Assembly (NCBI GenBank): GCA_048270185.1
Contig: JBLWTJ010000003.1
Location: 96,001 to 160,000 of the forward strand
Origin: Bacteriovoracaceae bacterium
Lineage (GTDB): Bacteria; Bdellovibrionota; Bacteriovoracia; Bacteriovoracales; Bacteriovoracaceae
DNA length: 64,000 nucleotides
Reading direction: 5' to 3'
Shown here: piece after piece, positions 1 to 64,000 of the stretch
How the letters are laid out: every line of letters starts with the position of its first letter
Position numbering within the stretch: position 1 is the first letter of the stretch
Program-made: the position numbers and the translations under genes
The notes under the pieces: generated by a model
Seen by the model: only the letters and a program-made list of their open reading frames with translations
What the model was told of the DNA's origin: nothing
Databases searched by the model: none

Positions 1-291
1 GCATCCTTTATTCCACTAAGTGGATTAATTATTTTTGGATATCGTAAGAAATTTTTAAATACTAATGAAACAAAAGATAATGGGGAGAGTCTTAGAGATT
101 TTAATATCGATCTTGTCGAGACTTTTATTCCAGCTATTTTTATCTTTGCCATTTTCCTTATAGAGGATGGATATAAAGCTATATTAAGTGGTTTATTCTT
201 TATTTTCTTAGTATATTCGTGGCGTAATTTTCTCGGTTTCTTAGTTTCGCCTTTCAGAATTGGTACTAAGAAAGCGAGGATTCATGAATAA
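1..291 (+). CDS. 3' end of a membrane protein, probably PepSY-associated TM helix family (partial)
   Basis: Frame 1 is open from base 1 to TAA 289-291 (ASFIPLSGLIIFGYRKK...ARIHE), with hydrophobic segments. The stop overlaps the next ATG. Family call rests on the LSGLI motif and siderophore context. Confidence 0.55.
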   Translation, partial: ASFIPLSGLIIFGYRKKFLNTNETKDNGESLRDFNIDLVETFIPAIFIFAIFLIEDGYKAILSGLFFIFLVYSWRNFLGFLVSPFRIGTKKARIHE

Positions 292-1438
292 ATTCTCTAA
301 AGCAATCTCGCTACTATGCTTGTTCTTTGGTGCTTCCCAAATGATATTACTAGGGCTCATTCCAAAAGTTGCGAGTGTCACTTTACTTCCTATTTCAACA
401 GTTTTGATTATTTATGGTTTATCGATTTTTATCTTCCTCTTTATGACTAGATTTTGGAGTCACAGGTTTTCATGCATAAGACCATCTTGGATTTATCGAA
501 TTGGGTTATGGGGAATCTTTAGCTCTTTTGTATTTCTTCTTGCTGCGTTTACTGTTCAAGATCCAAAAGCCGCCATTATTTTCTTTATCCTAGCTCGTCT
601 TACTCATGCGTCAACTGCTAGTTCAATTATGCCATTTTCTCAGACGGTCAAAATTGAAACTCGCCATGGAGTGCATCAAGGAGTCTTAGATACGACGATT
701 TTTCTCAATATTGGGCGACTTCTAGGTCTTGCTATTGGAGGCTTCTTTTCTTTTAATTCAATCACAAGCCTTCTTGTTTTAATGGGAATGATTATTTTGA
801 GTGCTCTACTTAGGTATGAAAGTAGTGAGGTTAAAATGAATCTTAGTGCCAATGAAGATATGTTGCCACAGGGTATCGGTGCATATTTTCTAATACCACT
901 TTGTTTCACAATTATTGTTTCGTTCTTTCATGCTTCAATTGTTGATATTATCTCAAACCTTGTTGATGGTGTTACGAAGCAATCGGCCCTAATTTATTCG
1001 AGTTTAGGTGCTGCCTCAGTTGCTATTGTACTTATTCAATTAGTTTTGAAGAAGCTAGACCTTATGAATTCACCAATAACAATCATGTTGGGTTCACTAA
1101 GTTATATTACAAGTTTTGTGGCATTTATCAATATATCTAATGTCGCAATGCTTGGGGTGTTCCTAATTCTATTTTCAATCGGTGTTGCGATTCTTCCTAT
1201 CTCATACATGGGCCATTTTTACTTTAGGTTCAATATGATCGCTAAACAAATTATTGCTGGGAAAATTAGTTTTTATCAAACACTTGGAAATGCTCTTGGT
1301 GCGCTAGTCGCAGGTCTTATTATTAAGGCACAAATTCAAAACTATATTCTTTTCATATTCATTATTCTTGTTTTGATAGGCACGACGGTTGTTGTTAATA
1401 ACATCAGTGAAAAAAATAATGAGGTTGTGCATGAATAA
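284..1438 (+). CDS. MFS transporter, likely siderophore exporter
   Basis: About 12 hydrophobic segments and an MFS-like ILARLTHA motif. ATG 284 follows GAGGA. Overlaps the siderophore synthetase gene. Confidence 0.75.
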   Translation: MNKFSKAISLLCLFFGASQMILLGLIPKVASVTLLPISTVLIIYGLSIFIFLFMTRFWSHRFSCIRPSWIYRIGLWGIFSSFVFLLAAFTVQDPKAAIIFFILARLTHASTASSIMPFSQTVKIETRHGVHQGVLDTTIFLNIGRLLGLAIGGFFSFNSITSLLVLMGMIILSALLRYESSEVKMNLSANEDMLPQGIGAYFLIPLCFTIIVSFFHASIVDIISNLVDGVTKQSALIYSSLGAASVAIVLIQLVLKKLDLMNSPITIMLGSLSYITSFVAFINISNVAMLGVFLILFSIGVAILPISYMGHFYFRFNMIAKQIIAGKISFYQTLGNALGALVAGLIIKAQIQNYILFIFIILVLIGTTVVVNNISEKNNEVVHE

Positions 1439-3641
1439 GGCAAATCGATATAGTTTAAAACCATTGCTAAATTCTTTTATTAGAGATTTTGGTAATGAAT
1501 TCGATCTTCAAATAACAAATAAAAGCTTAGTTATAAATATTGGTTCTTCTTTATTAAAATTTGGAATTGAAAAGTATTCTGCCCTAGGTTCACATTATTA
1601 TAATGGTGAAATTTCTTTTAATGGTGTAGATATTTCTTTTGAAGAATCACTTAAAAAACTAACTTCCTTGTTTAGTGAATGTGATGAAACATTTATTCCA
1701 AATATTATTAATTCCAGAGATAATATAGCGCTAATTTTAGCACAACATAATGAGCAGACTCTTAAAATAGATGACTATTTATCGAGCGAACAATTACTAC
1801 TTCTAGGACATCCATTTCATCCATACCCAAAGTGTAAGCTTGGAATGACTGTAGAAGATATGAGAAGCTATGCTCCAGAATTTCAAAACTCATTCAAATT
1901 GGTTTGGCTTAGTACAAATCTGAAAATGCTTTTTAGTGAATGCGATAAATCTGAACTTCAAGAGAAGCTTTTATCAGTCGCTGAATATGATTTGGCCGAG
2001 ATTAATGCGAATATGACTTATATTCCAATGCATCCATGGCAGTGGAATAATCTAAGAGAACGTGAAGATATTAAGCTCCTTCTTAGTCGTGAGACGATTC
2101 TAGAAATTGGAGAGGGAAGAAATGATTGGTACGCTCTTTCATCTCTTCGATCTATCTATAGTAAAGGAGCACCTTTTCAGCTTAAGTTCTCAATGGACGT
2201 GAAACTGACAAATTCTATTCGTCATCTAACTCCAATGGAAGCTATTCGCGGTAAACAAATGGAGACTGTCTTTACAAATGAAGGCGTGGCAAGCTTTAAT
2301 GATAAGTTTAAGATTTTAAATGAGGCATATTACGCTGCTCTTCTCGATAGCGAAGGTAATGAAATCATTGAATCGACTTTTCAACTAAGAGAGTCCTTTG
2401 ATAACAAAGACTGCTTACTACTTGCGAGTCTTGCTGAAATAAACCCATATACAGGTTCAACTCATCTAAGAGAAAGTATTGAAAATTCTGTCGAAATTAA
2501 TAAGCATCTAGCTCGTAAGAATTGGTTTGATGCCTTTTTAAAAAATGTTATTGGGCCTTTTCTTGACCTCGCAGACGAATACGGTGTTCTTCTTGGCGCC
2601 CACATGCAAAATATCATCCTAAAGATGGAAGATGGCCTGCCTATAGGAGTTATCTACCGCGATACACAAGGTACAGGCTTTACGTTAAAGGGCCTTGAGC
2701 AATACGGTGATAAGTATGATTTTATCAAAGATAGTAAGGGCAATATATTAGATCAAAATGATGTTAATAAAGTCTATACATACTATTTAATTATTAACTC
2801 CGTTTTCAATACGATCTGCGCTCTAGCAGATGGAAATTCGAAAGATGAAATTTATCATCTTTCACAATTTAGAAATTATATTTATTCAAGAAGAGATCAT
2901 TCAAGCTTCATTCATTACTTACTTGAAAGTGAAACATATTTTCAAAAAGGTAATTTCAGATGTTGTGTGACAAATATTAATGAAAATACAGTCGCTAATC
3001 CTTGGAATATCTATAACAAAATTGATAATCCAATTGTTAAGTACCTAAGAAGGCCACGTCAGTATGATGGTATTCTGTACGAAACAAGAACGGCCTCTGG
3101 TCATGATCTTCGTCTTCGTGCCCTTAATTTAGAAAGTGATATGGAAGTCTTTCACAAGTGGCACAATAAACCATTTGTTTATGAGTTCTGGGAAATGAAT
3201 AAACCTCTTAATGAGCTTCGTGGGTATGTTGAAGGCCTAAAGAAATCTCCTTACCAACTTCCAATAATTGTTGATATCGATGGAGAACAAGCGGGTTATT
3301 TTGAGGTTTACTGGGCCTATGATGATCGAATTGCTCCATATTGTAATGCTTCTTTATATGATCGTGGTATTCATATTCTTATTGGAGAAGAAAAGTATCT
3401 TAGAACGAAGGCCGTACTAGAATCAATCTATCATTTAACAAAATTCTTATTTGAAGATGAAAGTCGAACTCAAAAAGTTTGGGGTGAGCCTCGTGAAGAT
3501 AATAAGAAGGTTTTAAAGATCGCTGAGTATTTACCCGGTTGGAGTCATGTTGGTGTCTTTGACTTTCCTCATAAGAGATCAAATCTTTTAGAAGCGGAGC
3601 GCACGAGATTTTACGCAGAGGTAGGTGACAATGAATACTAG
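1431..3641 (+). CDS. iucA: IucA/IucC-family NIS synthetase fused to a C-terminal IucB/AlcB-type N-hydroxylysine acyltransferase
   Basis: N-part has EQLLLLGHPFHPYPK, IPMHPWQ, SSLRS, LTNSIR, AHMQN. C-part has FHKWHN, GYFEVYWAYDDRI, DRGIHILIGE, EPREDN, FDFPHKR. ATG 1431 follows GAGG. Confidence 0.9.
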   Translation: MNKANRYSLKPLLNSFIRDFGNEFDLQITNKSLVINIGSSLLKFGIEKYSALGSHYYNGEISFNGVDISFEESLKKLTSLFSECDETFIPNIINSRDNIALILAQHNEQTLKIDDYLSSEQLLLLGHPFHPYPKCKLGMTVEDMRSYAPEFQNSFKLVWLSTNLKMLFSECDKSELQEKLLSVAEYDLAEINANMTYIPMHPWQWNNLREREDIKLLLSRETILEIGEGRNDWYALSSLRSIYSKGAPFQLKFSMDVKLTNSIRHLTPMEAIRGKQMETVFTNEGVASFNDKFKILNEAYYAALLDSEGNEIIESTFQLRESFDNKDCLLLASLAEINPYTGSTHLRESIENSVEINKHLARKNWFDAFLKNVIGPFLDLADEYGVLLGAHMQNIILKMEDGLPIGVIYRDTQGTGFTLKGLEQYGDKYDFIKDSKGNILDQNDVNKVYTYYLIINSVFNTICALADGNSKDEIYHLSQFRNYIYSRRDHSSFIHYLLESETYFQKGNFRCCVTNINENTVANPWNIYNKIDNPIVKYLRRPRQYDGILYETRTASGHDLRLRALNLESDMEVFHKWHNKPFVYEFWEMNKPLNELRGYVEGLKKSPYQLPIIVDIDGEQAGYFEVYWAYDDRIAPYCNASLYDRGIHILIGEEKYLRTKAVLESIYHLTKFLFEDESRTQKVWGEPREDNKKVLKIAEYLPGWSHVGVFDFPHKRSNLLEAERTRFYAEVGDNEY

Positions 3642-5382
3642 GGCCATCTTCTTTAATAAACATAAAAGCTTAATTATTAAGGCCATTGAAGAACTTCAAT
3701 TTGAAGAGCTTTTTACTATTGAAGAGATTAATGGTTCCTATAAGCTTAGATGTAGTGATGAGATTTCATATATATTTGATGGACGAATTAGTGTTTGGGG
3801 AAACCTGCAAATCCAAGCTGTAAGCTTTAAGAAGATTGTTAGTGGGGAAGAAGTTTTCGAGTACACTTTGGCCGATTTCTTCTACGAGACGCAAGATTTG
3901 ACAAAAATGACAGATGAAACGCTTGCACAATTCATTGAAGAAGGTAATCAGACAATATGTGGTGATATGCTTCAACACCAATCTCTTCTAGATTTAAACC
4001 TTTCTGAGATTTCAGGGCTTAACTTTAAAAAAGTTGATCAAATTCTTACGGGACACCCTAAGATCATAATGAATAAGGGCCGTATTGGTTGGGGCAAGGA
4101 TGAGCTAGAGAAGTATGCTCCTGAGGCCAGACAAAGTTATAAGCTCCACTGGTGCGCTATTAAGAAAGACTGTCTTGATTTTGGCCTTGATCTAAGTAAG
4201 CTATCTTTTACTGATATTCTAAAGGACTCTTTAAGTGATAGTGAAATTGTCTACGCTAAGAATATTATTGCTAAGGCAGGTGAAAATTTTGAAGACTATC
4301 TAATCGTGCCAATTCATCCCTGGCAGTGGAGTAAGTACATAAGTATACAATTTGCTGCTTTAATATATCGTCGTTCAATAATTTCAATAGGACGAATCGG
4401 TAATGATTACACTCCACAGGTATCAATTCGTACACTGTCGTCATGTTGTAATAAGAGCAAATACGATGTGAAATTGGCCATTTCAATCCTTAATACCTCT
4501 AGTGTGAGAGGAATTCCTCAAAAGTATATTAAGAATGGGTATCTGCTAAGTGAGAAGATTGAGCAAGTTATTATACAAGATGATTTACTCTCACAAAAAG
4601 TTGGAGTCCTAAAAGAGGTTGCAGCTGTTAGTTGTCCGGCGCCAGAGTTTAATCGTATTACAGGTGGTTCATATCGCTATAAAGAATTACTTGGTTGTGT
4701 ATGGCGAGAGAATGTTGAAGCTAAAATAGATGAAGATGAAATTGCAGTTCCAACGGCGGCCCTCTTACTAACAAAAAATAACGAGTCGCTAATCGGAAAG
4801 TATATTGAACAATCAAAGCTTTCAATTGAGCAGTGGTTAAAAGAATATTTTAAAGCTGTAGTGATTCCACTTTATCACTTACAGGCCGAGCATGGGTTAG
4901 GACTTGTGGCCCATGGACAAAATACAATTTTAGTTCTGAGAGAGGGGATCCCTCAGAAATTAATTATAAAAGACTTTCATGGTGATTTTAGAATAACGAC
5001 AGATTCAAAACACCTTGATGTTGATTTTGGAGTCGAACTCGATCAGTTACCTCCAGAGTATTTAATCCATGATCTTATCACTGGTCATTTTATTACTCTC
5101 TTGCGCTACCTATCTCGAGTTGTTGAAGAAACTCTAAGCTTTAAAGAAGTCGACTTTTATCACTTGATGGGAGAAGTGGTAGAAGCCTACGAAGAAGAAC
5201 ATATTGTTAATCCAAAGATTAGCTTACTTCGAAAAGACTTTGAAAAGGTCTTGGTAAATTCTGTGCGTTTTCAAGCTGGTTACAGTGAAACAGGGCAAAG
5301 ACTTAAACCAATGCTTGGAAGAAATATTAAAAACCCATTACTGTCGAATCAAACTAGAGGAAAAAATGCAAAATACTTATGA
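3631..5382 (+). CDS. iucC: IucC-like NIS siderophore synthetase
   Basis: GHPKIIMNKGRIGW, VPIHPWQW, QVSIRTL, NTSSVRG, AHGQN, KDFHGD, LIHDLITGHF motifs. Confidence 0.9.
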   Translation: MNTRAIFFNKHKSLIIKAIEELQFEELFTIEEINGSYKLRCSDEISYIFDGRISVWGNLQIQAVSFKKIVSGEEVFEYTLADFFYETQDLTKMTDETLAQFIEEGNQTICGDMLQHQSLLDLNLSEISGLNFKKVDQILTGHPKIIMNKGRIGWGKDELEKYAPEARQSYKLHWCAIKKDCLDFGLDLSKLSFTDILKDSLSDSEIVYAKNIIAKAGENFEDYLIVPIHPWQWSKYISIQFAALIYRRSIISIGRIGNDYTPQVSIRTLSSCCNKSKYDVKLAISILNTSSVRGIPQKYIKNGYLLSEKIEQVIIQDDLLSQKVGVLKEVAAVSCPAPEFNRITGGSYRYKELLGCVWRENVEAKIDEDEIAVPTAALLLTKNNESLIGKYIEQSKLSIEQWLKEYFKAVVIPLYHLQAEHGLGLVAHGQNTILVLREGIPQKLIIKDFHGDFRITTDSKHLDVDFGVELDQLPPEYLIHDLITGHFITLLRYLSRVVEETLSFKEVDFYHLMGEVVEAYEEEHIVNPKISLLRKDFEKVLVNSVRFQAGYSETGQRLKPMLGRNIKNPLLSNQTRGKNAKYL

Positions 5383-6637
5383 TATCGTTGGGATCGGATT
5401 GGGGCCTTTTAACCTAAGCTTAGCTGCTTTATTAAACCCTATAAGTTCTGTTAAAAAGAAATTCTTAGATAATAAACCTGAATTTAGTTGGCACCCTGAG
5501 CTTATGTTTGGTGATGCGATGATGCAAACTTCATTTCTAAAAGATCTAGTTACACCTGTGGACCCAAAGAGTTCTTTTAGTTTCTTAAATTACTTAGTTG
5601 AAAATGGACAATTCTATCACTTCTTAAATACTGACCGTAAGGCGATTAATCGCTATGAGTTTCAAGACTATTGTAAGTGGGTATCAAAACAACTCGGCAA
5701 GGATATCAACTTTAATTCAAGAGTAATTGATGTCAAACATGACGGTGAAAAATTTGAAGTTATAAAAGAAGATGGTAGCTACTTTACAAAGAATCTCTGT
5801 GTTGCTTCAGGGCCGACAAAGAATATCCCTGATTGTGCTGAAGATTATCTTTCAAATACATTATTTCATGCAAAATCTAAGTATATGAAGAATTTAGATC
5901 TTACTGGAAAACGCGTCGTTGTCATCGGTGGGGGACAAACTGGTGTTGAAACTTTTAGAAATGCGTTAAACGGTATGTGGGGAAGAGTTGAAAATGTAAA
6001 ACTTCTTTCTGGAAGACATAATCTTCAACCTCTTGATGAAGCTCCATTTACAAATGAAGTTTTCACTCCGGATTTCGTTCTAAACTTCCACTCACTTCCT
6101 CAAGAGCAGAAAGACTCTTATACACAAAGTCAACTTCTTGCAAGTGATGGGAACACTCCTCAGTACCTACAGGAGATGTATAACGAGTTATATCTCGATC
6201 GTTTCTATCTTAAGAAACTTCCTGAGTATACAATTGCTCCGATGCGTTGGTTACAAGCAGTTGAAAAACAAGATGAAGTTTACCAACTATCAATTGAAAA
6301 TCTTTTAAATAAAGATATTGAAAAGATCGAAGCAGACGTTGTTATTCTTGCTACTGGTTTTAAAAGTGTATTACCAAGCTTCCTCGATGGATTAAGTGAA
6401 AATATTGCTAAGGATGCACAAGGGCGAATCGTGGTTAACCAAGACTATAGCCTACAGACAAATATCACAAATGGAAAAATCTATACAATGAACTTTAGCC
6501 GTCATGGGCACGGGATTGCAGACCCTCAAACGAGTCTTATGTCTTGGCGTTCGGCCATGATTGCTAATGATCTCATTGGTACCACACAATATACAACAAT
6601 GAATTCTGGAGAAAGCTTTTTAAGCTTCTTTAACTAA
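5366..6637 (+). CDS. iucD: L-lysine N6-monooxygenase (IucD/SidA family)
   Basis: GIGLGPFNLSLAAL FAD motif, MQTSFLKDLVT, GGGQTG NADPH motif, VILATGF. ATG 5366 follows GAGG. Confidence 0.92.
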   Translation: MQNTYDIVGIGLGPFNLSLAALLNPISSVKKKFLDNKPEFSWHPELMFGDAMMQTSFLKDLVTPVDPKSSFSFLNYLVENGQFYHFLNTDRKAINRYEFQDYCKWVSKQLGKDINFNSRVIDVKHDGEKFEVIKEDGSYFTKNLCVASGPTKNIPDCAEDYLSNTLFHAKSKYMKNLDLTGKRVVVIGGGQTGVETFRNALNGMWGRVENVKLLSGRHNLQPLDEAPFTNEVFTPDFVLNFHSLPQEQKDSYTQSQLLASDGNTPQYLQEMYNELYLDRFYLKKLPEYTIAPMRWLQAVEKQDEVYQLSIENLLNKDIEKIEADVVILATGFKSVLPSFLDGLSENIAKDAQGRIVVNQDYSLQTNITNGKIYTMNFSRHGHGIADPQTSLMSWRSAMIANDLIGTTQYTTMNSGESFLSFFN

Positions 6638-6658
6638 AACAGAGTAAACGGAGAGAAA

Positions 6659-7600
6659 ATGAAACTAGTAATTTTGATGCTTATTTCTTCTCTGACATTT
6701 GCAGCGACAGATAAAGCAGCAAAGTCCCAAGGAGAAGTTAAAAACAAATCATTTAACACAAAAGAAGAAGTTCTTGATAACCCAACTTTAAAGACTCTAT
6801 CAGGCTCTTTAAAAAGATGGTCTTTCTATTCTTCATTTAAGTACAATGCTGGAGCACTTGATAATCTAAATGACGCTGAAAGACCGAATATCAGAAATGC
6901 AGGGAATACAACTTCACTTACAAATTTTACAGGAAACCTTGGGGTTAAGTATCGTCTGTCTAAGTCAGATAACTTATCTCTACAAGTTGGGCTCGAGAAG
7001 AAAGCACCTTTTCACGATAATGTTGATTCAGATAATACAACAGTTCAATATGAGCTTGATACTTATGGAGATAGTTTAAATATAGATAACCCGGTTCTAA
7101 GTTACTTTAAAACATACTATCTTGCAGGAATTCAAAACGTAACATTTCTTCAATATCAATATGCGACTTGGGACTATTACCAAGATTTAGGGATTAATTC
7201 AGTCTTTAATTTAAGTCATTCTCTTGCGTATAAAGTATGGAAAGCTGCTTATGTTGCTGTTTCTGCAAATGCGACACAGTACTTCTATGATAAGAATACC
7301 ATCTCATATAATGGGTTTGAGATTGCTGGACGTGATAGACAGGTTAATCGTTCTTTCTCATTTAGTTTAGCAGGGGAGCTATACTTCTCTCGCTCACTGT
7401 CTCTTAGGATGATCACTGACCTATACACGGCCGATCATTACAGAAGTGATCGAATTAAAGAAAAAGTATTACAACAAACAGTTGCTATGACTTACTTCTT
7501 TACACGTGATATTTCGATTGCACCAAATATTCGTTTTATTGCAGAAGATATCAGAGCTGAGCGTACAAATGTAGGTCTTACAATGAATGTAAACCTATAG
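6659..7600 (+). CDS. Exported protein, probable outer-membrane beta-barrel
   Basis: Signal peptide, alternating aromatic/polar strands, C-terminal NVGLTMNVNL. Last gene before the terminator. Confidence 0.6.
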   Translation: MKLVILMLISSLTFAATDKAAKSQGEVKNKSFNTKEEVLDNPTLKTLSGSLKRWSFYSSFKYNAGALDNLNDAERPNIRNAGNTTSLTNFTGNLGVKYRLSKSDNLSLQVGLEKKAPFHDNVDSDNTTVQYELDTYGDSLNIDNPVLSYFKTYYLAGIQNVTFLQYQYATWDYYQDLGINSVFNLSHSLAYKVWKAAYVAVSANATQYFYDKNTISYNGFEIAGRDRQVNRSFSFSLAGELYFSRSLSLRMITDLYTADHYRSDRIKEKVLQQTVAMTYFFTRDISIAPNIRFIAEDIRAERTNVGLTMNVNL

Positions 7601-7607
7601 AAAATAT

Positions 7608-7631
7608 AAAGGCCTCATTTAAGAGGCCTTT
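7608..7631. terminator. Bidirectional intrinsic terminator
   Basis: AAAGGCCTC-ATTTAA-GAGGCCTTT between convergent genes. Confidence 0.85.
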
Positions 7632-7634
7632 TTA

Positions 7635-8654
7635 TTATGAAATTTCAAAATCATCGTGTCCTGGAATATCTTCTGGATGAGGTTCAACGATATCGACTCC
7701 TAGGTGGAGAATCCTTGTACCAGCATCACAATTAGGCCTAACATTCTTTCCAATGACAACACCTTCACGATTAGCACAGATTACTTCTTTAACTTGTCCA
7801 AAGACATCATAGACTTTAGCGATAACTTGTCCCTTTTCAACTTTATCCGCAAGTTTTGGTAGCACATCCACGATTCCACCTTTTGTCGAATAGATCCAAT
7901 ATGATTTATCACAGACGATCGTATCGGTAATGAGATCATGTACTTCACCTTCAATCATTTTAAAGTAGCGTAGGGTATTTAGAATTCCGTCAAGTGTCTC
8001 GTCAATGAGAGCGTGTTGAAATGCATTGGGATTTCCTATTTCAACTGTGATGGCATGAATGCCATTGTCATTGGCCCACGATCTTAATGTCCCTTCTTCA
8101 TCGTATTTTTGAACGATGATTTGTGGGTTCTGTAGGAAGGCAAGAGTTCTTGTTTCTTCTTTCTCTAGATCTGCTCGTAAGTAGAGACTGTTAACTCGGC
8201 CGTGGCTCGCTGTGTGTAGATCCAGTAGATAGTCGAATTTCGAGACAATTTTTTGAGTGAAGTAGTGAGCATAGATATTACTGGTATTGCCTTGAAGCTT
8301 TCCAGGCATAATTCTATTTAGATCCACGTTATCAGAGAAGTAGCGTTGGTTGGCAAGGTAGCCTGGAACGTTACTAATTGGAACCATAATTAGAGTACCA
8401 TTTAATTTTTTTGGATCAATCTCTTCAATTAGCTTGAAGATTGTTGATATTCCATTAAGCTCATTCCCGTGTATCGCTGCTGTGATACCAAAAACGGGAC
8501 CTTCACCTGAACCTTTAACAATTATTAAAGGTACTCGCCATGGAACTCCTAGAGAATTATCTGAGAGATGAATTTGCAGTCGGTGAACCTCTCCCTTTGC
8601 AAATGAGTTTAGGTCTATTTCTTCAGTTGTTTTTATTATTTGAATATCGCCCAT
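7635..8654 (-). CDS. Succinylglutamate desuccinylase/aspartoacylase family (M14) Zn hydrolase
   Basis: HGNE zinc motif, DLNR, DLHT, TVEIG catalytic Glu, and a C-terminal biotinyl-lipoyl-like region. Confidence 0.9.
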   Translation of the reverse strand: MGDIQIIKTTEEIDLNSFAKGEVHRLQIHLSDNSLGVPWRVPLIIVKGSGEGPVFGITAAIHGNELNGISTIFKLIEEIDPKKLNGTLIMVPISNVPGYLANQRYFSDNVDLNRIMPGKLQGNTSNIYAHYFTQKIVSKFDYLLDLHTASHGRVNSLYLRADLEKEETRTLAFLQNPQIIVQKYDEEGTLRSWANDNGIHAITVEIGNPNAFQHALIDETLDGILNTLRYFKMIEGEVHDLITDTIVCDKSYWIYSTKGGIVDVLPKLADKVEKGQVIAKVYDVFGQVKEVICANREGVVIGKNVRPNCDAGTRILHLGVDIVEPHPEDIPGHDDFEIS

Positions 8655-8667
8655 AATATTTACCTAA

Positions 8668-10101
8668 TTAAATCATAATCTCACTAAATAATGACTTATC
8701 ATTATCTAGGGATTGGAAGAGTTTACTTCTAAAAGTACCTTTCTTACTTGTTAGTTGTATTGCCATTTTATCAATTGCAACAATTGTTAAAATTGTTTGG
8801 ATATAGGCTTCAATAAGGTCATCTGTTCCAATACCAAGTGAATTAAAATCTTTTTGATCCATGAGCATAAGTCTTGACGTATCTGAGTCCCATTGGTTTT
8901 CACCTACTTTTACCGATAAGTTTGTCCCAAGAACATTCCAGCTATCTTCAGGGTACTTTGACTCAAGTGGTGTTCTTGCTCGTCTTGCATAAATTGCACA
9001 AGGCATGAAACCTTTCGGTGATGAATAAACCATCAGTCTTAGGTCGGCGATGTAAATATTTCCCTTCTTATTAGGAACAGTTCCGATATGAAAGAATTTA
9101 CCATGCTGACTAGTCGAACTCCATTCATAGTGACCAATTAAGCTTTGTACGATGAACTGATCGTATTGATAATCCATTTGCATGAAAGCATCGAGTTCTT
9201 CTTGATTCGTTATAGTAAAGACTCCTTGTCCTGCATTAGAATAAGGAATTTTAATAACGGCCTTGCCACCAAACTTTTGTACCCATAGTGGTATTTCTAG
9301 TTTTCCTACGTCTTTAATTGTTTCAGGAACTTGAATTTTTAAACCTGATTCAGCAATCTCTGAGTTGTAAAGTTCATAAGCTTTATTAGCGAGAAGTTTG
9401 TTACGTCCTCCAGAAAGACAAACAAGAGTTGAGTTATAGATAAAAGTTTTAGTTGTGGTAGGAATTCGATTCCACGGCTTTTGTGTAACATAACGAAATG
9501 CCGCACTAATAGGAACTTCTTTACCATTTTCTAATGTGATAATCATCACTCCATCTTCGAATCTTGTGTACTGCTCTTCTCCGTGAAAGTGGGGAACGAG
9601 ATAGACATCTTCACCTGTAAGATCTGCTAGTGTTGACGCATATCCAGAAGTTTCCATATAGTTCTTATCGTAGATTACTGCTAGTGCACCCTTAGGTAAT
9701 TTCTTTTTCTTCTTTTTTAAAGCGGGAAGGAATGAATTCTCAATAAGGAATTTATAACCACGATGTTCGTCTGAATCAGTTCTTGGTGGCATCGACTTTT
9801 GTCCTGATGGGCAAGAGTTTGTTTCGAGAACAACCATGCGACGATTACCTTGTTCAGTTGTAACATAGAATAGATCTGATCCCCCCCAGAAGAAGTGCTT
9901 ACATTCATAATTAAGAATTTCTCTCAGGGTATTTGTATCTATTTGTGGGTTTAGATGACTATATCTTTTAATAACTCTTTCGTGATCGAGATTTAGAAAG
10001 TGACTCACGAGAGGGTGTAGTTGAGAATTTAGTGCTTTTGGGTAGAAATGGTGCTCTTGTTCAAAATGATCAGGTTTAATGACCTCAATTCTTCTCTTCA
10101 A
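8668..10101 (-). CDS. Circularly permuted ATP-grasp amidoligase
   Basis: D...VLETNSCPSG near the N-terminus, followed by KIPYSNAGQGV, FIVQSLI and DLR. TTG start follows GGAG. Confidence 0.75.
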   Translation of the reverse strand: MKRRIEVIKPDHFEQEHHFYPKALNSQLHPLVSHFLNLDHERVIKRYSHLNPQIDTNTLREILNYECKHFFWGGSDLFYVTTEQGNRRMVVLETNSCPSGQKSMPPRTDSDEHRGYKFLIENSFLPALKKKKKKLPKGALAVIYDKNYMETSGYASTLADLTGEDVYLVPHFHGEEQYTRFEDGVMIITLENGKEVPISAAFRYVTQKPWNRIPTTTKTFIYNSTLVCLSGGRNKLLANKAYELYNSEIAESGLKIQVPETIKDVGKLEIPLWVQKFGGKAVIKIPYSNAGQGVFTITNQEELDAFMQMDYQYDQFIVQSLIGHYEWSSTSQHGKFFHIGTVPNKKGNIYIADLRLMVYSSPKGFMPCAIYARRARTPLESKYPEDSWNVLGTNLSVKVGENQWDSDTSRLMLMDQKDFNSLGIGTDDLIEAYIQTILTIVAIDKMAIQLTSKKGTFRSKLFQSLDNDKSLFSEIMI

Positions 10102-10214
10102 ATTAACTCCGAATAAATTGCAAATATTAATGGGTTAATTATAATCCTATAACTTAAATTCGTAGCTAATAATTTTTTTAAATTCTAATAAAAGATAAAT
10201 TATGTCGGCCAATG

Positions 10215-10490
10215 CTAACGTTTAACTGCTTCAGGCCTTAATTCCTCGACAAGATCAACCTTGCGTAAGTCCTTAACGATTTCTTGAGCAACATTAAATA
10301 GTTCAGGACTATCCATTCTTGCCGTATTTTGAATTTCCTTAACTAACTCTTGCACAGGAGTGGCCCCATTTAGCCCATTCCAAATAAAAGCGGCAATAAA
10401 GCTGACCTCAAAGCGCTTGCCCTGGGGGTTAACTAGGATTGGTGTTTGTGATGTAATCTTATTTTCAATATTTCCTTTTTTAATAAACAT
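10215..10490 (-). CDS. Stand-alone PqqD-family / RiPP recognition element (RRE) protein
   Basis: 91 aa with the pattern ILVNPQGKRFEVS-IAAFIWNGLNG-TPVQELVKEI...EIVKDLRKVDLVE. GGAGG RBS. Confidence 0.8.
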   Translation of the reverse strand: MFIKKGNIENKITSQTPILVNPQGKRFEVSFIAAFIWNGLNGATPVQELVKEIQNTARMDSPELFNVAQEIVKDLRKVDLVEELRPEAVKR

Positions 10491-10555
10491 AGCTACCTCC
10501 GTGTTAATTTAATCATACATTGCTAAGATTGATACACAATGCCAACTTGTTCGTA

Positions 10556-10570
10556 TTTGGTATAACCTAA
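10556..10570. promoter_or_regulatory. Putative LysR-type box (TTAG-N7-CTAA, one mismatch)
   Basis: TTTGGTATAACCTAA in the divergent pqqD-like/proB region. Similar boxes at 13845 and 16578. Confidence 0.5.
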
Positions 10571-10639
10571 TTAGCCAATCTCGCCCTTTCGGTATTTTGG
10601 AATTTGATTTATCTTAACTCCATGCCAAGACAAGGGGAT

Positions 10640-11791
10640 ATGATGAAACTTCGAAAGGAGATGCGTGGCGTAAAGCGCCTCGTTGTTAAAGTCGGAAGTA
10701 ATGTAATTACTAAAGAAAACGGTAGCTTAGATAGCCGAAAGATAAGAAAAATTGTTGAAGATATTTGTGACCTAATTGAGTCAGGTATTGAGGTCGTCCT
10801 GGTAAGTTCAGGGGCGGTTAGTGTCGGAAAGTCATTTCTTAAGGAACACCTACCTAGGCGTGGCCAAATCGATTTACAACATTCGGCCAGTGCCGTGGGA
10901 CAGCCAAAATTAATTAATACTTATTCAAGGCTATTTGAGGAGAATCAAATGATTTGCTCTCAAATTCTTCTAACACACGATGACTTTAGAAATCGTAAGA
11001 GGAATCTGCACGCTAAACAAAATATAAATGTTCTACTCAAAAATAATATAACACCAATTCTCAATGAGAATGATTCCATCTCTTTCACAGAAATTGCTCT
11101 GGGCGATAATGATCACCTCGCTGCTCAAACGGCTCAAATGATCAATGCTGATGCGCTTTTAATGATTACTTCAACTAACGGTCTATATGATCGTGATCCT
11201 GGTTTTAAAGATGCAAAACGAATCGCTGAGGTTCCATTTGGAAGTGACATCTTAGAGTCTGTAGATTTTCAAGGTAAGACGGCCGTTGGTAAAGGTGGCA
11301 TGGAATCTAAGGTGCACGCAATTACAAAAATCACACCACTTGGGATTAAGGCAATAATTAGTTCAATGGATACGGAGCGAATGATTATTGATCCATTAAC
11401 AAAAGATCTTGGAACTTATTTTGCACCAAAGAATGCTTATGACCCAGAAGAGAGAAAGGCATGGCTCCTATCAATGAAGAAGCCTAATTGCTATATCGAA
11501 GTTGATAAAGGTGCATTCCTGGCCTTAAACGAGAGTAAATCTCTTCTTCCAAAAGGAATCATAGATGTCTACGGACAATTCTATAAGGGAGACTGTGTCG
11601 ACATTATTTGTGATGGAGAAGTCTTTGCATCTGGTGTTTGCGAATACGGGCATTGTGAAGTTGAACAAATAAAAGGACGCCATAGTGATGAGATCGAAGA
11701 TGTCATTGGTTTTCGAACTTCATGTGAAGTCGTCCATACAATTAACTTAATTTTAGAAAAGGATATTATTGATGAAAAAATTAGCAACTAA
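10640..11791 (+). CDS. proB: Glutamate 5-kinase
   Basis: VVKVGS, VSSGAV, PILNEND, GDNDHL, GKGGMESK and a C-terminal PUA domain. Confidence 0.96.
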   Translation: MMKLRKEMRGVKRLVVKVGSNVITKENGSLDSRKIRKIVEDICDLIESGIEVVLVSSGAVSVGKSFLKEHLPRRGQIDLQHSASAVGQPKLINTYSRLFEENQMICSQILLTHDDFRNRKRNLHAKQNINVLLKNNITPILNENDSISFTEIALGDNDHLAAQTAQMINADALLMITSTNGLYDRDPGFKDAKRIAEVPFGSDILESVDFQGKTAVGKGGMESKVHAITKITPLGIKAIISSMDTERMIIDPLTKDLGTYFAPKNAYDPEERKAWLLSMKKPNCYIEVDKGAFLALNESKSLLPKGIIDVYGQFYKGDCVDIICDGEVFASGVCEYGHCEVEQIKGRHSDEIEDVIGFRTSCEVVHTINLILEKDIIDEKISN

Positions 11792-13010
11792 AGTAAGAAA
11801 AGCTTCAAAGGACTTAATGAAACTTGATATCGAAACAAAGAATAAAATCTTTGACGAGTTAATTAAGAACCTCGATGAAAAGAGAAGCCTTATTATTGAA
11901 AAGAATCAACTTGATCTTGATGAAGCATTTAAAATGGACTTATCGAGTGCCATGGTCGATCGTCTAAAACTAACTAGTGAAAGAATTGATCAGATTATAG
12001 AAGGTGTCAGAACAATCAAGGAGCAACCTGAAATTGTTGGAAGCTTCTATGATGAATTCACTAACGACTTGGGCCTTAGAGTAAAAAAACAAAGAGTACC
12101 AATTGGTGTAATTCTTATGATCTTTGAAAGTCGCCCAAATGTTGTTGTGGACTGTGCTGCCCTTGCTCTTAAGTCTTCAAATGCCATTATCTTAAAAGGC
12201 GGTAAGGAAGCGAAGCACTCTAACGAAGTTTTAGGAAGTATTATCAAGGAAACCCTTGAGAAGTTTACTAATACCGATGTTGTTGAAGTTCTAGCTTCAG
12301 ATAATCGTAGTCACTTAAATGAATTATTAGAATTAAAAGATGAAATTGATGTTGTGATTCCTCGTGGAGGACACGGCTTAATTAATCACGTTTTCGAAAA
12401 TGCTAAAATGCCTGTGATTGCTCACTATCAAGGCCTTTGCCATATGTATATTGACTCTGAAGCTGATGTTGAAAAGGCCGTCTCTCTCGTTGAAAATGCA
12501 AAAACTCAACGCCCTGGTGTATGTAATGCTATTGAAACGCTTCTTATTCACAAGGATATCCTCCCTAAGGTGAATGATAAGCTTGCCAAGCGCTTACTTG
12601 CCAAGGGTTGTGAGTTGAGAGTTGACGAAAGATTTAATGACTTAACGAAAGGGACTTTTGTTAAGGCGTCAAAAGATGATTGGTCAACAGAGTATCTTGA
12701 TAATATTTTATCAATTAAGACTGTGGATAGTCTTGATGATGCAATTTCTCATATTGACCAATACGGAAGTAATCACTCTGAATGTATTATTTCTACAATA
12801 GAAGATAATTGTAACAAATTCCTAAGAAGTGTTGATGCAAGTTGTATTATGGTTAATGCATCAACTCGCTTTAATGATGGTGGACAGTTAGGTCTTGGTG
12901 CCGAACTTGGTATTTCAACAACAAAACTTCACGCTTATGGGCCAATGGGTGTTGAACAGATGACAACTTCTCGTTACGTTGTTGTTGGTGATGGACAGGT
13001 TAGGAGCTAG
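11772..13010 (+). CDS. proA: Gamma-glutamyl phosphate reductase
   Basis: IFESRPNV, LKGGKEA, VIPRGG, CNAIETLL, NASTRFNDG, LGISTTKLHAYGPMG. Confidence 0.97.
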   Translation: MKKLATKVRKASKDLMKLDIETKNKIFDELIKNLDEKRSLIIEKNQLDLDEAFKMDLSSAMVDRLKLTSERIDQIIEGVRTIKEQPEIVGSFYDEFTNDLGLRVKKQRVPIGVILMIFESRPNVVVDCAALALKSSNAIILKGGKEAKHSNEVLGSIIKETLEKFTNTDVVEVLASDNRSHLNELLELKDEIDVVIPRGGHGLINHVFENAKMPVIAHYQGLCHMYIDSEADVEKAVSLVENAKTQRPGVCNAIETLLIHKDILPKVNDKLAKRLLAKGCELRVDERFNDLTKGTFVKASKDDWSTEYLDNILSIKTVDSLDDAISHIDQYGSNHSECIISTIEDNCNKFLRSVDASCIMVNASTRFNDGGQLGLGAELGISTTKLHAYGPMGVEQMTTSRYVVVGDGQVRS

Positions 13011-13013
13011 TCT

Positions 13014-13841
13014 ATGACCGTTAAGAAAGTTGCCGTTATCGGCTGTGGAAATATGGCAAGTGCAGTTGTGCGCTCTTTAGATAAGAGTGACATAGCAGAT
13101 GAGCAATTTGAATTTTATACGTACACTCCTTCAAAGACTAAGGCCGTGAAACTAGCGCAAGAAGTGAATGGTTCTGTACTAGAGAGTCTTAAAGATATTG
13201 AAAAGTGTGATTATATAATGATTGCTTGTAAACCACAGCAGTTTAATGATCTGGCCAATAATTTAGAAGGTATAGATTTATCTTCTAAAGTAATCATTTC
13301 AATTATGGCCGGTATCTCTTTGGCCCAAATTAGTTCTACTTTAAGTACTTCTAAAATTATTAGACTTATGCCAAGTATTCCAATGGAGAGTGGAGAGGGG
13401 ATATGCTTATTAAAGTTCTCTTCAAAAGTTTCCCGTGAAGACAGTGAGTTTCTAAAGAATGCCCTTAAAGATTCTTCAAGTGTTTTTATTATTGAAGATG
13501 AGAAGCTCTTTGATAGGGTGACTGTTATCTCTGCTTCTGGGCCTGCTTATATTTACTACTTCATGTCGGCCATGGAAAAGAGTTTAGTTTCTTGGGGCAT
13601 GAAAGAAGAAGACTGCAGACCTCTTGTGGCCCAACTCTTTCGCGGGAGTGCAAAGAATGCTCTTGATAAATCATCATTTGACCTGGAACTTCTCATCGAT
13701 AAGGTAACTTCGAAGAAAGGCGTCACCATTGAGGCCATTGATAGTTTTCGCGAAGATGAAGTCGAAAAATCTATCCAGTTAGGTCTTTTCAAAGCTGTTC
13801 AGCGTTCAGAGCAGATTAGAGAGAGTATGGAGGGTAATTAA
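13014..13841 (+). CDS. proC: Pyrroline-5-carboxylate reductase
   Basis: IGCGNMA, KPQ, ISIMAGI, SGPAY, VTSKKGVT. Confidence 0.93.
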   Translation: MTVKKVAVIGCGNMASAVVRSLDKSDIADEQFEFYTYTPSKTKAVKLAQEVNGSVLESLKDIEKCDYIMIACKPQQFNDLANNLEGIDLSSKVIISIMAGISLAQISSTLSTSKIIRLMPSIPMESGEGICLLKFSSKVSREDSEFLKNALKDSSSVFIIEDEKLFDRVTVISASGPAYIYYFMSAMEKSLVSWGMKEEDCRPLVAQLFRGSAKNALDKSSFDLELLIDKVTSKKGVTIEAIDSFREDEVEKSIQLGLFKAVQRSEQIRESMEGN

Positions 13842-13844
13842 GGA

Positions 13845-13859
13845 TTAGGTAAACCCTAA
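13845..13859. promoter_or_regulatory. Putative LysR-type box
   Basis: TTAGGTAAACCCTAA inverted repeat (TTAG-N7-CTAA) upstream of the small ORF/putP unit. Confidence 0.5.
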
Positions 13860-13910
13860 CTTGGGTCATTAGCAATTTAGTATGAATTTAGACAATGTTA
13901 AGGTGGATTT

Positions 13911-14096
13911 ATGAATAAGAAAAAATCAGAAAAATTAGTAAGTTGTCGTGTTCCTAAGAAGTCTTCGAATAATGCGAAGAAAGAGGACACTGTTGAAATC
14001 TCTAGGGCGAATCAGTTCAATATCGCCCAAAGACCCCTGGGCTTCCTTAGAAGAAGTCTAATCGAGGATGAGGATAACTGCCTCTCACGTCTCTAA
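13911..14096 (+). CDS. Small hypothetical protein (61 aa)
   Basis: ATG preceded by AAGGTGG. Fills the proC-putP gap. No recognisable family. Confidence 0.45.
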   Translation: MNKKKSEKLVSCRVPKKSSNNAKKEDTVEISRANQFNIAQRPLGFLRRSLIEDEDNCLSRL

Positions 14097-14146
14097 TCAA
14101 GAAATAAATAATTAGATAATACCAATCACAAAAAAAGGATCGTTAA

Positions 14147-15628
14147 ATGATTGTTTACAGTTTCCTCTTTTTTTTACTCCTCTTTGTACTAATTGGAGTT
14201 TCTTCAAGTCTTAAAAGTAAGAAAAACAACTCAGATTATCTACTGGCCGGGCATAATACGCCTCCTTGGTTGGCCGCTTTATCCGCTGTTGCCACTAATA
14301 ATAGTGGGTACATGTTTATCGGACTCATTGGTTATACTTATACCAGTGGTATCCAAGCGTCATGGATTATGATCGGTTGGATCGTCGGTGATATTATGAT
14401 GAGCTTCTTTGTTCATAAGAAACTTCGTGAAATCACAGAAAAAGAAAATCTACTAAGTTTCGGTGGAGTTCTTTCTCGTTGGCAGCGCGGAACAAGTTTT
14501 AGAAAACTAAGATTCATTGTCGGTGTTATTACTATTCTTTTCTTAGGTGTTTATGCCGCTGCTCAGTTTAAGGCCGGATCAAAAGCACTACACGTACTCT
14601 TTGGTTGGGATTACAGTACTGGGGCCATTATCGGTGCCGTCATTGTTTTCGCTTACTGCCTTTCTGGTGGTATTAGAGCATCTATTTGGACGGATGCTGC
14701 ACAGTCGTTTGTTATGATCTTTGCCATGGCCATGCTCTTCTTTGTAGGAGTTAGCCAAGTTGGTGGATTCGATCAATATGTAACGAAACTAGATGCAGTC
14801 TCTCCAGGTTTCTTAAGCTTCATGCCAACAGGGCTTGATGTGGAAGGACCTACTGGGGTTTTCCTATTCATTCTTGGGTGGCTATTTGCTGGATTTGGTG
14901 TTGTTGGTCAGCCACATATTATGATTCGTTTTATGACGATTGATGATTCGAAGAATATGACTAAAACAAAAATCTATTATTATAGTTGGTATATTGCCTT
15001 TACGATCTTAACAATCGGAGTCGGGCTAACTGCAAGACTACTTCTAACAAACTCTGCTAATTTCGATGCAGAGCTTGCACTGCCACTAATGAGTCAGCAA
15101 TTACTACCTGAAGTATTAATTGGTGTTGTTCTTGCCGGTATTTTTGCTGCCACTATGTCGACTGCAGACTCGCAGGTACTGAGCTGTTCTGCCGCCTTTA
15201 CAAGGGATCTACTGCCTAAGAAATCAGATAATGTTTATCTAACAAAATTAGCAACGGCCGGGACGACAATTATTGCTCTTTGTGTTGCTCTATTTGGTAG
15301 TAAGAACGTCTTTGAACTAGTTCTCTTATCATGGTCGATTCTAGCCGCTTGCTTTGGTCCACTGCTTTTTATCTATGCTATCGGGAAGAAAGTATCAGAA
15401 ATTACGGCCATTACAATGGTTGTTGTTGGAGCCGTGGTGACAATCGTATGGATGAATTTAGGTTATGGATCAGTGATCTATGAAGTTGCACCAGGAATTA
15501 TGGCAGGGTTAATTGCTTACTTTATCCTTTCTCTTACTCCTCTAAATGAGATTGTTGATGACAATAAGGTTAAAGATAATCGTACTCAAAACTTAGGTAA
15601 CGATGGAAGCAGCGAACTCTCTAGTTAA
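14147..15628 (+). CDS. putP: Sodium/proline symporter (SSS family)
   Basis: DYLLAG, LSAVATNNSGY, GGIRASIWTD, GQPHIMIRF, AATMSTADSQ; about 13 TM segments. Confidence 0.88.
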   Translation: MIVYSFLFFLLLFVLIGVSSSLKSKKNNSDYLLAGHNTPPWLAALSAVATNNSGYMFIGLIGYTYTSGIQASWIMIGWIVGDIMMSFFVHKKLREITEKENLLSFGGVLSRWQRGTSFRKLRFIVGVITILFLGVYAAAQFKAGSKALHVLFGWDYSTGAIIGAVIVFAYCLSGGIRASIWTDAAQSFVMIFAMAMLFFVGVSQVGGFDQYVTKLDAVSPGFLSFMPTGLDVEGPTGVFLFILGWLFAGFGVVGQPHIMIRFMTIDDSKNMTKTKIYYYSWYIAFTILTIGVGLTARLLLTNSANFDAELALPLMSQQLLPEVLIGVVLAGIFAATMSTADSQVLSCSAAFTRDLLPKKSDNVYLTKLATAGTTIIALCVALFGSKNVFELVLLSWSILAACFGPLLFIYAIGKKVSEITAITMVVVGAVVTIVWMNLGYGSVIYEVAPGIMAGLIAYFILSLTPLNEIVDDNKVKDNRTQNLGNDGSSELSS

Positions 15629-16478
15629 ATATCTCTATCCAATTTCAATAACCCTCCTCTTTGTAGGAGGGTACTTTCTAACACTCTTCAATATAAGAAG
15701 GGTTGAAAAGAGAAAGCTTAAAAATATTCGTAAACGAGATATCAATGATGCAGTTGAAACGGAATCACCAGTTGATGATCAAGAAAAAGAATTAAAATCA
15801 CAAGGGGTCGAGGGAATCGAAGGACGATTTACTTTTATCTCTCGTGCTCTTCCAATTATCTTTTTTATTCTATGGTCATTACTTGTATCCATTCCATACC
15901 TTGGAAAAATTCCAACAGTCTATGTCTCAATTATTGCGGCCATTGTATCTGTAATTGCAGGTTTTTCGCTTAGACCTTTTTTAGAAAACCTCTTTGCTGG
16001 TGTGATCATTTCGTTTTTTAAGTCGATAAAAATTGGCGATACCGTAACGATTGACGGTCACTACGGCCTCATTGAAGAAATTGGACTGACTTACTCAGTC
16101 GTCAAGAAGTGGAATTGGGTTCGAATTGTCATACCTAACTCAAAGTTACTTGAAAAAGAAATTCAAAACTTCACGATGAATGATCATTATGTTTGGGCCC
16201 ATATCGAGTTCTTTGTTTCACCAAGTGCTGATTTGACAAAAGTTAAAGAGATCGCAATTGATATCGCAAAGAAGTCACCATACTTTGCAGATATTGAAGA
16301 CCCATCATTTTGGGTGATGAAATTAGACAAGGATGCAATTGAGTGTTGGCTTGCAGCTTGGGCCAATAGCCCAAGTGATGCGTGGGAGCTTCGAAATGAT
16401 ATGCGAACTCTCTTACATACCGAGCTACAAAAAGCCGGAATTGATTTTCATAAATTAAATATTAAAACACAGGAATAA
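15603..16478 (+). CDS. MscS-family mechanosensitive channel
   Basis: IAGFSLRPFLENLFAGV, IKIGDTV, G-IEEIGL, IPNS motifs. Confidence 0.9.
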   Translation: MEAANSLVKYLYPISITLLFVGGYFLTLFNIRRVEKRKLKNIRKRDINDAVETESPVDDQEKELKSQGVEGIEGRFTFISRALPIIFFILWSLLVSIPYLGKIPTVYVSIIAAIVSVIAGFSLRPFLENLFAGVIISFFKSIKIGDTVTIDGHYGLIEEIGLTYSVVKKWNWVRIVIPNSKLLEKEIQNFTMNDHYVWAHIEFFVSPSADLTKVKEIAIDIAKKSPYFADIEDPSFWVMKLDKDAIECWLAAWANSPSDAWELRNDMRTLLHTELQKAGIDFHKLNIKTQE

Positions 16479-16480
16479 GT

Positions 16481-16570
16481 ATGAACTTTATAAAAAATAT
16501 TATTGAACGTATTCTAAGAATAATTCTTTTTGTCCTTAATCAGTTCTTCCCCCTTTCTTCAGATACTTAG
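16481..16570 (+). CDS. Putative 29-aa amphipathic peptide MNFIKNIIERILRIILFVLNQFFPLSSDT
   Basis: ATG lies 2 nt after the mscS stop, with AGGA 6 nt upstream. Not in the ORF track. Confidence 0.4.
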   Translation: MNFIKNIIERILRIILFVLNQFFPLSSDT

Positions 16571-16577
16571 AAGAGGC

Positions 16578-16592
16578 TTAGGTTTTTGCTAA
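16578..16592. promoter_or_regulatory. Putative LysR autoregulatory box
   Basis: TTAGGTTTTTGCTAA (TTAG-N7-CTAA) directly upstream of the LysR gene. Confidence 0.5.
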
Positions 16593-16625
16593 TTTGTGTT
16601 CAACTTGTTAAGCTAGGATGTATCA

Positions 16626-17603
16626 ATGATTAGGGGTTTGGCCTTGGAGAAACTTAAAGATATTAACTGGAATCACCTTTATTGCTTCTATGAAGTTGCC
16701 AAGGTGCAGTCTTTGAAAAAAGGCGCACAAATTATTGGAACTTCGTCTCCAACTCTGAGTGAACAATTAAAGAGACTTGAAAATAAATTCAATATGAAGC
16801 TTTTTCATCGTAGTTCTAAGGGATTAAGTCTTACACCTGAGGGAACACTTCTCTTTGAAAAAACCAAAGGTATATTTGAAGAGGGAAGTAAGCTCCTTGA
16901 GCACTTTTCTGAGGATGTTGTAGGAGGTTATCCTGTCTCTATTGGCATAGAGGAGACGATCTCTCACGACTTGGCCACAGAGTTTGCCTCTCAGTATTGG
17001 GACCTATACACAAAGTACGGAACAGTTAATACTATTCGCCAAAGTGATCACGATATTCTCATTGATAATCTCTTGCGTGGAAATATTGACTGGGGAATTT
17101 CACTAAGAAAACCTAAGAGGAAGTCTCTTGAAGTAGCAGAGATCGGTTCATTTGAAATTGTCTTTTGTTGCTCAGAAGAGTTATTTAATAAATTTAAAGA
17201 CGTAAAAGATCTACTTGTTAATATTCCATTTGCAGAAAGTAATTGGGATAAAACTCTCAACAAGGTTATCTTTCAACACTTAAGAAAGAATGGTGTTGTT
17301 CCAAAAGAGAAGATCTACAGCGACCATATCGATTTTGTTCATAAACTCTGTGCTCGTGGACGTTGTGTCATGTTTCTGCCACGAAATCCACTAGAGGGCT
17401 ATGAGGGTATTAAAACTTTTCAATTAGATGAGCCACTAAAAATGTCTCTCTATGCTATTTGGAAGAAGTCTGATGAAGGACTTATTTCAATTCGTAAGTT
17501 ACAAGAGCTGTTTCAGACAAAATTATCGAATGTTCCAAAGCGCTATGAAGATGTGGACCTTCAAATTGAAGTTTCAGATGTTTCTGAAGATCTACTGCGT
17601 TAG
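16626..17603 (+). CDS. LysR-family transcriptional regulator
   Basis: NWNHLYCFYEVAK...SPTLSEQLKRLE...LFHR...LTPEG HTH. Start may be TTG 16644. Confidence 0.92.
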   Translation: MIRGLALEKLKDINWNHLYCFYEVAKVQSLKKGAQIIGTSSPTLSEQLKRLENKFNMKLFHRSSKGLSLTPEGTLLFEKTKGIFEEGSKLLEHFSEDVVGGYPVSIGIEETISHDLATEFASQYWDLYTKYGTVNTIRQSDHDILIDNLLRGNIDWGISLRKPKRKSLEVAEIGSFEIVFCCSEELFNKFKDVKDLLVNIPFAESNWDKTLNKVIFQHLRKNGVVPKEKIYSDHIDFVHKLCARGRCVMFLPRNPLEGYEGIKTFQLDEPLKMSLYAIWKKSDEGLISIRKLQELFQTKLSNVPKRYEDVDLQIEVSDVSEDLLR

Positions 17604-17671
17604 GACTCATTAAATTCTATTGGTAAAAAAGTTCGAGACATTTAAAACATTATCTTGCTAGAATCTGCTCG

Positions 17672-17959
17672 ATGTTAAGATTATTTAAGTATCTATTCAT
17701 TGCAATTTTCTTTGTTGCCTTTCTGGGGATTACAACTCACTCCCATGACGATGTTCATGAAAATGAGCGTATCCACCAAGCATGTACACTGTGTCTTCAT
17801 GTTACTCACACAATTGCCCTCGATGGACTTGATTCTCAAGATAGTGAGCTAGCAGATATTGACCTGCTCTATAATCAATTACCGTCAATATTCGTTTCTC
17901 CAATAATTTCTTCTCAGATTAATTTTTCATGCCGTAGTCGCGCACCTCCTGTTGTTTAA
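17672..17959 (+). CDS. DUF2946/CruR-like leader protein (TM, His-rich, CxxC, C-terminal RAPP)
   Basis: N-terminal TM helix, HSHDDVH, CTLC, ends SRAPPVV. Upstream of metal-uptake genes. Confidence 0.8.
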   Translation: MLRLFKYLFIAIFFVAFLGITTHSHDDVHENERIHQACTLCLHVTHTIALDGLDSQDSELADIDLLYNQLPSIFVSPIISSQINFSCRSRAPPVV

Positions 17960-18013
17960 TTAATTATTTTATTTTCTATTTTTAAATTTTAATTAATTAA
18001 CAAAGAGGTTACT

Positions 18014-19090
18014 TTGAAAAACTTTTTATATATTTCTATTTTATTACTTAACGCGCAAGTTTTTGCACAATCACTATCAAAAAACTCAAGAGGAAGCAGC
18101 TTCAATCCGGCCATCGGTCTAAATGCTCTTACTCTTTATAAGAACTCTAGCCGTGACAATCACGAAGATGGATTTCAACTTCAAGAAGCTGAACTTCAAT
18201 TTAGTGCGGATGTCGATGCTTACTTTAGAGCTGAGGCAACAATTGGAATTCACAAAGAGCATCATGAGGACGATGCAGCTGAAGAAGAGCATGGGTATGT
18301 TGTTGAACCTGAAGAGATCTTTGTTGAGACAATTTCAATTCCAGCAGTAACGATTAAGGCCGGGAAATTCTATACACAATTTGGAAAGTACAATATGGTT
18401 CACACTCATGCTCAACCATTTATTTACCGTGGTGTTGTTCAAGAGTATATGTTTGGACACGAAGGTCTTTCTGAAGTAGGTGTAAGTTTATCTTACCTCG
18501 CACCACTTCCATGGTTTAGCGATATCACTGTTCAAGTCCTACAGCCTACAAACGAAGAGTTATTTGAAGAGTGTCATCACTGTATTGCAACTGTTGCTAA
18601 TGTGAAGAATCTTTGGGATCTGTCTGACTCACTGACGTTAGAGTGGGGACTTTCTGGATTATATGCAGATAATGAAAATCATGATTCAGGACTTGATGAA
18701 AAAGTAACTGTTCTTGGCTCAGACCTTACATTCAAATGGCGACCAGTTAAAAATGGTAAAGACGCTTCTTTTATTTGGTCAACAGAGTTCATCCATAGAA
18801 ATCTTGAAGGAACTAAGGATGAGAAAAATGGTGGTGTTTCATCATTTATTCGCTACCAGCTATCTCAACGTTGGTATGCATCGGCCCAGTATGAATTCCT
18901 AGGTCTTGGAAAGGATGAGAATTTAGCAGATCAAAATGTTTACACAGGAGCACTATCTTTTGTTCCAACTGAGTTTTCAGCAGTTAGACTCCAGTATGAC
19001 CAGATTCATGATGGTGAAGAAAGAGAAGAGAGAAGAGTTTCAATGCAATTAAGCTTTAGCATTGGTGCTCACCCTGCACACGTTTACTAG
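18014..19090 (+). CDS. Outer-membrane metal (Zn) uptake porin/receptor-like protein
   Basis: Signal peptide, FNPAIG, His/Glu-rich loop HKEHHEDD, HTH, C-terminal IGAHPAHVY. Confidence 0.78.
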   Translation: MKNFLYISILLLNAQVFAQSLSKNSRGSSFNPAIGLNALTLYKNSSRDNHEDGFQLQEAELQFSADVDAYFRAEATIGIHKEHHEDDAAEEEHGYVVEPEEIFVETISIPAVTIKAGKFYTQFGKYNMVHTHAQPFIYRGVVQEYMFGHEGLSEVGVSLSYLAPLPWFSDITVQVLQPTNEELFEECHHCIATVANVKNLWDLSDSLTLEWGLSGLYADNENHDSGLDEKVTVLGSDLTFKWRPVKNGKDASFIWSTEFIHRNLEGTKDEKNGGVSSFIRYQLSQRWYASAQYEFLGLGKDENLADQNVYTGALSFVPTEFSAVRLQYDQIHDGEEREERRVSMQLSFSIGAHPAHVY

Positions 19091-19099
19091 GAGTATTAT

Positions 19100-19975
19100 A
19101 TGAAGTTACTAATAAGCTTATTAGTAAGTTTTAATATTTTTGCTTCGTTAAATGTTGTGACAACGACTTCTAATTTGGCCGCTGTTGCCAAAGAAATTGG
19201 GGGAGATAAGATTGATATTATCTCCCTTGCTAAAGGAAGTCAGGACCCACATTTTCTTGAAGCAAAACCAAGTTATACTTTTAAAGTAGCTAGGGCTGAT
19301 TTACTTATTAGTGTTGGCGCTGAATTAGAGATTGGTTGGCTTCCTCTTATTGTGAGAGGAAGTCGTAATCCTAAGTTAAGAGAGGGGAATATTGGTCGCC
19401 TTGTTGTCGCTGATAATATCGAACTAATTAAAGAGCATTCTGGTCCAATTTCACGTGCTCAAGGTGATGTTCACCCCGAGGGAAATCCTCACTTAATGCT
19501 TGGGCCTTCAAATAGTATCAAGGTTGCAAAGTTGATCCTTGATCGCTTTAGTAAACTTGATGCAGAAAATACTAAGTTCTACCAAGATCGCTTTGAAAGT
19601 TTTTCTAAGCGAATGAATAATCTCATCCTTGAGCTGAGAAAGAGTATTGTGGAAGGTAAGAAAATAATTACTTATCATCGAACACTGACTTACTTTCTTG
19701 CTGAGTTTGGTGTGAATACCTTGGAAGTCCTTGAACCAAAGCCAGGTATACCTCCGACAGCATCACATATTATCAATGTTATTAATATTGTTAAAACAAA
19801 TAAGCTTGATCGTATCATTGTTGAGAATTACTTTGATACTAGTGTTGCTCATCGAGTAAAGAAATCTGTCCCATCGATTAAAATTTTCAGTGTTCCTGTT
19901 GCCGTTAATGGCGATAAGGAGTCTGGTGATATCTTTAAGCTTTATCGCCAGATTGCAAAGGCATTGGTGAAGTAG
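19100..19975 (+). CDS. Metal ABC transporter substrate-binding protein (ZnuA/TroA family)
   Basis: QDPHF, GDVHPEGNPH, TYH, EPKPGIPP. Confidence 0.92.
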   Translation: MKLLISLLVSFNIFASLNVVTTTSNLAAVAKEIGGDKIDIISLAKGSQDPHFLEAKPSYTFKVARADLLISVGAELEIGWLPLIVRGSRNPKLREGNIGRLVVADNIELIKEHSGPISRAQGDVHPEGNPHLMLGPSNSIKVAKLILDRFSKLDAENTKFYQDRFESFSKRMNNLILELRKSIVEGKKIITYHRTLTYFLAEFGVNTLEVLEPKPGIPPTASHIINVINIVKTNKLDRIIVENYFDTSVAHRVKKSVPSIKIFSVPVAVNGDKESGDIFKLYRQIAKALVK

Positions 19976-20781
19976 TGGAAGTTCTAAGTTTCTTGGCCGC
20001 ACCATTTGTTATGTGTCTGATACTGGTAGGGATTCACTGCTATCTAGGACTTCACGTACTTAAAAGGGGAGTGATCTTTGTTGATCTCTCCCTGGCCCAA
20101 GTGGCCAGTCTTGGTTCCACTGTTGCCTTACTCTTTCACTTAGATCATCACAGTCCTCTTAATTACTTTATCTCATTAGGATTTACTTTCTGTGCGGCCG
20201 CTTACTTTGCATGGTCAAAGAAGTATGAAAAGTATATTTCACAAGAAGTCTTAATTGCTCTTGTTTATGCTTTTGCTTCTTCTGCTGTTATTTTAGTTGT
20301 TAATATGATGGCCCACGGGGCAGAGCATATTAAAGAAATTCTTATTGGAAAAATTCTTTGGGTAAGTTGGTCAGATGTTTTTAAAACAGGGGCCATCTAT
20401 AGTATTGTGGCCTTACTCCACTATATTTTTCGCAAACAATTATTTGCCGCGACTCATGAAGAGAAAGGTCAATCGGCCTTTTGGGATTTTCTCTTCTTTG
20501 CACTTTTTGGAGTTGTTATCACTTCATCTGTAGGAATTGCAGGGATTCTTCTCGTTTTCTCTTTCTTAGTTGTGCCAGCATTACTGAGCACCTTGATGAT
20601 GAAGACAATCAAGTCTCAGCTTCTTCTTGGTTGGGCAATAGGAAGTATACTCTCGCTCTTTGGAATGGCCTTAAGTTACTTCTTAGACCTTCCAGCTGGA
20701 GCTATTATTGTGGTGGTCTTCACTTGTGTTCCACTTATCAGTGTTCCATTCTTAATTAAGTTTAAAATAAGCCGTACCTAA
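19975..20781 (+). CDS. Metal ABC transporter permease (ZnuB family)
   Basis: GLHVLKRGVIFVDLSLAQ, GILLVFSFLVVPA, DLPAGA; multiple TM segments. Confidence 0.9.
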   Translation: MEVLSFLAAPFVMCLILVGIHCYLGLHVLKRGVIFVDLSLAQVASLGSTVALLFHLDHHSPLNYFISLGFTFCAAAYFAWSKKYEKYISQEVLIALVYAFASSAVILVVNMMAHGAEHIKEILIGKILWVSWSDVFKTGAIYSIVALLHYIFRKQLFAATHEEKGQSAFWDFLFFALFGVVITSSVGIAGILLVFSFLVVPALLSTLMMKTIKSQLLLGWAIGSILSLFGMALSYFLDLPAGAIIVVVFTCVPLISVPFLIKFKISRT

Positions 20782-20873
20782 TGGGTGCGGTAATTTTTTA
20801 GCTTTTTCTTTAGTTTACTATTTCACTTATCTGTTCGATGCGCCTGTTAAATATTTTAACAATCGGAGGAAAG

Positions 20874-21293
20874 ATGAAATTTATTATCCTAATGGTTTTC
20901 TTTATCACAACGGCATTTGCTTCAAAGGATTTAGGTGTTGTAACTGGAATTAGTATTACAGGTGAGATGGTCAGTTGTAAGAGTGATTCGACACCACAGT
21001 TTTGTACCATGGAGATTCAAATTGGTGATCTCTACGCTTATGAATGTCGTCAAAGAGGCCTAAAGGCACATCAATGTGCATGTCACGAATTTATCTGTTT
21101 AGAGGATGTTCAAGAAGAACAGATCTTTATTGGTGTTGATATCAATGGTGATGTCAGAGGTTGTTACGCCATGGACAAGAGAGTCAAGTGTAGTGAGGTT
21201 TTCGATTCGAATGATTTCTTTGCAGCTAATTGTCGAGAAGAAGGAAATGTGGCCATTCAATGTGGATGTCACGACTATATTTGTGTCAAATAA
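20874..21293 (+). CDS. Secreted Cys-rich protein with two tandem 6-Cys repeats
   Basis: GGAGG RBS, signal peptide, duplicated C..C..CR..G..A.QC.CH..IC module. Confidence 0.75.
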   Translation: MKFIILMVFFITTAFASKDLGVVTGISITGEMVSCKSDSTPQFCTMEIQIGDLYAYECRQRGLKAHQCACHEFICLEDVQEEQIFIGVDINGDVRGCYAMDKRVKCSEVFDSNDFFAANCREEGNVAIQCGCHDYICVK

Positions 21294-21410
21294 TTACATT
21301 TGAAATTTAACCAAACTTAAATTCTCATTTTTTATTTATCGGGCCATAACTTTTGTATGAATTATTTAATACACTTCGATGGTTGAAGTGGTTTTAGGAG
21401 CAAGGAAGTT

Positions 21411-21614
21411 ATGAATACGGAACAAACGGGAAAGGTTAAATTTTTTAATGAAGCAAAAGGATTTGGATTTATTAAGCCGGATAGTGGGGACGGCGATTTA
21501 TTTGTTCATATTTCTGCAATTGAAAGTGGCAAATTAAATAATAATGACAAAGTTGCTTACTTGATTACTGAGGGGAAGCGTGGCCTATGTGCGACGCAAG
21601 TAAAAAAGATTTAA
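21411..21614 (+). CDS. Cold-shock protein
   Basis: [15 protein letters not shown] and [12 protein letters not shown] motifs. Confidence 0.95.
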
Positions 21615-21628
21615 CATCAATCGAGGTG

Positions 21629-21648
21629 TGAGGGGTTACAACCCCTCA
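21629..21648. terminator. Hairpin between convergent genes
   Basis: TGAGGGGTT-AC-AACCCCTCA. Confidence 0.55.
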
Positions 21649-22043
21649 ACATCTTTACAAGACCAATCAAATGAATGAACCCCGTATTCTGGAATTCTCG
21701 CAAAGGTCCAAATATTTCCATCAATACCTTTACTTATATGATCGAGTCTAATTCTGAAATTACCTGTTGTGAAAGCTTCAACTTTTGCATCATACTTTGG
21801 ACGATAATTTACTTTTGTAAAATATGAATACTCTTTTGCTTGATTGATATCTTCGACAAAGACTTCAACTTCGTGGAAGACTCTTGTTCCTAACTTTGAT
21901 TCATAAATTAGGGCATCTGTTACTTTCGATTTTGTGTCATAATTGACACAATGATAGAGTGCCTGTCTTTTTGGATTAAGTCCCGCATAAGTATCTGCCA
22001 TAAATGCAATTGCTACAGCTAAGAGTAGTAAATTCTTCTTCAT
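21636..22043 (-). CDS. Secreted hypothetical protein
   Basis: Signal peptide, GGGAG RBS, two Cys. Confidence 0.75.
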   Translation of the reverse strand: MKKNLLLLAVAIAFMADTYAGLNPKRQALYHCVNYDTKSKVTDALIYESKLGTRVFHEVEVFVEDINQAKEYSYFTKVNYRPKYDAKVEAFTTGNFRIRLDHISKGIDGNIWTFARIPEYGVHSFDWSCKDVEGL

Positions 22044-22149
22044 TATTTCTCCCTGATAATATTACATTTTATACGACATTAAACTTAAGCGAAATTAACT
22101 CCGTGCGTGAGCATTTTCTTCCGAATCAATTAGTTAATAGGAGGCCGTG

Positions 22150-22317
22150 ATGGAGTTTTTACAGATTCTACTTTTAATTACTAGTGCATATTTTATTTGG
22201 AGAAGACCAGAAAAGCAGGTTGCAGCTGAGAGATTACTCTATGGTGCCGCTTTTATCATGCTCTTTGTGTGGTTTGTAGCAACAAAACATATGATCTTAC
22301 CTCCTGGTAATTATTAG
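22150..22317 (+). CDS. dba: Dba-like DsbI accessory small membrane protein (55 aa)
   Basis: MEFLQILLLITSAYFIWRRPEKQVAAERLLYGAAFIMLFVWFVATKHMILPPGNY. AGGAGG RBS, two TM segments with an RRPEK loop, directly upstream of dsbI. Missed by the ORF track. Confidence 0.8.
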   Translation: MEFLQILLLITSAYFIWRRPEKQVAAERLLYGAAFIMLFVWFVATKHMILPPGNY

Positions 22318-22329
22318 AGAGTCACTGAT

Positions 22330-23781
22330 ATGAAAAACCAAAGAATATACAGTGTAATAGCACTGGCAACAATCCTACTTCTCTTTATGCCAATTGGACT
22401 TTCTTCAGTAATGTTAGGAATTGGCCTTGGAGACAACCCCTGCATTCTATGCTGGCAAGAGAGAATGGCCATGATGCTAATTTCTGTTACCGGATTGTTT
22501 ATTATTCGATATGGACTTAGGCCTAAGTACCTGGCCCTAATGCTCTTCTTTTGTTGTTTTGGAATTTTTATGTCATTAAGACATGCTGGAGGACATTTCC
22601 TAAGAGATATCGGTCAAGGCTTTGCTTTGGAGGTATTTGGAATTCATACCTATACTTGGGGAGTGATCGTTTATTGGCTTACCCTTTTGGTGATCGCAAT
22701 TATTCTTGCTTTCTTTGGTAATGGCCTTGTCGATAATGAAGACGGTGAAATTCGTTATTTAACAAAATTTCAATCTTCTTCTTTTGTTGTTTTCTTCCTC
22801 GTTTTAAGTGTGAATGCTATACAGGCTTTTACTCAAGTTGGACCACCTCCTTTCTTGGGGCAAGGGGATCCAATTCGTTTTTCATGGGACCCAAAAGATT
22901 GGATATGGTCGACAAAGAAGTGGAATGGACTGATGGCCCCTTTAAGCTTTCGCGGTAATTATCATGTCGAATCACCACTTCGTGGCAATCGTATTTTTCG
23001 AGGTATTGCGATGTTTGAAAATGGTGATGATCTTCTCAAAGTAAAAGAAGTGGCACTGCCCGAAAGTATTGTAGGTGAAGTTAGGGATATGGACTATAAT
23101 CCGCAACAAAAGACGTTTGTCATAGTGACTGATAAATACTACGTCTATTTTCTTGATAGTAAACTAGAGAAGATAACGGCCTATGTTCACCTTGATCCTC
23201 TTTATTCCATTTCTATTAAAACTCTTGTTGGTGTTACTTTTATTTCACCAACGAGAGTCGTTGTCACTGGTTACAACAAATCATTTATTATTTTAAAACT
23301 TGATGAGAATGCAAAAATTAAAGATCAATATGCTAATTTCTTAGAAGGCAGTGATGGTATTCGTGAAATTCTTCGGGGCCGCTTTAGTACCGTAAGAGCA
23401 AAGTATTCTTATATACGATCTTTAACTTGGGATCGTCGTCGTAATGAACTAGTCTCTCTTACTGTTCCCAATAATAAGAATTCCAAAATTATCGCTTCAA
23501 ATTATTCAGATCAAGACTACGTATTAAATAGCGAAAAGGAAGTCTTTGTTAATGATGCAACTGCCGTTCCTATTATCACAAGTTTGAAAGTTCATAATTC
23601 AAGATTTTATGGACTAAATGCCGATGGCAAAGAGATTATTATTTCAGATAATGAGCTGGCAGGCTTTACGGGCTCCATTAAGTTACCACAGAAAGCAAAT
23701 TACAAGGCCATGGCCGTCTTTGATAGTGACCAATTTGTTATCATTGATGATAAGGTGGCCGGATTCTATATCAATAAGTAA
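22330..23781 (+). CDS. dsbI: DsbI-like DsbB-family protein with a C-terminal beta-propeller-like domain
   Basis: PCILCWQER, RDIGQGF, HTYTW, GPPPFLGQGDPIRFS and a large periplasmic domain. Confidence 0.85.
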   Translation: MKNQRIYSVIALATILLLFMPIGLSSVMLGIGLGDNPCILCWQERMAMMLISVTGLFIIRYGLRPKYLALMLFFCCFGIFMSLRHAGGHFLRDIGQGFALEVFGIHTYTWGVIVYWLTLLVIAIILAFFGNGLVDNEDGEIRYLTKFQSSSFVVFFLVLSVNAIQAFTQVGPPPFLGQGDPIRFSWDPKDWIWSTKKWNGLMAPLSFRGNYHVESPLRGNRIFRGIAMFENGDDLLKVKEVALPESIVGEVRDMDYNPQQKTFVIVTDKYYVYFLDSKLEKITAYVHLDPLYSISIKTLVGVTFISPTRVVVTGYNKSFIILKLDENAKIKDQYANFLEGSDGIREILRGRFSTVRAKYSYIRSLTWDRRRNELVSLTVPNNKNSKIIASNYSDQDYVLNSEKEVFVNDATAVPIITSLKVHNSRFYGLNADGKEIIISDNELAGFTGSIKLPQKANYKAMAVFDSDQFVIIDDKVAGFYINK

Positions 23782-23817
23782 CTAGACGTAGCGCACTATT
23801 TCTTATATGTTGAAGCC

Positions 23818-24852
23818 GTGAAGACTTCATTCTATCAATATACATTTCAACAACTTAGTGAGCTATTAAGTGAGAATCACTTTAATGTTTCGGCAGCTAA
23901 TATTCTTTATAATTGGTATTATAAAAAGAAGAATTCTCATGCTTTAAGTATTCAAGATATTGCTAAGAATACAATGAGCTTTATTAATGAATCTTTCGAA
24001 TTTTCTCTTCCTAAAATTATAACAGTTCTTGAGGCCAGTGATCGCACGGTGAAATTTCTCTTTGAACTTACCGATGGAAGTCGAGTTGAGAGTGTGCTTA
24101 TCCCATTTCATGGCAAGTATTCAATTTGTCTTTCATCACAAGTAGGCTGTGCAATGAAGTGTTCCTTTTGTTTCACTGGAACGCAGGGACTAAAACGCAA
24201 TCTTGAAACACATGAAATTGTAGGCCAGTTTTTGGCCGCTTGGCACTGGCTAAAAGAGCATCGCCCAAATGAAGTTCGCATTTTAAATATTGTCTTTATG
24301 GGGCAAGGAGAACCACTTCATAATTTTGATGAAGTGAAGAAGGCCTGTCAGATTTTCACATCTCAATATGGAACTTCTATCGGCTTTCAAAAGATCACAA
24401 TTTCGACAAGTGGTTACATTCCAGGGCTTAAGAGATGGAGGGATGAGATTCCAGGTGTTAATCTTGCTCTTTCACTGCATTCTCCTTTTGATCATATAAG
24501 AAATGAATTGATTCCAATAAATAAGCGTTATCCCTTAAATGAAGTTCTCGACTATATTGATGAGATACCTCTTCGAAATAAGCAATTTGTAACTTACGAA
24601 TATCTTGTTATTGATAATCTCAATGATGGCAGGGAAGATGCACTTGCTCTTGGTGAAATGTTAAAAGATCGACGTTCATTAATTAACTTAATTCCATTTA
24701 ATGAGTTTCCAGATTCAAGATATAAGAGGCCCTCAAATGAGAAAGTTGCAAATTTTAAGGCCATTCTTGATACCTTTAAAATCCCAACCCTAATTCGCGA
24801 TACTAAGGGTGATGATGTCCTTGCGGCCTGTGGGCAGCTCAATACTAAATAG
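23818..24852 (+). CDS. rlmN: RlmN/Cfr-family radical SAM RNA methyltransferase
   Basis: CLSSQVGCAMKCSFC, MGQGEP, SLH, EY, NLIPFN, AACGQL. Confidence 0.9.
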   Translation: MKTSFYQYTFQQLSELLSENHFNVSAANILYNWYYKKKNSHALSIQDIAKNTMSFINESFEFSLPKIITVLEASDRTVKFLFELTDGSRVESVLIPFHGKYSICLSSQVGCAMKCSFCFTGTQGLKRNLETHEIVGQFLAAWHWLKEHRPNEVRILNIVFMGQGEPLHNFDEVKKACQIFTSQYGTSIGFQKITISTSGYIPGLKRWRDEIPGVNLALSLHSPFDHIRNELIPINKRYPLNEVLDYIDEIPLRNKQFVTYEYLVIDNLNDGREDALALGEMLKDRRSLINLIPFNEFPDSRYKRPSNEKVANFKAILDTFKIPTLIRDTKGDDVLAACGQLNTK

Positions 24853-24949
24853 TCTAAAATTAGATCAAGTTACCCGTAATCTTATTCTTTTATCTAGTCC
24901 GTTGCCGGAGTATGCTATTGGGGTAAGAAAATGAAAAAAGGAAAGAAAT

Positions 24950-25882
24950 ATGGGTAGATTAGTAGATGGTAAATGGCTTAAGACTTCAATTATCACTAGT
25001 GATAACGAAGGTGCTTATGACCGCATACCGCGTTCATTTAGAGAAACAATTTCTAAAGATCACGAAGTTTATCGGCCTGAATCTGGGCGCTATCACCTCT
25101 ATGTAAGTTACGCTTGTCCTTGGGCCCATCGTACATTGATTTTTAGGGCCTTAAAGGATCTTGAAGATCATATTGATGTTAGCGTTGTATGCCCAGATAT
25201 GCTTGATATGGGTTGGACTTTCAAAACGGACTTCCCTCAAAGTACTGGCGATAAGCTCTATGGCCATGAGTTCTTACAAGAACTTTATATCAAGGCCGAT
25301 CCACATGTTAGTACAAGTGTTACGGTACCTGTTCTATGGGATAAGAAAACCCAGACTATTGTTAATAATGAGTCTTCTGAAATCATTAGAATATTTAACT
25401 CGGCCTTTAATGAGCTAACAGGCAATCAAGATGACTATTATCCGGCCGAGCTAGCTAAAGAAGTTGATGAGTTAAATGACTTTATTTATCCAAATATTAA
25501 TAATGGTGTTTATCGTACCGGATTTGCTCGTACTCAAAAAGCCTATGATAAAGCTGTTGATTCATTATTTGATGCTCTTGATAAGATCGAAGATCGTCTC
25601 AAGGACAATAAATATTTAATTGGTCAGAGACTAACTGAAGCAGATTTTCGCTTAGTCACAACTCTTCTTCGTTTTGATGCAGTCTATGTGACTCACTTTA
25701 AATGCAATATTAGAAGAATTAAAGATTATAAAAATCTAAGTCGTTACATGAAAGACTTATATGAAATTGCTGCTGTTAAAGAGACAACAAATATCGAACA
25801 TATTAAAAGACATTACTATTATAGTCACGAAGACTTAAATCCTAATCGTATCGTGGCCAAGGGCCCGAGTGATATTTTTTAG
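24950..25882 (+). CDS. yqjG: Glutathionyl-hydroquinone reductase (Xi/omega-like GST)
   Basis: YVSYACPWAHR, TVPVLWD, NNESSEII, NNGVY, HIKRHYY. Confidence 0.93.
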   Translation: MGRLVDGKWLKTSIITSDNEGAYDRIPRSFRETISKDHEVYRPESGRYHLYVSYACPWAHRTLIFRALKDLEDHIDVSVVCPDMLDMGWTFKTDFPQSTGDKLYGHEFLQELYIKADPHVSTSVTVPVLWDKKTQTIVNNESSEIIRIFNSAFNELTGNQDDYYPAELAKEVDELNDFIYPNINNGVYRTGFARTQKAYDKAVDSLFDALDKIEDRLKDNKYLIGQRLTEADFRLVTTLLRFDAVYVTHFKCNIRRIKDYKNLSRYMKDLYEIAAVKETTNIEHIKRHYYYSHEDLNPNRIVAKGPSDIF

Positions 25883-25892
25883 GGAGAAAGAG

Positions 25893-26762
25893 ATGGAAGT
25901 ACAAAAGAAATTAAAATTTATAATGGACCCACCTGGTAAGCATTGGGTCGGGGATGGATTTCATGTTCATACGATGTTTCATCCGGGTCATGATATCTAT
26001 TACTATACAACACCATTTATCATGATGGATTTTGCTGCTCCAAAACACTTTGGGCCAAGTCCTAACCGAAGAGGGGTTGGAGAACATCCCCATCGTGGCT
26101 TTGAAACGGTAACCTTTGCATTTGCGGGCGAAATTGAACACCGTGATTCGGCCGGTGGTGGTGGAGTTATTGGTAAAGGTGATGTGCAGTGGATGACAGC
26201 AGCAAGTGGAGTCGTTCATGAAGAATTATTCTCTGAGAAGTTCTCACGTGAAGGTGGAGAGTTTGAGATGGTTCAACTTTGGGTAAACCTTCCAAAGAAA
26301 GATAAAATGACTTCGCCTCGTTATCAAGGAGTGAAGGGAGAAACATTTCCTGTGATCAAGCCTTCTGATGGTGTTGAGTTAAAACTAGTGGCCGGAGAGT
26401 TTCTTGGAGAGATAGGTCCTTGTAAAACTTTTTCGCCAATAAATTTAATTCAAGCAAGAATGGATAGTGACTCTAAGCTTATTTTAAATTTTAAAAATAA
26501 AACTAATTTAATTATTCTCGTAAGAAAGGGGAATGTTGAATTAAATGGTAATTCAGTTAACGAACATTCTCTTGCAATCTTTGAAAGAGATGGCCAAGAG
26601 GTCAGTCTTTCAAGTAGTGTAGGCTCAGAGTTATTAATATTAAATGCAGAGCCAATTGATGAAGAGATCTATTCTCATGGGCCTTTTGTGATGAGTTCAA
26701 AAGAAGAAATCATCCAAGCATTTGAAGATTACCAATCAGGTAAAATGGGACACCTTAGTTAG
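25893..26762 (+). CDS. Pirin family protein
   Basis: HPHRGFETVT, HRDS, QWMTAASGVVHEE, QLWVNLP, GPFVM. Confidence 0.95.
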   Translation: MEVQKKLKFIMDPPGKHWVGDGFHVHTMFHPGHDIYYYTTPFIMMDFAAPKHFGPSPNRRGVGEHPHRGFETVTFAFAGEIEHRDSAGGGGVIGKGDVQWMTAASGVVHEELFSEKFSREGGEFEMVQLWVNLPKKDKMTSPRYQGVKGETFPVIKPSDGVELKLVAGEFLGEIGPCKTFSPINLIQARMDSDSKLILNFKNKTNLIILVRKGNVELNGNSVNEHSLAIFERDGQEVSLSSSVGSELLILNAEPIDEEIYSHGPFVMSSKEEIIQAFEDYQSGKMGHLS

Positions 26763-27964
26763 TGGAAGCAGTCGTAAAAGAAATAAAAAAGAATATCGGA
26801 CAAAAAGAATTTATCGCTCTTATGGCAGCATTAATGTCTTTTGCAGCATTATCAATTGATTCAATGCTACCAGCATTAAATATCATTGGCTCAAGTCTTG
26901 GAGTGACAAACCCAAATGATAATCAGTTAATCATTGCCATTCTCTTTCTTGGGATGGGAGTTGGACAGCTTCTTTTTGGGCCGGTCTCTGATGCTTATGG
27001 AAGAAAGCTTGCCATGTACATTGGTATCATTACTTTCTTTATCGGTGGAGTTGCATCTTACTATGCACAGACTTTTGATATGATGCTATTTGGTCGCTTT
27101 ATTCAAGGTGTTGGTGCGGCCAGCGCAAAAATTATTTCAACGGCCATGGTACGTGATCGATTTAGTGGAAATCAAATGGCAAAGACAATGTCTTTAATTA
27201 TGATTATCTTTGTTTTAGTTCCAGCTTTTGCCCCAACTATTGGACAAGTTATTTTATCATTTGGAAATTGGCGTGATATTTTCTTGTCGATGCTTGCTCT
27301 GTCTGTAATTTGTCTTGCATGGTTTTATTTTAGACAAGAAGAGACTCTTGACTTAGATAATCGTCGTCCACTTTCATTTGAGAAAATTAAGGCCGCTTCA
27401 ATTGAAGCCTTAACTCACCCTAAAACTCTTGGTTATACAATTGCCTCAGGACTTGTTTTCGGTGCCTTTATTGGTTACTTAACTTCTTCGCAACAAATTA
27501 TTCAAATTAAATACGGGCTAGGAGATAAGTTTCCAATTGCTTTTGGTGTCTGTGCAATTGCTATTGGCTTTTCTTCATTCTTAAACTCAAGGCTGGTTGA
27601 ACAATTTGGTATGAGAAGACTTTGTCTTATTGCTCTTAGTGGAATAACTTTTATGGCCATTATTTTTAGTGTCATAACTTTCTATACGAATGGCCTACCA
27701 CCGTTCTACATATTCTACAGCTATCTCATTTTGACTCTCTTTAGCTTTGGCCTTCTCTTTGGTAATTTTGGAGCACTAGCACTCGAGCCGATGGGGCATA
27801 TTGCAGGAACTGCAAACTCTGTTTTTAGCTCTGTGCAGATTCTTATTTCTGCGGCCATAGGAGGAGCTATTGGACAGTCTTATAATGGAACTGTAACACC
27901 AATGGCCATAGGGTTTCTGACTTGCAGCGTTTTATCCCTTATCATTACTCTTAGGACGAAATAA
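26762..27964 (+). CDS. Bcr/CflA-family MFS efflux transporter
   Basis: SIDSMLPAL, GPVSDAYGRK, GRFIQG, VRDRF, PAFAPTIG. Confidence 0.93.
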   Translation: MEAVVKEIKKNIGQKEFIALMAALMSFAALSIDSMLPALNIIGSSLGVTNPNDNQLIIAILFLGMGVGQLLFGPVSDAYGRKLAMYIGIITFFIGGVASYYAQTFDMMLFGRFIQGVGAASAKIISTAMVRDRFSGNQMAKTMSLIMIIFVLVPAFAPTIGQVILSFGNWRDIFLSMLALSVICLAWFYFRQEETLDLDNRRPLSFEKIKAASIEALTHPKTLGYTIASGLVFGAFIGYLTSSQQIIQIKYGLGDKFPIAFGVCAIAIGFSSFLNSRLVEQFGMRRLCLIALSGITFMAIIFSVITFYTNGLPPFYIFYSYLILTLFSFGLLFGNFGALALEPMGHIAGTANSVFSSVQILISAAIGGAIGQSYNGTVTPMAIGFLTCSVLSLIITLRTK

Positions 27965-28000
27965 ATAGACGAAATCATTTAATTTTGTTTTCATTAATAA

Positions 28001-28774
28001 ATGTTTAAGGCTTTATTTCTCGCGCTAATTCTAAGCTTTAGCACCCTTGCTAAGGTTGCACCCTCTAATCACATAAGAGAGGGGAAGTGGGATGTTTCTC
28101 CCATTCAAGTTCGCTATCTATCGACATTCTTTGCCATTGAGTTACTTACCTATGGCCTTTTTTCTCCAGATTTTGTGAAGCAAGATATTGAAGCTGGTGA
28201 TTACGATTTTAACAAAGATGATATCTCAATTCCCACTTGGCTTTATCAATTAGGAAATCATGGACCAGAGATCTTAACGATAGGAATGTATGGTTACTAT
28301 CTTTTCTCAGATGATGAGTATGCCTTCGAAAAATCCTTTGTTTTCACTGAATCCATGCTCATTTCTCAAGGTATAACTTTTGGGACTAAGTATGCTGCCA
28401 ATAAGCAGCGTCCTGATGAGACAAATTTTCAATCATTTCCAAGTGGCCATACGACTCATGCTTTTGCTGTTGGAGCTTGGATGGCCATGGATATCTTTCA
28501 TAGTGAAAAATATCATTCAAATTATTGGATGGCCTCACTTCCTCTAATTTATTCATCATTTATCGGCTGGAGCCGTATTGATGCAAAGAAACACACTTTT
28601 AAAGATGTTTCAGTGGGAGCGATAATTGGTGGAGTAACAAGTTACTTTATGTACAAGCTTCACTTTGATGATAATGGAAAGTATCGTTTTAACTCAAAGA
28701 ATACGATTTCAATAACTCCTTCTATTGATCTAATAAATGAAAATTACTCTTTTAGTCTAGGGGTAGCAATATGA
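28001..28774 (+). CDS. PAP2-family phosphatase
   Basis: K..A.KQRP, SFPSGH, SRI...KH...DV motifs. Confidence 0.9.
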   Translation: MFKALFLALILSFSTLAKVAPSNHIREGKWDVSPIQVRYLSTFFAIELLTYGLFSPDFVKQDIEAGDYDFNKDDISIPTWLYQLGNHGPEILTIGMYGYYLFSDDEYAFEKSFVFTESMLISQGITFGTKYAANKQRPDETNFQSFPSGHTTHAFAVGAWMAMDIFHSEKYHSNYWMASLPLIYSSFIGWSRIDAKKHTFKDVSVGAIIGGVTSYFMYKLHFDDNGKYRFNSKNTISITPSIDLINENYSFSLGVAI

Positions 28775-29712
28775 GATTATTTTCTATTCTTTTTTTCATT
28801 GTCATAACGATTAGTTCCTCGGCAAATCAAGTAACAAATCTCGATTACCTATATCGTTTCCCTAGCAAAGGGGAGAGTGTTTTAAATTTTTCAATTTTCT
28901 CTTCAATTGATGAAATGGAATTTGATGACCGAACGGCCGGAATCGAAGAAATATTTGAAGTCGATCGTAATATTTTAAGCCTAGGCCTTGGTTACCGTTA
29001 TGCAATAAGTGATAAGATTTCAATTGATGCAAGTGTTGAAGGAGAAATTGTCGACTTTGAAACTCACCTTGAAGACGAAAACGATACAGAGACACCTTCA
29101 AAGAGTCCTCGTAAGATCTACAATCCTTCACTTTCATTTCGTTATCGTTTTGTTGATAAGAGTGAAGTCTTCTTCGATGTTGAATTTGCAGCAATTTTCT
29201 CAAATTATAATCGCAAATCTTATCCTATCAACCAAACCGTAAGCCCTTTTGATGGTAAGGATCATTATCGCTTAAGTGGAATTATTGGAATTGATTTTTA
29301 TTATTTTACTCTGATGAATTCGATCGGAGCGATTTACTATGATGGAAGTCTAGAAAATTATAGCTTTGGTAACTCGCAGCTAAATTCAGAAGATAGTCAT
29401 CAAATTCTTTTGTCTTCCATTGTTCAATTTGATTTAAGTCGAAATTTTAAAGCTAATTTTGGTTTCCTCTTTCTTTCGGCCGATGCTTTTAATTTACGAG
29501 GAAGTAATGATAATGTTCGTGTCGATCGTTCGAGTCAAAAGAATATTATTTTAAAGTTTGACTATCTTGCTTTTGAAAAATCCGTAGGAATTTTAAGTAT
29601 AGGTGCCAATCAAAGAATAGATAACTATAATTTATTACCGAATAGTGGTGACCTCTATGTCGCCGACAATACTTATCTGGATATTATTTTTAAAATAGAG
29701 AAGTGGTTTTAG
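28771..29712 (+). CDS. Probable outer-membrane beta-barrel protein
   Basis: Signal peptide, amphipathic strands, C-terminal Phe. Confidence 0.6.
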   Translation: MRLFSILFFIVITISSSANQVTNLDYLYRFPSKGESVLNFSIFSSIDEMEFDDRTAGIEEIFEVDRNILSLGLGYRYAISDKISIDASVEGEIVDFETHLEDENDTETPSKSPRKIYNPSLSFRYRFVDKSEVFFDVEFAAIFSNYNRKSYPINQTVSPFDGKDHYRLSGIIGIDFYYFTLMNSIGAIYYDGSLENYSFGNSQLNSEDSHQILLSSIVQFDLSRNFKANFGFLFLSADAFNLRGSNDNVRVDRSSQKNIILKFDYLAFEKSVGILSIGANQRIDNYNLLPNSGDLYVADNTYLDIIFKIEKWF

Positions 29713-29713
29713 C

Positions 29714-29959
29714 ATGAAGAGATTAGCTTTACTATTACTTCTATGCTCGTGTGCCAATACTGAGTATGTTATTCAGAGAAAGGCCGGGACTTGTGTGACA
29801 AGTAAAGAATACCCCGAAGTTTATGAAGTTGTTTATCAATGGGGATGGAAAATGAAATTAAAAGAAGCCGGAGTCAAGAATTCTCCAGTTTATCAATATA
29901 CTAATGACAAGAAGTGGATACAGGTCGAATGTCCTGTGATAGGAGTTAAAATTGAATAG
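29714..29959 (+). CDS. Small lipoprotein
   Basis: MKRLALLLLLCSC lipobox. Confidence 0.7.
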   Translation: MKRLALLLLLCSCANTEYVIQRKAGTCVTSKEYPEVYEVVYQWGWKMKLKEAGVKNSPVYQYTNDKKWIQVECPVIGVKIE

Positions 29960-31010
29960 GAAATCAATCGGTATTATTGGGACATTACTTCTAATTGCAA
30001 TCGTCTGTGTTATTGGTTTAGGCAGTGCTTTTATACCTTTGGTTTTAGCATTCTTCTTGGCCTATCTATTCTTTCCTCTTATCCAGAAACTCGAAAAGAA
30101 AGGTCTAAGTCGTAACAAGGCCGTACTTGGTGTCTTCTCACTTCTTACAATTATTCTTACTTTAAGTTTAACTTTCTTAATTCCTGAGATAATCCGAGAT
30201 GCGAAGGGGCTTTTAAAGGAGCTTCCTCAGTTTTCGACAAAGGCCATTATAAAAGTGGAAGAGATATCAAAGAAAGCTGGATTAGAAATTAATATAAGTA
30301 AGTCTGATATAAAGGATTATATTGAGAGTCATATCGCTCAGCTCTCAAAGGCAATTACAAATAAAATTACCCTTGCTTTAAAATCAGCATTTTCAGGTTT
30401 GACTCAGTGGATAGTGGCAATCTTAAATCTTTTTTTAATTCCACTCTTCTTTTTTCATGTCATTAGTGACTATGAAATTATAACTGGCAATATTAAGTCA
30501 CTTATTCCACGTCCTTATCAATCAAAAATAGAGCACTATATGAGCTTAACAAATACTGCTCTTAGCGGATACATAAGGGGACAATTTATTGTGGCCCTCA
30601 TTCTTGCTCTATTATATGCAACAGGGTTATCTCTAATTGGTCTTCGTTTTGGCTTTTCAATTGGAATTTTGTCCGGGCTAATCAGTATTATTCCTTATGC
30701 GGGATTTGCAATAGGCTTTAGTGTTGCCATTGTTGTTGCCCTCGCAAATATGGCCGGGATGGATACGATCTACGGTGTTGTCGCTGTCTATGTCATCGTT
30801 CAGGCCATTGAGGGGACTATTGTGACGCCTAAGTTTGTCGGGGACAAAGTAGGTCTAAGTGCTCTTGCGACTATTTTGGCCCTTATTATAGGGGGGAATA
30901 TCTTTGGTATGTTTGGAATGTTAGTTGCAATTCCTGTCGCAGCTGTATTGAAGGCTATTTTAAGAGACTTAAAGACACAGTATCAACAATTAGACCTTTA
31001 TAAAAACTAG
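29952..31010 (+). CDS. AI-2E (PerM) family transporter
   Basis: YIRGQ, IPYAG, QAIEG...PKFVG, GGNIFGMFGMLVAIP. Confidence 0.92.
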   Translation: MNRKSIGIIGTLLLIAIVCVIGLGSAFIPLVLAFFLAYLFFPLIQKLEKKGLSRNKAVLGVFSLLTIILTLSLTFLIPEIIRDAKGLLKELPQFSTKAIIKVEEISKKAGLEINISKSDIKDYIESHIAQLSKAITNKITLALKSAFSGLTQWIVAILNLFLIPLFFFHVISDYEIITGNIKSLIPRPYQSKIEHYMSLTNTALSGYIRGQFIVALILALLYATGLSLIGLRFGFSIGILSGLISIIPYAGFAIGFSVAIVVALANMAGMDTIYGVVAVYVIVQAIEGTIVTPKFVGDKVGLSALATILALIIGGNIFGMFGMLVAIPVAAVLKAILRDLKTQYQQLDLYKN

Positions 31011-31015
31011 GTATA

Positions 31016-31798
31016 ATGATGCGTTGGAGCTTATTCTTTTTAATACTACTTTTTTTTCAAAGCTGTAGTTATCGTGAAATGATATTAAAGAAAGCGCCGG
31101 ACTTTCTAAGTGATCAAGTTAATGATCATCTAAAACTCAATGATGTCCAAGAAGCTAAGCTAAGACTTAAGGTGACAAATGCATTCTTCTCTCACCGGGA
31201 TGAAGTCGTTGTCATCCGTGATTTGTTAAAGAGTTATCGTATCAAAGAAGACTCACTTGCGGCCTATATCAAGAAGGGGTATACCTCTTACGCAACAATT
31301 CAAATAACTGTTAACAATATTTCAATTAGTGTTCTGTCTGAATTAGACTATTCTCAGAGGCAAGATATTCTTAAGCGCTACCGCGAAGAGACCCCTGTCT
31401 CTGGTGATAAGAAGATTTCATACGAAGAAAGGGGAGTTTCAAGACTAGAGAATTTCTTTGGTAAACTCTCTCTCAAGCAGATTGAATTAATTAAAGACTA
31501 TGCAAAGATCTATGCTAAAAGCGTTCAAGCGGATAATAGATGGTCTAAGAATTATGAAAGAACCTTGAGTTTAAAAGATCAAAAGAAATATAAAGCACAA
31601 CTGAAGAAATACTTTTCGGGTGTGATTTCTTTAAAGACGATACTTGAATCAAATAAAGAATTCTTTACATTCTTTGATCAGTTTAAAGCAACTCTTAACG
31701 CTGATCAGGTAAAGAGATTTGATGATAAAAGAAAAGAAATTCTTAATTGGATTGATCTCTATTTAAAGATCTATCAATTACCTATAATTGATACTTAA
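31016..31798 (+). CDS. Helical lipoprotein (DUF6279-like)
   Basis: Lipobox FQSC, repeated L..xQ helical motifs, RLENFFGKLS. Confidence 0.6.
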   Translation: MMRWSLFFLILLFFQSCSYREMILKKAPDFLSDQVNDHLKLNDVQEAKLRLKVTNAFFSHRDEVVVIRDLLKSYRIKEDSLAAYIKKGYTSYATIQITVNNISISVLSELDYSQRQDILKRYREETPVSGDKKISYEERGVSRLENFFGKLSLKQIELIKDYAKIYAKSVQADNRWSKNYERTLSLKDQKKYKAQLKKYFSGVISLKTILESNKEFFTFFDQFKATLNADQVKRFDDKRKEILNWIDLYLKIYQLPIIDT

Positions 31799-31819
31799 GT
31801 CTTAGTAGAATTGATTGAT

Positions 31820-32097
31820 TACTTAATTCTTTCATGAAGTAGTAGTCAACTATGATGGAAGTTCAAATGATTCCACCACTATAATCGCCAATTTTGATAT
31901 AAAAGAAATCAAGCTCTTGGCTCATTTATTTTACTAAGTCCTACTTTAATTGGCATAACAAAGAGTCCAGCGCCTGCTTGAGTACCGAGCTCAATAATAC
32001 TATTGTGAAGGGAGAGGCCAGTTAATAGGGAGAGTTGATGACTTGACCAATCGGCCTTAGCTGATAGATTTAGCAAAATTAGGATAATGAAGAAAGA
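31820..32097 (-). pseudogene. Possible decayed gene for an exported protein
   Basis: Minus strand reads SFFIILILLNLSAKADWSSHQLSLLTG... (signal-peptide-like, no start codon). It continues in another frame as ELDFFYIKIGDYSGGII*TSIIVDYYF. Confidence 0.3.
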
Positions 32098-32107
32098 TCA
32101 ACTTATG

Positions 32108-32126
32108 AGGGGGACAATGCCCCCTT
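32108..32126 (-). terminator. Hairpin downstream of 32135..33655
   Basis: AGGGGG-ACAATG-CCCCCT stem-loop. Confidence 0.55.
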
Positions 32127-32134
32127 AAGTTTTA

Positions 32135-33655
32135 TTAATCAATTTTATAAAGTAATTTATCAATCTGTGCCTGGTCTTGTTCTGGCGTTGGTGCTTTGGC
32201 AAGGATCGCTTTTGCTGCTTCAATCTGTTCGGCCGTCGCATCTTTGTTTGCTAGTGTTTCTCGTGCTTTTGCTTCTTTTGCCAGACGCTCAACTCGTGCC
32301 TCTTTGAAATCAATAATCTTCTTTCCTTCAGAGAGAACCTCATCGTATGATATTCCACCTGTTGGCCTTGCTGAAGGAGTCTGTGGTAAAAAGACAAAAT
32401 CAGTTCTCTTAAGCTTTAATCTCTTTGATTGAGTTACCATGGCCTTAGCAAATGATTCAAATGCCTTTCTTGGTACATAGTGCTCAGTATCTTTCTTTAA
32501 GATATAACGAAGCTGTGAAAGCGTTGAAGCATCAGTACCATTCTTAGGTGCTTTTGAGCTTACTGGAATATAAGTTTGGTAATCAAAAATATTGCTAATC
32601 GCAAATTCATGAGCTCCTTTAATTCCAATTGCTTTCATTGTATCATTTGAAGTTGTTGTACAATTGTAGAATGGAGTGATCTCCAATCCTTTCTCTGTTC
32701 TCACCTTATGTAATTGTTCTTCAAAGATATCACGAACTTTTAGCATATCTTCTTTTGAACGACTGTAGCCAATAAGGGTGTATGTAGGACGATAGTTAAC
32801 TTGACCTTGAATAAGATGGCCAAAGTAGCTTACGAGGTCAGTGTTACTTGCTAGAACTTCTTTCTCACCTTTGAAATAAAAATTAAATGTCTCACCTTTA
32901 ACTGTTAGATCATCTTGTAGCTCACCCATACCAATGGCAAAGTGTCCTGCTGCTGATCCTGGCTCTTCTCCTTGGCGTCCACTTAGAGTGACGATAAAGA
33001 CATGGTCTCCTGGAGTTGCTTGGTAATTATCTCTGTAGCGAATTGTTCCACGAAATGGTTTATCACTTTGTGAATTCTTATTCTTTGGCATTTCATTTAA
33101 GATATATTTAAGTCCATTCTTTTTAAACTTCTTAGAAGCCTCATAGTTATTCTCACCGGCCGTAAAAAGATTGGCGGGGATAATGGCATTGATGATAAAA
33201 GTATCATCTTCCATATGTCCTTGAGTATGAACTTTCTTGCCAACAAAGTAGTTACGACTTTTTTCATCAAATTCATAACCATAGATTTTCTTTGTACGGC
33301 CAAATTTTGCTTTTTGTCCATCAATGTAGAAGCCGTCCTCACTCTTGGTAAGTGTTCCGATACGATCTTCAATGTCAGCAACTACTCGTGGCATCTTATC
33401 GATATTTAATTTATCGCCCTCAAGATCACCATCAAATTCAAAAACATAATTAGGTGAGTTTGTTAGAACATGGTCGAGGTGTTTATTATACTTGCTTGGG
33501 TAGTTGATTAAGACATTCTTAATTTCACTTCCAACATGAATATTGGCCCGTACTTCATTTTCTTTCTTTAGTAATTTACCTCTAAAAGATTCTGCACTGG
33601 TATATGAGCTTAGTAGCATCAAGGCAACCATTCCAATATAGCTAGTATTTTTCAT
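32135..33655 (-). CDS. Secreted hypothetical protein, possible permuted papain-like hydrolase
   Basis: Signal peptide; GHFAIG ... FYNCTT His/Cys motif pair. Confidence 0.6.
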   Translation of the reverse strand: MKNTSYIGMVALMLLSSYTSAESFRGKLLKKENEVRANIHVGSEIKNVLINYPSKYNKHLDHVLTNSPNYVFEFDGDLEGDKLNIDKMPRVVADIEDRIGTLTKSEDGFYIDGQKAKFGRTKKIYGYEFDEKSRNYFVGKKVHTQGHMEDDTFIINAIIPANLFTAGENNYEASKKFKKNGLKYILNEMPKNKNSQSDKPFRGTIRYRDNYQATPGDHVFIVTLSGRQGEEPGSAAGHFAIGMGELQDDLTVKGETFNFYFKGEKEVLASNTDLVSYFGHLIQGQVNYRPTYTLIGYSRSKEDMLKVRDIFEEQLHKVRTEKGLEITPFYNCTTTSNDTMKAIGIKGAHEFAISNIFDYQTYIPVSSKAPKNGTDASTLSQLRYILKKDTEHYVPRKAFESFAKAMVTQSKRLKLKRTDFVFLPQTPSARPTGGISYDEVLSEGKKIIDFKEARVERLAKEAKARETLANKDATAEQIEAAKAILAKAPTPEQDQAQIDKLLYKID

Positions 33656-33687
33656 AACTCTCTCCTAAATTGATTTAGGAATATATT

Positions 33688-33703
33688 TGCAATGAATATG
33701 CCA
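33688..33703 (-). promoter_or_regulatory. Sigma-54 (-24/-12) promoter
   Basis: Minus strand TGGCATATTCATTGCA (GG-N10-GC), about 33 nt upstream of ATG 33655. Confidence 0.7.
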
Positions 33704-33754
33704 GAATGTTTATTGATTTTTAATGACTTAGGACGAAATAAATGTTGATAAGAA

Positions 33755-33783
33755 GCCTATTGTCTAAGGAATAGACAATAGGC
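33755..33783. terminator. Inverted repeat (terminator or activator site)
   Basis: GCCTATTGTCT-AAGGAAT-AGACAATAGGC. Confidence 0.55.
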
Positions 33784-33797
33784 GTTCATTAATTGGA

Positions 33798-34388
33798 TTA
33801 GAATTGAGCATCAATATAATGACGAATTTCTGACATCGTCATCATATCTTCAGCGTCCATACAGAACTCACCACGAGCATCAGCGACACTGATCTCTTCA
33901 GCAACTTCTGATACTGATAGCTTCTTACTTACTGGACGTCTATCGTTAAGGTCTCCAACGAATTCAGCAAGAGTTGTTCCTGTTACAGACTGAGCAACAC
34001 GAGCTTCTTGGATAAGCTTAATTTGTGACTTATAGTTCTTTCTACTGCCATCAATGATACCAGTTGCTGCTAGTGTACTTGATGAACCATGGTATACAGC
34101 TTCAGTTGATGAAGTAATACCATCTTGCATTATGTCTAGTGCGATAAGATCAATAATAATATTGTCTGAATCTGCTAAAAGAGCAGCACCAGCAGCATAA
34201 GTGGCCGAAGCTAGTTCAAGTCCAACATAACCAACTGTTACTCCTGTTGTACTAAGTACAGCTGCCGTTTTAACTGCATTGTCACTTGGTGCAAGGTTCT
34301 TCTCTTTGTACATTTCAAGACATGATGCTTGAGTTGATAGTCCTGCCATTAAGCATAGTAGCCCTAGGGCAATAAATGATTTTTTCAT
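33798..34388 (-). CDS. Secreted hypothetical protein
   Basis: Signal peptide, AAGGAG RBS, Ala/Thr-rich hydrophobic core. Confidence 0.75.
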   Translation of the reverse strand: MKKSFIALGLLCLMAGLSTQASCLEMYKEKNLAPSDNAVKTAAVLSTTGVTVGYVGLELASATYAAGAALLADSDNIIIDLIALDIMQDGITSSTEAVYHGSSSTLAATGIIDGSRKNYKSQIKLIQEARVAQSVTGTTLAEFVGDLNDRRPVSKKLSVSEVAEEISVADARGEFCMDAEDMMTMSEIRHYIDAQF

Positions 34389-34401
34389 ATTCTTCTCCTT
34401 A

Positions 34402-35922
34402 TTATTTTAGTGTTTCTGTCCATCTTTCATGTAGAAACTGTAATTTACTCTGGTGGTTTAAAATATCTTCATTAACTAAGAGTCCTTTATATGGCCTTTT
34501 AGCTACTTGTATTCTTCTCTTTGTACGGTGATCTTGTTTCCATCTTGTGACGGCCTTTTTGGATTTCTTAATATTCTTTTTTTGAATTTCGCTAAACTTA
34601 GTTTCTCCATAAAAGTCTTTTAAGTCTTTTTTCACATCAGCAATACACTGGTCGTCCTTACAAATACGGTAGAGGTTTACTGGAACCTTTGTTAAACCAT
34701 GAAGCTCATCAAATTCCATCTTCTCAATACCTTTCATGACTGATTCATAGTACTTGAATGAGTCGAGGTCAAAGGCCACGATTTCAATAAGCTTTCGCAT
34801 CTCTTTCTTATTTAGCTTTTTCTCAAGCTTCTTTACTTGCTCAACTGAAAGATCGTATTGCAGATAGCTTTCGTCTTTGATTCCTGTGATTTTTACAACT
34901 TTCTTCTTAAGTTCACGTAATGAGTGAATCTTAATAATAGGGTATGGGTTTATCATTGCTCTTTGCAGATAATCTGGAAGAGTGAGAGGTATACGCCCTT
35001 TTAAACCAAGCTTCTTGTGATATGGAAGTCCTACTTGTTTGAAAAAGTTAACTAAGGCACCAGCACAGTTATTTGAGAAAAAGGTATAGTCTCCAAGTTC
35101 ACTACTTTCTGGAAGTGAATACATAATAGGGAATATTTGTTCGACACTTAACTTCTTGTTTTCTTCGGTCTGTGTCGGAACTTCTGTTCGAGGAATCGCC
35201 GATAGAGCGTAGAGAGCACCTGTTAATGATTTTAGTGGTAGAACTCCATATTTACCTTCTCCAAACTTTTCATCTGAATATTTCTTTAAATTATCGACAG
35301 TTGTTTGAAGTACTTCTTTTCTTGTCTCAAGTTGATGATTAACAACTAGTTGCCACTGCTCTTTCAATTGAGCGATGATTCTTTCTCTAATTTCTTTATC
35401 TGAAATAATAATATAGCGGTCAAGATCACGTCTTTGATTATTGGTGTAATCATCCATGAACATTCTTAAACTCTTTACTTGAGGAAAGACTGGGTAGCCC
35501 CCAAAGATTCCTTTAAAGTAATTAAGTTTTAATGAGTCCATATTGGCAACAAAGCTCAGAACTACGTCATCACCTTCTTCGCCAATATTATCGACAAAGC
35601 GAAGCATGGTATGGCCAAAGCCACTTTCAATATTTGACCAAGAGCTTGAGGCAATTACCAGCTCTAATCCAATTATTTGGCCCTTCTCGTGGCGATCAAA
35701 GAGGCGTTTAAAGAAGCGTGCATTTTGATTGATTAAGTCTTGGTAGCTGGCCGACCAATTGATTAGGTCTGTGCGTTTTTTGATTTTCTTTTCTTTGCGT
35801 TTCTCTTCACGTCTTTCGCGCTGTCTCTCTTCAAATTGAGAGTTGCCGTCACGACGAGCGTGAGCTTGACTCGAATTTAATAATGTCACTAATACTGCTA
35901 AGAGTATCGAGATTCGCTTCAT
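34402..35922 (-). CDS. DUF4105 (Lnb N-terminal-like) domain protein
   Basis: Signal peptide, FGHTMLR, YTFFSNNCA. Confidence 0.75.
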   Translation of the reverse strand: MKRISILLAVLVTLLNSSQAHARRDGNSQFEERQRERREEKRKEKKIKKRTDLINWSASYQDLINQNARFFKRLFDRHEKGQIIGLELVIASSSWSNIESGFGHTMLRFVDNIGEEGDDVVLSFVANMDSLKLNYFKGIFGGYPVFPQVKSLRMFMDDYTNNQRRDLDRYIIISDKEIRERIIAQLKEQWQLVVNHQLETRKEVLQTTVDNLKKYSDEKFGEGKYGVLPLKSLTGALYALSAIPRTEVPTQTEENKKLSVEQIFPIMYSLPESSELGDYTFFSNNCAGALVNFFKQVGLPYHKKLGLKGRIPLTLPDYLQRAMINPYPIIKIHSLRELKKKVVKITGIKDESYLQYDLSVEQVKKLEKKLNKKEMRKLIEIVAFDLDSFKYYESVMKGIEKMEFDELHGLTKVPVNLYRICKDDQCIADVKKDLKDFYGETKFSEIQKKNIKKSKKAVTRWKQDHRTKRRIQVAKRPYKGLLVNEDILNHQSKLQFLHERWTETLK

Positions 35923-36020
35923 ATTTTTCTCCATATAAACATAGTTAATATAGAGTAAATAAGAGCTTTCTAGTTATGATTTGAAAATAATCAAGGGGGC
36001 GTCAATAATTTAAACACCCT

Positions 36021-36479
36021 TTAAAGACTTGAGTTTACGATATCAAGATCAATACCTTGGTCTTTAAAGTGTGTCTTAAGGTAGAGATTCTTTGCTTGAG
36101 GAGTGCCTTTTTCAATTAGCCCAAAAGTAACTCCTTTGATTTCAACAAAAGCATAGCTATCAAAGTTCATGGCATTTAGGATAATGGCCTGATTTGATTT
36201 TGATCCGCCAAAGGCCGATCCCATGAGACTTGCTGCGATTCCAGATCCACTTGGTTTTTCTTGATTGGCATCGAGTATTGCTTGGGCCTGTTCAATATCA
36301 TCATAGCCAACATCGTAACTCTTGATTTCGTTATTCTTAATTGTGAAGCCATAAGGGCAATGAAGACAACTTGTTTTACAACAAGAGCCGCGATTACGAA
36401 GAAATTGAGAGGTTTTCACCTCTCGTCCTTCTTCATTAGTATAAGTTAATTGTGCTTTATCTTTTGTGTTTTCTGACAT
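36021..36479 (-). CDS. DUF5522-like Cys-cluster protein
   Basis: FLRNRGSCCKTSCLHCPYG. Starts 2 nt after the yebC stop. Confidence 0.7.
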   Translation of the reverse strand: MSENTKDKAQLTYTNEEGREVKTSQFLRNRGSCCKTSCLHCPYGFTIKNNEIKSYDVGYDDIEQAQAILDANQEKPSGSGIAASLMGSAFGGSKSNQAIILNAMNFDSYAFVEIKGVTFGLIEKGTPQAKNLYLKTHFKDQGIDLDIVNSSL

Positions 36480-36481
36480 GA

Positions 36482-37213
36482 TTATAGATTCTCAAATCTC
36501 TCATCATACTGAATATTGTGATAGACCTTAAGAACGTCTTCGTCACTTTCAAGGCCATCAACCATTTTCATGACTGTTAGGTATGTCTCGTCATCAACTT
36601 CTTTAAAAGTAAGAGGGACTTGTTCAAGCGTCGCTTCTTCTGGAGTAATTCCCATTTCTTCTAATTTCTTTGAGATCGAACCAAAGACTTCCATTGGCCC
36701 TGTAATGCTAAAGTATCCATCTTCTACTTCAATATCTTCCGCTCCCGCATCAATCATTTCTAGTGTGAAATCGTCTTCGTCAAGTTCTCCAACTGGAACT
36801 TCAAAAAGGGCCTTGCGATTAAATACAAATTGAAGTGAACCAGTCGTTCCTAGTGATCCACCTGCTTTCTTGAAGTGAACACGAACATTAGCGACTGTTC
36901 TTGTGACATTATTTGTAGAAGCTTCTACGAAGATGGCAACACCGTTTGGCCCATAACCTTCATAGTTGATTTCTTCATAACCATCATCATCAGTACCAAG
37001 ACCTTTCTTAATAGCGCGGTCAATATTATCTTTTGGAACATTACTGGCCTTACACTTATCGAGTGCAATTTTTAAGAGAAAGTTTGAACCTGGATCATCA
37101 CCACCTGATTTAACAGCTTTTGTCACTTCAAATAGAAGCTTTGTGTACATCTGGCTCTTTGCCTTATCTAAGGCACCTTTTTTCTTAACAATATTGGCCC
37201 ATTTTCTTCCCAT
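36482..37213 (-). CDS. yebC: YebC/PmpR family protein
   Basis: KWANI, PKDNIDRAI, YEGYGPNGVA, TNNVTRT, DAGAED, VYHN. Confidence 0.96.
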   Translation of the reverse strand: MGRKWANIVKKKGALDKAKSQMYTKLLFEVTKAVKSGGDDPGSNFLLKIALDKCKASNVPKDNIDRAIKKGLGTDDDGYEEINYEGYGPNGVAIFVEASTNNVTRTVANVRVHFKKAGGSLGTTGSLQFVFNRKALFEVPVGELDEDDFTLEMIDAGAEDIEVEDGYFSITGPMEVFGSISKKLEEMGITPEEATLEQVPLTFKEVDDETYLTVMKMVDGLESDEDVLKVYHNIQYDERFENL

Positions 37214-37292
37214 AGAATCCTCTGTTTAAATAAATTTTCAATTTTGAGATAATAATCCCATAGGGGGAAGATGTCGAGAATTCAGAAGAATT

Positions 37293-37808
37293 CTAGGGAT
37301 TAGAGGCGAGGTATTGCTCTGCGCGCCAGATTCCAATAAAACTGAGTCCTGAGCTCATGGAAGTGACGTTTTCACCGTCTAAAAGGATCGTTGTAGGAGT
37401 GGATTTCACTTCTAGTTGCCTCGCAGCATAGGGTGATGAAATAAAGTTGAATTGATAAGGGCTCTGTCCAATAAATTTTCTTATGGTGGATTTATTCTCA
37501 AAGGCATTTATAGCATAAATTTGTTCAGGCCTAAGTTTTCCCTCAAGAACTGATTGGTGAAGTCTCTTCATTTCTATCTTGCAAGGGCCACACCAAGTCG
37601 CCCAGAAAATTGCTAAGGTTTTCCTATTTTTAGTTAATTCAGGGAAGTGGATTTTTGATTGTGTACGAATCTCAATATATTCTTTTGGCGCAAGCTTTGT
37701 TCCTTCTTTTTTAAAATTATTCACAACAGCAGGTGCTTGCTTATAAAGAATAAAGCTAATAAGTAATAGGGAAATGGTATTCGTTGCAATATTCCACTTC
37801 TTTTTCAT
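37293..37808 (-). CDS. TlpA-like thioredoxin
   Basis: FWATWCGPC with an N-terminal TM anchor. Confidence 0.88.
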   Translation of the reverse strand: MKKKWNIATNTISLLLISFILYKQAPAVVNNFKKEGTKLAPKEYIEIRTQSKIHFPELTKNRKTLAIFWATWCGPCKIEMKRLHQSVLEGKLRPEQIYAINAFENKSTIRKFIGQSPYQFNFISSPYAARQLEVKSTPTTILLDGENVTSMSSGLSFIGIWRAEQYLASNP

Positions 37809-37945
37809 GGCACATATTTTAGCATGTAATGAAATCTCAAGCCTTAAATAAATCCTAATTTTTTTAGAGGGTGTAAGTGCGCTAAAGTACTGTATTGATC
37901 GACTAAGAAATAGACGCGCTCCTTGATATGTAGTAATTTATAGAC

Positions 37946-38167
37946 ATGGAAAATAACGAATATGAAAAGAGATTGATCGCTTTAGAAGAGAAATTCTCGC
38001 ACCAAGATCATTTACTAACCGAACTAAATGCAATCGTGACAAAGCAAGAATTTATCATTGATGAATTAGTGAAGCATGTGAATCACTTAATCGCTAGCTC
38101 AACACAAGAGGCAACAGAGCAGATGACCCTTGAGAACCTTAAGGATTATAAGCCACCTCATTACTAG
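37946..38167 (+). CDS. slyX: SlyX family protein
   Basis: RLIALEEKFSHQD...LN...Q and C-terminal PPHY. Confidence 0.9.
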   Translation: MENNEYEKRLIALEEKFSHQDHLLTELNAIVTKQEFIIDELVKHVNHLIASSTQEATEQMTLENLKDYKPPHY

Positions 38168-38175
38168 GAATCTCC

Positions 38176-39663
38176 ATGATCAAATTAGAACAGGCCTATC
38201 AGGGTCTGCGTGAATATAAGAATCTCTCAGGTTTTCCTGAGCAAACTCCAAACGCTCACTTTACCCGTGTCAAGCCTGAGCCAAGTGAGAATCCAAAACT
38301 GCTTTGTTGGTCTAGCGACCTTGCAAAGACCATGAAGATTGACGATTCTCAAAAAGATCTTTGGGTTAAGCTCTTAAGCGGAAATCAAGATATGTATGAA
38401 CCAAGTGCTGTGGCCACTCGCTATGGAGGCCATCAATTTGGTCATTGGGCCGGGCAGCTTGGAGATGGCCGTGCCATGACTTTAGGACTCCATGAAGGTT
38501 TAGAAGTTCAATTAAAAGGAGCAGGACTTACTCCATATTCAAGAGGAGCCGATGGAAAGGCCGTCCTGCGCTCATCTCTTAGAGAATATATTTGTAGTGA
38601 GGCCATGTTCCATCTTGGCGTTCCAACGACGAGGGCCTTGAGTCTAGTAGAGACTGGAGAAGATGTATTAAGAGATATGTTCTACGATGGAAATGCTGCC
38701 TATGAAAAGGGTGCTATCTGTTCTCGAATTGCACCAAGCTTCCTGCGCTTTGGCCATTATCAAATCTTTGCTAAAAACTTTGAATTAGAAGAATTAAAAG
38801 AGATTGTGGATTTTACTATTGATAATTTCTATCCTGGTATGAGTATTAAAGAAATGTTTAATGAGGTCGTTAGGCGAACAGCATTTCTTATGAGTGAGTG
38901 GATGCGCTTAGGCTTTGTCCACGGGGTCATGAATACTGATAATTTATCAATGCTAGGTCTTACTATTGATTATGGGCCATATGGATGGCTTGATCGCTTT
39001 GATCCGAATTGGACTCCGAATACAACTGACTTTAGAAATAGACGCTATCGCTTTATAAATCAGGCCAGTATTGCTTACTGGAATCTTGATCAATTAAGAG
39101 AAGCCTTACAAGATATAAGCTTAGAAAGTTTAGATGAAAATCTTGGAAAATTTCCTACTTACTTCAATGAGTTCTTCCAAGGAGTCATGGCCAAGAAATT
39201 AGGCCTTGTAACTTGCAGTGAAGGGTTTATTGATGGTCTATTTGATCTTCAGTATGAGCTTGAAGCTGATATGACGCTATTTTATCGCAGCCTCATGACA
39301 TTGATGAAAGGTGAAGAAGTTAATTGGTCTGAGGTCTTTTATAAAAGCTTAGGCGAGAGTGAACTTGGCCGTATCAACCGATGGGTAGAGAAGTGGCAGC
39401 GTGAGCAAAAACTTCAAAGAGTTGACTTTGGTGAAGCGCTAGTAAAAATGGCAAAAGTTAATCCTGTCTTTATTCCAAGAAATTATATCGTGCAACTCGT
39501 TCTTGATGATCTTGAAAAAGGTGATGAGAAGAGTTTAAGAAATTTAGAACAGGCCATTTTAAGTCCATATGAATTGAACGAATTCACAAGGCCATTCTTT
39601 AAGAAAGCACCAGAGTGGTCAACGACAAGGGCCGGTTGCTCGACCCTGTCGTGTTCAAGCTAA
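38176..39663 (+). CDS. selO: Protein adenylyltransferase SelO/YdiU
   Basis: YGGHQFG, QLGDGRA, QLKGAG-TPYSR, HGVMNTDN, IDYGP, C-terminal CSTLSCSS. Confidence 0.95.
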   Translation: MIKLEQAYQGLREYKNLSGFPEQTPNAHFTRVKPEPSENPKLLCWSSDLAKTMKIDDSQKDLWVKLLSGNQDMYEPSAVATRYGGHQFGHWAGQLGDGRAMTLGLHEGLEVQLKGAGLTPYSRGADGKAVLRSSLREYICSEAMFHLGVPTTRALSLVETGEDVLRDMFYDGNAAYEKGAICSRIAPSFLRFGHYQIFAKNFELEELKEIVDFTIDNFYPGMSIKEMFNEVVRRTAFLMSEWMRLGFVHGVMNTDNLSMLGLTIDYGPYGWLDRFDPNWTPNTTDFRNRRYRFINQASIAYWNLDQLREALQDISLESLDENLGKFPTYFNEFFQGVMAKKLGLVTCSEGFIDGLFDLQYELEADMTLFYRSLMTLMKGEEVNWSEVFYKSLGESELGRINRWVEKWQREQKLQRVDFGEALVKMAKVNPVFIPRNYIVQLVLDDLEKGDEKSLRNLEQAILSPYELNEFTRPFFKKAPEWSTTRAGCSTLSCSS

Positions 39664-39672
39664 CCGGTAACC

Positions 39673-39883
39673 GGTGCACGCAACCTTTTCGAGATTCAAA
39701 CTACTTAAAGACTTTTGTTCTCGTTAAAAGGATCAACTTTCTCAAAAAGTAAGATGTTTATTAATTTTTCTAATAAAGAAAGATAGATAAACAGATTTCT
39801 ACTTATAGACAGGTGAGTTTCAAATGTTATTTGAGTTTCAACTCACTGTATGTAGTTAGTTTCACGAAAAGTATCCGCGTACC
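39673..39883. repeat. 211-bp non-coding element with imperfect 35-bp terminal inverted repeats
   Basis: Left end GGTGCACGCAACCTTTTCGAGATTCAAACTACTTA vs reverse complement of the right end GGTACGCGGATACTTTTCGTGAAACTAACTACATA: 25/35 identical by manual count. Confidence 0.55.
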
Positions 39884-39885
39884 AA

Positions 39886-40323
39886 CTAGTTACAGAACTG
39901 CTCTGGAGCTCTTTGCCAAGTTGGTTCACACATACTTAGCCACTTTCCTTTGTAATAGTGAGCAAATCCGTACCACCAAGTAACGTGGTCTTTATTTGTT
40001 AGCTTCACTTCATCTGGGTATACATTTGGTTCAACGCCGTTAATAGCATAACACCAACCATGGGCATTCATTTCAAAGTCACTAATAATCTCCATGGCAT
40101 CAAGACCTGTTGGAGTATTAAAGATCGATTTCATCCCAACACGTGATCCTTGGAACTCAATACCATTGTCCGTTAGAATCTTTACTGTAGCATCACCAAC
40201 ATTTGTCTCAGAAATTTCAACAGTTGTTGAAAAGAGTGGCTTTTCAGCACATGGCCCGATAACTTCAAAAGTAGCTGCTTGTAGATAGATAGATGATACT
40301 AATAATAACAGTATTTTAAACAT
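39886..40323 (-). CDS. DUF4430-domain exported protein
   Basis: Signal peptide, GWCYAING.EP, D.V.WWY. Confidence 0.75.
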   Translation of the reverse strand: MFKILLLLVSSIYLQAATFEVIGPCAEKPLFSTTVEISETNVGDATVKILTDNGIEFQGSRVGMKSIFNTPTGLDAMEIISDFEMNAHGWCYAINGVEPNVYPDEVKLTNKDHVTWWYGFAHYYKGKWLSMCEPTWQRAPEQFCN

Positions 40324-40402
40324 GAATTCTCCTTGTTTAGAGCTTTCTACCACGCTCATTTTGAGATTGCCATGACCCTAGGCGCATCACTATCATTCTT
40401 AC

Positions 40403-41434
40403 ATGACTAAATACGTTTGGGGTAGTGAAGAGACCCAATATTTCTTCAAATTAGGTCCTGATGCCATCCTTGATGCCATTGATGAGGTTGGCTTTAAGAC
40501 CACAGGTCGCTGCCTTCCTCTAAATAGTATTGAAAATCGGGTCTATGAAATTGAAGTGGACCGTCCTGATGCAGAAATAAATTCTCCAAGCGATCACTTT
40601 ATTGTGGCAAAGTTCTATCGTCCTGGGCGTTGGTCAAAAGAGCAAATCTTAGATGAGCATGAGTTCTTAAATGATCTGGTTGAAGCTGAAGTTCCTGTGA
40701 TCCCTCCAATTGTAATTGATGGTGAAACACTCTTTGAAATGAAAGAGCATAAGATTTATTACTGTCTTTATGAAAAGCGCGGAGGTCGAAATCCTGAAGA
40801 GATGAATACTGAGCAACTTGAAATTATGGGAAGATCTCTGGCCCGTATTCATAGTGTCGGGGCCTTACGAGGGGCCAATCACCGAATTAAATTGGGTCCT
40901 GAAAGTTATGGTGTGGCAAATATTGAATTCCTTAAATCCACCGATTTTATCCCAAGTGATATTCGTGAAAATTATCTTATGATGACGGATCAAATTATCA
41001 CCAAGGCCAAGACTCTCTTTACTGGTGTTGCGACTCAAAGAATTCATGGGGATTTTCATAAGGGAAATATCATCTTAAGAGGTGATGACTCTTACTTTGT
41101 TGATTTTGACGATATGGTGACAGGCCCCGTTGTTCAAGACGTGTGGCCAATTTGTCCGGGGGACGATCAGCAGTCAATCATTGATCGAAATATCTTCTTG
41201 GAAGCCTACGATAGTATTCGTCCATTTCCACATGAACAGATAAAGCTTATTCCGGCCTTGAGAGCTCTACGCTTGATTCATTTTTCAGCGTGGATTGGAA
41301 AGAGGTGGAGTGATCCATCTTTCAAGCATACTTTCAGTTACTATGAATCTCCAAATTACTGGTATGGCCAGATGAATGACTTTCGAGAAATCTTAGCAAA
41401 GATGAGTGAGAGCGATGAAGGATATTATTACTAA
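40403..41434 (+). CDS. srkA: Ser/Thr kinase SrkA/RdoA (YihE)
   Basis: LNSIENRVY, KFYRPGRWS, EH.FL, RIHGDFHKGN, DFDD, WIGKRW.DP.F. Confidence 0.93.
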   Translation: MTKYVWGSEETQYFFKLGPDAILDAIDEVGFKTTGRCLPLNSIENRVYEIEVDRPDAEINSPSDHFIVAKFYRPGRWSKEQILDEHEFLNDLVEAEVPVIPPIVIDGETLFEMKEHKIYYCLYEKRGGRNPEEMNTEQLEIMGRSLARIHSVGALRGANHRIKLGPESYGVANIEFLKSTDFIPSDIRENYLMMTDQIITKAKTLFTGVATQRIHGDFHKGNIILRGDDSYFVDFDDMVTGPVVQDVWPICPGDDQQSIIDRNIFLEAYDSIRPFPHEQIKLIPALRALRLIHFSAWIGKRWSDPSFKHTFSYYESPNYWYGQMNDFREILAKMSESDEGYYY

Positions 41435-41913
41435 TGCGTGATCGTGAAGTATTTCTTCATATTGAATCCTTAGAAAAGAAGCTTCTAATATTAAAAGATG
41501 TTTTAGAGGTCCTTGCTACTTCTAAAGTGATTATCTTCTATAAGGATCTGGACTTTATTGATCAAGTGAAGGCAGCAGGTTTTGATATACCTTGTGAGTT
41601 TATTAGCCGTGACTTTGAAGCACAAGAAAATGAGGAAAGTCTTAAGAGATTCCACGATGCTGATCATTCATATCTCTTTGTCTCTAATCTCGCTTCAAAA
41701 TCCTTTCGAATGGATGATTGCTTTTGCTTAATTAATTATGATTTGCCCATTGACCCAAAACTCTATTTGATTCGTCAGGAATTTGCGACTCAAATGGTGA
41801 GCTTCTACTGTGTTGGGGATGAAGATAAACTACGCCATATCGAGGTTCTCCTAGAGAAGCGATTTACTCTTCATAATATGAAAATGTTCATTAACCGACT
41901 TAATCAAAGCTAG
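41434..41913 (+). CDS. Degenerate stand-alone DEAD-box helicase C-terminal-like domain
   Basis: LFVSNLASKSF...LINYDLP...Y..R echoes helicase motifs V-VI. TAATG coupling to srkA. Confidence 0.55.
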   Translation: MRDREVFLHIESLEKKLLILKDVLEVLATSKVIIFYKDLDFIDQVKAAGFDIPCEFISRDFEAQENEESLKRFHDADHSYLFVSNLASKSFRMDDCFCLINYDLPIDPKLYLIRQEFATQMVSFYCVGDEDKLRHIEVLLEKRFTLHNMKMFINRLNQS

Positions 41914-41983
41914 ACGTATTCTATATCTTGCGAGAAAATTTAGATCTACAAAAGAAATTTATTATTTTAAAGCGAGGTTGAAT

Positions 41984-43879
41984 ATGGATATTCGTCTAAA
42001 GACTTTCGAAGAATACGAAGCTGCCTATGAGCAAGCAAAGAATAATCCTTCTGAGTATTGGGGAAATATTGCACAAAATTTTATATTTTCGAAAAAGTGG
42101 GATGATGTCACTTTAGGAAATTTTACTGATGGGGAAATTCGTTGGTTTAATGGTGCAAAATTAAATATCACTGAAAACTGCCTTGATCGCCACCTAGCTA
42201 CTCGAGGAGACAAGAAGGCCTTAGTCTTTGTTTCAAATGATCCAGATGAAGCAAATCGTGAATTCACATATAAAGAATTACATGCCCAAGTTTGTAAGAC
42301 AGCAAATATGCTTGAAGGACTTGGTGTAAAAAAAGGTGACCGCGTTTGTATCTATATGTCGATGGTTCCAGAGCTTATGTTTACCGTTCTTGCTTGTGCT
42401 AGAATTGGTGCCATCCACTCAGTTGTCTTTGGAGGATTCTCTGCTCAAGCACTGGCCGGAAGAATTGAAGATGCTCAGTGTAGTGTTCTTGTCACTAACG
42501 ATGGTGGATTTCGCGGAACAAAGATAACTGAACTAAAGTCAATTGTTGATGAAGCCTTAGATAATAGTGAATGTGCTTGTGTTTCAAAAGTTATTGTTCA
42601 CAAGAGAGCAAATAATAAAGTGACAATGAAAGAAGAACGCGACTTCTGGTGGCACGACCTCTTTGATAAAGCTTCCGATATTCACCTGGCCCCTCAGCTT
42701 GATGCAGAAGATCCATTATTTATTCTCTACACTTCTGGATCAACAGGAACACCTAAGGGTGTTGTCCACACTCAAGCTGGCTACATGGTGTGGGCCGCCT
42801 ATACTTTTGCTAATGTTTTCCAGGTCGAGGAAAATGATATGTACTGGTGCACGGCCGATATCGGTTGGATTACTGGTCACACTTATATTACTTATGGCCC
42901 ACTTCTAAATGGTGCCACAACGATGATGTTTGAAGGTGTTCCAACTTATCCAGATGCTGGACGCTTTTGGGATATTGTTGAAAAGAATAAGGTAACACAT
43001 TTCTATACGGCGCCAACAGCAGTACGCGCACTAATGGCCGCAGGAGATGATGTGCCAACTAAGTATGACCTATCATCTTTAAAGGTTTTAGGATCAGTAG
43101 GTGAGCCAATTAATGCCGAAGCATGGCATTGGTATAACGAGCATATTGGAAAGAAGAAATGTCCAATTGTTGATACTTGGTGGCAGACAGAAACGGGTGG
43201 AATTTTAATTTCTCCACTTGCGGGCCTTACAAAGACAAAGCCATGTAAGGCAACACTTCCACTACCTGGAATTGTTCCGGTTCTTGTTGATGATAATGGA
43301 CATGAAATTGGTGAGACCATGGCCGAAGGAAAGCTTTGTATTAAGCACCCATGGCCTGGAATGCTAAGAACTGTTTACAAGAATCATGAGCGCTTTATGA
43401 ATGCATACTTAAGAACATATAAGGGCTACTACTTCTCTGGAGATGGGGCCAAGCGCGACGTGGAAGGATTCTTTAGAATCACTGGACGTGTTGATGATGT
43501 TATCAATGTTTCAGGCCACCGTTTTGGGACGGCCGAGATTGAAAATGCCATCGGAAAGAATACGGCCATCGCTGAAAGTGCGGTTGTTGGCTATCCACAT
43601 GACGTAAAGGGTGAGGGGATTTACGCCTACGTTGTGACAAGTTTAACAGATGAAGCCGAAGTCATAAAACTTATCAATGAGACAATTGTTAAGGAAATTG
43701 GTGCTGTCGCTCGTCCTGATAAGATTCAAATTGTCCCAGGACTTCCAAAGACACGCTCTGGAAAGATCATGAGAAGGATCTTAAGAAAAATTGCTGCTCA
43801 TGATTTCAATAACTTTGGTGATACTTCGACACTTCTTGACCCAGCAGTCGTTGATGAAATCAAAGCCGGGGTAAAATAA
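41984..43879 (+). CDS. acs: Acetyl-CoA synthetase
   Basis: YTSGSTGTPKG, GSVGEPIN, DTWWQTETGG, GRVDDV, PKTRSGK. Confidence 0.97.
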   Translation: MDIRLKTFEEYEAAYEQAKNNPSEYWGNIAQNFIFSKKWDDVTLGNFTDGEIRWFNGAKLNITENCLDRHLATRGDKKALVFVSNDPDEANREFTYKELHAQVCKTANMLEGLGVKKGDRVCIYMSMVPELMFTVLACARIGAIHSVVFGGFSAQALAGRIEDAQCSVLVTNDGGFRGTKITELKSIVDEALDNSECACVSKVIVHKRANNKVTMKEERDFWWHDLFDKASDIHLAPQLDAEDPLFILYTSGSTGTPKGVVHTQAGYMVWAAYTFANVFQVEENDMYWCTADIGWITGHTYITYGPLLNGATTMMFEGVPTYPDAGRFWDIVEKNKVTHFYTAPTAVRALMAAGDDVPTKYDLSSLKVLGSVGEPINAEAWHWYNEHIGKKKCPIVDTWWQTETGGILISPLAGLTKTKPCKATLPLPGIVPVLVDDNGHEIGETMAEGKLCIKHPWPGMLRTVYKNHERFMNAYLRTYKGYYFSGDGAKRDVEGFFRITGRVDDVINVSGHRFGTAEIENAIGKNTAIAESAVVGYPHDVKGEGIYAYVVTSLTDEAEVIKLINETIVKEIGAVARPDKIQIVPGLPKTRSGKIMRRILRKIAAHDFNNFGDTSTLLDPAVVDEIKAGVK

Positions 43880-43936
43880 CTCTTAATTTTTTACATAAGT
43901 ATTATTGATGCCTCTCTTATATGCTAGAAATAGCGT

Positions 43937-44953
43937 ATGAGAGAGGCCAATATCGAGCAAATGCGAGACATTCTAAAGAAGCATCACACCTTAAATAAGA
44001 CAAGAGTGTGGTTTGATCTTTTTAGTAACGCCCTTATTGGTTGGTCAGCATTCTTCTACACTTGCTTTCACTTTAACTTCATAACTTTCTTTGTGGCCAT
44101 CTTCTTCATTTATCGCGGAACGATTCTTGTTCACGAAGTCTCACATATTGCAAAAAAGATAAAGGGCTACCGTACGGCATTTAATATTCTCTTTGGTTGG
44201 CCAAATGCTTACCCTGTCTATCTAGGTGATGCCCATCTCTTTCATCATGGGAAGAGAACCTATGCGACGAAGCGTGATCCTGAATATAAGTATATTGCAG
44301 AATTTAATGTCGTGACTTTAGTGAGGCCGATTCTATCTTCAATACTTCTACCAATCGTTCAAATTCTACGCTTTGGAGTCTTTCCACTGGCCTATCTCTT
44401 CTTATCAAAAGAGCAAAGGGTATGGGTTTACCAAAATATATCAACTCTCGCTTTCTCAATGGACTATAAGAGGCCAATAAAGAATGTCGATCGAGAAATC
44501 AAAGTTATGGTTGGCAATGATTTCATGTGCTTCTTATACAAGCTCAGTATTGCTAGTGCGATTTATTTTGAACTTCTACCCATTGCGACGATCTGGGTTT
44601 GGTTAGGTGTTGTTGTCATTTCTTCTACCCTTAATATGTACCGCGCTCTCTTTAATCATCTCTATACGAATGAAAGCCTTGCGCCTCTTAGTTGGGAAGA
44701 GCATCTCATGGATACGGTAACCATCGAATCTGGAATCAGCTCATTTTTCATCTTTGTTAATGGCCTAAATTATCATGCCATTCACCACCTCTTTCCTGAG
44801 CTTCCATATACGAATCTTGCACGCGCTCATGCGGATCTAATGAGAGAACTACCAGCAGATCATATCTATAAATTAAATACTTATCCAAGTATCTTTCATG
44901 TTTTAGCAACTTCTCTCACTCTAAATCGGACAAGAGCGAAAATGAGTGTATAA
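43937..44953 (+). CDS. Fatty-acid desaturase family protein
   Basis: His boxes HEVSH, HLFHH, HAIHH. Confidence 0.88.
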   Translation: MREANIEQMRDILKKHHTLNKTRVWFDLFSNALIGWSAFFYTCFHFNFITFFVAIFFIYRGTILVHEVSHIAKKIKGYRTAFNILFGWPNAYPVYLGDAHLFHHGKRTYATKRDPEYKYIAEFNVVTLVRPILSSILLPIVQILRFGVFPLAYLFLSKEQRVWVYQNISTLAFSMDYKRPIKNVDREIKVMVGNDFMCFLYKLSIASAIYFELLPIATIWVWLGVVVISSTLNMYRALFNHLYTNESLAPLSWEEHLMDTVTIESGISSFFIFVNGLNYHAIHHLFPELPYTNLARAHADLMRELPADHIYKLNTYPSIFHVLATSLTLNRTRAKMSV

Positions 44954-44961
44954 TACTCATT

Positions 44962-45513
44962 ATGAAAAGAATCATTCTTGGTATTTGCATATTATTTACT
45001 ATCTTTAGTTGTTCTAAACCAACACCAAGTCAAACTGTCGATACAGTAATTAAAGAGACATTTCTTTTTAATTTTGAAGAAACTTTCTCTTACTATGATC
45101 CTGGTTTCTCGTCACAGCAACAGATTGCGGATTACCGCGGCTTTGTGAAAGATATTGTTGAGTGGGAGAAGAATATCAAAAAAACAAAGAAGGAAGTTCT
45201 TAGTGCTATACAAGGACTTCTTTCATATAAAATTATCGCTGAAAAAATTGAAGGAAGAACGGCCTATGTGACAGCGGTTGTTATAGCTCCTGAGTTCAAA
45301 AATAAATTTGATATGCAGATTGCTCTTTTAAGCCTTACTCGACCGCCACTAGTTTCCAAAAGGCCTCAGGCCAATGCTACGATTTTAAAGAATATTAGTG
45401 AGACTCAGTATGAGTTAAATCCTTCAGAGATTATTTTCACTCTAACAAAGAAAGATAAGTGGCGTATTTCAAGTGTCACTAATCTAGGAAGTCTGTGGCG
45501 CTTTGAAAATTAA
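44962..45513 (+). CDS. Lipoprotein, hypothetical
   Basis: Lipobox IFSC. Confidence 0.7.
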   Translation: MKRIILGICILFTIFSCSKPTPSQTVDTVIKETFLFNFEETFSYYDPGFSSQQQIADYRGFVKDIVEWEKNIKKTKKEVLSAIQGLLSYKIIAEKIEGRTAYVTAVVIAPEFKNKFDMQIALLSLTRPPLVSKRPQANATILKNISETQYELNPSEIIFTLTKKDKWRISSVTNLGSLWRFEN

Positions 45514-45793
45514 ACCACTCTTTCTATTAATCTGTCTGCTTTTGACTTGTTTTACAAGTCATGACAGCTATACAAGCACTTCCACTGAAGTCTTATATGA
45601 ATATCATCAACAAAGTAATGAAGTTGTCTCTACTGAAGAGCTTACTCATCTCGCGCCTGGTATTAGTGAGCTAAAACTTAGTGCGCAAATCGTCTCTTAT
45701 TACTTATTAAATCTTCGTCAATCAATTGCAAATTACACTCAATATAGCCTTGGCGGCCACTCTGGCCTAAGTCCTCCTTATCATTTGATTTAA
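45503..45793 (+). CDS. Exported small protein ending in HSGLSPP (candidate arrest/leader peptide)
   Basis: N-terminal hydrophobic signal; C-terminal GGHSGLSPPYHLI. Confidence 0.55.
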   Translation: MKIKPLFLLICLLLTCFTSHDSYTSTSTEVLYEYHQQSNEVVSTEELTHLAPGISELKLSAQIVSYYLLNLRQSIANYTQYSLGGHSGLSPPYHLI

Positions 45794-45836
45794 TCATTAC
45801 ATTAAATTTCTAAATTTAAATTGATACGGAGGATGT

Positions 45837-45992
45837 ATGGAAAACACATCAAGTAAATATGATTACGAAGGTAAAACAAGAGAAGTTGTGACTACAGAAG
45901 AAGAGGGTGGGGTACTAGGTTTCTATCTATGTATTGGAATCTTTATATTGATCTTCTTTGCAGTCATTCTTGTTAAAGTATTTAACCTATAA
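45837..45992 (+). CDS. 51-aa single-TM protein
   Basis: MENTSSKYDYEGKTREVVTTEEEGGVLGFYLCIGIFILIFFAVILVKVFNL. GGAGG RBS, followed by a terminator. Not in the ORF track. Confidence 0.7.
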   Translation: MENTSSKYDYEGKTREVVTTEEEGGVLGFYLCIGIFILIFFAVILVKVFNL

Positions 45993-45995
45993 AAA

Positions 45996-46015
45996 AAGGG
46001 CCAGTAATGGCCCTT
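45996..46015. terminator. Bidirectional terminator
   Basis: AAGGGCCA-GTAA-TGGCCCTT with flanking A/T tracts. Confidence 0.8.
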
Positions 46016-46034
46016 CATTCTTTTATTAATCAGA

Positions 46035-47126
46035 TTATTTAAAAATAACTTCACCTGGAACTGGATCTGTAATGACGATATCACCGTCATTGTCATCTCC
46101 TGAGGTCGGATCAGTTGGATCAGTTGGATCGGTTGGTTCCTCGATCTCAAAAACAGGAGTTCTCTTGATATACTCTGGTCTAAAGCCTTTCTCAACTGCA
46201 ATTTGTACTAGCTCTTCATACTTGGCTTCATCAATTTCATTCTCACGAGTAAGAATGAAGAGAGTTTGTCGATTTCGATCCGCTACGATTGCTTCTGTAT
46301 ATTCTTCATCAAGGTGGATGATTTGATAATCTCCAGCACCAACGCCAAAGTATCCAAGAAGTGGTACAAAGCTAACTTTTAATTTCGCATTTGAAATTTT
46401 ATCAGAAACTTTAGCATAGGCCTTATCAACTTTTGTATCCCCATTAACTAACTGACAAGAGTTCTTTACACGGATTCTGTTGTGTTTAAGTTTGTACTGT
46501 GCTTTCGTTCCCTGACATCTCTTGTTAAAGAATGCATCATATGCACCTTGTTGGTACCAAGTTCCTAGGTATTTTTTTAGATCAACATATTCAACTGTTT
46601 GAAAATTATTAAGTGGTAGCTCTTGTGAAGGAATAAGAACTTCATTGATTTCATGAACAATAATTTTCTTATCATATCCTTTTAAAGTACTTAAACGTAG
46701 AGCAGCGTTGTTGAGGATGAACTCCTCTGAGTCTCGGTCAACGAGAATAACACGACCACCAAATGTTTTAACTTGTTTCTTTTTTCTGATGTCTTGCTTT
46801 TCATGACGGCCATACCCAATGTGGTAGAGAAGTACCTTTCTAAGCTCAAGTGGATTGGCCAGTAAGTACTCAACTGTTTCAGGTGGTAATTTTGCAAATG
46901 CTGCATCATTTGGTGCAAAGATTGTAATTGGATGATCGATTGTAACGATGTCATCAAGTCCTGCAAGGCGTGAGGCACTTAGAAAGTTTTTAAACTTTCT
47001 CGAATGTTTCATAGCACTTACTGTTTCAGTCGCAGATAATTTTGTTCCCTTAGCTTCTCTTGCATCTGCTATCGCAGTGTTAAAGAAGAATGGCAGTGTC
47101 GCCATTACTAGTAATAGTCTTTTCAT
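46035..47126 (-). CDS. Secreted fasciclin (FAS1) + lipocalin (Blc-like) fusion protein
   Basis: TIFAPNDAAF, LLYH, VHEINEVL (FAS1); VDLKKYLGTWY, LKVSF, LFILTR (lipocalin); C-terminal PTD repeats. Confidence 0.88.
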   Translation of the reverse strand: MKRLLLVMATLPFFFNTAIADAREAKGTKLSATETVSAMKHSRKFKNFLSASRLAGLDDIVTIDHPITIFAPNDAAFAKLPPETVEYLLANPLELRKVLLYHIGYGRHEKQDIRKKKQVKTFGGRVILVDRDSEEFILNNAALRLSTLKGYDKKIIVHEINEVLIPSQELPLNNFQTVEYVDLKKYLGTWYQQGAYDAFFNKRCQGTKAQYKLKHNRIRVKNSCQLVNGDTKVDKAYAKVSDKISNAKLKVSFVPLLGYFGVGAGDYQIIHLDEEYTEAIVADRNRQTLFILTRENEIDEAKYEELVQIAVEKGFRPEYIKRTPVFEIEEPTDPTDPTDPTSGDDNDGDIVITDPVPGEVIFK

Positions 47127-47183
47127 TTAATCCTCCCAAAGTTAATGGAAGAAAATGTAGCTTTTTATTAACACTATTGATGT

Positions 47184-47219
47184 TTAAGATTGGTTAAGAA
47201 AGGTTAGGAGGTATTAAGA
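47184..47219. promoter_or_regulatory. Four TTA(A/G)GA direct repeats at a 10-bp period
   Basis: Repeats start at 47184, 47194, 47204 and 47214, upstream of the FAS1-lipocalin gene. Confidence 0.6.
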
Positions 47220-47225
47220 ATAAAA

Positions 47226-47250
47226 AAAGGGCCTAGAATTTAGGCCCTTT
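47226..47250 (-). terminator. Intrinsic terminator
   Basis: AAAGGGCCTA-GAATT-TAGGCCCTTT with a U-tract on the minus strand. Confidence 0.85.
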
Positions 47251-47255
47251 CTAAT

Positions 47256-47861
47256 TTATGCGTTAGCTTTAATTAATTGTACTTTAAAGATTAGCGTTGC
47301 ATGTGGAGGGATTGCTTGACCGGCACCACGCTCTCCATAAGCAAGCTCAGATGGGATTGTTAATTCCCAAGTGTCACCTTCTTTCATTAGTTGAAGAGCT
47401 TCAGTCCAACCAGCGATAACACCACCAACTGGGAATTGGATTGTTTGTCCACGTTGGTAAGATGAATCAAAAACAGTTCCATCGATTAATTTACCTTCGT
47501 AGTGTACTTCAACAGTTGACTCAGCAGTAGGAGTAGCACCTTCACCGCTTTCAATTACTTTATATTGAAGACCTGTAGCTGTAACGTTTACACCTTCAGC
47601 AGCTTTATTTGTTTCAAGGTATGCTCTTCCATCTTCAGCAAGTTTATTTGCTGCTTCGGCAAGTTGTCTTGCCATGTGCTCTTGGAATTCAGACATAACT
47701 TTTTGAGTTTCTTCTTGAGAAAGTTTGCTTTCTTCTCCTTTCATTGCCGACTCTACAGCAGTTGTGAAGATTGCAGGATTGATTTCCATTCCCTGTGCAA
47801 CAAAATCAGAACCGATTTGACGTCCGATAATGTAGCTTACTTTTTCCATATGAGTTTCCAT
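47256..47861 (-). CDS. FKBP-type peptidyl-prolyl isomerase (FklB/Mip-like)
   Basis: GLQY, VHYEGKL, FDSS, VIAGWTEAL, IPSELAYG, IPPHATL. Confidence 0.95.
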   Translation of the reverse strand: METHMEKVSYIIGRQIGSDFVAQGMEINPAIFTTAVESAMKGEESKLSQEETQKVMSEFQEHMARQLAEAANKLAEDGRAYLETNKAAEGVNVTATGLQYKVIESGEGATPTAESTVEVHYEGKLIDGTVFDSSYQRGQTIQFPVGGVIAGWTEALQLMKEGDTWELTIPSELAYGERGAGQAIPPHATLIFKVQLIKANA

Positions 47862-47930
47862 AAAATACCCTTTGTTTAATGAATAGCTTGTTATAGTGGG
47901 CACCTTAACACTATGGAATGCAGATGTACA

Positions 47931-48683
47931 CTAATCGCGCAGAGTTCCATTTGGGATTCCTTGTGGATACCAGCATACTGGTCGCTCAAGTCCTAGAATA
48001 CCGTTAATCATGGTGTCCATTCGGCATTGCGCGTCAGGGTAGAAGGAGGGAGAGTTATTGATTTCTGTTTGAATATGAGTCGAAAAGTGATCAAAGCTTG
48101 TCTCTTGTCCCTGTGACTTAAAGAAGGCCTGATCTGCTTCCATGGCAGTCATAAGCCTTAGACAAGTTGCTGAATCATGTTCATCTTGTTTGGCACAAAG
48201 CTTCTCATAGGTTGGATGAAAACTTATCTCTCTCATTTGAGGGAGATACTTAAAGACGATTGGCAGACAAATCTTTGTTGCATAGTAGTCCGCTTGCCCT
48301 TCCTGGGTGCTTCCACTTTCTTTATAGGGCCCACCACCAATACCATGTCCCATTTCATGACAGGCCGTTAAGGCAAGGCCATCTGGTGTCATTTCTGCAA
48401 GTCTCGCAAAGCCTCCCATTAAATAGATACGGTGTTCAGTTTGACCTTCGTCATTATCAAATTTCACATAAGAAGCATGAACCATTTCTATATCCCACCA
48501 GTAATCTTCACTAAGGCCTGGGATAGGGAGGTTAATTTTTAAAATATCATTTGTTGAGGGTGCTAATTCGCTATATGCTTGTTTTAGAGCTAGTTTGAGC
48601 TCTTCAAATTCTGCTTTTGAAACTGCTGCAATAGAAGACTTTGTCAGCAGTGCCAAAGTAATAAGTAGGATTAACTTTTTCAT
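47931..48683 (-). CDS. Secreted zinc metalloprotease-like protein
   Basis: Signal peptide, CHEMGH (HExxH), EGQADYYA. Confidence 0.75.
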   Translation of the reverse strand: MKKLILLITLALLTKSSIAAVSKAEFEELKLALKQAYSELAPSTNDILKINLPIPGLSEDYWWDIEMVHASYVKFDNDEGQTEHRIYLMGGFARLAEMTPDGLALTACHEMGHGIGGGPYKESGSTQEGQADYYATKICLPIVFKYLPQMREISFHPTYEKLCAKQDEHDSATCLRLMTAMEADQAFFKSQGQETSFDHFSTHIQTEINNSPSFYPDAQCRMDTMINGILGLERPVCWYPQGIPNGTLRD

Positions 48684-48753
48684 AGAGACTATCTAGCCCA
48701 AGTGAGCATTGTTCACAAGTAAGTCGGAAATTTTTAGTCTAAGGGAGCAGTAT

Positions 48754-49290
48754 ATGTACCACGAAGTTACTGATTTTTGGTTTGATGAATTAAGCGATGA
48801 GCAGAAATGGCAGAAGAATCCTGACATTGATGAAGAGATAAGAAAACGATTCGGTAAACTTCATAAAATGGCCACAAGGGGAGAGCTATTTGACTGGCGA
48901 ACAAAGCACTTAGGAAGGCTTGCTGAAATTATTATTCTCGATCAATTTTCTCGTAATCTCTACCGCGATGACCCGCGTGCATTTGCCAGTGATGATATGG
49001 CCTTAACTTTGGCCCAGGAAGCAGTTTTTCAGGGGATTCATAAAGGTTTCACAAAGCAGAAAATGCACTTTCTCATTATGCCCTTTATGCATAGTGAGTC
49101 TCTTGAAGTTCAAAAAGAGGGGCTTAAGTACTTTGAGCAATTAGATTCACCTTCAGTTCTTCAGTATATGTATCAACACATGGCCATCATCGAAAGATTT
49201 AGCCGCTATCCTCATCGTAATAAGATATTGGGACGCGATTCGACAGATGAAGAGAAGGCCTTTCTTAAAGGAGCTGCTTCAAGCTTTTAG
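48754..49290 (+). CDS. DUF924 family protein
   Basis: FWF, LAEIIILDQFSRN, MPFMHSE, RFSRYPHRN..LGR.ST. Confidence 0.92.
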   Translation: MYHEVTDFWFDELSDEQKWQKNPDIDEEIRKRFGKLHKMATRGELFDWRTKHLGRLAEIIILDQFSRNLYRDDPRAFASDDMALTLAQEAVFQGIHKGFTKQKMHFLIMPFMHSESLEVQKEGLKYFEQLDSPSVLQYMYQHMAIIERFSRYPHRNKILGRDSTDEEKAFLKGAASSF

Positions 49291-49291
49291 T

Positions 49292-50548
49292 TCATCGGCG
49301 GCAGGCGACGCGATTAAATGGAATCCCTTGTGAATTAATAATTGGAATGATTTCACAATCTCGTCCTTTATCAATTTCTTTTTGAACTGCTTCCATGGCG
49401 TATTCTTTATTCTGATACGAACTAATATGTTTTGGATAATTATCAGGATTTAATTCACTAACATAGACTACTTTCTTCTTACATCTAATTTCAAAGCGAG
49501 CTTTCTTATTTTGCTGAGAGATACATTTTGAACCAAATGAAATGGCCTCAAGTGCTTGCTGTGCTTGTTTTTGACTTGCATATTCTTCAACGACACTTCC
49601 GTAAAGATTGGCGATTATTTCTCCAATACCATCATAGGCAAGTTCATCAACTTTCTTTGAAGGGGATAGATTCTCCTGTGCACTTGAACAATATTGCGCA
49701 CCTTTTTCCGTTAGGGTTTCAAGAGCGCCATCTTGTGAAGGATCTTGGCTTGCTTGACTGAAGTCAACAAAGCCACCTCCGCGTCTTTTAACTTCTTTAA
49801 TTAGATCACCGAGGGCATCGCCTGTGATATTTTTGATATCATGAAAAACTGTTATTCCACCAGTTTCACACATCTTATCGGCGACATCTTTGACGAATTG
49901 TTTTTTGATAAGTTCTTTATTTGATCCTTTGGCACGATTGTACTTACCGTCGTATTCCCAATCTCGTGAGTCTGTCGTCCAGCCAACATTCATATCATAC
50001 TGACTTGAGAGAATATCATTCACCTGATTTCTCATCTTCGTATTGGCCCCACGAAATGGTTTTCCATAAGGAAGCCTAAAGGCATAGGGCTCAGTCATAA
50101 AGCCTTTTAGGACTTGAGTTGAAAGTTCAATATTTCTTTTCTTCTGATATGATCCCTTTAGATTTCCGGTTGGATATGCTTTGTCACCATCTTTAAAACT
50201 ATAGTGTCCAAAACCATGAGAGCCAATTTTATGACCAGCTTCCTTCATGCGCTTTAGAAGCCAGCGGCGCTTCTTATTCTCTTCAATACTATTGATTGCA
50301 CCCATCACCGGAGAGTAGAGCCTCTTTTCATCTGATGTTAATTTTGCCTGCCCAGAGTTAATATAGTGTGAGTTTACAAAGAAGGTTGCTTTGATCTTAT
50401 ATTTTTCTAAGGTATCAAATACCTTATTGGTCTTGCCCAGTAGAGGCCCGTCATCAAATGTCAGGTGAATATTTTGCTTACATTCGGCAAAGATATTAAG
50501 GTTGAGTAGGGCAAGTGAGATAAAAACTGATTTCTTTAACTTTAACAT
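49292..50548 (-). CDS. Secreted polysaccharide (peptidoglycan) deacetylase, NodB/CE4
   Basis: LTFDDGP, ATFFV, GSHGFGH, FRLPYG, DSRDW, VFHD; signal peptide. Confidence 0.88.
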   Translation of the reverse strand: MLKLKKSVFISLALLNLNIFAECKQNIHLTFDDGPLLGKTNKVFDTLEKYKIKATFFVNSHYINSGQAKLTSDEKRLYSPVMGAINSIEENKKRRWLLKRMKEAGHKIGSHGFGHYSFKDGDKAYPTGNLKGSYQKKRNIELSTQVLKGFMTEPYAFRLPYGKPFRGANTKMRNQVNDILSSQYDMNVGWTTDSRDWEYDGKYNRAKGSNKELIKKQFVKDVADKMCETGGITVFHDIKNITGDALGDLIKEVKRRGGGFVDFSQASQDPSQDGALETLTEKGAQYCSSAQENLSPSKKVDELAYDGIGEIIANLYGSVVEEYASQKQAQQALEAISFGSKCISQQNKKARFEIRCKKKVVYVSELNPDNYPKHISSYQNKEYAMEAVQKEIDKGRDCEIIPIINSQGIPFNRVACRR

Positions 50549-50554
50549 GGTTTC

Positions 50555-50581
50555 TTTTCGGTTAAGAAATTGATAAATTGA
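50555..50581 (-). promoter_or_regulatory. Putative sigma-28 (FliA) promoter
   Basis: Minus strand TCAA-N15-ACCGAAAA, 6 nt before ATG 50548. Confidence 0.45.
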
Positions 50582-50620
50582 TAGTTAATTTAACTACTTA
50601 TAAAATTTTGGGAATATTAG

Positions 50621-50947
50621 ATGAAAGATGCAAAAATTGTTTGGTCAGATGACGGTGGTGATCTTCGAAAAAAGAACACGGCCACAAAAGATGGTGAAGT
50701 TAATGAATCTGAACTTGTTTTAAATATTAGACGTCTTACCTCAGGTAAAGGGCGTGCAATTATAGAAATTACTAATCTTCCGGAAAATAAGAAGTGGTGC
50801 CAAAAGCTGGCAAAGGAGATGAAGAAGTCTCTTGGCGTTGGTGGTGCTTATAAGAATGATTATATCGAAGTTCACGGTGAAAAACTTGAAGCGGTAAAAG
50901 AGCTTCTCAATAAGAAGTCACTTAAGTGGAAACAAATAGGTGGCTAG
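50621..50947 (+). CDS. yciH: SUI1/YciH translation factor
   Basis: GKGR..I, LAKEMKKSLGVGG, IEVHG. Confidence 0.85.
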   Translation: MKDAKIVWSDDGGDLRKKNTATKDGEVNESELVLNIRRLTSGKGRAIIEITNLPENKKWCQKLAKEMKKSLGVGGAYKNDYIEVHGEKLEAVKELLNKKSLKWKQIGG

Positions 50948-51133
50948 AGGCCCACGAAAAGAAATAAATTATAACTACTTAAAATTTAAGAAAAATCTTA
51001 AGCATTAAGGGGATTCTCACTCTCTTGATACTAGTGTTTAATCTTTAAACGTTCAATCTCATTATTTCAAAATGAATCCTCTCGATATCGAGATATGTTA
51101 TTTATAAGGAAACTAAATCGGAGAGAAATACGA

Positions 51134-51916
51134 ATGAAGAAAGCTATTATCCTGTCAACACTTGCCTTAATTTCAACAACAGTATTTGCTAATAGTATCG
51201 ATGAGGGCCTATCAACTTGTCGCTTCTCTAGTAAGTCTGCGGCCATTGACTTTGCACGTGCTCTTGATGGTTCTTCAAAGGCTTCTTATCGTTTATCTCA
51301 AGATGATCGCGACCAAGTTGAGGCTTGTTCGACTGCTATGACCATGGCCATCTCAGAAGGTGTCTCTTATGAAGAGCTTTCAATGCAGCTTGTGACGGAT
51401 CGTAATCATATTCAAAATGGAAGAGAGCTAAGAATTGATCTATATGGAAAAGATCGCTTCAAAGTTGAAAAGAATAAACTCATTGGAACTAAGTCTTCAG
51501 TTGAGGCAAAAATAAATATGCTCATCAATACTTATGGTGAAATCAATCATATTCAACAAAATCTGCCAGAGGAAATAGACGATAATCAGATGGGTATGGA
51601 AGTTATTTCAAAAAATGAAGTTCGTTTAACTCATAAGATCAGTAAGCTTGATACAGTTGTAAAAGCAAAAATTAAGAAATCAATACTTGGTAAGATTAAA
51701 TCAATTTCAATCTCCTCAAGTGAGCTTGAAAATGCACTCCGTCCGACTCTTGAGGCCAAAGGAATGCTCTTTGCAAAAGGCTTTGAGATGAATACGAAAG
51801 ATGTTTCATTTTCAATGGACTACGAAATTTCGGGAATGGAATGCGAAATTGATAAGCTTAGTGAAGAATTAGAGTGCCTTTCTTCATTTAAATTTGAATT
51901 GGCCGCGAAGTTCTAA
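51134..51916 (+). CDS. Secreted hypothetical protein
   Basis: Signal peptide MKKAIILS...VFA. Confidence 0.75.
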   Translation: MKKAIILSTLALISTTVFANSIDEGLSTCRFSSKSAAIDFARALDGSSKASYRLSQDDRDQVEACSTAMTMAISEGVSYEELSMQLVTDRNHIQNGRELRIDLYGKDRFKVEKNKLIGTKSSVEAKINMLINTYGEINHIQQNLPEEIDDNQMGMEVISKNEVRLTHKISKLDTVVKAKIKKSILGKIKSISISSSELENALRPTLEAKGMLFAKGFEMNTKDVSFSMDYEISGMECEIDKLSEELECLSSFKFELAAKF

Positions 51917-51930
51917 TGCCTTAAATAATT

Positions 51931-51957
51931 GCTGGGACTTATCCCCCAAGTCCCAGC
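51931..51957. terminator. GC-rich hairpin
   Basis: GCTGGGACTT-ATCCCCC-AAGTCCCAGC. Confidence 0.6.
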
Positions 51958-52043
51958 TAACTCATTAAAATCATATCAAAACCAACAAAAAGATTTAATC
52001 TCCGATATAATTACTCCGTTAAGAGTATGTAGAGAGGTTATAT

Positions 52044-53138
52044 ATGAGAAAGTCAGTCGTTTTATTTCTAGCACTTATACTTACGCAAGCTGCGTTTGCC
52101 AAAATGATTCATGAGAAAGAAGAGTATACATCTCATGATATGGTAAAAGATTTTGCGCTGGAGCGTGCTTACAAACGATTTCTCAATGTAACCAAAGAGT
52201 ATAATAAGAAGAGAGTTCAAAAACAGGACTTCGCTCAAACTTTTAGTGATTTGAATGATCGTCATCGCTATCTTGATTGGTTAGCTCAAAATGAAGTAGC
52301 AGTTCTGCCTCAGGCCAATATAAAAAATGGCGTCGCTATTATCAAAGTTGGTAAACATGAAATTCAATACTCTATTAAGACTCTAGCTGGAAATTACTTC
52401 TTACTAAATAACAAGCCAGTGGCATTAAAGAAGAGATCGTTTAATGAGTCTTTAAAATATATTAAAGGACTTGTTAAGGGGACAAAGAAGGTTACTCTCT
52501 TTGACTTAATAGTAGGGCCTGCTTATGCCGATGCTATGACAAGACTTGAGAATACTCTTATTGCAACAATTCTCTATATTAGCCATGACTTCAATGAAAG
52601 AGAGTGGTGTATTACGTGTGCAGATGAAAACCTAGCTGTTACTCAAAAAAATATTGATAAGCTTCTAAGTAAGATGAAAGGCTATTTAGATTCTTGTGAG
52701 AATGAAACATATGATGTTGAAGAAATTTATTATCAGTTAGATTTATTTACAGAAGGTGATGAGACTGCCTTTAGAAAGACTTCAGTTGATCGTCTTAAGA
52801 ATTTCTTTCCAGAGATTACAAATAATCTAAAAGATGTGACATGTGAGAACATGGTTTATAAAGCTTTTAGCGATAAGGTAACAACTGGAAAAGGTAATAA
52901 TTCAGGCTATTGGACAACATCAGTTCAAAGGGCCAATGGGAGAGCTCACTTTGAGGAAAGCTATAAGAAATTGATTCAAGATAAGTGTAATATTGTGCAA
53001 CAGCTTAATGCTTGTATGCTTAATCGAAACTATGCTGTTAGAGATGTATATGATGAATTACGCTCTCCTGGAGATAAAGAATATAGCCGTCGAACTCCAA
53101 TGAGTAAGACTTATAAAGTTAGAGGTATTTCTAAATAG
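52044..53138 (+). CDS. Secreted hypothetical protein
   Basis: GAGG RBS, signal peptide, six Cys. Confidence 0.75.
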   Translation: MRKSVVLFLALILTQAAFAKMIHEKEEYTSHDMVKDFALERAYKRFLNVTKEYNKKRVQKQDFAQTFSDLNDRHRYLDWLAQNEVAVLPQANIKNGVAIIKVGKHEIQYSIKTLAGNYFLLNNKPVALKKRSFNESLKYIKGLVKGTKKVTLFDLIVGPAYADAMTRLENTLIATILYISHDFNEREWCITCADENLAVTQKNIDKLLSKMKGYLDSCENETYDVEEIYYQLDLFTEGDETAFRKTSVDRLKNFFPEITNNLKDVTCENMVYKAFSDKVTTGKGNNSGYWTTSVQRANGRAHFEESYKKLIQDKCNIVQQLNACMLNRNYAVRDVYDELRSPGDKEYSRRTPMSKTYKVRGISK

Positions 53139-53170
53139 GAAGTTAGGGGAAACTGTGTTAAAAGGTCTTC

Positions 53171-53677
53171 ATGGAAGAAATATTTGAAAATATACTAGAT
53201 AAAATTGAGTTTAAGAAACAGCAGAAATTTGCGGAACTACTTCCAAAGTGTATCCATATTTCTAGTGATTCATCTAAAAGTACCTATGCGATTTATGAAA
53301 ATTTAATCTTCAAGCTTGATACTTTCTTCAAAGGTTTTGAGAATTTCCAAAATGAATTCGGAAGAGATAAGAAGTATATTGCCGCTTGCCATGCTCTAGG
53401 TGCAATTTTTGAAGAGCTTGGTTTTGATATTGAAAAAGAAGAACTTTTTATTCTCTATCATATTCGTGACCTTGGAAAATTTAGAAAACGTGAAAAAGAT
53501 CTTCACGATGAACTTAAAAAGTTATGGTCAAATTATCCATATAAAGAATTTGCCATGGATGATCAGGATTTCTCTCACTCGCTAAAGAATCTGATGAGAA
53601 TGAAGTTAATTGATTATCGTCGTGGAAACCTACACTCTAAGCAATCTGTAATTATTCGTTTTAGAAATCGTTATTAA
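53171..53677 (+). CDS. Hypothetical protein
   Basis: 168-aa ORF overlapping the 3' end of recQ. Confidence 0.7.
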
Positions 53678-55526
53678 GCGCTTCCAGAAATAACTTACCA
53701 AAGCGTTTTAACTTCTTTGGGCCAACACCATAGATTGATTCAAGATCATCAAGAGTTTGAGGGCGAAGGGAAGCCATCTCCATCAGAGTTTTATCTGGAA
53801 AAATCTTAAAGGCCTGAGTACGCTTTTGTTTGGCAAGCTTTGAGCGAAATACTTTAAGATTTTCAAATGTTGTTTTTGCACTACCATCATTAGGTTTATA
53901 CGTGACAGTGGAACTTTTACGAGAGGCTTTCTTTCTAGTGGCCTTCTTCTTTACTGGCTTGGCCTTGGCCGCAGGAGCACCTTTTTTGAAATCCGCTCGA
54001 ATAAAGACTTCTTTGCGATCTTCAATGACATCGATGGCCGATTGAGTAAGTCTTATTTGAGAAGTACCATCCATAATCATCTTAAGATGACCTTGAGCGA
54101 TGAGTTGACGGCAAAGAGAGTAGAGGTAGCCTTCGTCTTCGTCTTTACAATGGGCAAAGCTTGTTATGTGGTGATGGCCATTCTTTTGAATTGCACCTCC
54201 AATATTTCCTTTTAAGACATCCACAATATAGTGAACATTATAGCGCTGATCGATTTCATAGACACAAGTAAGAACAGTTTTGGCCTGCTTTGTGGCATCG
54301 ACAAGTTTCTGCTTAGTTTGAGCATTAAGGCAAATATCACAATTTCCACATGGGCCCTGATAATGATCATTAAAATAATTTAGAAGAACTTCGCGGCGAC
54401 AAGTCGTCGCTTCACTAAAGCCAAGGATCGCATCAAGTTTCTCTTCGTTGACTCGACGACGGGCCGCTGAGCCGACTCCCTTATTGGCAATTCTCTTTAA
54501 GAGTACAAGATCTCGAAGCCCATAGAACATTAATGCCTTTGAAGGAAGGCCATCACGTCCGGCGCGTCCAGTTTCTTGATAATAGGACTCAAGACATTTT
54601 GGCATATCCATGTGAGCGACAAAGCGTACATCGGCCTTATCAATTCCCATTCCAAATGCAATTGTTGCGACAACGATAACTTCTTTATCATTGATAAATT
54701 TATCTTGGACTTTTTCCCGATAGGCAGTGCTCATTCCTGCGTGGTAGGCATAGGCCTTAAAACCGGCCTTAACTAATTTGTCGGCACATTCTTCAACGCC
54801 TCTGCGTGAAAGGCAATAAACAATACCGGATTGATTATCGAGATTGGCCTCCACGAATTGTTCTAGTTTGTAGAAGTCTTTTTCTTTTGTCGTCTTCTTT
54901 TGAACAGCGTAGCTTATATTTGGCCTGTCAAATGAGCTAATAAATATATCGGCCGTATGTAGATCAAGGCAGCGAATAATTTCTCCACGAGTGGCTTCAC
55001 CGGCCGTTGCTGTCAGAGCTATTCTTGGTACATTTGGAAATTTCTTTGCGATCATTCCAAGTTGCATATATTCAGGTCTGAAGTCATGGCCCCACTGAGA
55101 AACACAGTGGGCCTCATCAATGGCAAAGAGAGAGATTTCAATTCGTTCGAGGATTCTTTGAAAATACTCATTCATCATTCGCTCTGGAGAAACGTAGAGA
55201 ATCTTAATATTTCCGTTTAAAAGATTTCCAACGATATCATCTTGTTCACTATGACTAATTGAAGAGTTTAAGAAGGCCGCTTCAATGCCGCGATCAATTA
55301 GGGCATCAACTTGATCCTTCATAAGGGCAATCAGAGGAGAGATGACAACGGCCGTTCCCGAGCGCGCCAATCCTGGAATCTGATAACACAAAGACTTCCC
55401 ACCACCAGTGGGCATGAGAACCAGAGCATTATTTCCAGCAATAACGCTTTCCACAATTTCTTCCTGATTTCCACGAAATGATTCGTAGCCAAAAATTTGA
55501 TTAAGTATCTGTAGTCCTTCTCTCAC
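53661..55526 (-). CDS. recQ: ATP-dependent DNA helicase RecQ
   Basis: [39 protein letters not shown], Zn-binding Cys, RQC and HRDC domains. Confidence 0.97.
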
Positions 55527-55657
55527 TTAATTAGTTTAACCGATCAAAGACAGGCCAGCAAAGCATTATCAACCCTAATGTTAATTCTTTGTAAAAAAGC
55601 GAATTGAGCTTCGCTATTTTTGCTGTGATGCCCTAGAATACTTAAATTGGAGACTCT

Positions 55658-56248
55658 ATGAATAAATTATTATTAGTTCTATTAATTAGTTTTTCGACTT
55701 TAGCTGGAAGTAAGGTGCTATTTCTTGGTGATTCATTAACGGCCGGCTACGGAATAGATCCAGAGAAAGCCTACCCAAATCTAGTAAGAGATATTTTGAA
55801 GAAAGAGGGTATCGAGATCACTGTGATGAATGCAAGCATTAGTGGTTCAACCTCAGCGTCGGCCATGTCTAGACTTAAGTGGTCTCTACGTGGGAAGCCG
55901 GATGTCATGTTGCTGGCCCTTGGAGCAAATGATGGCCTTCGTGGAATTAAGCTTACAAGTACGAAAGAGAATTTAAAAGAGGCCATTAAACTAGCAAAAT
56001 CAAAAGGTGTAAAAGTGATCTTGGCCGGAATGCAAATTCCTCCAAATTACGGGCCTGAATATACAAGAGAATTTAAACAAATGTTTCCCGATCTAAAAAA
56101 AGAAGAGGGAATAACTCTTTTGCCATTCTTACTTAAGGGAGTTGCAGGAGATCGAAAGTTAAATATTGATGACGGAATACATCCAAATGAAGAAGGTCAC
56201 AAGGTCATTGCAAAAACAGTGGCACCATTTATTAAGGAGGCCCTATGA
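55658..56248 (+). CDS. tesA: Arylesterase/thioesterase TesA (SGNH)
   Basis: GDSLTAG, LGANDGLRG, PPNYG, DGIHPN. Confidence 0.92.
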   Translation: MNKLLLVLLISFSTLAGSKVLFLGDSLTAGYGIDPEKAYPNLVRDILKKEGIEITVMNASISGSTSASAMSRLKWSLRGKPDVMLLALGANDGLRGIKLTSTKENLKEAIKLAKSKGVKVILAGMQIPPNYGPEYTREFKQMFPDLKKEEGITLLPFLLKGVAGDRKLNIDDGIHPNEEGHKVIAKTVAPFIKEAL

Positions 56249-56922
56249 CACAATTAGTTCTATCTCTTAAAGAAGTAAGAAAAGACTTCTCTCAAGGAGA
56301 AGATATTCTAAACGTTTTAAAAGGTGTTGATCTCAATGTTTCTGAAGGAGAGACGCTGGCAATCCTTGGAAAATCGGGAAGTGGTAAATCAACTCTACTA
56401 TCACTCCTTTGTGGAATTGATCACGCAACAAGTGGGGATATTACGTATCGTGAAAACTCGTTAAAAGAATTAAATAGCGAAGAGATAACTGATCTTCGTG
56501 CTAAGCATATTGGAGTTGTCTTTCAACAATTTCACTTACTCGAGCACTTAAATGCCTATGAGAATGTTCTTCTACCTCTAGAGGTAAACGGGCAAGCTCA
56601 TCAAAGAGATCGTGTTGATTACTTCTTAGAGAAAGTCGGAATGAATCACCGAAGAAATCACTTTCCTAATCAATTGAGTGGGGGAGAAAAACAGCGTATT
56701 GCCATTGCTCGCGCCCTTGTGACACATCCTGGAGTCTTACTCGCTGATGAGCCAAGTGGAAGTCTTGATGAGAATACAGGTAATGAAGTCATGGATCTAA
56801 TTTTTGATATTGTTCGTGATGAGAAAATGAGTCTGGTTCTTGTGACTCACGATAAGGACTTAGCAAAGAGATGCGAAAAAATTTATCATCTTGAAAATGG
56901 AGTCCTTAGTCTTGAAGCTTAG
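56245..56922 (+). CDS. ABC transporter ATP-binding protein (YbbA/LolD-like)
   Basis: GKSGSGKS, LSGGEKQR, LADEP. Confidence 0.93.
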   Translation: MTQLVLSLKEVRKDFSQGEDILNVLKGVDLNVSEGETLAILGKSGSGKSTLLSLLCGIDHATSGDITYRENSLKELNSEEITDLRAKHIGVVFQQFHLLEHLNAYENVLLPLEVNGQAHQRDRVDYFLEKVGMNHRRNHFPNQLSGGEKQRIAIARALVTHPGVLLADEPSGSLDENTGNEVMDLIFDIVRDEKMSLVLVTHDKDLAKRCEKIYHLENGVLSLEA

Positions 56923-59401
56923 AATGGTCTTAAGGGAGCTTCGTTCAAGCCCCGTCTTCTTTTTAATATTTGTTTTAAACCTATCAATCGGAATGGTTGG
57001 GCTCTCTACAATTGAAGTCTTTAAGGCCTCTTTTGATAGCGCTCTTAGCGCAAAGTCTAAGTCTCTTTTAGGTTCGGATATTTCTGTCAGCTCTCGTATC
57101 GCTATCACTAAAGATAGTGAAGAGATTGCTCAAACTAATCTCGACTACAGTGAGATGACTCGCAATCGCTCTCTCTATTCGATGCTCTTTAATGGAGAAA
57201 AGTCTCGCTTAGTAAATGTTAGAGGTCTAGGAGAAGGTTTTCCTTATTACGGAGAGATCAAGGCCAAAAGTGGCAAGAGTTTTAAAGAGATTAAAGATAA
57301 TGAAGTCTTTATTTACCCTGAGCTAGTTGGACAACTAGGCCTTGAAGTTGGAGGTACTGTAAAGATTGGAACAAAGGTCTTTAAAGTTGCTGGCATTGTG
57401 GAAGAAGATGGTTCGGCAGGCTTTTCTATGGGGCAACTTGCACCAAGACTCTATCTTAAAAATGAAGTTTTAAATGAGACGAACCTTATTAAACCTGGTT
57501 CGACTTTGTGGCGTTCAATGCACTTTAAGCTTAAAAAGAACCACGACGACAAAGAACTTAGAATAATTGAAAAGAATCTCGAATCAAAAATAATTGATTC
57601 TTCGATTCGAATTCGTTCTCCTAAGTCTAATTCGGAAAGAGTTGGACGTTCCATGGACTACCTCAGTGACTTTCTAGGGCTTGTTTCTCTGTGTGGATTA
57701 TTTCTAGCAGGTCTTGGTCTAATCTATTTATTTCGCGGCTTCTTACTTAAGAGAAGAAAGGATCTGGCCATTCTAAGCTTTATTGGAATGAAGAAGAAGG
57801 ATATCTTTAAGATTTATACACTAAAGTTACTTCTGCTTGGCCTTGTGGGATCACTTCTAGGAATTATTATCGGAAGTGCATTTGGCCCAGTCATTCAAAC
57901 TATGATTAGTAAGAATCTTGGCATTGATATAAAACTTAAGTTTAGCTTTGTGACTTTCTTTGTCACTATGACCGTAGGGGTTGCCTCAACTGTTGTACTT
58001 TCTCCTGCCTTGATCATCCCTTATCTTCGTCTTGATCAGAAGGCCTTATTTGAACACGACTCAAGTCTTTCAAAGAATTTCTATGACTATCTTCTCTATA
58101 TTCCAATTATTCTCTTTTATTGGGGGATGGCCATTTACTTAAGCTCTAGCGTGGTTATAGGCAGTGCCTTTATTGGAGTCTTCTTAGTCATTTTAGGCGT
58201 TTTCTTTCCTCTTGGGAGTTTCTTATTAGAGAGATTTAGTAGGCTCAATCTAAGGCTTAATTTGTCTTCAAGTATGGCCTTTAAGTACGTTACTCGCCAT
58301 AAGGTTTCAACTCTCTTTATCTTCTTATGTCTCTTTATTTCAACGAGCTTAATGACTCTTATTCCTTCGGTTAAAAATATTATTGGGGCCGAGCTCTCAA
58401 TGCCGGCCGAAGAAAGACCGATCTACTTCCTCTTTGATATTCAGCCCGAGCAAGTCGATGAGTTAAAAGAATTTATCAGCGATAAGAAGTTAGATATTTT
58501 AAATTTAAGCCCAATGGTTCGCGGCCGATTAGTTAAGATTAATGGGGAAGGCTATAAACCTCAAGAAGGTGAAAATCTTACTCGTGAAGAACAACGAGAA
58601 CAAAGAAGCCGCAACCGAAGCTCTAACCTCAGTTATCGTGATCATCTCGTGCGTGGAGAAGAGATTATCGAAGGCCGCTTACCTCAAAAATTTGATTTTG
58701 AAAAAGATGAGTTTGCAGAAGTTGGACTCGAGTATCGATACGCTAGTCGCTTAGGTGTGAAACTTGGCGACGAACTTGAATATAATGTTCTAGGGATGCC
58801 AATCCTAGCAAAAGTCGTTGCCCTTAGATCAATTCGTTGGACAAGCTTTCTACCTAACTTCTTTATTTCTTTCGGACCAGGTGTACTTGAAGATGCGCCA
58901 AAGACTTATATTGCAGCAATAGGTATGGGAAGTGCTATTGTTAATGATGAGCTTCAATCTCAATTCGCTCAGAAATTTCAAAATGTTTCTCTCATTGATA
59001 TTCAAAGCTCTCTTAAAAGAGTTGCTGCTATTATGGAGAGTATTACAAAGATTCTTGTTACCATGAGCTTCATTGTCTTCTTAGTGGGACTTCTTGTTAT
59101 CTACTCGCTTATCTCACACCAACTTGAATCACGTCGTAGTGATATTTCACTTTTAAATATTATTGGAATTCGTTACCGAGATATTAGAAAGTCCATTATG
59201 AAAGAGATGGCCTTAATGTCTCTTAGTGCTGTGGTTGTAGGAGTTGTCTTAGGACAACTTGTGACTTTTGCCGTAGCAAAACTTCAATTTGATTTGAATT
59301 ATGTCTTTAGTGGATTTGAGATTTTTAGTTTTGCGATTTTAATAATTGTTCTATCGATCTTAATTTCATTTTCTTCTTTTACTCGTTTTATTCGCAAATA
59401 A
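56897..59401 (+). CDS. ABC transporter permease (YbbP/FtsX-like)
   Basis: FPYYG, FLFDIQPEQ, PMVRGRL, PNFF; two FtsX-like halves. Start codon uncertain. Confidence 0.88.
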   Translation: MESLVLKLRMVLRELRSSPVFFLIFVLNLSIGMVGLSTIEVFKASFDSALSAKSKSLLGSDISVSSRIAITKDSEEIAQTNLDYSEMTRNRSLYSMLFNGEKSRLVNVRGLGEGFPYYGEIKAKSGKSFKEIKDNEVFIYPELVGQLGLEVGGTVKIGTKVFKVAGIVEEDGSAGFSMGQLAPRLYLKNEVLNETNLIKPGSTLWRSMHFKLKKNHDDKELRIIEKNLESKIIDSSIRIRSPKSNSERVGRSMDYLSDFLGLVSLCGLFLAGLGLIYLFRGFLLKRRKDLAILSFIGMKKKDIFKIYTLKLLLLGLVGSLLGIIIGSAFGPVIQTMISKNLGIDIKLKFSFVTFFVTMTVGVASTVVLSPALIIPYLRLDQKALFEHDSSLSKNFYDYLLYIPIILFYWGMAIYLSSSVVIGSAFIGVFLVILGVFFPLGSFLLERFSRLNLRLNLSSSMAFKYVTRHKVSTLFIFLCLFISTSLMTLIPSVKNIIGAELSMPAEERPIYFLFDIQPEQVDELKEFISDKKLDILNLSPMVRGRLVKINGEGYKPQEGENLTREEQREQRSRNRSSNLSYRDHLVRGEEIIEGRLPQKFDFEKDEFAEVGLEYRYASRLGVKLGDELEYNVLGMPILAKVVALRSIRWTSFLPNFFISFGPGVLEDAPKTYIAAIGMGSAIVNDELQSQFAQKFQNVSLIDIQSSLKRVAAIMESITKILVTMSFIVFLVGLLVIYSLISHQLESRRSDISLLNIIGIRYRDIRKSIMKEMALMSLSAVVVGVVLGQLVTFAVAKLQFDLNYVFSGFEIFSFAILIIVLSILISFSSFTRFIRK

Positions 59402-59403
59402 AA

Positions 59404-59425
59404 AAGGCGACCCTAGAGTCGCCTT
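59404..59425. terminator. Intrinsic terminator
   Basis: AAGGCGAC-CCTAGA-GTCGCCTT. Confidence 0.8.
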
Positions 59426-59443
59426 CGAGTAAGTATTGAAAAA

Positions 59444-60226
59444 TTACCAGTTATATCTTTCTGCACAGAAATAACGATAATTATTTGAGTAATAATTTAA
59501 GTCATCTCTTAGGTCTGCACACAGGTCATACCCAACAGAACAAGTGTAAGAGTAGAAAGTTCTCTCAACTGAGTCTGTGTAGCTATCAACAAGCTCATAA
59601 TTACATGAGTCGTATGAGCTGTAACGGTGACGGTATCCATTGTAGATAAAGTATGGATAGTCGTAATCCCAGTAGTAACCATCAGAATATGAAACAGATA
59701 CTCTTAGCCAGCGGTTATTGTAGACATAGATTGGTCTAACTGTTCGGTGGTAGTCACGTGGAATTCTCCAAGTGCGGTTATGTCTTACGTGATCACGGTA
59801 TGGAGTGTGACGATAGCGAGTGTAGGTACGAGTTGGTCTTGTTGTTGTGCGACGGTCGTCATATCTTCTATCATCGTAGCGTCTATCATCATATCTTCTG
59901 TCGTTATCACGTGTGCTTCTTCTATCATCATATCTTCTATCGTTATCACGCGTGCTTCTTCTATCATCATATCTTCTGTCGTTATCGCGCGTGCTTCTTC
60001 TATCGTCATAGCGTCTGTCATTATTGCGTGAGCGACTATTAGTGTAGTCTGTGTTTCTGTTAGAACGTGAGTCTCTTGAGTAGTCACGATTTGTATTTCT
60101 TGAATCTCTTGAATCTCTTGAGTTAGATCCGCGACGATCTCTATCATCACGTCTACTATTGCGAGATTGTGCAAATGTCGTTGCTGTCAGTGCTGTAACA
60201 ACGAGTAAAAGAACTAATTTTCTCAT
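59444..60226 (-). CDS. Secreted Arg/Asp-rich low-complexity protein with a Tyr/Cys-rich C-terminal domain
   Basis: Signal peptide, RRYDDRRSTRDND repeats, 4-Cys C-terminus. Confidence 0.8.
   Translation of the reverse strand: MRKLVLLLVVTALTATTFAQSRNSRRDDRDRRGSNSRDSRDSRNTNRDYSRDSRSNRNTDYTNSRSRNNDRRYDDRRSTRDNDRRYDDRRSTRDNDRRYDDRRSTRDNDRRYDDRRYDDRRYDDRRTTTRPTRTYTRYRHTPYRDHVRHNRTWRIPRDYHRTVRPIYVYNNRWLRVSVSYSDGYYWDYDYPYFIYNGYRHRYSSYDSCNYELVDSYTDSVERTFYSYTCSVGYDLCADLRDDLNYYSNNYRYFCAERYNW
59882..60028. repeat. 39-bp coding tandem repeat, 3 units plus a partial
   Basis: Units start at 59882, 59921, 59960 and 59999 (TCTATCATCATATCTTCTGTCGTTATCAC...). Confidence 0.9.
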
Positions 60227-60400
60227 GGAAATTTCCCCCTAAATAAATAAAGATTTTATTTTTGATATCCTAGGGGCAAAGCTTTTTAAATTTAATTATC
60301 TTCTTAATTATTTTTAGGAGAATTCTTACAGCAAATTTTATGGGATTTTGGCTAGTTAGGAAAATTTCTTACAGTGCTGTGGGCCAAATAGTGGCAAAAA

Positions 60401-60440
60401 GGCCTCTTTTGATACTAGGTGATCCAGTAACAAAAGAGGC
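60401..60440 (-). terminator. Intrinsic terminator of the ABC-F gene
   Basis: GGCCTCTTTTG...CAAAAGAGGCC with a minus-strand U-tract. Confidence 0.75.
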
Positions 60441-60451
60441 CATATATTAGA

Positions 60452-62047
60452 TTAGTTCTTTGATTTTAAGTAGTCGTCGTAGCTTATGTACTTATCTTCA
60501 AGGACTTTTCCTGTTTGCGAATCAATGTCAATAATACGATTGGCAACAGTTTGAATGAACTCATGGTCATGTGAAGTAAAGATGAGATTACCTTTAAATC
60601 TTGTGAAACCATCGTTGACTGATGTGATACTTTCTAGGTCAAGGTGATCTGTTGGACCGTCAACAAGAAGAACGTTTGCACCAGAGAGCATAAGCTTAGA
60701 CATCATACAACGAACTTTTTCTCCCCCTGAAAGAACATTTGTCTTCTTAAGGGCCTCTTCTCCTGAGAAGAGCATCTTTCCAAGGAAGCCTCGAATAAAT
60801 GTTTCATCCTTATTTTCTGAGTATTGTCTCAGCCAATTTACAAGGTCGTTCTTTCCGTCCATAAAGTAGCTTGAGTTATCTTTTGGAAAGTATGATTTTG
60901 TAATTGTTACTCCCCATTCAACAGTTCCTGAATCTGGCTCCATTTCACCCATTAGAATTTTCATCAGAGTTGATTTAGCAACATCATTCTCTCCAAGAAG
61001 AACAATCTTGTCGTCTTTGTTGATCATAAACGAGATATTATCAAGAAGCTTTACACCATCAATCGTCTTAGAAATGCCATCGACGCGCAGAATTTCTTTC
61101 CCTGCTTCACGCTTTGGATCAAATTGAACGAATGGGTACTTTCTCGTTGTTTTAGGTAGGTCATTAAGTTCAAGTTTTTCAAGTTGCTTTGCTCTTGAAG
61201 TTGCCTGAGAAGACTTTGAAGCGTTGGCCGAGAATCTTTGAATGAAGGCCTTAAGTTCTTTGGCTTTATCCTCAGCTTTCTTATTTTGATCGGCACGAAG
61301 TTTTTGAGCAAGCTCTGAAGACTTTCTCCAGAAATCGTAGTTACCTGCATATGTAGTAATCTTACCGAAGTCGATATCGGCAATGTGCGTACAAACTTTG
61401 TTTAAGAAGTGACGGTCGTGGGATACAACGATAACTGTCTTTTCATAATTTAAAAGGAAGCTTTCAAGCCACTGAATCGCCTTGATATCAAGGTTGTTTG
61501 TCGGCTCATCCAGTAGAAGAATATCAGGAGAACCAAATAGTGCCTGAGCTAGAAGAACCTTAACTTTTTCTGGCCCTGTCAGCTCTTTCATATATTTGTA
61601 GTGATATTCAGTTCCAATACCAAGTCCCGAAAGTAGAATTCCGGCTTCAGACTCAGCTTCATATCCATTCATTTCTGCAAATTCACTTTCCAGCTCAGCA
61701 GCCTTCATTCCATCTTCATCGCTGAAGTCTTCCTTCATATAGATGGCATCTTTTTCCTTCATAATTGAATAGAGTTTTTCATTCCCCATTAGAACTGCTT
61801 GAAGAACTTGCTCTTCTTCGTAAGCAAAGTGATCCTGTTTAAGAATTGAAAGTCTTTCACCTGGAGTGATATTTACTGAACCAGTATTTGGCTCTATTTC
61901 ACCTGAGAGAATTTTTATAAAAGTTGATTTACCAGCGCCATTGGCCCCAATTAAACCGTAGCAGTTACCTGGAGTGAATTTAATATTAACGTCATCAAAT
62001 AGCTTCTTGCCACCAAAGCTTAGAGCGATATTGGAAGTGGAAATCAT
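60452..62047 (-). CDS. ABC-F family ribosome-associated ATPase (YbiT/YkpA-like)
   Basis: Two ABC domains, GANGAGKS, LLDEPTNNLD, no TM segments, SANASKSSQATSR linker. Confidence 0.93.
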   Translation of the reverse strand: MISTSNIALSFGGKKLFDDVNIKFTPGNCYGLIGANGAGKSTFIKILSGEIEPNTGSVNITPGERLSILKQDHFAYEEEQVLQAVLMGNEKLYSIMKEKDAIYMKEDFSDEDGMKAAELESEFAEMNGYEAESEAGILLSGLGIGTEYHYKYMKELTGPEKVKVLLAQALFGSPDILLLDEPTNNLDIKAIQWLESFLLNYEKTVIVVSHDRHFLNKVCTHIADIDFGKITTYAGNYDFWRKSSELAQKLRADQNKKAEDKAKELKAFIQRFSANASKSSQATSRAKQLEKLELNDLPKTTRKYPFVQFDPKREAGKEILRVDGISKTIDGVKLLDNISFMINKDDKIVLLGENDVAKSTLMKILMGEMEPDSGTVEWGVTITKSYFPKDNSSYFMDGKNDLVNWLRQYSENKDETFIRGFLGKMLFSGEEALKKTNVLSGGEKVRCMMSKLMLSGANVLLVDGPTDHLDLESITSVNDGFTRFKGNLIFTSHDHEFIQTVANRIIDIDSQTGKVLEDKYISYDDYLKSKN

Positions 62048-62230
62048 AATTTGTCCTTATTTAAAATTGATAAACCTAACTTATTATATTTACTGCATTT
62101 AGTCTATGGATTTAGGGGATAGTTAAAGGGAAATTATTTTCAAGTAAAGCCACTTCATTTTCATAAAAAGATTTTTTTGACCGTGATAAAATCTGACCGT
62201 TTGAATTTTTGAAATTACAAGGAGTTAACG

Positions 62231-63187
62231 ATGAAGACCTATGTGTTGCTATCGGTTCTCTTCCTATTATCCTCTTTGTGGGCGCCGCAAGCACAAGCCG
62301 ATAATTCTAAGGTTAATCGTGTAGCAACTACTTATTTTATTAAGATCTCAAGTGATGGCCATCCCGCTGCCATGCTCGAATTACCTATTAATTATCGCTC
62401 CAAAGAAAAGTGGCCACTTATCATTAATGTCCACGGCTATACCGGCTCAATTTTCTTACAATACATTTTAACAAGATTATCTGTGTACAAAGATATTATG
62501 GGCTTTATGATTCTCACCCCCCAGGCCCGCAAGGATATTAAAGGAGACCGCTATTGGAACGGAGGGAACTTCTGTTGTGACTTCTATCAGTCAGGAGTGA
62601 GTGACACCCTCTATATTAAGAATCTTATCGATCATATTGATGCTAGCCCAAAGTATGGCCGAATAGATCGTAAGCGAATCTATTACTTTGGTCATTCAAA
62701 CGGTGGCTTCTTCTCCTATAAGATGGCCTGTGATTATCCTGATTATGTCACAGCAGTAGCAACCTTAGGAGCATCTCTTGACCTTCGTGATGAGAACGGC
62801 GAGATCATCGTCGAGCAAGACCCGTGTCCGGAAGTTAAGGCGACACCTGTCTTTCATATTCATGGAACTCGTGATGAAACGATTCCCTTTGCTGGACGAG
62901 ACTATGCCCCTCAATACTTATTTGGTCATATTGGAGCTGAAGAAGCCGTGGAGAAGTGGACGCTTCATAATCGTTGTAATACTGATCCCGATAAGTCACG
63001 CACTAATGCTACTTTCTTTGTGCGAGGAAGGGAGACAGTGATTGAAACTTACGGTGATTGTGAAGATGATGCCACAGTTAAATTTGCCATTGTTAAAAAG
63101 GGGAAACACTCTGAGCTGTTGAGATTTCACTTTTATAAGAAGGTTTTAAAATTCCTCCTTAAACAAAGAAATACTTCAGTTGAATGA
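62231..63187 (+). CDS. Secreted PHB-depolymerase/LpqC-like esterase
   Basis: HGY, WN...CC, GHSNGG nucleophile elbow, HGTRD. Confidence 0.85.
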   Translation: MKTYVLLSVLFLLSSLWAPQAQADNSKVNRVATTYFIKISSDGHPAAMLELPINYRSKEKWPLIINVHGYTGSIFLQYILTRLSVYKDIMGFMILTPQARKDIKGDRYWNGGNFCCDFYQSGVSDTLYIKNLIDHIDASPKYGRIDRKRIYYFGHSNGGFFSYKMACDYPDYVTAVATLGASLDLRDENGEIIVEQDPCPEVKATPVFHIHGTRDETIPFAGRDYAPQYLFGHIGAEEAVEKWTLHNRCNTDPDKSRTNATFFVRGRETVIETYGDCEDDATVKFAIVKKGKHSELLRFHFYKKVLKFLLKQRNTSVE

Positions 63188-63278
63188 ATTCATAATTAAG
63201 GTGCAAATTAATATTTCTTTTCTACTAACAGATTTTTAAAAGTCTATAATGAAAGAAATCAAGAGCAAGGTGGTTAAC

Positions 63279-63740
63279 ATGAGTAAGGAATACCAAATTA
63301 TCTACATCAGCGAGAAAACTAGTGAGTTCAAACCTGATAATGATTTAAATAAAATTATCTCATCTTCGTTTCGAAATAATAACGCCAGAGATGTAACAGG
63401 AGTTCTTATGTATAATGGCGGATTCTTCTTTCAAGTGATTGAAGGGAAGAAGGAAGATGTTGTCTATACCTATAATAAGATTATTCTTGATCCTAGACAT
63501 CAGAACGTCAATTTACTTGCGGATCGTGAAATTGAACATCGCAATTTTGAAGACTGGCCTTTGGCCTTGGTCAAACTAAGTGATGTTGATCTCGATGTGA
63601 TAGATCATATTGTTGCATGGAACGATCTTATTAACTATTCGCGCAAGCACGAGCAGATTTCTGAAGATAAGATTGACCGGTTAATTGAAGCACTTCGCTA
63701 TAAAATTGATATCGATACAGTATCAACGAAAGCAGCTTAA
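63279..63740 (+). CDS. BLUF-domain blue-light sensor
   Basis: IYISE, RNN, TGVLMY, FFQVIEG, DPRH, RNFEDW. Confidence 0.9.
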   Translation: MSKEYQIIYISEKTSEFKPDNDLNKIISSSFRNNNARDVTGVLMYNGGFFFQVIEGKKEDVVYTYNKIILDPRHQNVNLLADREIEHRNFEDWPLALVKLSDVDLDVIDHIVAWNDLINYSRKHEQISEDKIDRLIEALRYKIDIDTVSTKAA

Positions 63741-63777
63741 ACTTTCCTCGCACTTATTGGCATGGTAGAATTCTACC

Positions 63778-64000
63778 ATGAACGATAATGTGAAAATTGC
63801 CATTGTTGGAGGAGGCCCGGCCGGCCTCTTCTGCGCTTATGAATTATTAAACTCTGGCCTTGATAATATTGAAGTTAATCTCTACGAACAAACCGGTGGT
63901 GTTGGAAAGAAATTTCTAGTTGCCGGCAATAGTGGACTTAATCTAACTCATAGTGAAGATTTAGCAACTTTTGCTACTCGCTATGGAAAGAACCATGAAC
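63778..64000 (+). CDS. HI0933/BaiN-like flavoprotein (5' partial)
   Basis: MNDNVKIAIVGGGPAG...VGKKFLVAGNSGLNLTHSE; runs off the window. Confidence 0.85.
   Translation, partial: MNDNVKIAIVGGGPAGLFCAYELLNSGLDNIEVNLYEQTGGVGKKFLVAGNSGLNLTHSEDLATFATRYGKNHE

Follow-up and report, generated by a model that had tools for sequence, protein, structure and literature searches.

The window, by which we mean the whole 64,000-nucleotide stretch of DNA that was analysed, derives from a marine predatory Bacteriovoracaceae bacterium and carries on its minus strand the genes of a PqqD-like small protein, a ligase and a hydrolase (Table 1). All genes were confirmed where the initial annotation had placed them, including the three co-oriented minus-strand genes that diverge from the plus-strand pro genes. 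The hydrolase gene starts 13 bp past the ligase stop codon, and the ligase gene starts with TTG, preceded by GGAG 5 nt upstream. proBAC (10604..13841) encodes proline synthesis from glutamate; ProB and ProA passed their NCBIfam cut-offs while ProC fell slightly short. The next gene, labelled putP in the initial annotation, scored below the PutP cut-off and its product is therefore taken as a symporter of the SSS family, not as a proven proline carrier. We refer to proBAC, the symporter, the MscS channel and the LysR regulator as the osmoadaptation cluster.

Table 1. Features of the locus, in window coordinates
Feature	Coordinates	Strand	Evidence
Bidirectional terminator-like hairpin 3' of the hydrolase gene	7608..7631	both	9-bp stem, 5 GC pairs
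AstE/AspA-family hydrolase (DoeB-like zinc amidohydrolase, 339 aa)	7635..8654	-	PF24827, 118.7 bits (cut-off 25)
Permuted ATP-grasp amide ligase (predicted), 477 aa	8668..10101	-	ORF; no Pfam or NCBIfam family match
Region directly 5' of the ligase	10102..10214	-	alignment with G138, G015, L002, L003
PqqD-like small protein, 91 aa	10215..10490	-	PF05402, 30.1 bits (cut-off 23.4)
proB	10604..11791	+	TIGR01027, 325 bits (cut-off 186)
proA	11769..13010	+	NF001221, 536.7 bits (cut-off 289)
proC	13014..13841	+	TIGR00112, 192.1 bits (slightly below cut-off 196.75)
Sodium:solute symporter (SSS)	14147..15628	+	PutP model, 248 bits (cut-off 515.5)
MscS channel	15603..16478	+	overlaps SSS symporter gene by 26 nt
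LysR regulator	16626..17603	+	family-model match

Fold and family of the ligase and its hydrolase partner

The ligase gave no significant match in Pfam or NCBIfam. Its AlphaFold model (pLDDT 94.8) and the matches of that model to permuted ligases bear out the initial annotation, which had called the middle protein a permuted ATP-grasp. In an alignment of 33 ligase sequences, E93 was invariant and N95 nearly invariant (90% or more) within the motif LETNSCPSG, and the ATP-loop lysine K284, C-terminal to both, was invariant; the ExN motif thus lies near the N-terminus, as had been claimed. The protein combines the fold, ATP-binding lysine, glycine-rich loop and Mg-binding ExN residues of the ATP-grasp superfamily, with the ExN strand N-terminal to the ATP-binding core. 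Structural alignments with permuted enzymes spanned residues 14-426 of the ligase, as against 138-445 only with classical enzymes. The model identifies the ligase as a circularly permuted ATP-grasp.

By Foldseek, the model came closest to PDB 3k1t among solved structures, with eukaryotic glutathione synthetases and glutathionylspermidine-type ligases next. 3k1t, whose entry names it a putative gamma-glutamylcysteine synthetase from Methylobacillus flagellatus and which we take to be a Pfam PF08886 GshA protein, is the closest fold, yet its identity to the ligase in the structural alignment is 10%. Profile-profile comparison (hhalign) of the ligase family with an alignment of 12 PF08886 proteins returned a probability of 0.7%, and PF08886 is a housekeeping family that 106 of the 201 genomes sampled from one class possess, whereas the ligase family is patchy and comes with a hydrolase partner. 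The eukaryotic glutathione and homoglutathione synthetases (2hgs, 1m0w, 3kal) are 10-13% identical to the ligase, with no Pfam match; glutathionylspermidine synthetase and Escherichia coli YgiC and YjfC (2io8, 7uk6, 7uk8) are fold relatives, but the ligase shows neither a sequence match to them nor an amidase domain. None of the 33 members matched PF08886 GshA, CP_ATPgrasp, GSH_synth_ATP or GSP_synth at E values up to 10, the last three being presumably Pfam families of permuted or related ligases. Searching the PDB with the single ligase sequence gave no match under E 1, and a profile search gave PurK as top match at E 0.61. Cp1B (9cjn), which in the E-64 study reportedly couples a dicarboxylic acid with an amino acid, ranked fourth in Foldseek at 13% identity. 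PMC12568646 presents this fungal E-64 pathway enzyme as an ATP-grasp without detectable Pfam domain and with glutathione-synthetase-like fold matches, and its gene cluster as also encoding a PLP decarboxylase. Cp1B sits in a secondary-metabolite cluster with an oxygenase and without a hydrolase partner, unlike the ligase described here.

The ligase family is large: of 8000 candidates scored, over 3800 proteins reached E<=0.001, and 767 representatives stand for the family at 50% identity. It extends to a soil fungus, rotifers and parasitic nematodes; identity between the Bacteriovoracaceae bacterium and a fungus reaches 54%. Its distribution is patchy even inside the genus (4 of 6 sampled genomes, this one not counted; 64 of 151 in the family), indicating that the ligase is unnecessary for life at sea. 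Scanning 20 longer homologues revealed no informative fusions. One long homologue with AAA/RFC-lid domains, named Ctf18-like by its source, is probably a merged gene model.

The Pfam score of the hydrolase places it in the AstE/AspA zinc hydrolase family, so that the M14 label of the initial annotation was loose. H62, E65, H147 and E205 were invariant among 27 hydrolase sequences, and by analogy with aspartoacylase they would be a His-Glu-His zinc site and a catalytic glutamate. The top NCBIfam match was TIGR02994 (DoeB), full length at 100.3 bits; the cut-off being 402.7, the hydrolase is not a DoeB equivalog. Comparing its profile with the PDB retrieved 3cdx (3e-27), the DoeB/EutE N-acetyl-L-2,4-diaminobutyrate deacetylase (6twl and 6twm, 2e-25, full length) and AstE 1yw4 (5.6e-4). 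By profile comparison, the small-molecule deacetylase DoeB is the nearest characterised relative. The DoeB system has DoeA as a partner, which was absent from this window.

Genomic neighbourhoods of the pair

Exploring 80 related loci from Bdellovibrionota, Bacteroidota and Gammaproteobacteria, we found the hydrolase downstream of the ligase in 75, and three of the remaining five were truncated by contig ends. The conserved unit is these two genes. A module-specific LysR gene lies upstream in 34 of the 80 loci and a GshB-like partner ligase occurs in 18, and neither has an orthologue in this genome, where the best match to the former is the LysR of the osmoadaptation cluster at 29% identity. 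Other companions are genes of the MscS family (10 loci), a Ser/Thr kinase (cluster c4, 9 loci), a PP2C phosphatase (cluster c6, 7 loci), DUF2391 (7 loci) and a fusion of GNAT and CN-hydrolase domains (4 loci); arginine decarboxylase and agmatinase genes follow the module in 5 loci and another decarboxylase in 1. The wider neighbourhood therefore varies and points several ways. The proline genes are rare in it, with proB near the ligase in 3 of the 80 loci and proA, proC and the symporter in 2 each, and the conserved linkage to proline genes on which the initial annotation had built does not hold outside the genus. Given these counts and a PqqD-like gene in a single locus, the apparent seven-gene system is a local juxtaposition.

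Inside the family, a looser link between the module and the osmoadaptation cluster is seen. The ligase was found in 33 of 38 family genomes carrying an orthologue of the cluster's MscS gene as against 31 of 113 others, counts that are uncorrected for shared ancestry, and the distance between the two genes is at most 6 kb in 6 genomes from 2 genera and at most 55 kb in 11 genomes from 5 genera. Six genomes of the genus were sampled, and in all five that bear the ligase the pair lies ~5.3-5.7 kb from the MscS gene; in the four arrangements examined (the window, G015, G138 and L002/L003) it diverges directly from proB. The trio of SSS symporter, MscS and LysR genes is conserved, accompanied by proBAC here and by AblB in G003. 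In G059 the module abuts the opposite end of the same cluster, and in G141 the next gene after it resembles ectoine hydrolase (DoeA-like, 404 bits), while a DoeB-like gene (355 bits) lies close by. Shared marine ancestry could be the source of this company; marine lineages of the same phylum are known to be enriched in mscS and proA (PMC8067016).

The PqqD-like gene and the region upstream of the ligase

The initial annotation had counted the PqqD-like protein, as a stand-alone RRE, among the components. The protein carries a PqqD/RRE domain by its PF05402 score, and a word search found no close relatives of it. PqqD-like genes occur in 24 of 151 family genomes; of the 80 loci, 1 has such a gene no more than 6 kb from the ligase. 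The gene is missing from the 90%-identical relatives L002, L003 and G015, whose layout is otherwise alike, and three of the five ligase-bearing genomes of the genus (G015, G106, G146) are without it. PqqD-like genes flank proBAC in G141 and G059 and the AblB-SSS-MscS-LysR genes in G003, where the paralogues stand with the osmoadaptation cluster 360 kb away from the ligase; G059 has a second paralogue after the hydrolase gene. ORFs of 61, 82 and 95 aa near osmoadaptation clusters were not PqqD-like. The PqqD-like gene is a neighbour that travels with the osmoadaptation cluster and is not part of the conserved module. A listing of small ORFs at 7500-10700 brought out no precursor-peptide candidate. 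With PqqD so rare near the ligase and no evident precursor, the locus does not fit a RiPP-type system of RRE, precursor and maturase.

Aligning the window with G138, G015, L002 and L003 showed that ~110 bp 5' of the ligase are conserved whether PqqD is present or absent. This region includes the palindrome ATTATAAT, ~40 nt ahead of the ligase start codon, and a match to the consensus promoter at 10118-10145, from a scan that returned 5 sites in all where 10.4 were expected and is therefore uninformative. The stretch between PqqD and the ligase contained no terminator-like site. Among 12 sequencing-run rows holding all or part of the stretch, one is recorded as RNA; a 356-nt contig of this library matches 9788-10141 exactly and ends upstream of the ligase, which is not proof of transcription. 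Another short piece, 36 nt long, is of different origin.

Proposed function

We favour, at a probability of about 0.6, a two-gene module of ligase and hydrolase that makes and cleaves a small cytoplasmic amide. The ligase would be cytoplasmic and most likely activate a carboxylate as an acyl phosphate before joining it to an amine, and the hydrolase, as a DoeB-like zinc N-acyl-amino-acid amidohydrolase, would most likely cleave the ligase's amide or a close derivative; the pair would form a self-contained module controlling how much of a small amide metabolite is present, probably a basic amino acid or diamine that bears an N-acyl group of glutamyl, aspartyl, succinyl or acetyl type. Other lineages carry the module with its own LysR and, in some cases, with a further ligase that resembles GshB/RimK. 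The module of this genus has no LysR of its own and lies back to back with the osmoadaptation cluster, whose control region it may therefore share, and the PqqD gene would be a later insert between the two. A make-and-break pair for some amide, as the initial annotation had it, is reasonable since a permuted ATP-grasp is tightly paired with an AstE-family hydrolase; the chemistry and the make-and-break logic themselves we infer. Against this reading, a ligase and a hydrolase acting on the same bond from one operon would run a futile cycle unless regulated. Literature searches on operons of ATP-grasp ligases with AstE-type hydrolases, on permuted ATP-grasps and on amidoligases retrieved no described pathway for the pair, in line with the initial annotation. 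The near-constant pairing with one hydrolase would imply an unrecognised small amide metabolite common to bacteria and some eukaryotes, and once the product is identified, thousands of genes now called 'hypothetical' would have a function, the ligase family having no family model. The apparent seven-gene system resolves into a mobile two-gene module beside an osmoadaptation cluster.

Rather than making and breaking one bond, the pair might work in sequence, under LysR control, on an amide or amine that is imported or taken from prey, for instance N-acetyl-diaminobutyrate from ectoine breakdown or a polyamine. The hydrolase would then free an amine for the ligase to conjugate, or the ligase would attach a protecting group for later removal by the hydrolase, for which the gamma-glutamyl-putrescine and LysW/LysX-LysK routes are precedents. 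LysR regulators typically control substrate-induced operons, and the module-specific LysR gene fits such a pathway, as do the DoeA-like and DoeB-like genes of G141 and the decarboxylase and agmatinase genes. The fold relatives YgiC and YjfC also point this way, being reported as peptide-spermidine ligases, an activity known only for the E. coli enzymes. However, the pair has no regular oxidase, transaminase or transporter neighbour, and each supporting context is found in just 1 to 6 of 80 loci, leaving a sequential pathway a tentative, minority reading.

Equally tentative is the idea that the pair makes and degrades a compatible solute or stress metabolite not described so far, whether an N-acyl diamino acid, a dipeptide or an acyl-polyamine. 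The module would have been settled repeatedly beside interchangeable osmolyte cassettes (proBAC or AblB, with SSS, MscS and LysR) in marine predators, and the same enzyme family would supply the metabolite in some fungi, rotifers and nematodes. An ATP-grasp-type ligase making an osmoprotective dipeptide has a precedent in Ngg, which makes NAGGN and belongs to another ligase family than the 477-aa ligase, fused to an acetyltransferase. The osmolyte link of the initial annotation survives in this form and not as a seven-gene system, because the link to proline genes is not conserved while the looser association within the family holds. If the stress link, which we infer, were true, a new compatible solute would be added.

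It is improbable that the ligase adds amino acids to the C-terminus of a protein or peptide, as RimK and tubulin ligases do, with a carboxypeptidase-like hydrolase removing them: its best matches are small-molecule ligases and cover an N-terminal substrate domain absent from RimK, the hydrolase is nearest to DoeB, and no target gene is conserved among the module neighbourhoods. Still less probable is a thiol-peptide route in which the ligase acts as a gamma-glutamylcysteine-type enzyme of the 3k1t kind and its GshB-like neighbour finishes a tripeptide akin to glutathione. The deposition of 3k1t, the PF08886 clusters listed at 0.91 by an Atlas feature search and the 18 loci with the GshB-like partner favour it; the profile-profile comparison and the missing orthologue of that partner speak against it, as do the canonical gshA (PF04262, 439 bits) and GSH-S_ATP proteins elsewhere in the genome. 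A glutathione route for the pair was rejected because of this gshA.

The least probable reading is an integrated system in which PqqD serves as an RRE delivering a peptide to the ligase, trimming falls to the hydrolase and the building block comes from the proline cluster. The co-orientation of the three genes, the PqqD domain score, the same layout in one congener (G138) and the second paralogue in G059 would lend themselves to it, but it runs against the rarity of PqqD near the ligase, its distant position in G003, the small-ORF listing and a ligase fold that groups with small-molecule ligases. A LysW-like amino-group-carrier pathway of ligase, kinase, reductase and hydrolase was also rejected, since proB and proA are canonical equivalogs and their linkage to the pair does not extend beyond one genus and a few relatives.

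Fold and motifs of the ligase and its hydrolase partner

Scanning the open reading frames of the window against Pfam and NCBIfam, we recovered every gene named in the initial annotation. Judged by how its nearest relatives are named, the source is a Halobacteriovorax-like bacterium of the Bacteriovoracaceae. The hydrolase, the ligase and the PqqD-domain protein lie on the minus strand, and proB, proA, proC, a sodium:solute symporter, an MscS channel and a LysR regulator diverge from them on the plus strand. proB and proA exceeded their NCBIfam cut-offs and proC fell slightly short; the MscS gene overlaps the symporter gene by 26 nt. Since the symporter scored 248 bits versus 515.5 for PutP, the earlier label putP holds for the sodium:solute symporter family and not for PutP itself.

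Features of the window and of three fetched loci (L094, L097 and L100)
Feature	Sequence	Positions	Strand	Remarks
AstE/AspA-family hydrolase	window	7635-8654	-	PF24827, 118.7 bits
Ligase, 477-aa ORF	window	8668-10101	-	no family match; TTG start, GGAG five bases upstream
PqqD-domain protein, 91 aa	window	10215-10490	-	PF05402, 30.1 bits (cut-off 23.4); at cluster edge
PqqD-like ORFs at cluster edges	L094	7750-8013, 12897-13184
PqqD-like ORFs at cluster edges	L100	4397-4708, 15496-15759
Symporter, overlapping MscS, LysR	window	14147-17603
Symporter, overlapping MscS, LysR	L094	8653-12894
Symporter, overlapping MscS, LysR	L100	6190-9538
Lysine-rich 61-aa ORF	window	13911-14096		between proC and symporter
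Identical contig from RNA library	window	9788-10141		356 nt
Siderophore cluster	window	3625-7600		upstream
Genes downstream of LysR	window	18014-20781
Ectoine-hydrolase-like, DoeB-like and cystathionine gamma-synthase-family genes	L097	9337-12812		genome G141

By its modelled fold and its motifs, the 477-aa protein is a permuted ATP-grasp enzyme of an unnamed family. Its AlphaFold2 model, built from a 33-sequence alignment, had a pLDDT of 94.8 and a pTM of 0.94, and a Foldseek search with this model returned PDB 3k1t at the top (E 4e-9), followed by 3n6x and then by glutathione synthetases of yeast, human and plants, Cp1B (9cjn), glutathionylspermidine synthetase and YjfC/YgiC. In the alignment D76, E93, K284, Q319, D353, R355, R373, T393, N394 and R410 were invariant and N95 almost so. 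LETNSCPSG, which holds E93 and N95, is the Mg-binding ExN signature and precedes K284 and its glycine-rich loop (VIKIPYSNAGQGV). Structural comparison showed that permuted enzymes cover residues ~14-426 and LysX, Ddl and RimK only ~138-445, so that the ExN-bearing N-terminal segment is matched only in the permuted ligases. Model, Foldseek matches and motifs bear out the earlier assignment as a permuted ATP-grasp with its ExN motif near the N-terminus.

A word-indexed search returned more than 3800 relatives of the ligase at E<=0.001 among 8000 scored candidates, and when representatives at 50% identity were searched exhaustively, 767 passed the same threshold. The 120 matches listed were 75-89% identical, and all source-named ones among them were called hypothetical. 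Membership in a named family was unsupported: the 33 family members gave no match to PF08886 or to a recognisable permuted or glutathione-type ligase family at E up to 10, and profile-profile comparison with 12 fetched PF08886 proteins gave a probability of 0.7%. Going by source names, eukaryotes also have homologues (proteins P0124, P0133, P0145 and P0149): the Mortierellaceae fungus Podila verticillata, at 54% identity, bdelloid rotifers (Rotaria) and the nematodes Trichinella and Trichuris. In the Trichinella gene model the homologue is joined to a Ctf18-like AAA protein, which probably reflects two genes merged during annotation.

The hydrolase profile matched the uncharacterised structure 3cdx (E 3e-27) and DoeB (6twl/6twm, E 2e-25), the N-acetyl-diaminobutyrate deacetylase of ectoine breakdown, and much more weakly AstE proper (1yw4, E 5.6e-4). 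H62, E65, H147 and E205, which we take to be the residues that bind zinc and supply the catalytic glutamate in the AstE/AspA-type family, are invariant across 27 partners. Because inspection of the hydrolase sequence by eye revealed no obvious signal peptide, both enzymes are probably cytoplasmic.

Gene neighbourhood of the ligase

To define what is conserved around the ligase, we compared 80 loci from species-representative genomes with the proteins of the window and then clustered all of their ORFs. The hydrolase lies downstream on the same strand in 75 loci; of the other five, L056, L064 and L070 are truncated where their contigs stop, and L004 and L059 have full flanks. A LysR of a different subfamily lies directly upstream in 34 loci, and a GshB/RimK-like classical ATP-grasp is present in 18, in Saprospiraceae often between ligase and hydrolase. 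Less frequent neighbours are MscS-family channels (10/80, L002 and L003 included), a Ser/Thr kinase (9/80), a PP2C phosphatase (7/80), DUF2391 membrane proteins (7/80), arginine decarboxylase with agmatinase (5/80, with another decarboxylase in L062) and a GNAT and CN-hydrolase fusion (4/80). proB was near the ligase in 3/80 loci, proA, proC and the symporter in 2/80 each, only in two 90%-identical Halobacteriovorax genomes, and PqqD in 1/80 by tblastn. The neighbour counts therefore define the conserved unit as ligase and hydrolase, to which a regulator and a second ligase may be added, and the proposed link to proline genes was not conserved in this survey. In the window's own genome, neither the GshB-like second ligase nor the usual LysR of the module has an orthologue; the top match to the latter is the LysR of the osmoadaptation cluster, at 29% identity.

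Among the sequencing records containing the stretch, only one was recorded as RNA, a poly-A RNA-seq library labelled compost metagenome, an odd source for a marine predator. Its contig covers the 5' end of the ligase gene, stops ~40 nt upstream of the ligase start, short of PqqD, and could be carried-over DNA; it hints, weakly at best, at a ligase transcript of its own.

The siderophore cluster upstream encodes IucA/IucC and a lysine/ornithine monooxygenase and ends with a 313-aa barrel-like protein that has no Pfam match. Downstream of LysR, a phosphate-porin-like protein (weak, E 3.6e-4), a ZnuA-type binding protein and an ABC-3 permease form a metal-uptake operon.

Proposed function of the pair

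Beyond the fold, catalytic motifs, pairing and distribution established here, we propose a make-and-break model. The ligase would phosphorylate a carboxylate and couple it to an amine, the hydrolase, whose relatives strip charged amino acids of small acyl groups on the alpha-amine, would cleave this amide bond or a related one, and together they would control how much of a small amide is present in the cytoplasm. We give this general form a probability of about 0.6. That the product is a stress metabolite or compatible solute is doubtful. Our favoured guess is an N-acyl basic amino acid or acyl-diamine, because of the polyamine and arginine neighbours, the kinship to DoeB, the many invariant arginines of the ligase and its polyamine-ligating fold relatives.

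The two enzymes might instead serve a sequential or protecting-group pathway, a tentative alternative, and that they tag proteins is improbable. Still less probable is synthesis of a thiol peptide: elsewhere in the window's genome there are a canonical gshA (439 bits) and GSH-S_ATP proteins, and their presence speaks against a role in glutathione synthesis.

PqqD and the osmoadaptation cluster

The initial annotation had counted PqqD, as a stand-alone RRE, among the components of the system. Searched with an HMM from 16 family sequences, only one of the 80 ligase loci had a PqqD-like ORF, and a word search found no close relatives of the window's PqqD. Six-frame searches detected PqqD in 24 of 151 family genomes. 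One congener (G138) has it placed as in the window; another (G015), like L002 and L003, has the window's layout minus PqqD, with ~225-235 bp between ligase and proB. The 110 bp directly 5' of the ligase, including the palindromic ATTATAAT ~40 nt before its start, are kept with or without PqqD. In G003 two PqqD paralogues flank an AblB-symporter-MscS-LysR cluster (AblB: TIGR03827, 304 bits, above cut-off), with the ligase 360 kb away. PqqD and proBAC are divergently oriented in G141. G059 has two paralogues, one divergent from proB and a second located after the hydrolase, at the opposite end of that cluster. PqqD thus goes with the osmoadaptation cluster and not with the ligase, both it and the proline genes are excluded as module components, and an RRE-dependent system is very improbable. 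What stands of the earlier proposal is its genes, the permuted fold and the hydrolase pairing: at its core are two enzymes that form a genuine, uncharacterised pair, a new family of a known kind of enzyme, and the larger system with PqqD and proline genes is a local arrangement.

The ligase was found in 64 of the 151 sampled family genomes (28/69 genera, 4/6 sampled congeners) and is therefore accessory. Of these 151 genomes, 38 have an orthologue of the cluster's MscS; the ligase is present in 33 of the 38, versus 31 of the 113 without this orthologue, counts uncorrected for relatedness. On one contig, ligase and MscS lie 4-6 kb apart in six genomes (five of genus g1, one of g59), 20 kb in G141 and G010, 33 kb in G145, 53 kb in G068 and G099 and 362 kb in G003; in 21 genomes they are on separate contigs. 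The module adjoins the LysR end of the cluster in G059 and the proB end in the window, so the neighbourhood survived a rearrangement. At family level the module is loosely associated with interchangeable osmolyte cassettes. Shared habitat could produce this co-occurrence, because a comparative study (PMC8067016) reports that mscS and proA are enriched in marine lineages of the phylum.

Near the module, G141 carries an ectoine-hydrolase-like gene (NF038259, the DoeA_2 model, 404 bits, under the cut-off of 575), which follows it, and a DoeB-like gene (355 bits, under 402.7). In this one genome these two genes, together with one of the cystathionine gamma-synthase family, are immediate neighbours of the LysR-ligase-hydrolase operon. 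Symporter, overlapping MscS and LysR form a conserved trio, on which the biosynthetic genes differ by genus, proBAC in the window and G059 and the beta-lysine N-acetyltransferase AblB in G003. Two stand-alone PqqD-like paralogues recur at the edges of Bacteriovoracaceae osmoadaptation clusters, one diverging from proB or AblB and the other after LysR. The 61-aa ORF is conserved at ~48% identity in L002 and L003 (tblastn E 6e-8 and 2e-7) and may encode a small protein or act as a conserved leader.

Follow-up and report, generated by a model that had tools for sequence, protein, structure and literature searches.

We identified a 95-codon ORF that would act in cis as an arrest-peptide switch, setting the translation of a zinc-type import operon in a bacterium of the family Bacteriovoracaceae. 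We assign this model as a whole a probability of about 0.5, and its parts differ in strength. The leader peptide very probably stalls the ribosome that makes it, it is highly likely to control the downstream genes, and it probably senses a metal. The arrest-type leader is real and conserved, and the leader class itself is already known. The ORF lies within a 64,000-nt stretch of contig JBLWTJ010000003.1 (the window), and all coordinates refer to this window (Table 1).

Table 1. Features of the leader and import operon in the window
Feature	Coordinates	Strand	Evidence
Sigma-70-like promoter (−35 GAGACA, 18 nt, extended −10 TG-n-TAGAAT)	17635..17664	+	Sequence match
Leader ORF (95 aa) with an N-terminal export signal or TM segment, a putative His/Cys site, and RAPP	17672..17959	+	Sequence, homologues
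Putative His2Cys2 metal site (H23, H25, C38, C41)	17738..17794	+	Conserved His/Cys columns
RAPP codons; P92 (P site) and P93 (A site) at the predicted stall	17939..17950	+	Sequence
Predicted hairpin (Pro-Pro-Val-Val-stop codons and AU arm vs porin SD region)	17944..18009	+	RNA folding
His-rich outer-membrane porin, 358 aa, TTG start, about 16 strands, without TonB plug	18014..19090	+	AlphaFold2, Foldseek, hhalign
Cluster A-I (ZnuA-type) binding protein	19100..19975	+	PF01297, E 2e-43
ABC-3 (ZnuB/PsaC-fold) permease, short coupling-helix segment	19975..20781	+	PF00950, E 1e-23
Terminator-like stem-loop and T-rich tail, probable operon end	20771..20801	+	Consensus match only

A short ORF with a putative metal site and a near-terminal RAPP motif

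The N-terminus of the leader is hydrophobic, with a 13-residue Kyte-Doolittle maximum of 2.7 within the first 21 residues. It is followed by histidines at positions 23, 25, 29, and 35, the CxxC motif C38-T-L-C41, and, at the C-terminus, R90-A-P-P93, which is separated from the stop codon by two valines. The initial annotation had placed a single feature at 17672..18016; the start holds, while the leader ends at 17959 and position 18016 is the end of the TTG codon of the porin gene. The His-rich stretch, the CTLC motif, and the AT-rich spacer that it described were all confirmed; its TM helix could be an export signal or a TM helix, and its terminal RAPP motif is present but near-terminal. By analogy with CruR, ApdA, and ApdP, the stalled ribosome is predicted to hold P92 in its P site while P93 occupies the A site (PMC12992588; PMC10951233). 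In this register, C41 is 51 residues from the P-site proline. At about this distance, a nascent chain leaves the ribosome tunnel.

The motif is rare in the host. In the 3.35-Mb genome, no ORF of 50 to 260 aa other than the leader has R[AG]PP among its 19 C-terminal residues, and the 2,675 long ORFs of the genome (986,913 aa) contain a single R[AG]PP in total. The only Pfam family matched by the leader is DUF2946 (PF11162), with a score (16.3 bits, E = 0.018) below the 23.7-bit gathering cut-off, and NCBIfam holds a model for neither the leader nor the porin. In the ESM Atlas, the nearest entries were unnamed Bacteroidota clusters (0.94), followed among named families by DUF2946 (0.92) and DUF2607 (0.91); we treat these as leads only, and a search of the V. 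campbellii record for DUF2607 gave just a sub-threshold match containing stops.

Judging from the gene arrangement, the leader is the first gene of its operon and has a promoter-like site directly 5′ of its ATG. The upstream LysR gene ends 68 nt before the leader, and close relatives have a different gene at this position. The extended −10 box ends 7 nt 5′ of the leader ATG, which is not preceded by a Shine-Dalgarno (SD) sequence. Because the promoter ends this close to the ATG, the leader mRNA looks leaderless. Four same-genus homologues have the same promoter hexamers separated by a variable spacer, which argues against a conserved operator. By a strict test, the leaderless geometry was present at 12 of the 42 leader starts and at 183 of 2,668 first starts in the host genome, and at none of 50 porin starts. 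With 12/42 leaders passing, a leaderless start as a universal feature of these leaders was rejected; the geometry is clear in close relatives and is not general.

Conservation of the leader in Bdellovibrionota

A search with the single leader sequence returned only the leader itself, a search with a profile of 41 leader sequences returned four proteins, and a scan of genome contigs returned one locus. Because the leaders are too divergent, and too often not called as genes, for word-based searches, we used the porin as a search handle, and thereby obtained matches in 72 of 401 genomes of the phylum. The close porin homologues are from named Halobacteriovorax and Bacteriovorax. Leaving out one duplicate and one contig-edge match, we examined 74 orthologous Bdellovibrionota loci. 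Of these, 52 have a leader, which ends in R[AG]PP in 43 loci (23 RAPP and 20 RGPP) and in a variant motif in 9 loci, and the remaining 22 have none (2 of these being cut short). Metagenomes contributed 80 loci, of which 73 were unique and 17 were too short, giving 56 informative loci, 3 of which repeat genome loci; of the 56, 37 have a leader ending in R[AG]PP, 10 have one with a variant motif, and no leader is present in 9. All of these loci are related by kinship, and the counts are thus not independent. A Sulfurovum record contains the same operon preceded by a CxxC leader ending in HAPP.

The CxxC motif is present in 35 of the 43 R[AG]PP leaders, and the other 8 have a single Cys. In all 35, the spacing from CxxC to the arginine is 43 to 48 residues (48 in the leader studied here). 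The 41 aligned leaders are about 20% identical. In this alignment, R90, P92, and P93 are invariant by construction because R[AG]PP was the criterion for entering the set. Among the unselected columns, two histidines are each present in 40/41 leaders, C38 in 38/41, and C41 in 36/41; the two histidines are spaced as HxH in 14 leaders and as HxxH or HxxxH in 27.

The downstream operon encodes a porin, a binding protein, and a permease

The AlphaFold2 model of the porin has a pLDDT of 90, and its top Foldseek matches are general porins. Based on hhalign, the protein is homologous to the V. campbellii protein annotated as a zinc-regulated TonB-dependent receptor (Omr; 99.9%, E 4e-33). TonB-dependent receptors have a 22-strand barrel with a plug. 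We therefore rejected this name for the porin, whose model is a barrel of about 16 strands without a plug and whose top matches are general porins. The TTG-start outer-membrane protein gene and the binding protein and permease of the initial annotation's "ABC components" are accordingly in place; an ATPase gene is absent.

In the binding protein, which is the single match to ZnuA-type/cluster A-I proteins in the host genome, H51, H125, H131, and H193 are kept in at least 117 of 119 homologues. A histidine replaces the Glu and the Asp is absent at two positions that we take to be metal ligands in PsaA.

The permease model superimposes on PsaC (VIA Z 25.1, rmsd 3.6 Å over 257 residues), with a six-residue gap at the coupling helix, where the model has a loop. 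For the extent of this element, we followed the definition of the ZnuB coupling helix in PMC12236471. Among 69 permeases, the linker comprises 15 to 18 residues in 50, 20 to 22 residues in 13, and was unmeasured in 6. The full 22-residue linker is kept in 75 of 101 measurable distant representatives; therefore, loss of the coupling helix is lineage-limited, and the possibility that it was lost in all permeases of the subfamily was rejected. The permease has conserved intramembrane His, Asp, and Glu residues, and H21, H27, D37, E91, H114, E117, H118, H149, and D171 are conserved.

No ATPase gene follows the permease gene in the operon. Using one regular expression on the same strand, and considering loci with a whole permease gene and about 1.6 to 1.8 kb beyond it, we found a downstream Walker-A ATPase ORF in 0 of 26 visible genome loci and in 0 of 29 metagenome loci. 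Two distant loci do contain an AztA-like ATPase gene, and their permeases keep the full coupling segment. The best AztA-profile score in the host genome is 102 bits vs 174 bits for the true operon ATPase of a distant relative. From gene content and linker length, it is plausible that the porin, binding protein, and permease form an importer with ATP-independent transport; alternatively, the permease may use an ATPase borrowed from elsewhere.

Zinc is the best-supported metal

If the leader senses a metal, then this metal is likely to be zinc. The comparative sequence evidence makes zinc the best-supported candidate and narrows the earlier suggestion of Zn, Ni, or Co. In V. parahaemolyticus, the omr-znuA2-znuB2 cluster belongs to the Zur regulon and is upregulated 283- to 1034-fold in zinc limitation, and the same cluster is stated to be present in V. 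campbellii (PMC9817125). In one Vibrio strain, growth with TPEN is supported by the binding protein (PMC3794297), while deleting it in a second strain caused no growth defect (PMC9817125). The proteins that we compared are those of V. campbellii rather than V. parahaemolyticus: by BLASTP, the binding protein and permease are 28% (E 6e-44) and 31% (E 3e-26) identical to their V. campbellii homologues. The V. campbellii operon has a perfect Zur-type box, no leader, and no ATPase gene.

As the initial annotation had noted, there is no obvious Zur box at the locus: the best site in 17400-18030 has three mismatches to the Vibrio-type box and five to the Desulfovibrio-type box, ATGCAACnnnGTTGCAT (PMC545781). 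The latter box occurs with up to three mismatches in 5 of 32 leader-less relatives vs 1 of 93 leader promoters, and with up to four mismatches, as a palindrome, in 7 of 7 paralogous operons vs 11 of 93 leader promoters; most of the leader-less loci lack a Zur-type box as well, with 25 of the 32 at five or more mismatches. The paralogous Bdellovibrionota operons contain an ATPase gene, lack a leader, and adjoin a Fur-family gene in 5 of 7 loci, the product of which is not classed as Zur by NCBIfam.

We found no Fur-family (PF01475), ZIP, or NRAMP gene in the host genome, which is 95.9% complete; an MntR/DtxR-like gene is present elsewhere in it. Similarly, 13 of 24 other genomes of the host's family gave no Fur match. 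A strict mutual exclusion of leader and Fur/Zur was rejected since 57 of 79 genomes searched contain Fur-family genes, as do most leader-bearing genomes outside the host's family. Therefore, a replacement of Zur by the leader could be local only. Together, the Zur-regulated Vibrio homologue, the Zur boxes in leader-less relatives, the missing Fur, ZIP, and NRAMP genes, and the histidine in the binding protein favor zinc.

The characterized relatives CruR and CutF sense copper, zinc having only a moderate effect on the CruR target, and the same switch could be a copper-sensing, true CruR equivalent in front of an operon that imports or responds to copper. In line with this possibility, the only Pfam family matched is DUF2946, which is detected at E ≤ 0.05 in 14 of 41 leader homologues (best 4.9e-05), and both characterized members sense copper through CxxC or CxxxC. 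However, the cargo is homologous to a Zur-regulated cluster induced by zinc starvation, CruR-type copper neighbors were not seen in the operon, and the sensing region is Met-poor and His-rich (138 His, 82 Cys, and 8 Met residues over 41 leaders). Surveys of CutF-like leaders have reported that copper specificity does not extend to all of them (10.1101/2022.11.11.516240). We regard copper sensing as unlikely.

A predicted hairpin connects the end of the leader to the porin Shine-Dalgarno sequence

The leader and porin genes are separated by a 54-nt spacer (17960-18013) with only six G+C, and the porin SD sequence AAAGAGG is located at 18002-18008. A single stem is predicted for the mRNA segment that runs from the Ala-Pro-Pro codons to the start of the porin gene: GAGGU (18005-18009) is the partner of nucleotides 17944-17948, and the 3′ arm of the spacer is that of the Val-Val-stop codons. 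The minimum free energy is −16.5 kcal/mol (z −2.65), and 2 of 200 shuffled sequences were equally good. To mimic a stalled ribosome, the mRNA was masked up to 15 nt from the P-site proline; in the leader studied here, the mask ends at the stop codon. Under this mask, the energy needed to open the porin ribosome binding site decreased from 12.4 to 4.5 kcal/mol, i.e., by 7.9 kcal/mol.

Across 42 leaders, the mask-induced drop had a median of 3.1 kcal/mol and was at least 2 kcal/mol in 24, while among 205 co-directional control pairs from the host genome, the median was 0.0, and 16, 2, and 0 pairs reached 2, 4, and 7.9 kcal/mol, respectively. At least four bases of the SD region were paired to the upstream ORF in 31 of 42 leaders vs 25 of 205 control pairs. 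In 18 of 42 leaders, the effect was below 2 kcal/mol, and it is mostly absent in the (R/K)KPP variants. Recoding and swap controls, for which one near-duplicate and one mis-started locus were left out and codons were chosen uniformly, were done on 40 loci. At the locus studied here, the native effect was reached by 3% of synonymous recodings and 5% of leader swaps; the share of recodings matching the native value was 5% or less in 19 of the 40 loci, and the share of swaps was that low in 17. A metagenome replicate of the hairpin control with GC-weighted codons gave 15 of 33 loci. The hairpin arms lie in different registers across species. All of these values come from folding predictions, which are weak on AU-rich RNA, and from porin starts picked automatically.

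Based on this modeling, the likely output of the leader is an SD-occluding hairpin, similar to CutF and SecM, rather than the Rho terminator of CruR, and we consider it probable that the hairpin is the main output. Attenuation by an intrinsic terminator was rejected because none was found in 17400-18200. A CruR-type Rho terminator may act alongside the hairpin or in its stead. That Rho-dependent termination is the main output of a metal-sensing arrest leader, with the hairpin secondary, agrees with the presence of a rho gene in the host genome, with the excess of C over G in the 3′ half of the leader (18 vs 8 and 17 vs 9 in 78-nt windows), and with the homologues in which a strong hairpin effect is missing. 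However, this skew is not specific since the 5′ end of the porin gene is also richer in C than in G, the spacer is short relative to the 162 nt in CruR, and the native hairpin outperforms both the synonymous and the swap controls. Thus, we also regard Rho as an unlikely main output.

Other explanations for the leader

Sensing of Mn, Co, Ni, or Fe, or of several metals, in place of zinc would fit with the closest solved structures of the binding protein, which are of the PsaA/MntC types, with the His-only CutF-like proteins that precede Ni/Co genes (10.1101/2022.11.11.516240), and with the finding of no second cluster A-I system in the host genome. The His in place of the PsaA Glu, the lack of its Asp, and the Zur-type boxes in leader-less relatives make this quite unlikely.

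The combination of an export signal and RAPP is also the design of ApdA, ApdP, and SecM, and RAPP leaders are found upstream of DsbA and thioredoxin genes as well. The leader could, therefore, be an export or disulfide monitor in which pulling by Sec or oxidation of the cysteines releases the arrest, tying porin synthesis to envelope capacity and not to metal. A conserved His pair and Cys at a fixed distance are not accounted for by such a monitor, nor is a metal-specific cargo with no sec or yidC gene, and we find this reading improbable. Finally, the product could serve as a small periplasmic chaperone for metal without regulating the operon, or its RAPP could be incidental. The exported, His/Cys-rich product and the original conjecture that CutF was a chaperone speak for this reading, but it is highly improbable given a C-terminal motif fixed in position despite about 20% identity, the near-absence of R[AG]PP from the proteome, and the codon-level pairing with the next SD sequence.

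Proposed mechanism and significance

In the model that we favor, namely, a metal-sensing arrest peptide that acts on the porin SD sequence, a probably constitutive promoter would give a leaderless mRNA. The footprint of a ribosome stalled at RAPP would cover the Pro-Pro-Val-Val-stop codons and free the porin SD sequence from pairing, allowing translation of the porin gene and of the genes tightly coupled to it downstream. When metal, most likely Zn(II), is plentiful, it would bind H23, H25, C38, and C41 just outside the exit tunnel, and folding or export would pull the chain and release the stall; the hairpin would then re-form and translation would stop, possibly reinforced by Rho. An uptake operon is expected to be expressed when its metal is scarce. 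With stalling predicted to open the SD sequence, release of the stall is therefore the effect expected of metal, which is also how CruR responds (PMC9426467). By analogy, the polarity would thus be of the CruR type and the output, an SD stem-loop, of the CutF/SecM type; if true, the locus joins the polarity of one system to the output of the other. The leader may take over the role of Zur in the host genome.

A more far-reaching version holds that a leaderless, RAPP-stalling His2Cys2 peptide is a direct zinc sensor, the first posttranscriptional zinc switch of its kind, and the sole zinc regulator, in Fur/Zur-less predatory bacteria, of an ATPase-independent importer in which a porin and a binding protein act with an ABC-fold permease whose ATPase docking helix was lost. 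We consider this full combination doubtful.

Metal sensing by ribosome-stalling leaders has so far been demonstrated for copper only (CruR and CutF), and according to the CruR paper, no riboswitch has been described for copper or zinc (PMC9426467). The locus described here is a compact candidate for zinc, with a 95-aa peptide, a 54-nt spacer, and one hairpin, and it offers a natural comparison: in Vibrio, Zur boxes stand in front of this operon, in place of the leader found here. A second implication is a metal importer that depends on a binding protein and possibly works without an ATPase of its own. A literature search with most subscription journals outside its scope returned neither a paper testing a zinc-sensing RAPP leader nor one on an ATPase-less ZnuA/ZnuB permease. 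The searched portions of the supplements of PMC9426467 and PMC9973294 gave no match to ZnuA or Bdellovibrio; published source data do list such leader/uptake pairs, neither discussing nor testing them.

Comparison with known systems

The analogy to CruR (Bp2923) of Bordetella pertussis that the initial annotation had drawn is well founded in motif order, first position in the operon, and occurrence in 52 of 74 loci. Both leaders have CxxC and a near-terminal RAPP behind an N-terminal export signal (possibly a TM segment in the leader studied here), and in both the next gene of the uptake operon encodes an outer-membrane protein; the CxxC-RAPP spacing is 48 in the leader studied here vs 45 in CruR, in which an increase by 2 was tolerated and an increase by 5 was not (PMC9426467). 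The CruR RAPP arrests in vitro (PMC12992588), and RSPP, RDPP, RxPP, and HxPP are reported as arrest-permissive variants (PMC10951233). The predicted polarity is also the same, i.e., metal releases the arrest and shuts off uptake. The systems differ in cargo (porin, ZnuA-type binding protein, and permease here vs a TonB-dependent transporter and PepSY in CruR), spacer (54 vs 162 nt), output (predicted SD hairpin vs demonstrated Rho terminator), 5′ end (apparently leaderless vs a 45-nt 5′ UTR), and probable metal (zinc vs copper), and the host here belongs to Bdellovibrionota. Unlike CruR, the leader scores below the DUF2946/PF11162 cut-off; it would work like CruR and CutF while falling outside formal membership of the family.

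CutF of Rhodobacter capsulatus is also a small exported leader, and its stalled ribosome melts a stem-loop over the next SD sequence (10.1101/2022.11.11.516240; 10.1101/2025.02.05.636593). CutF has CxxxC and PPP, is EF-P sensitive, stalls in the presence of copper, and controls a detoxifying multicopper oxidase, whereas the leader here has CxxC and RAPP and precedes a porin gene. Because the cargo here is for uptake, the polarity should be the reverse of that of CutF. ApdA, ApdP, and SecM similarly have RAPP or RGPP near the C-terminus of a small exported protein (PMC10951233; PMC12992588); they are located upstream of genes for sec/yidC components, while the leader described here is upstream of metal uptake genes and has a His/Cys site.

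The Vibrio omr-znuA2-znuB2 operon (VP_RS21430-21420, Vpa1307) has the same three genes in the same order, no ATPase gene, and a short permease linker. Control differs, with Zur boxes and no leader in Vibrio, and here a leader with neither a box nor a Fur-family gene found. Finally, the operon shares the folds of the binding protein and the permease with canonical ZnuABC and PsaBCA systems, and it differs from them in having no ATPase gene, six residues fewer at the coupling helix, extra intramembrane His, Asp, and Glu residues, and a dedicated porin.

Leaders outside Bdellovibrionota and leaders with other endings

In Sulfurovum mangrovi, a His/CxxC leader ending in HAPP lies ahead of the same operon for a porin, a binding protein and a permease. 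Thus, the leader-operon design reaches Campylobacterota. We also identified a separate leader subfamily with the C-terminal end P-x-L-x-P-x-(R/K)(K/R)PP (loci L053, L063, L068, L071, L073, L080, and L082, as well as L139, L143, and L146), which carries an E-x-x-H-I-H motif and one Cys 44-46 residues upstream and had zero matches in Pfam. In most of its members, the predicted hairpin pairing the last leader codons with the porin Shine-Dalgarno sequence is absent, and in L080 and L082, the porin gene is followed by neither a binding protein nor a permease gene. The (R/K)(K/R)PP ending may represent an undescribed arrest motif with a different output. The leaders at L148, L153, and L161, which precede the aligned porin start by ~270 nt, have HxH and CxC in place of CxxC, followed by R[AS]PP. 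Within the source genome, an internal RGPP is present in a single long protein (residue 736 of 1286).

Coordinates of features in the window, the source genome and the Sulfurovum locus
Feature	Location	Remarks
His/CxxC leader, S. mangrovi	L177:1343-1699	
ABC-3 permease gene	window 19975-20781	
Cys-rich 151-aa protein	window 20838-21293	secreted-looking; two similar halves; no family match
MntR/DtxR-like gene	source genome, contig C1:1536970	
Long protein with internal RGPP	source genome, contig C1:1430221-1434081	

A permease without an ATPase gene

For the ABC-3 permease of the window and those of loci L050-L078 and L092-L159, the ATPase gene is absent and the coupling helix is shortened, and intramembrane His/Asp/Glu residues are conserved. 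Possibly, this system is a binding-protein-dependent, ATP-independent metal importer. Many distant permeases of the same subfamily (P0127-P0267) carry C-terminal extensions, often HEAT repeats. The gene for the Cys-rich protein lies just past the terminator-like site of the operon.

Possible zinc regulation and known systems

A paralogous operon without a leader (L169-L175; G004, G021, G001, G025, G008, and G015) encodes, in order, two exported proteins (one His-rich), a porin, a binding protein, a short ATPase, a permease, and a Fur-family protein. Its palindrome, TGCAA-N5-TTGCA, is similar to the Desulfovibrio Zur box, and operon and palindrome together are a candidate Zur regulon of Bdellovibrionota. 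In the whole source genome (95.9% complete), which contains an MntR/DtxR-like gene, Fur-family, ZIP, and NRAMP proteins had zero matches; a Fur match is likewise absent from 13 of the 24 other genomes of the family. DUF2607 is listed in the Atlas with a similarity of 0.91 to the leader and may itself be a related leader. According to Table 1 of PMC9817125, Vibrio ZrgD is a DUF2607 protein, and its gene lies at the end of the zrg zinc operon, which is Zur-regulated.
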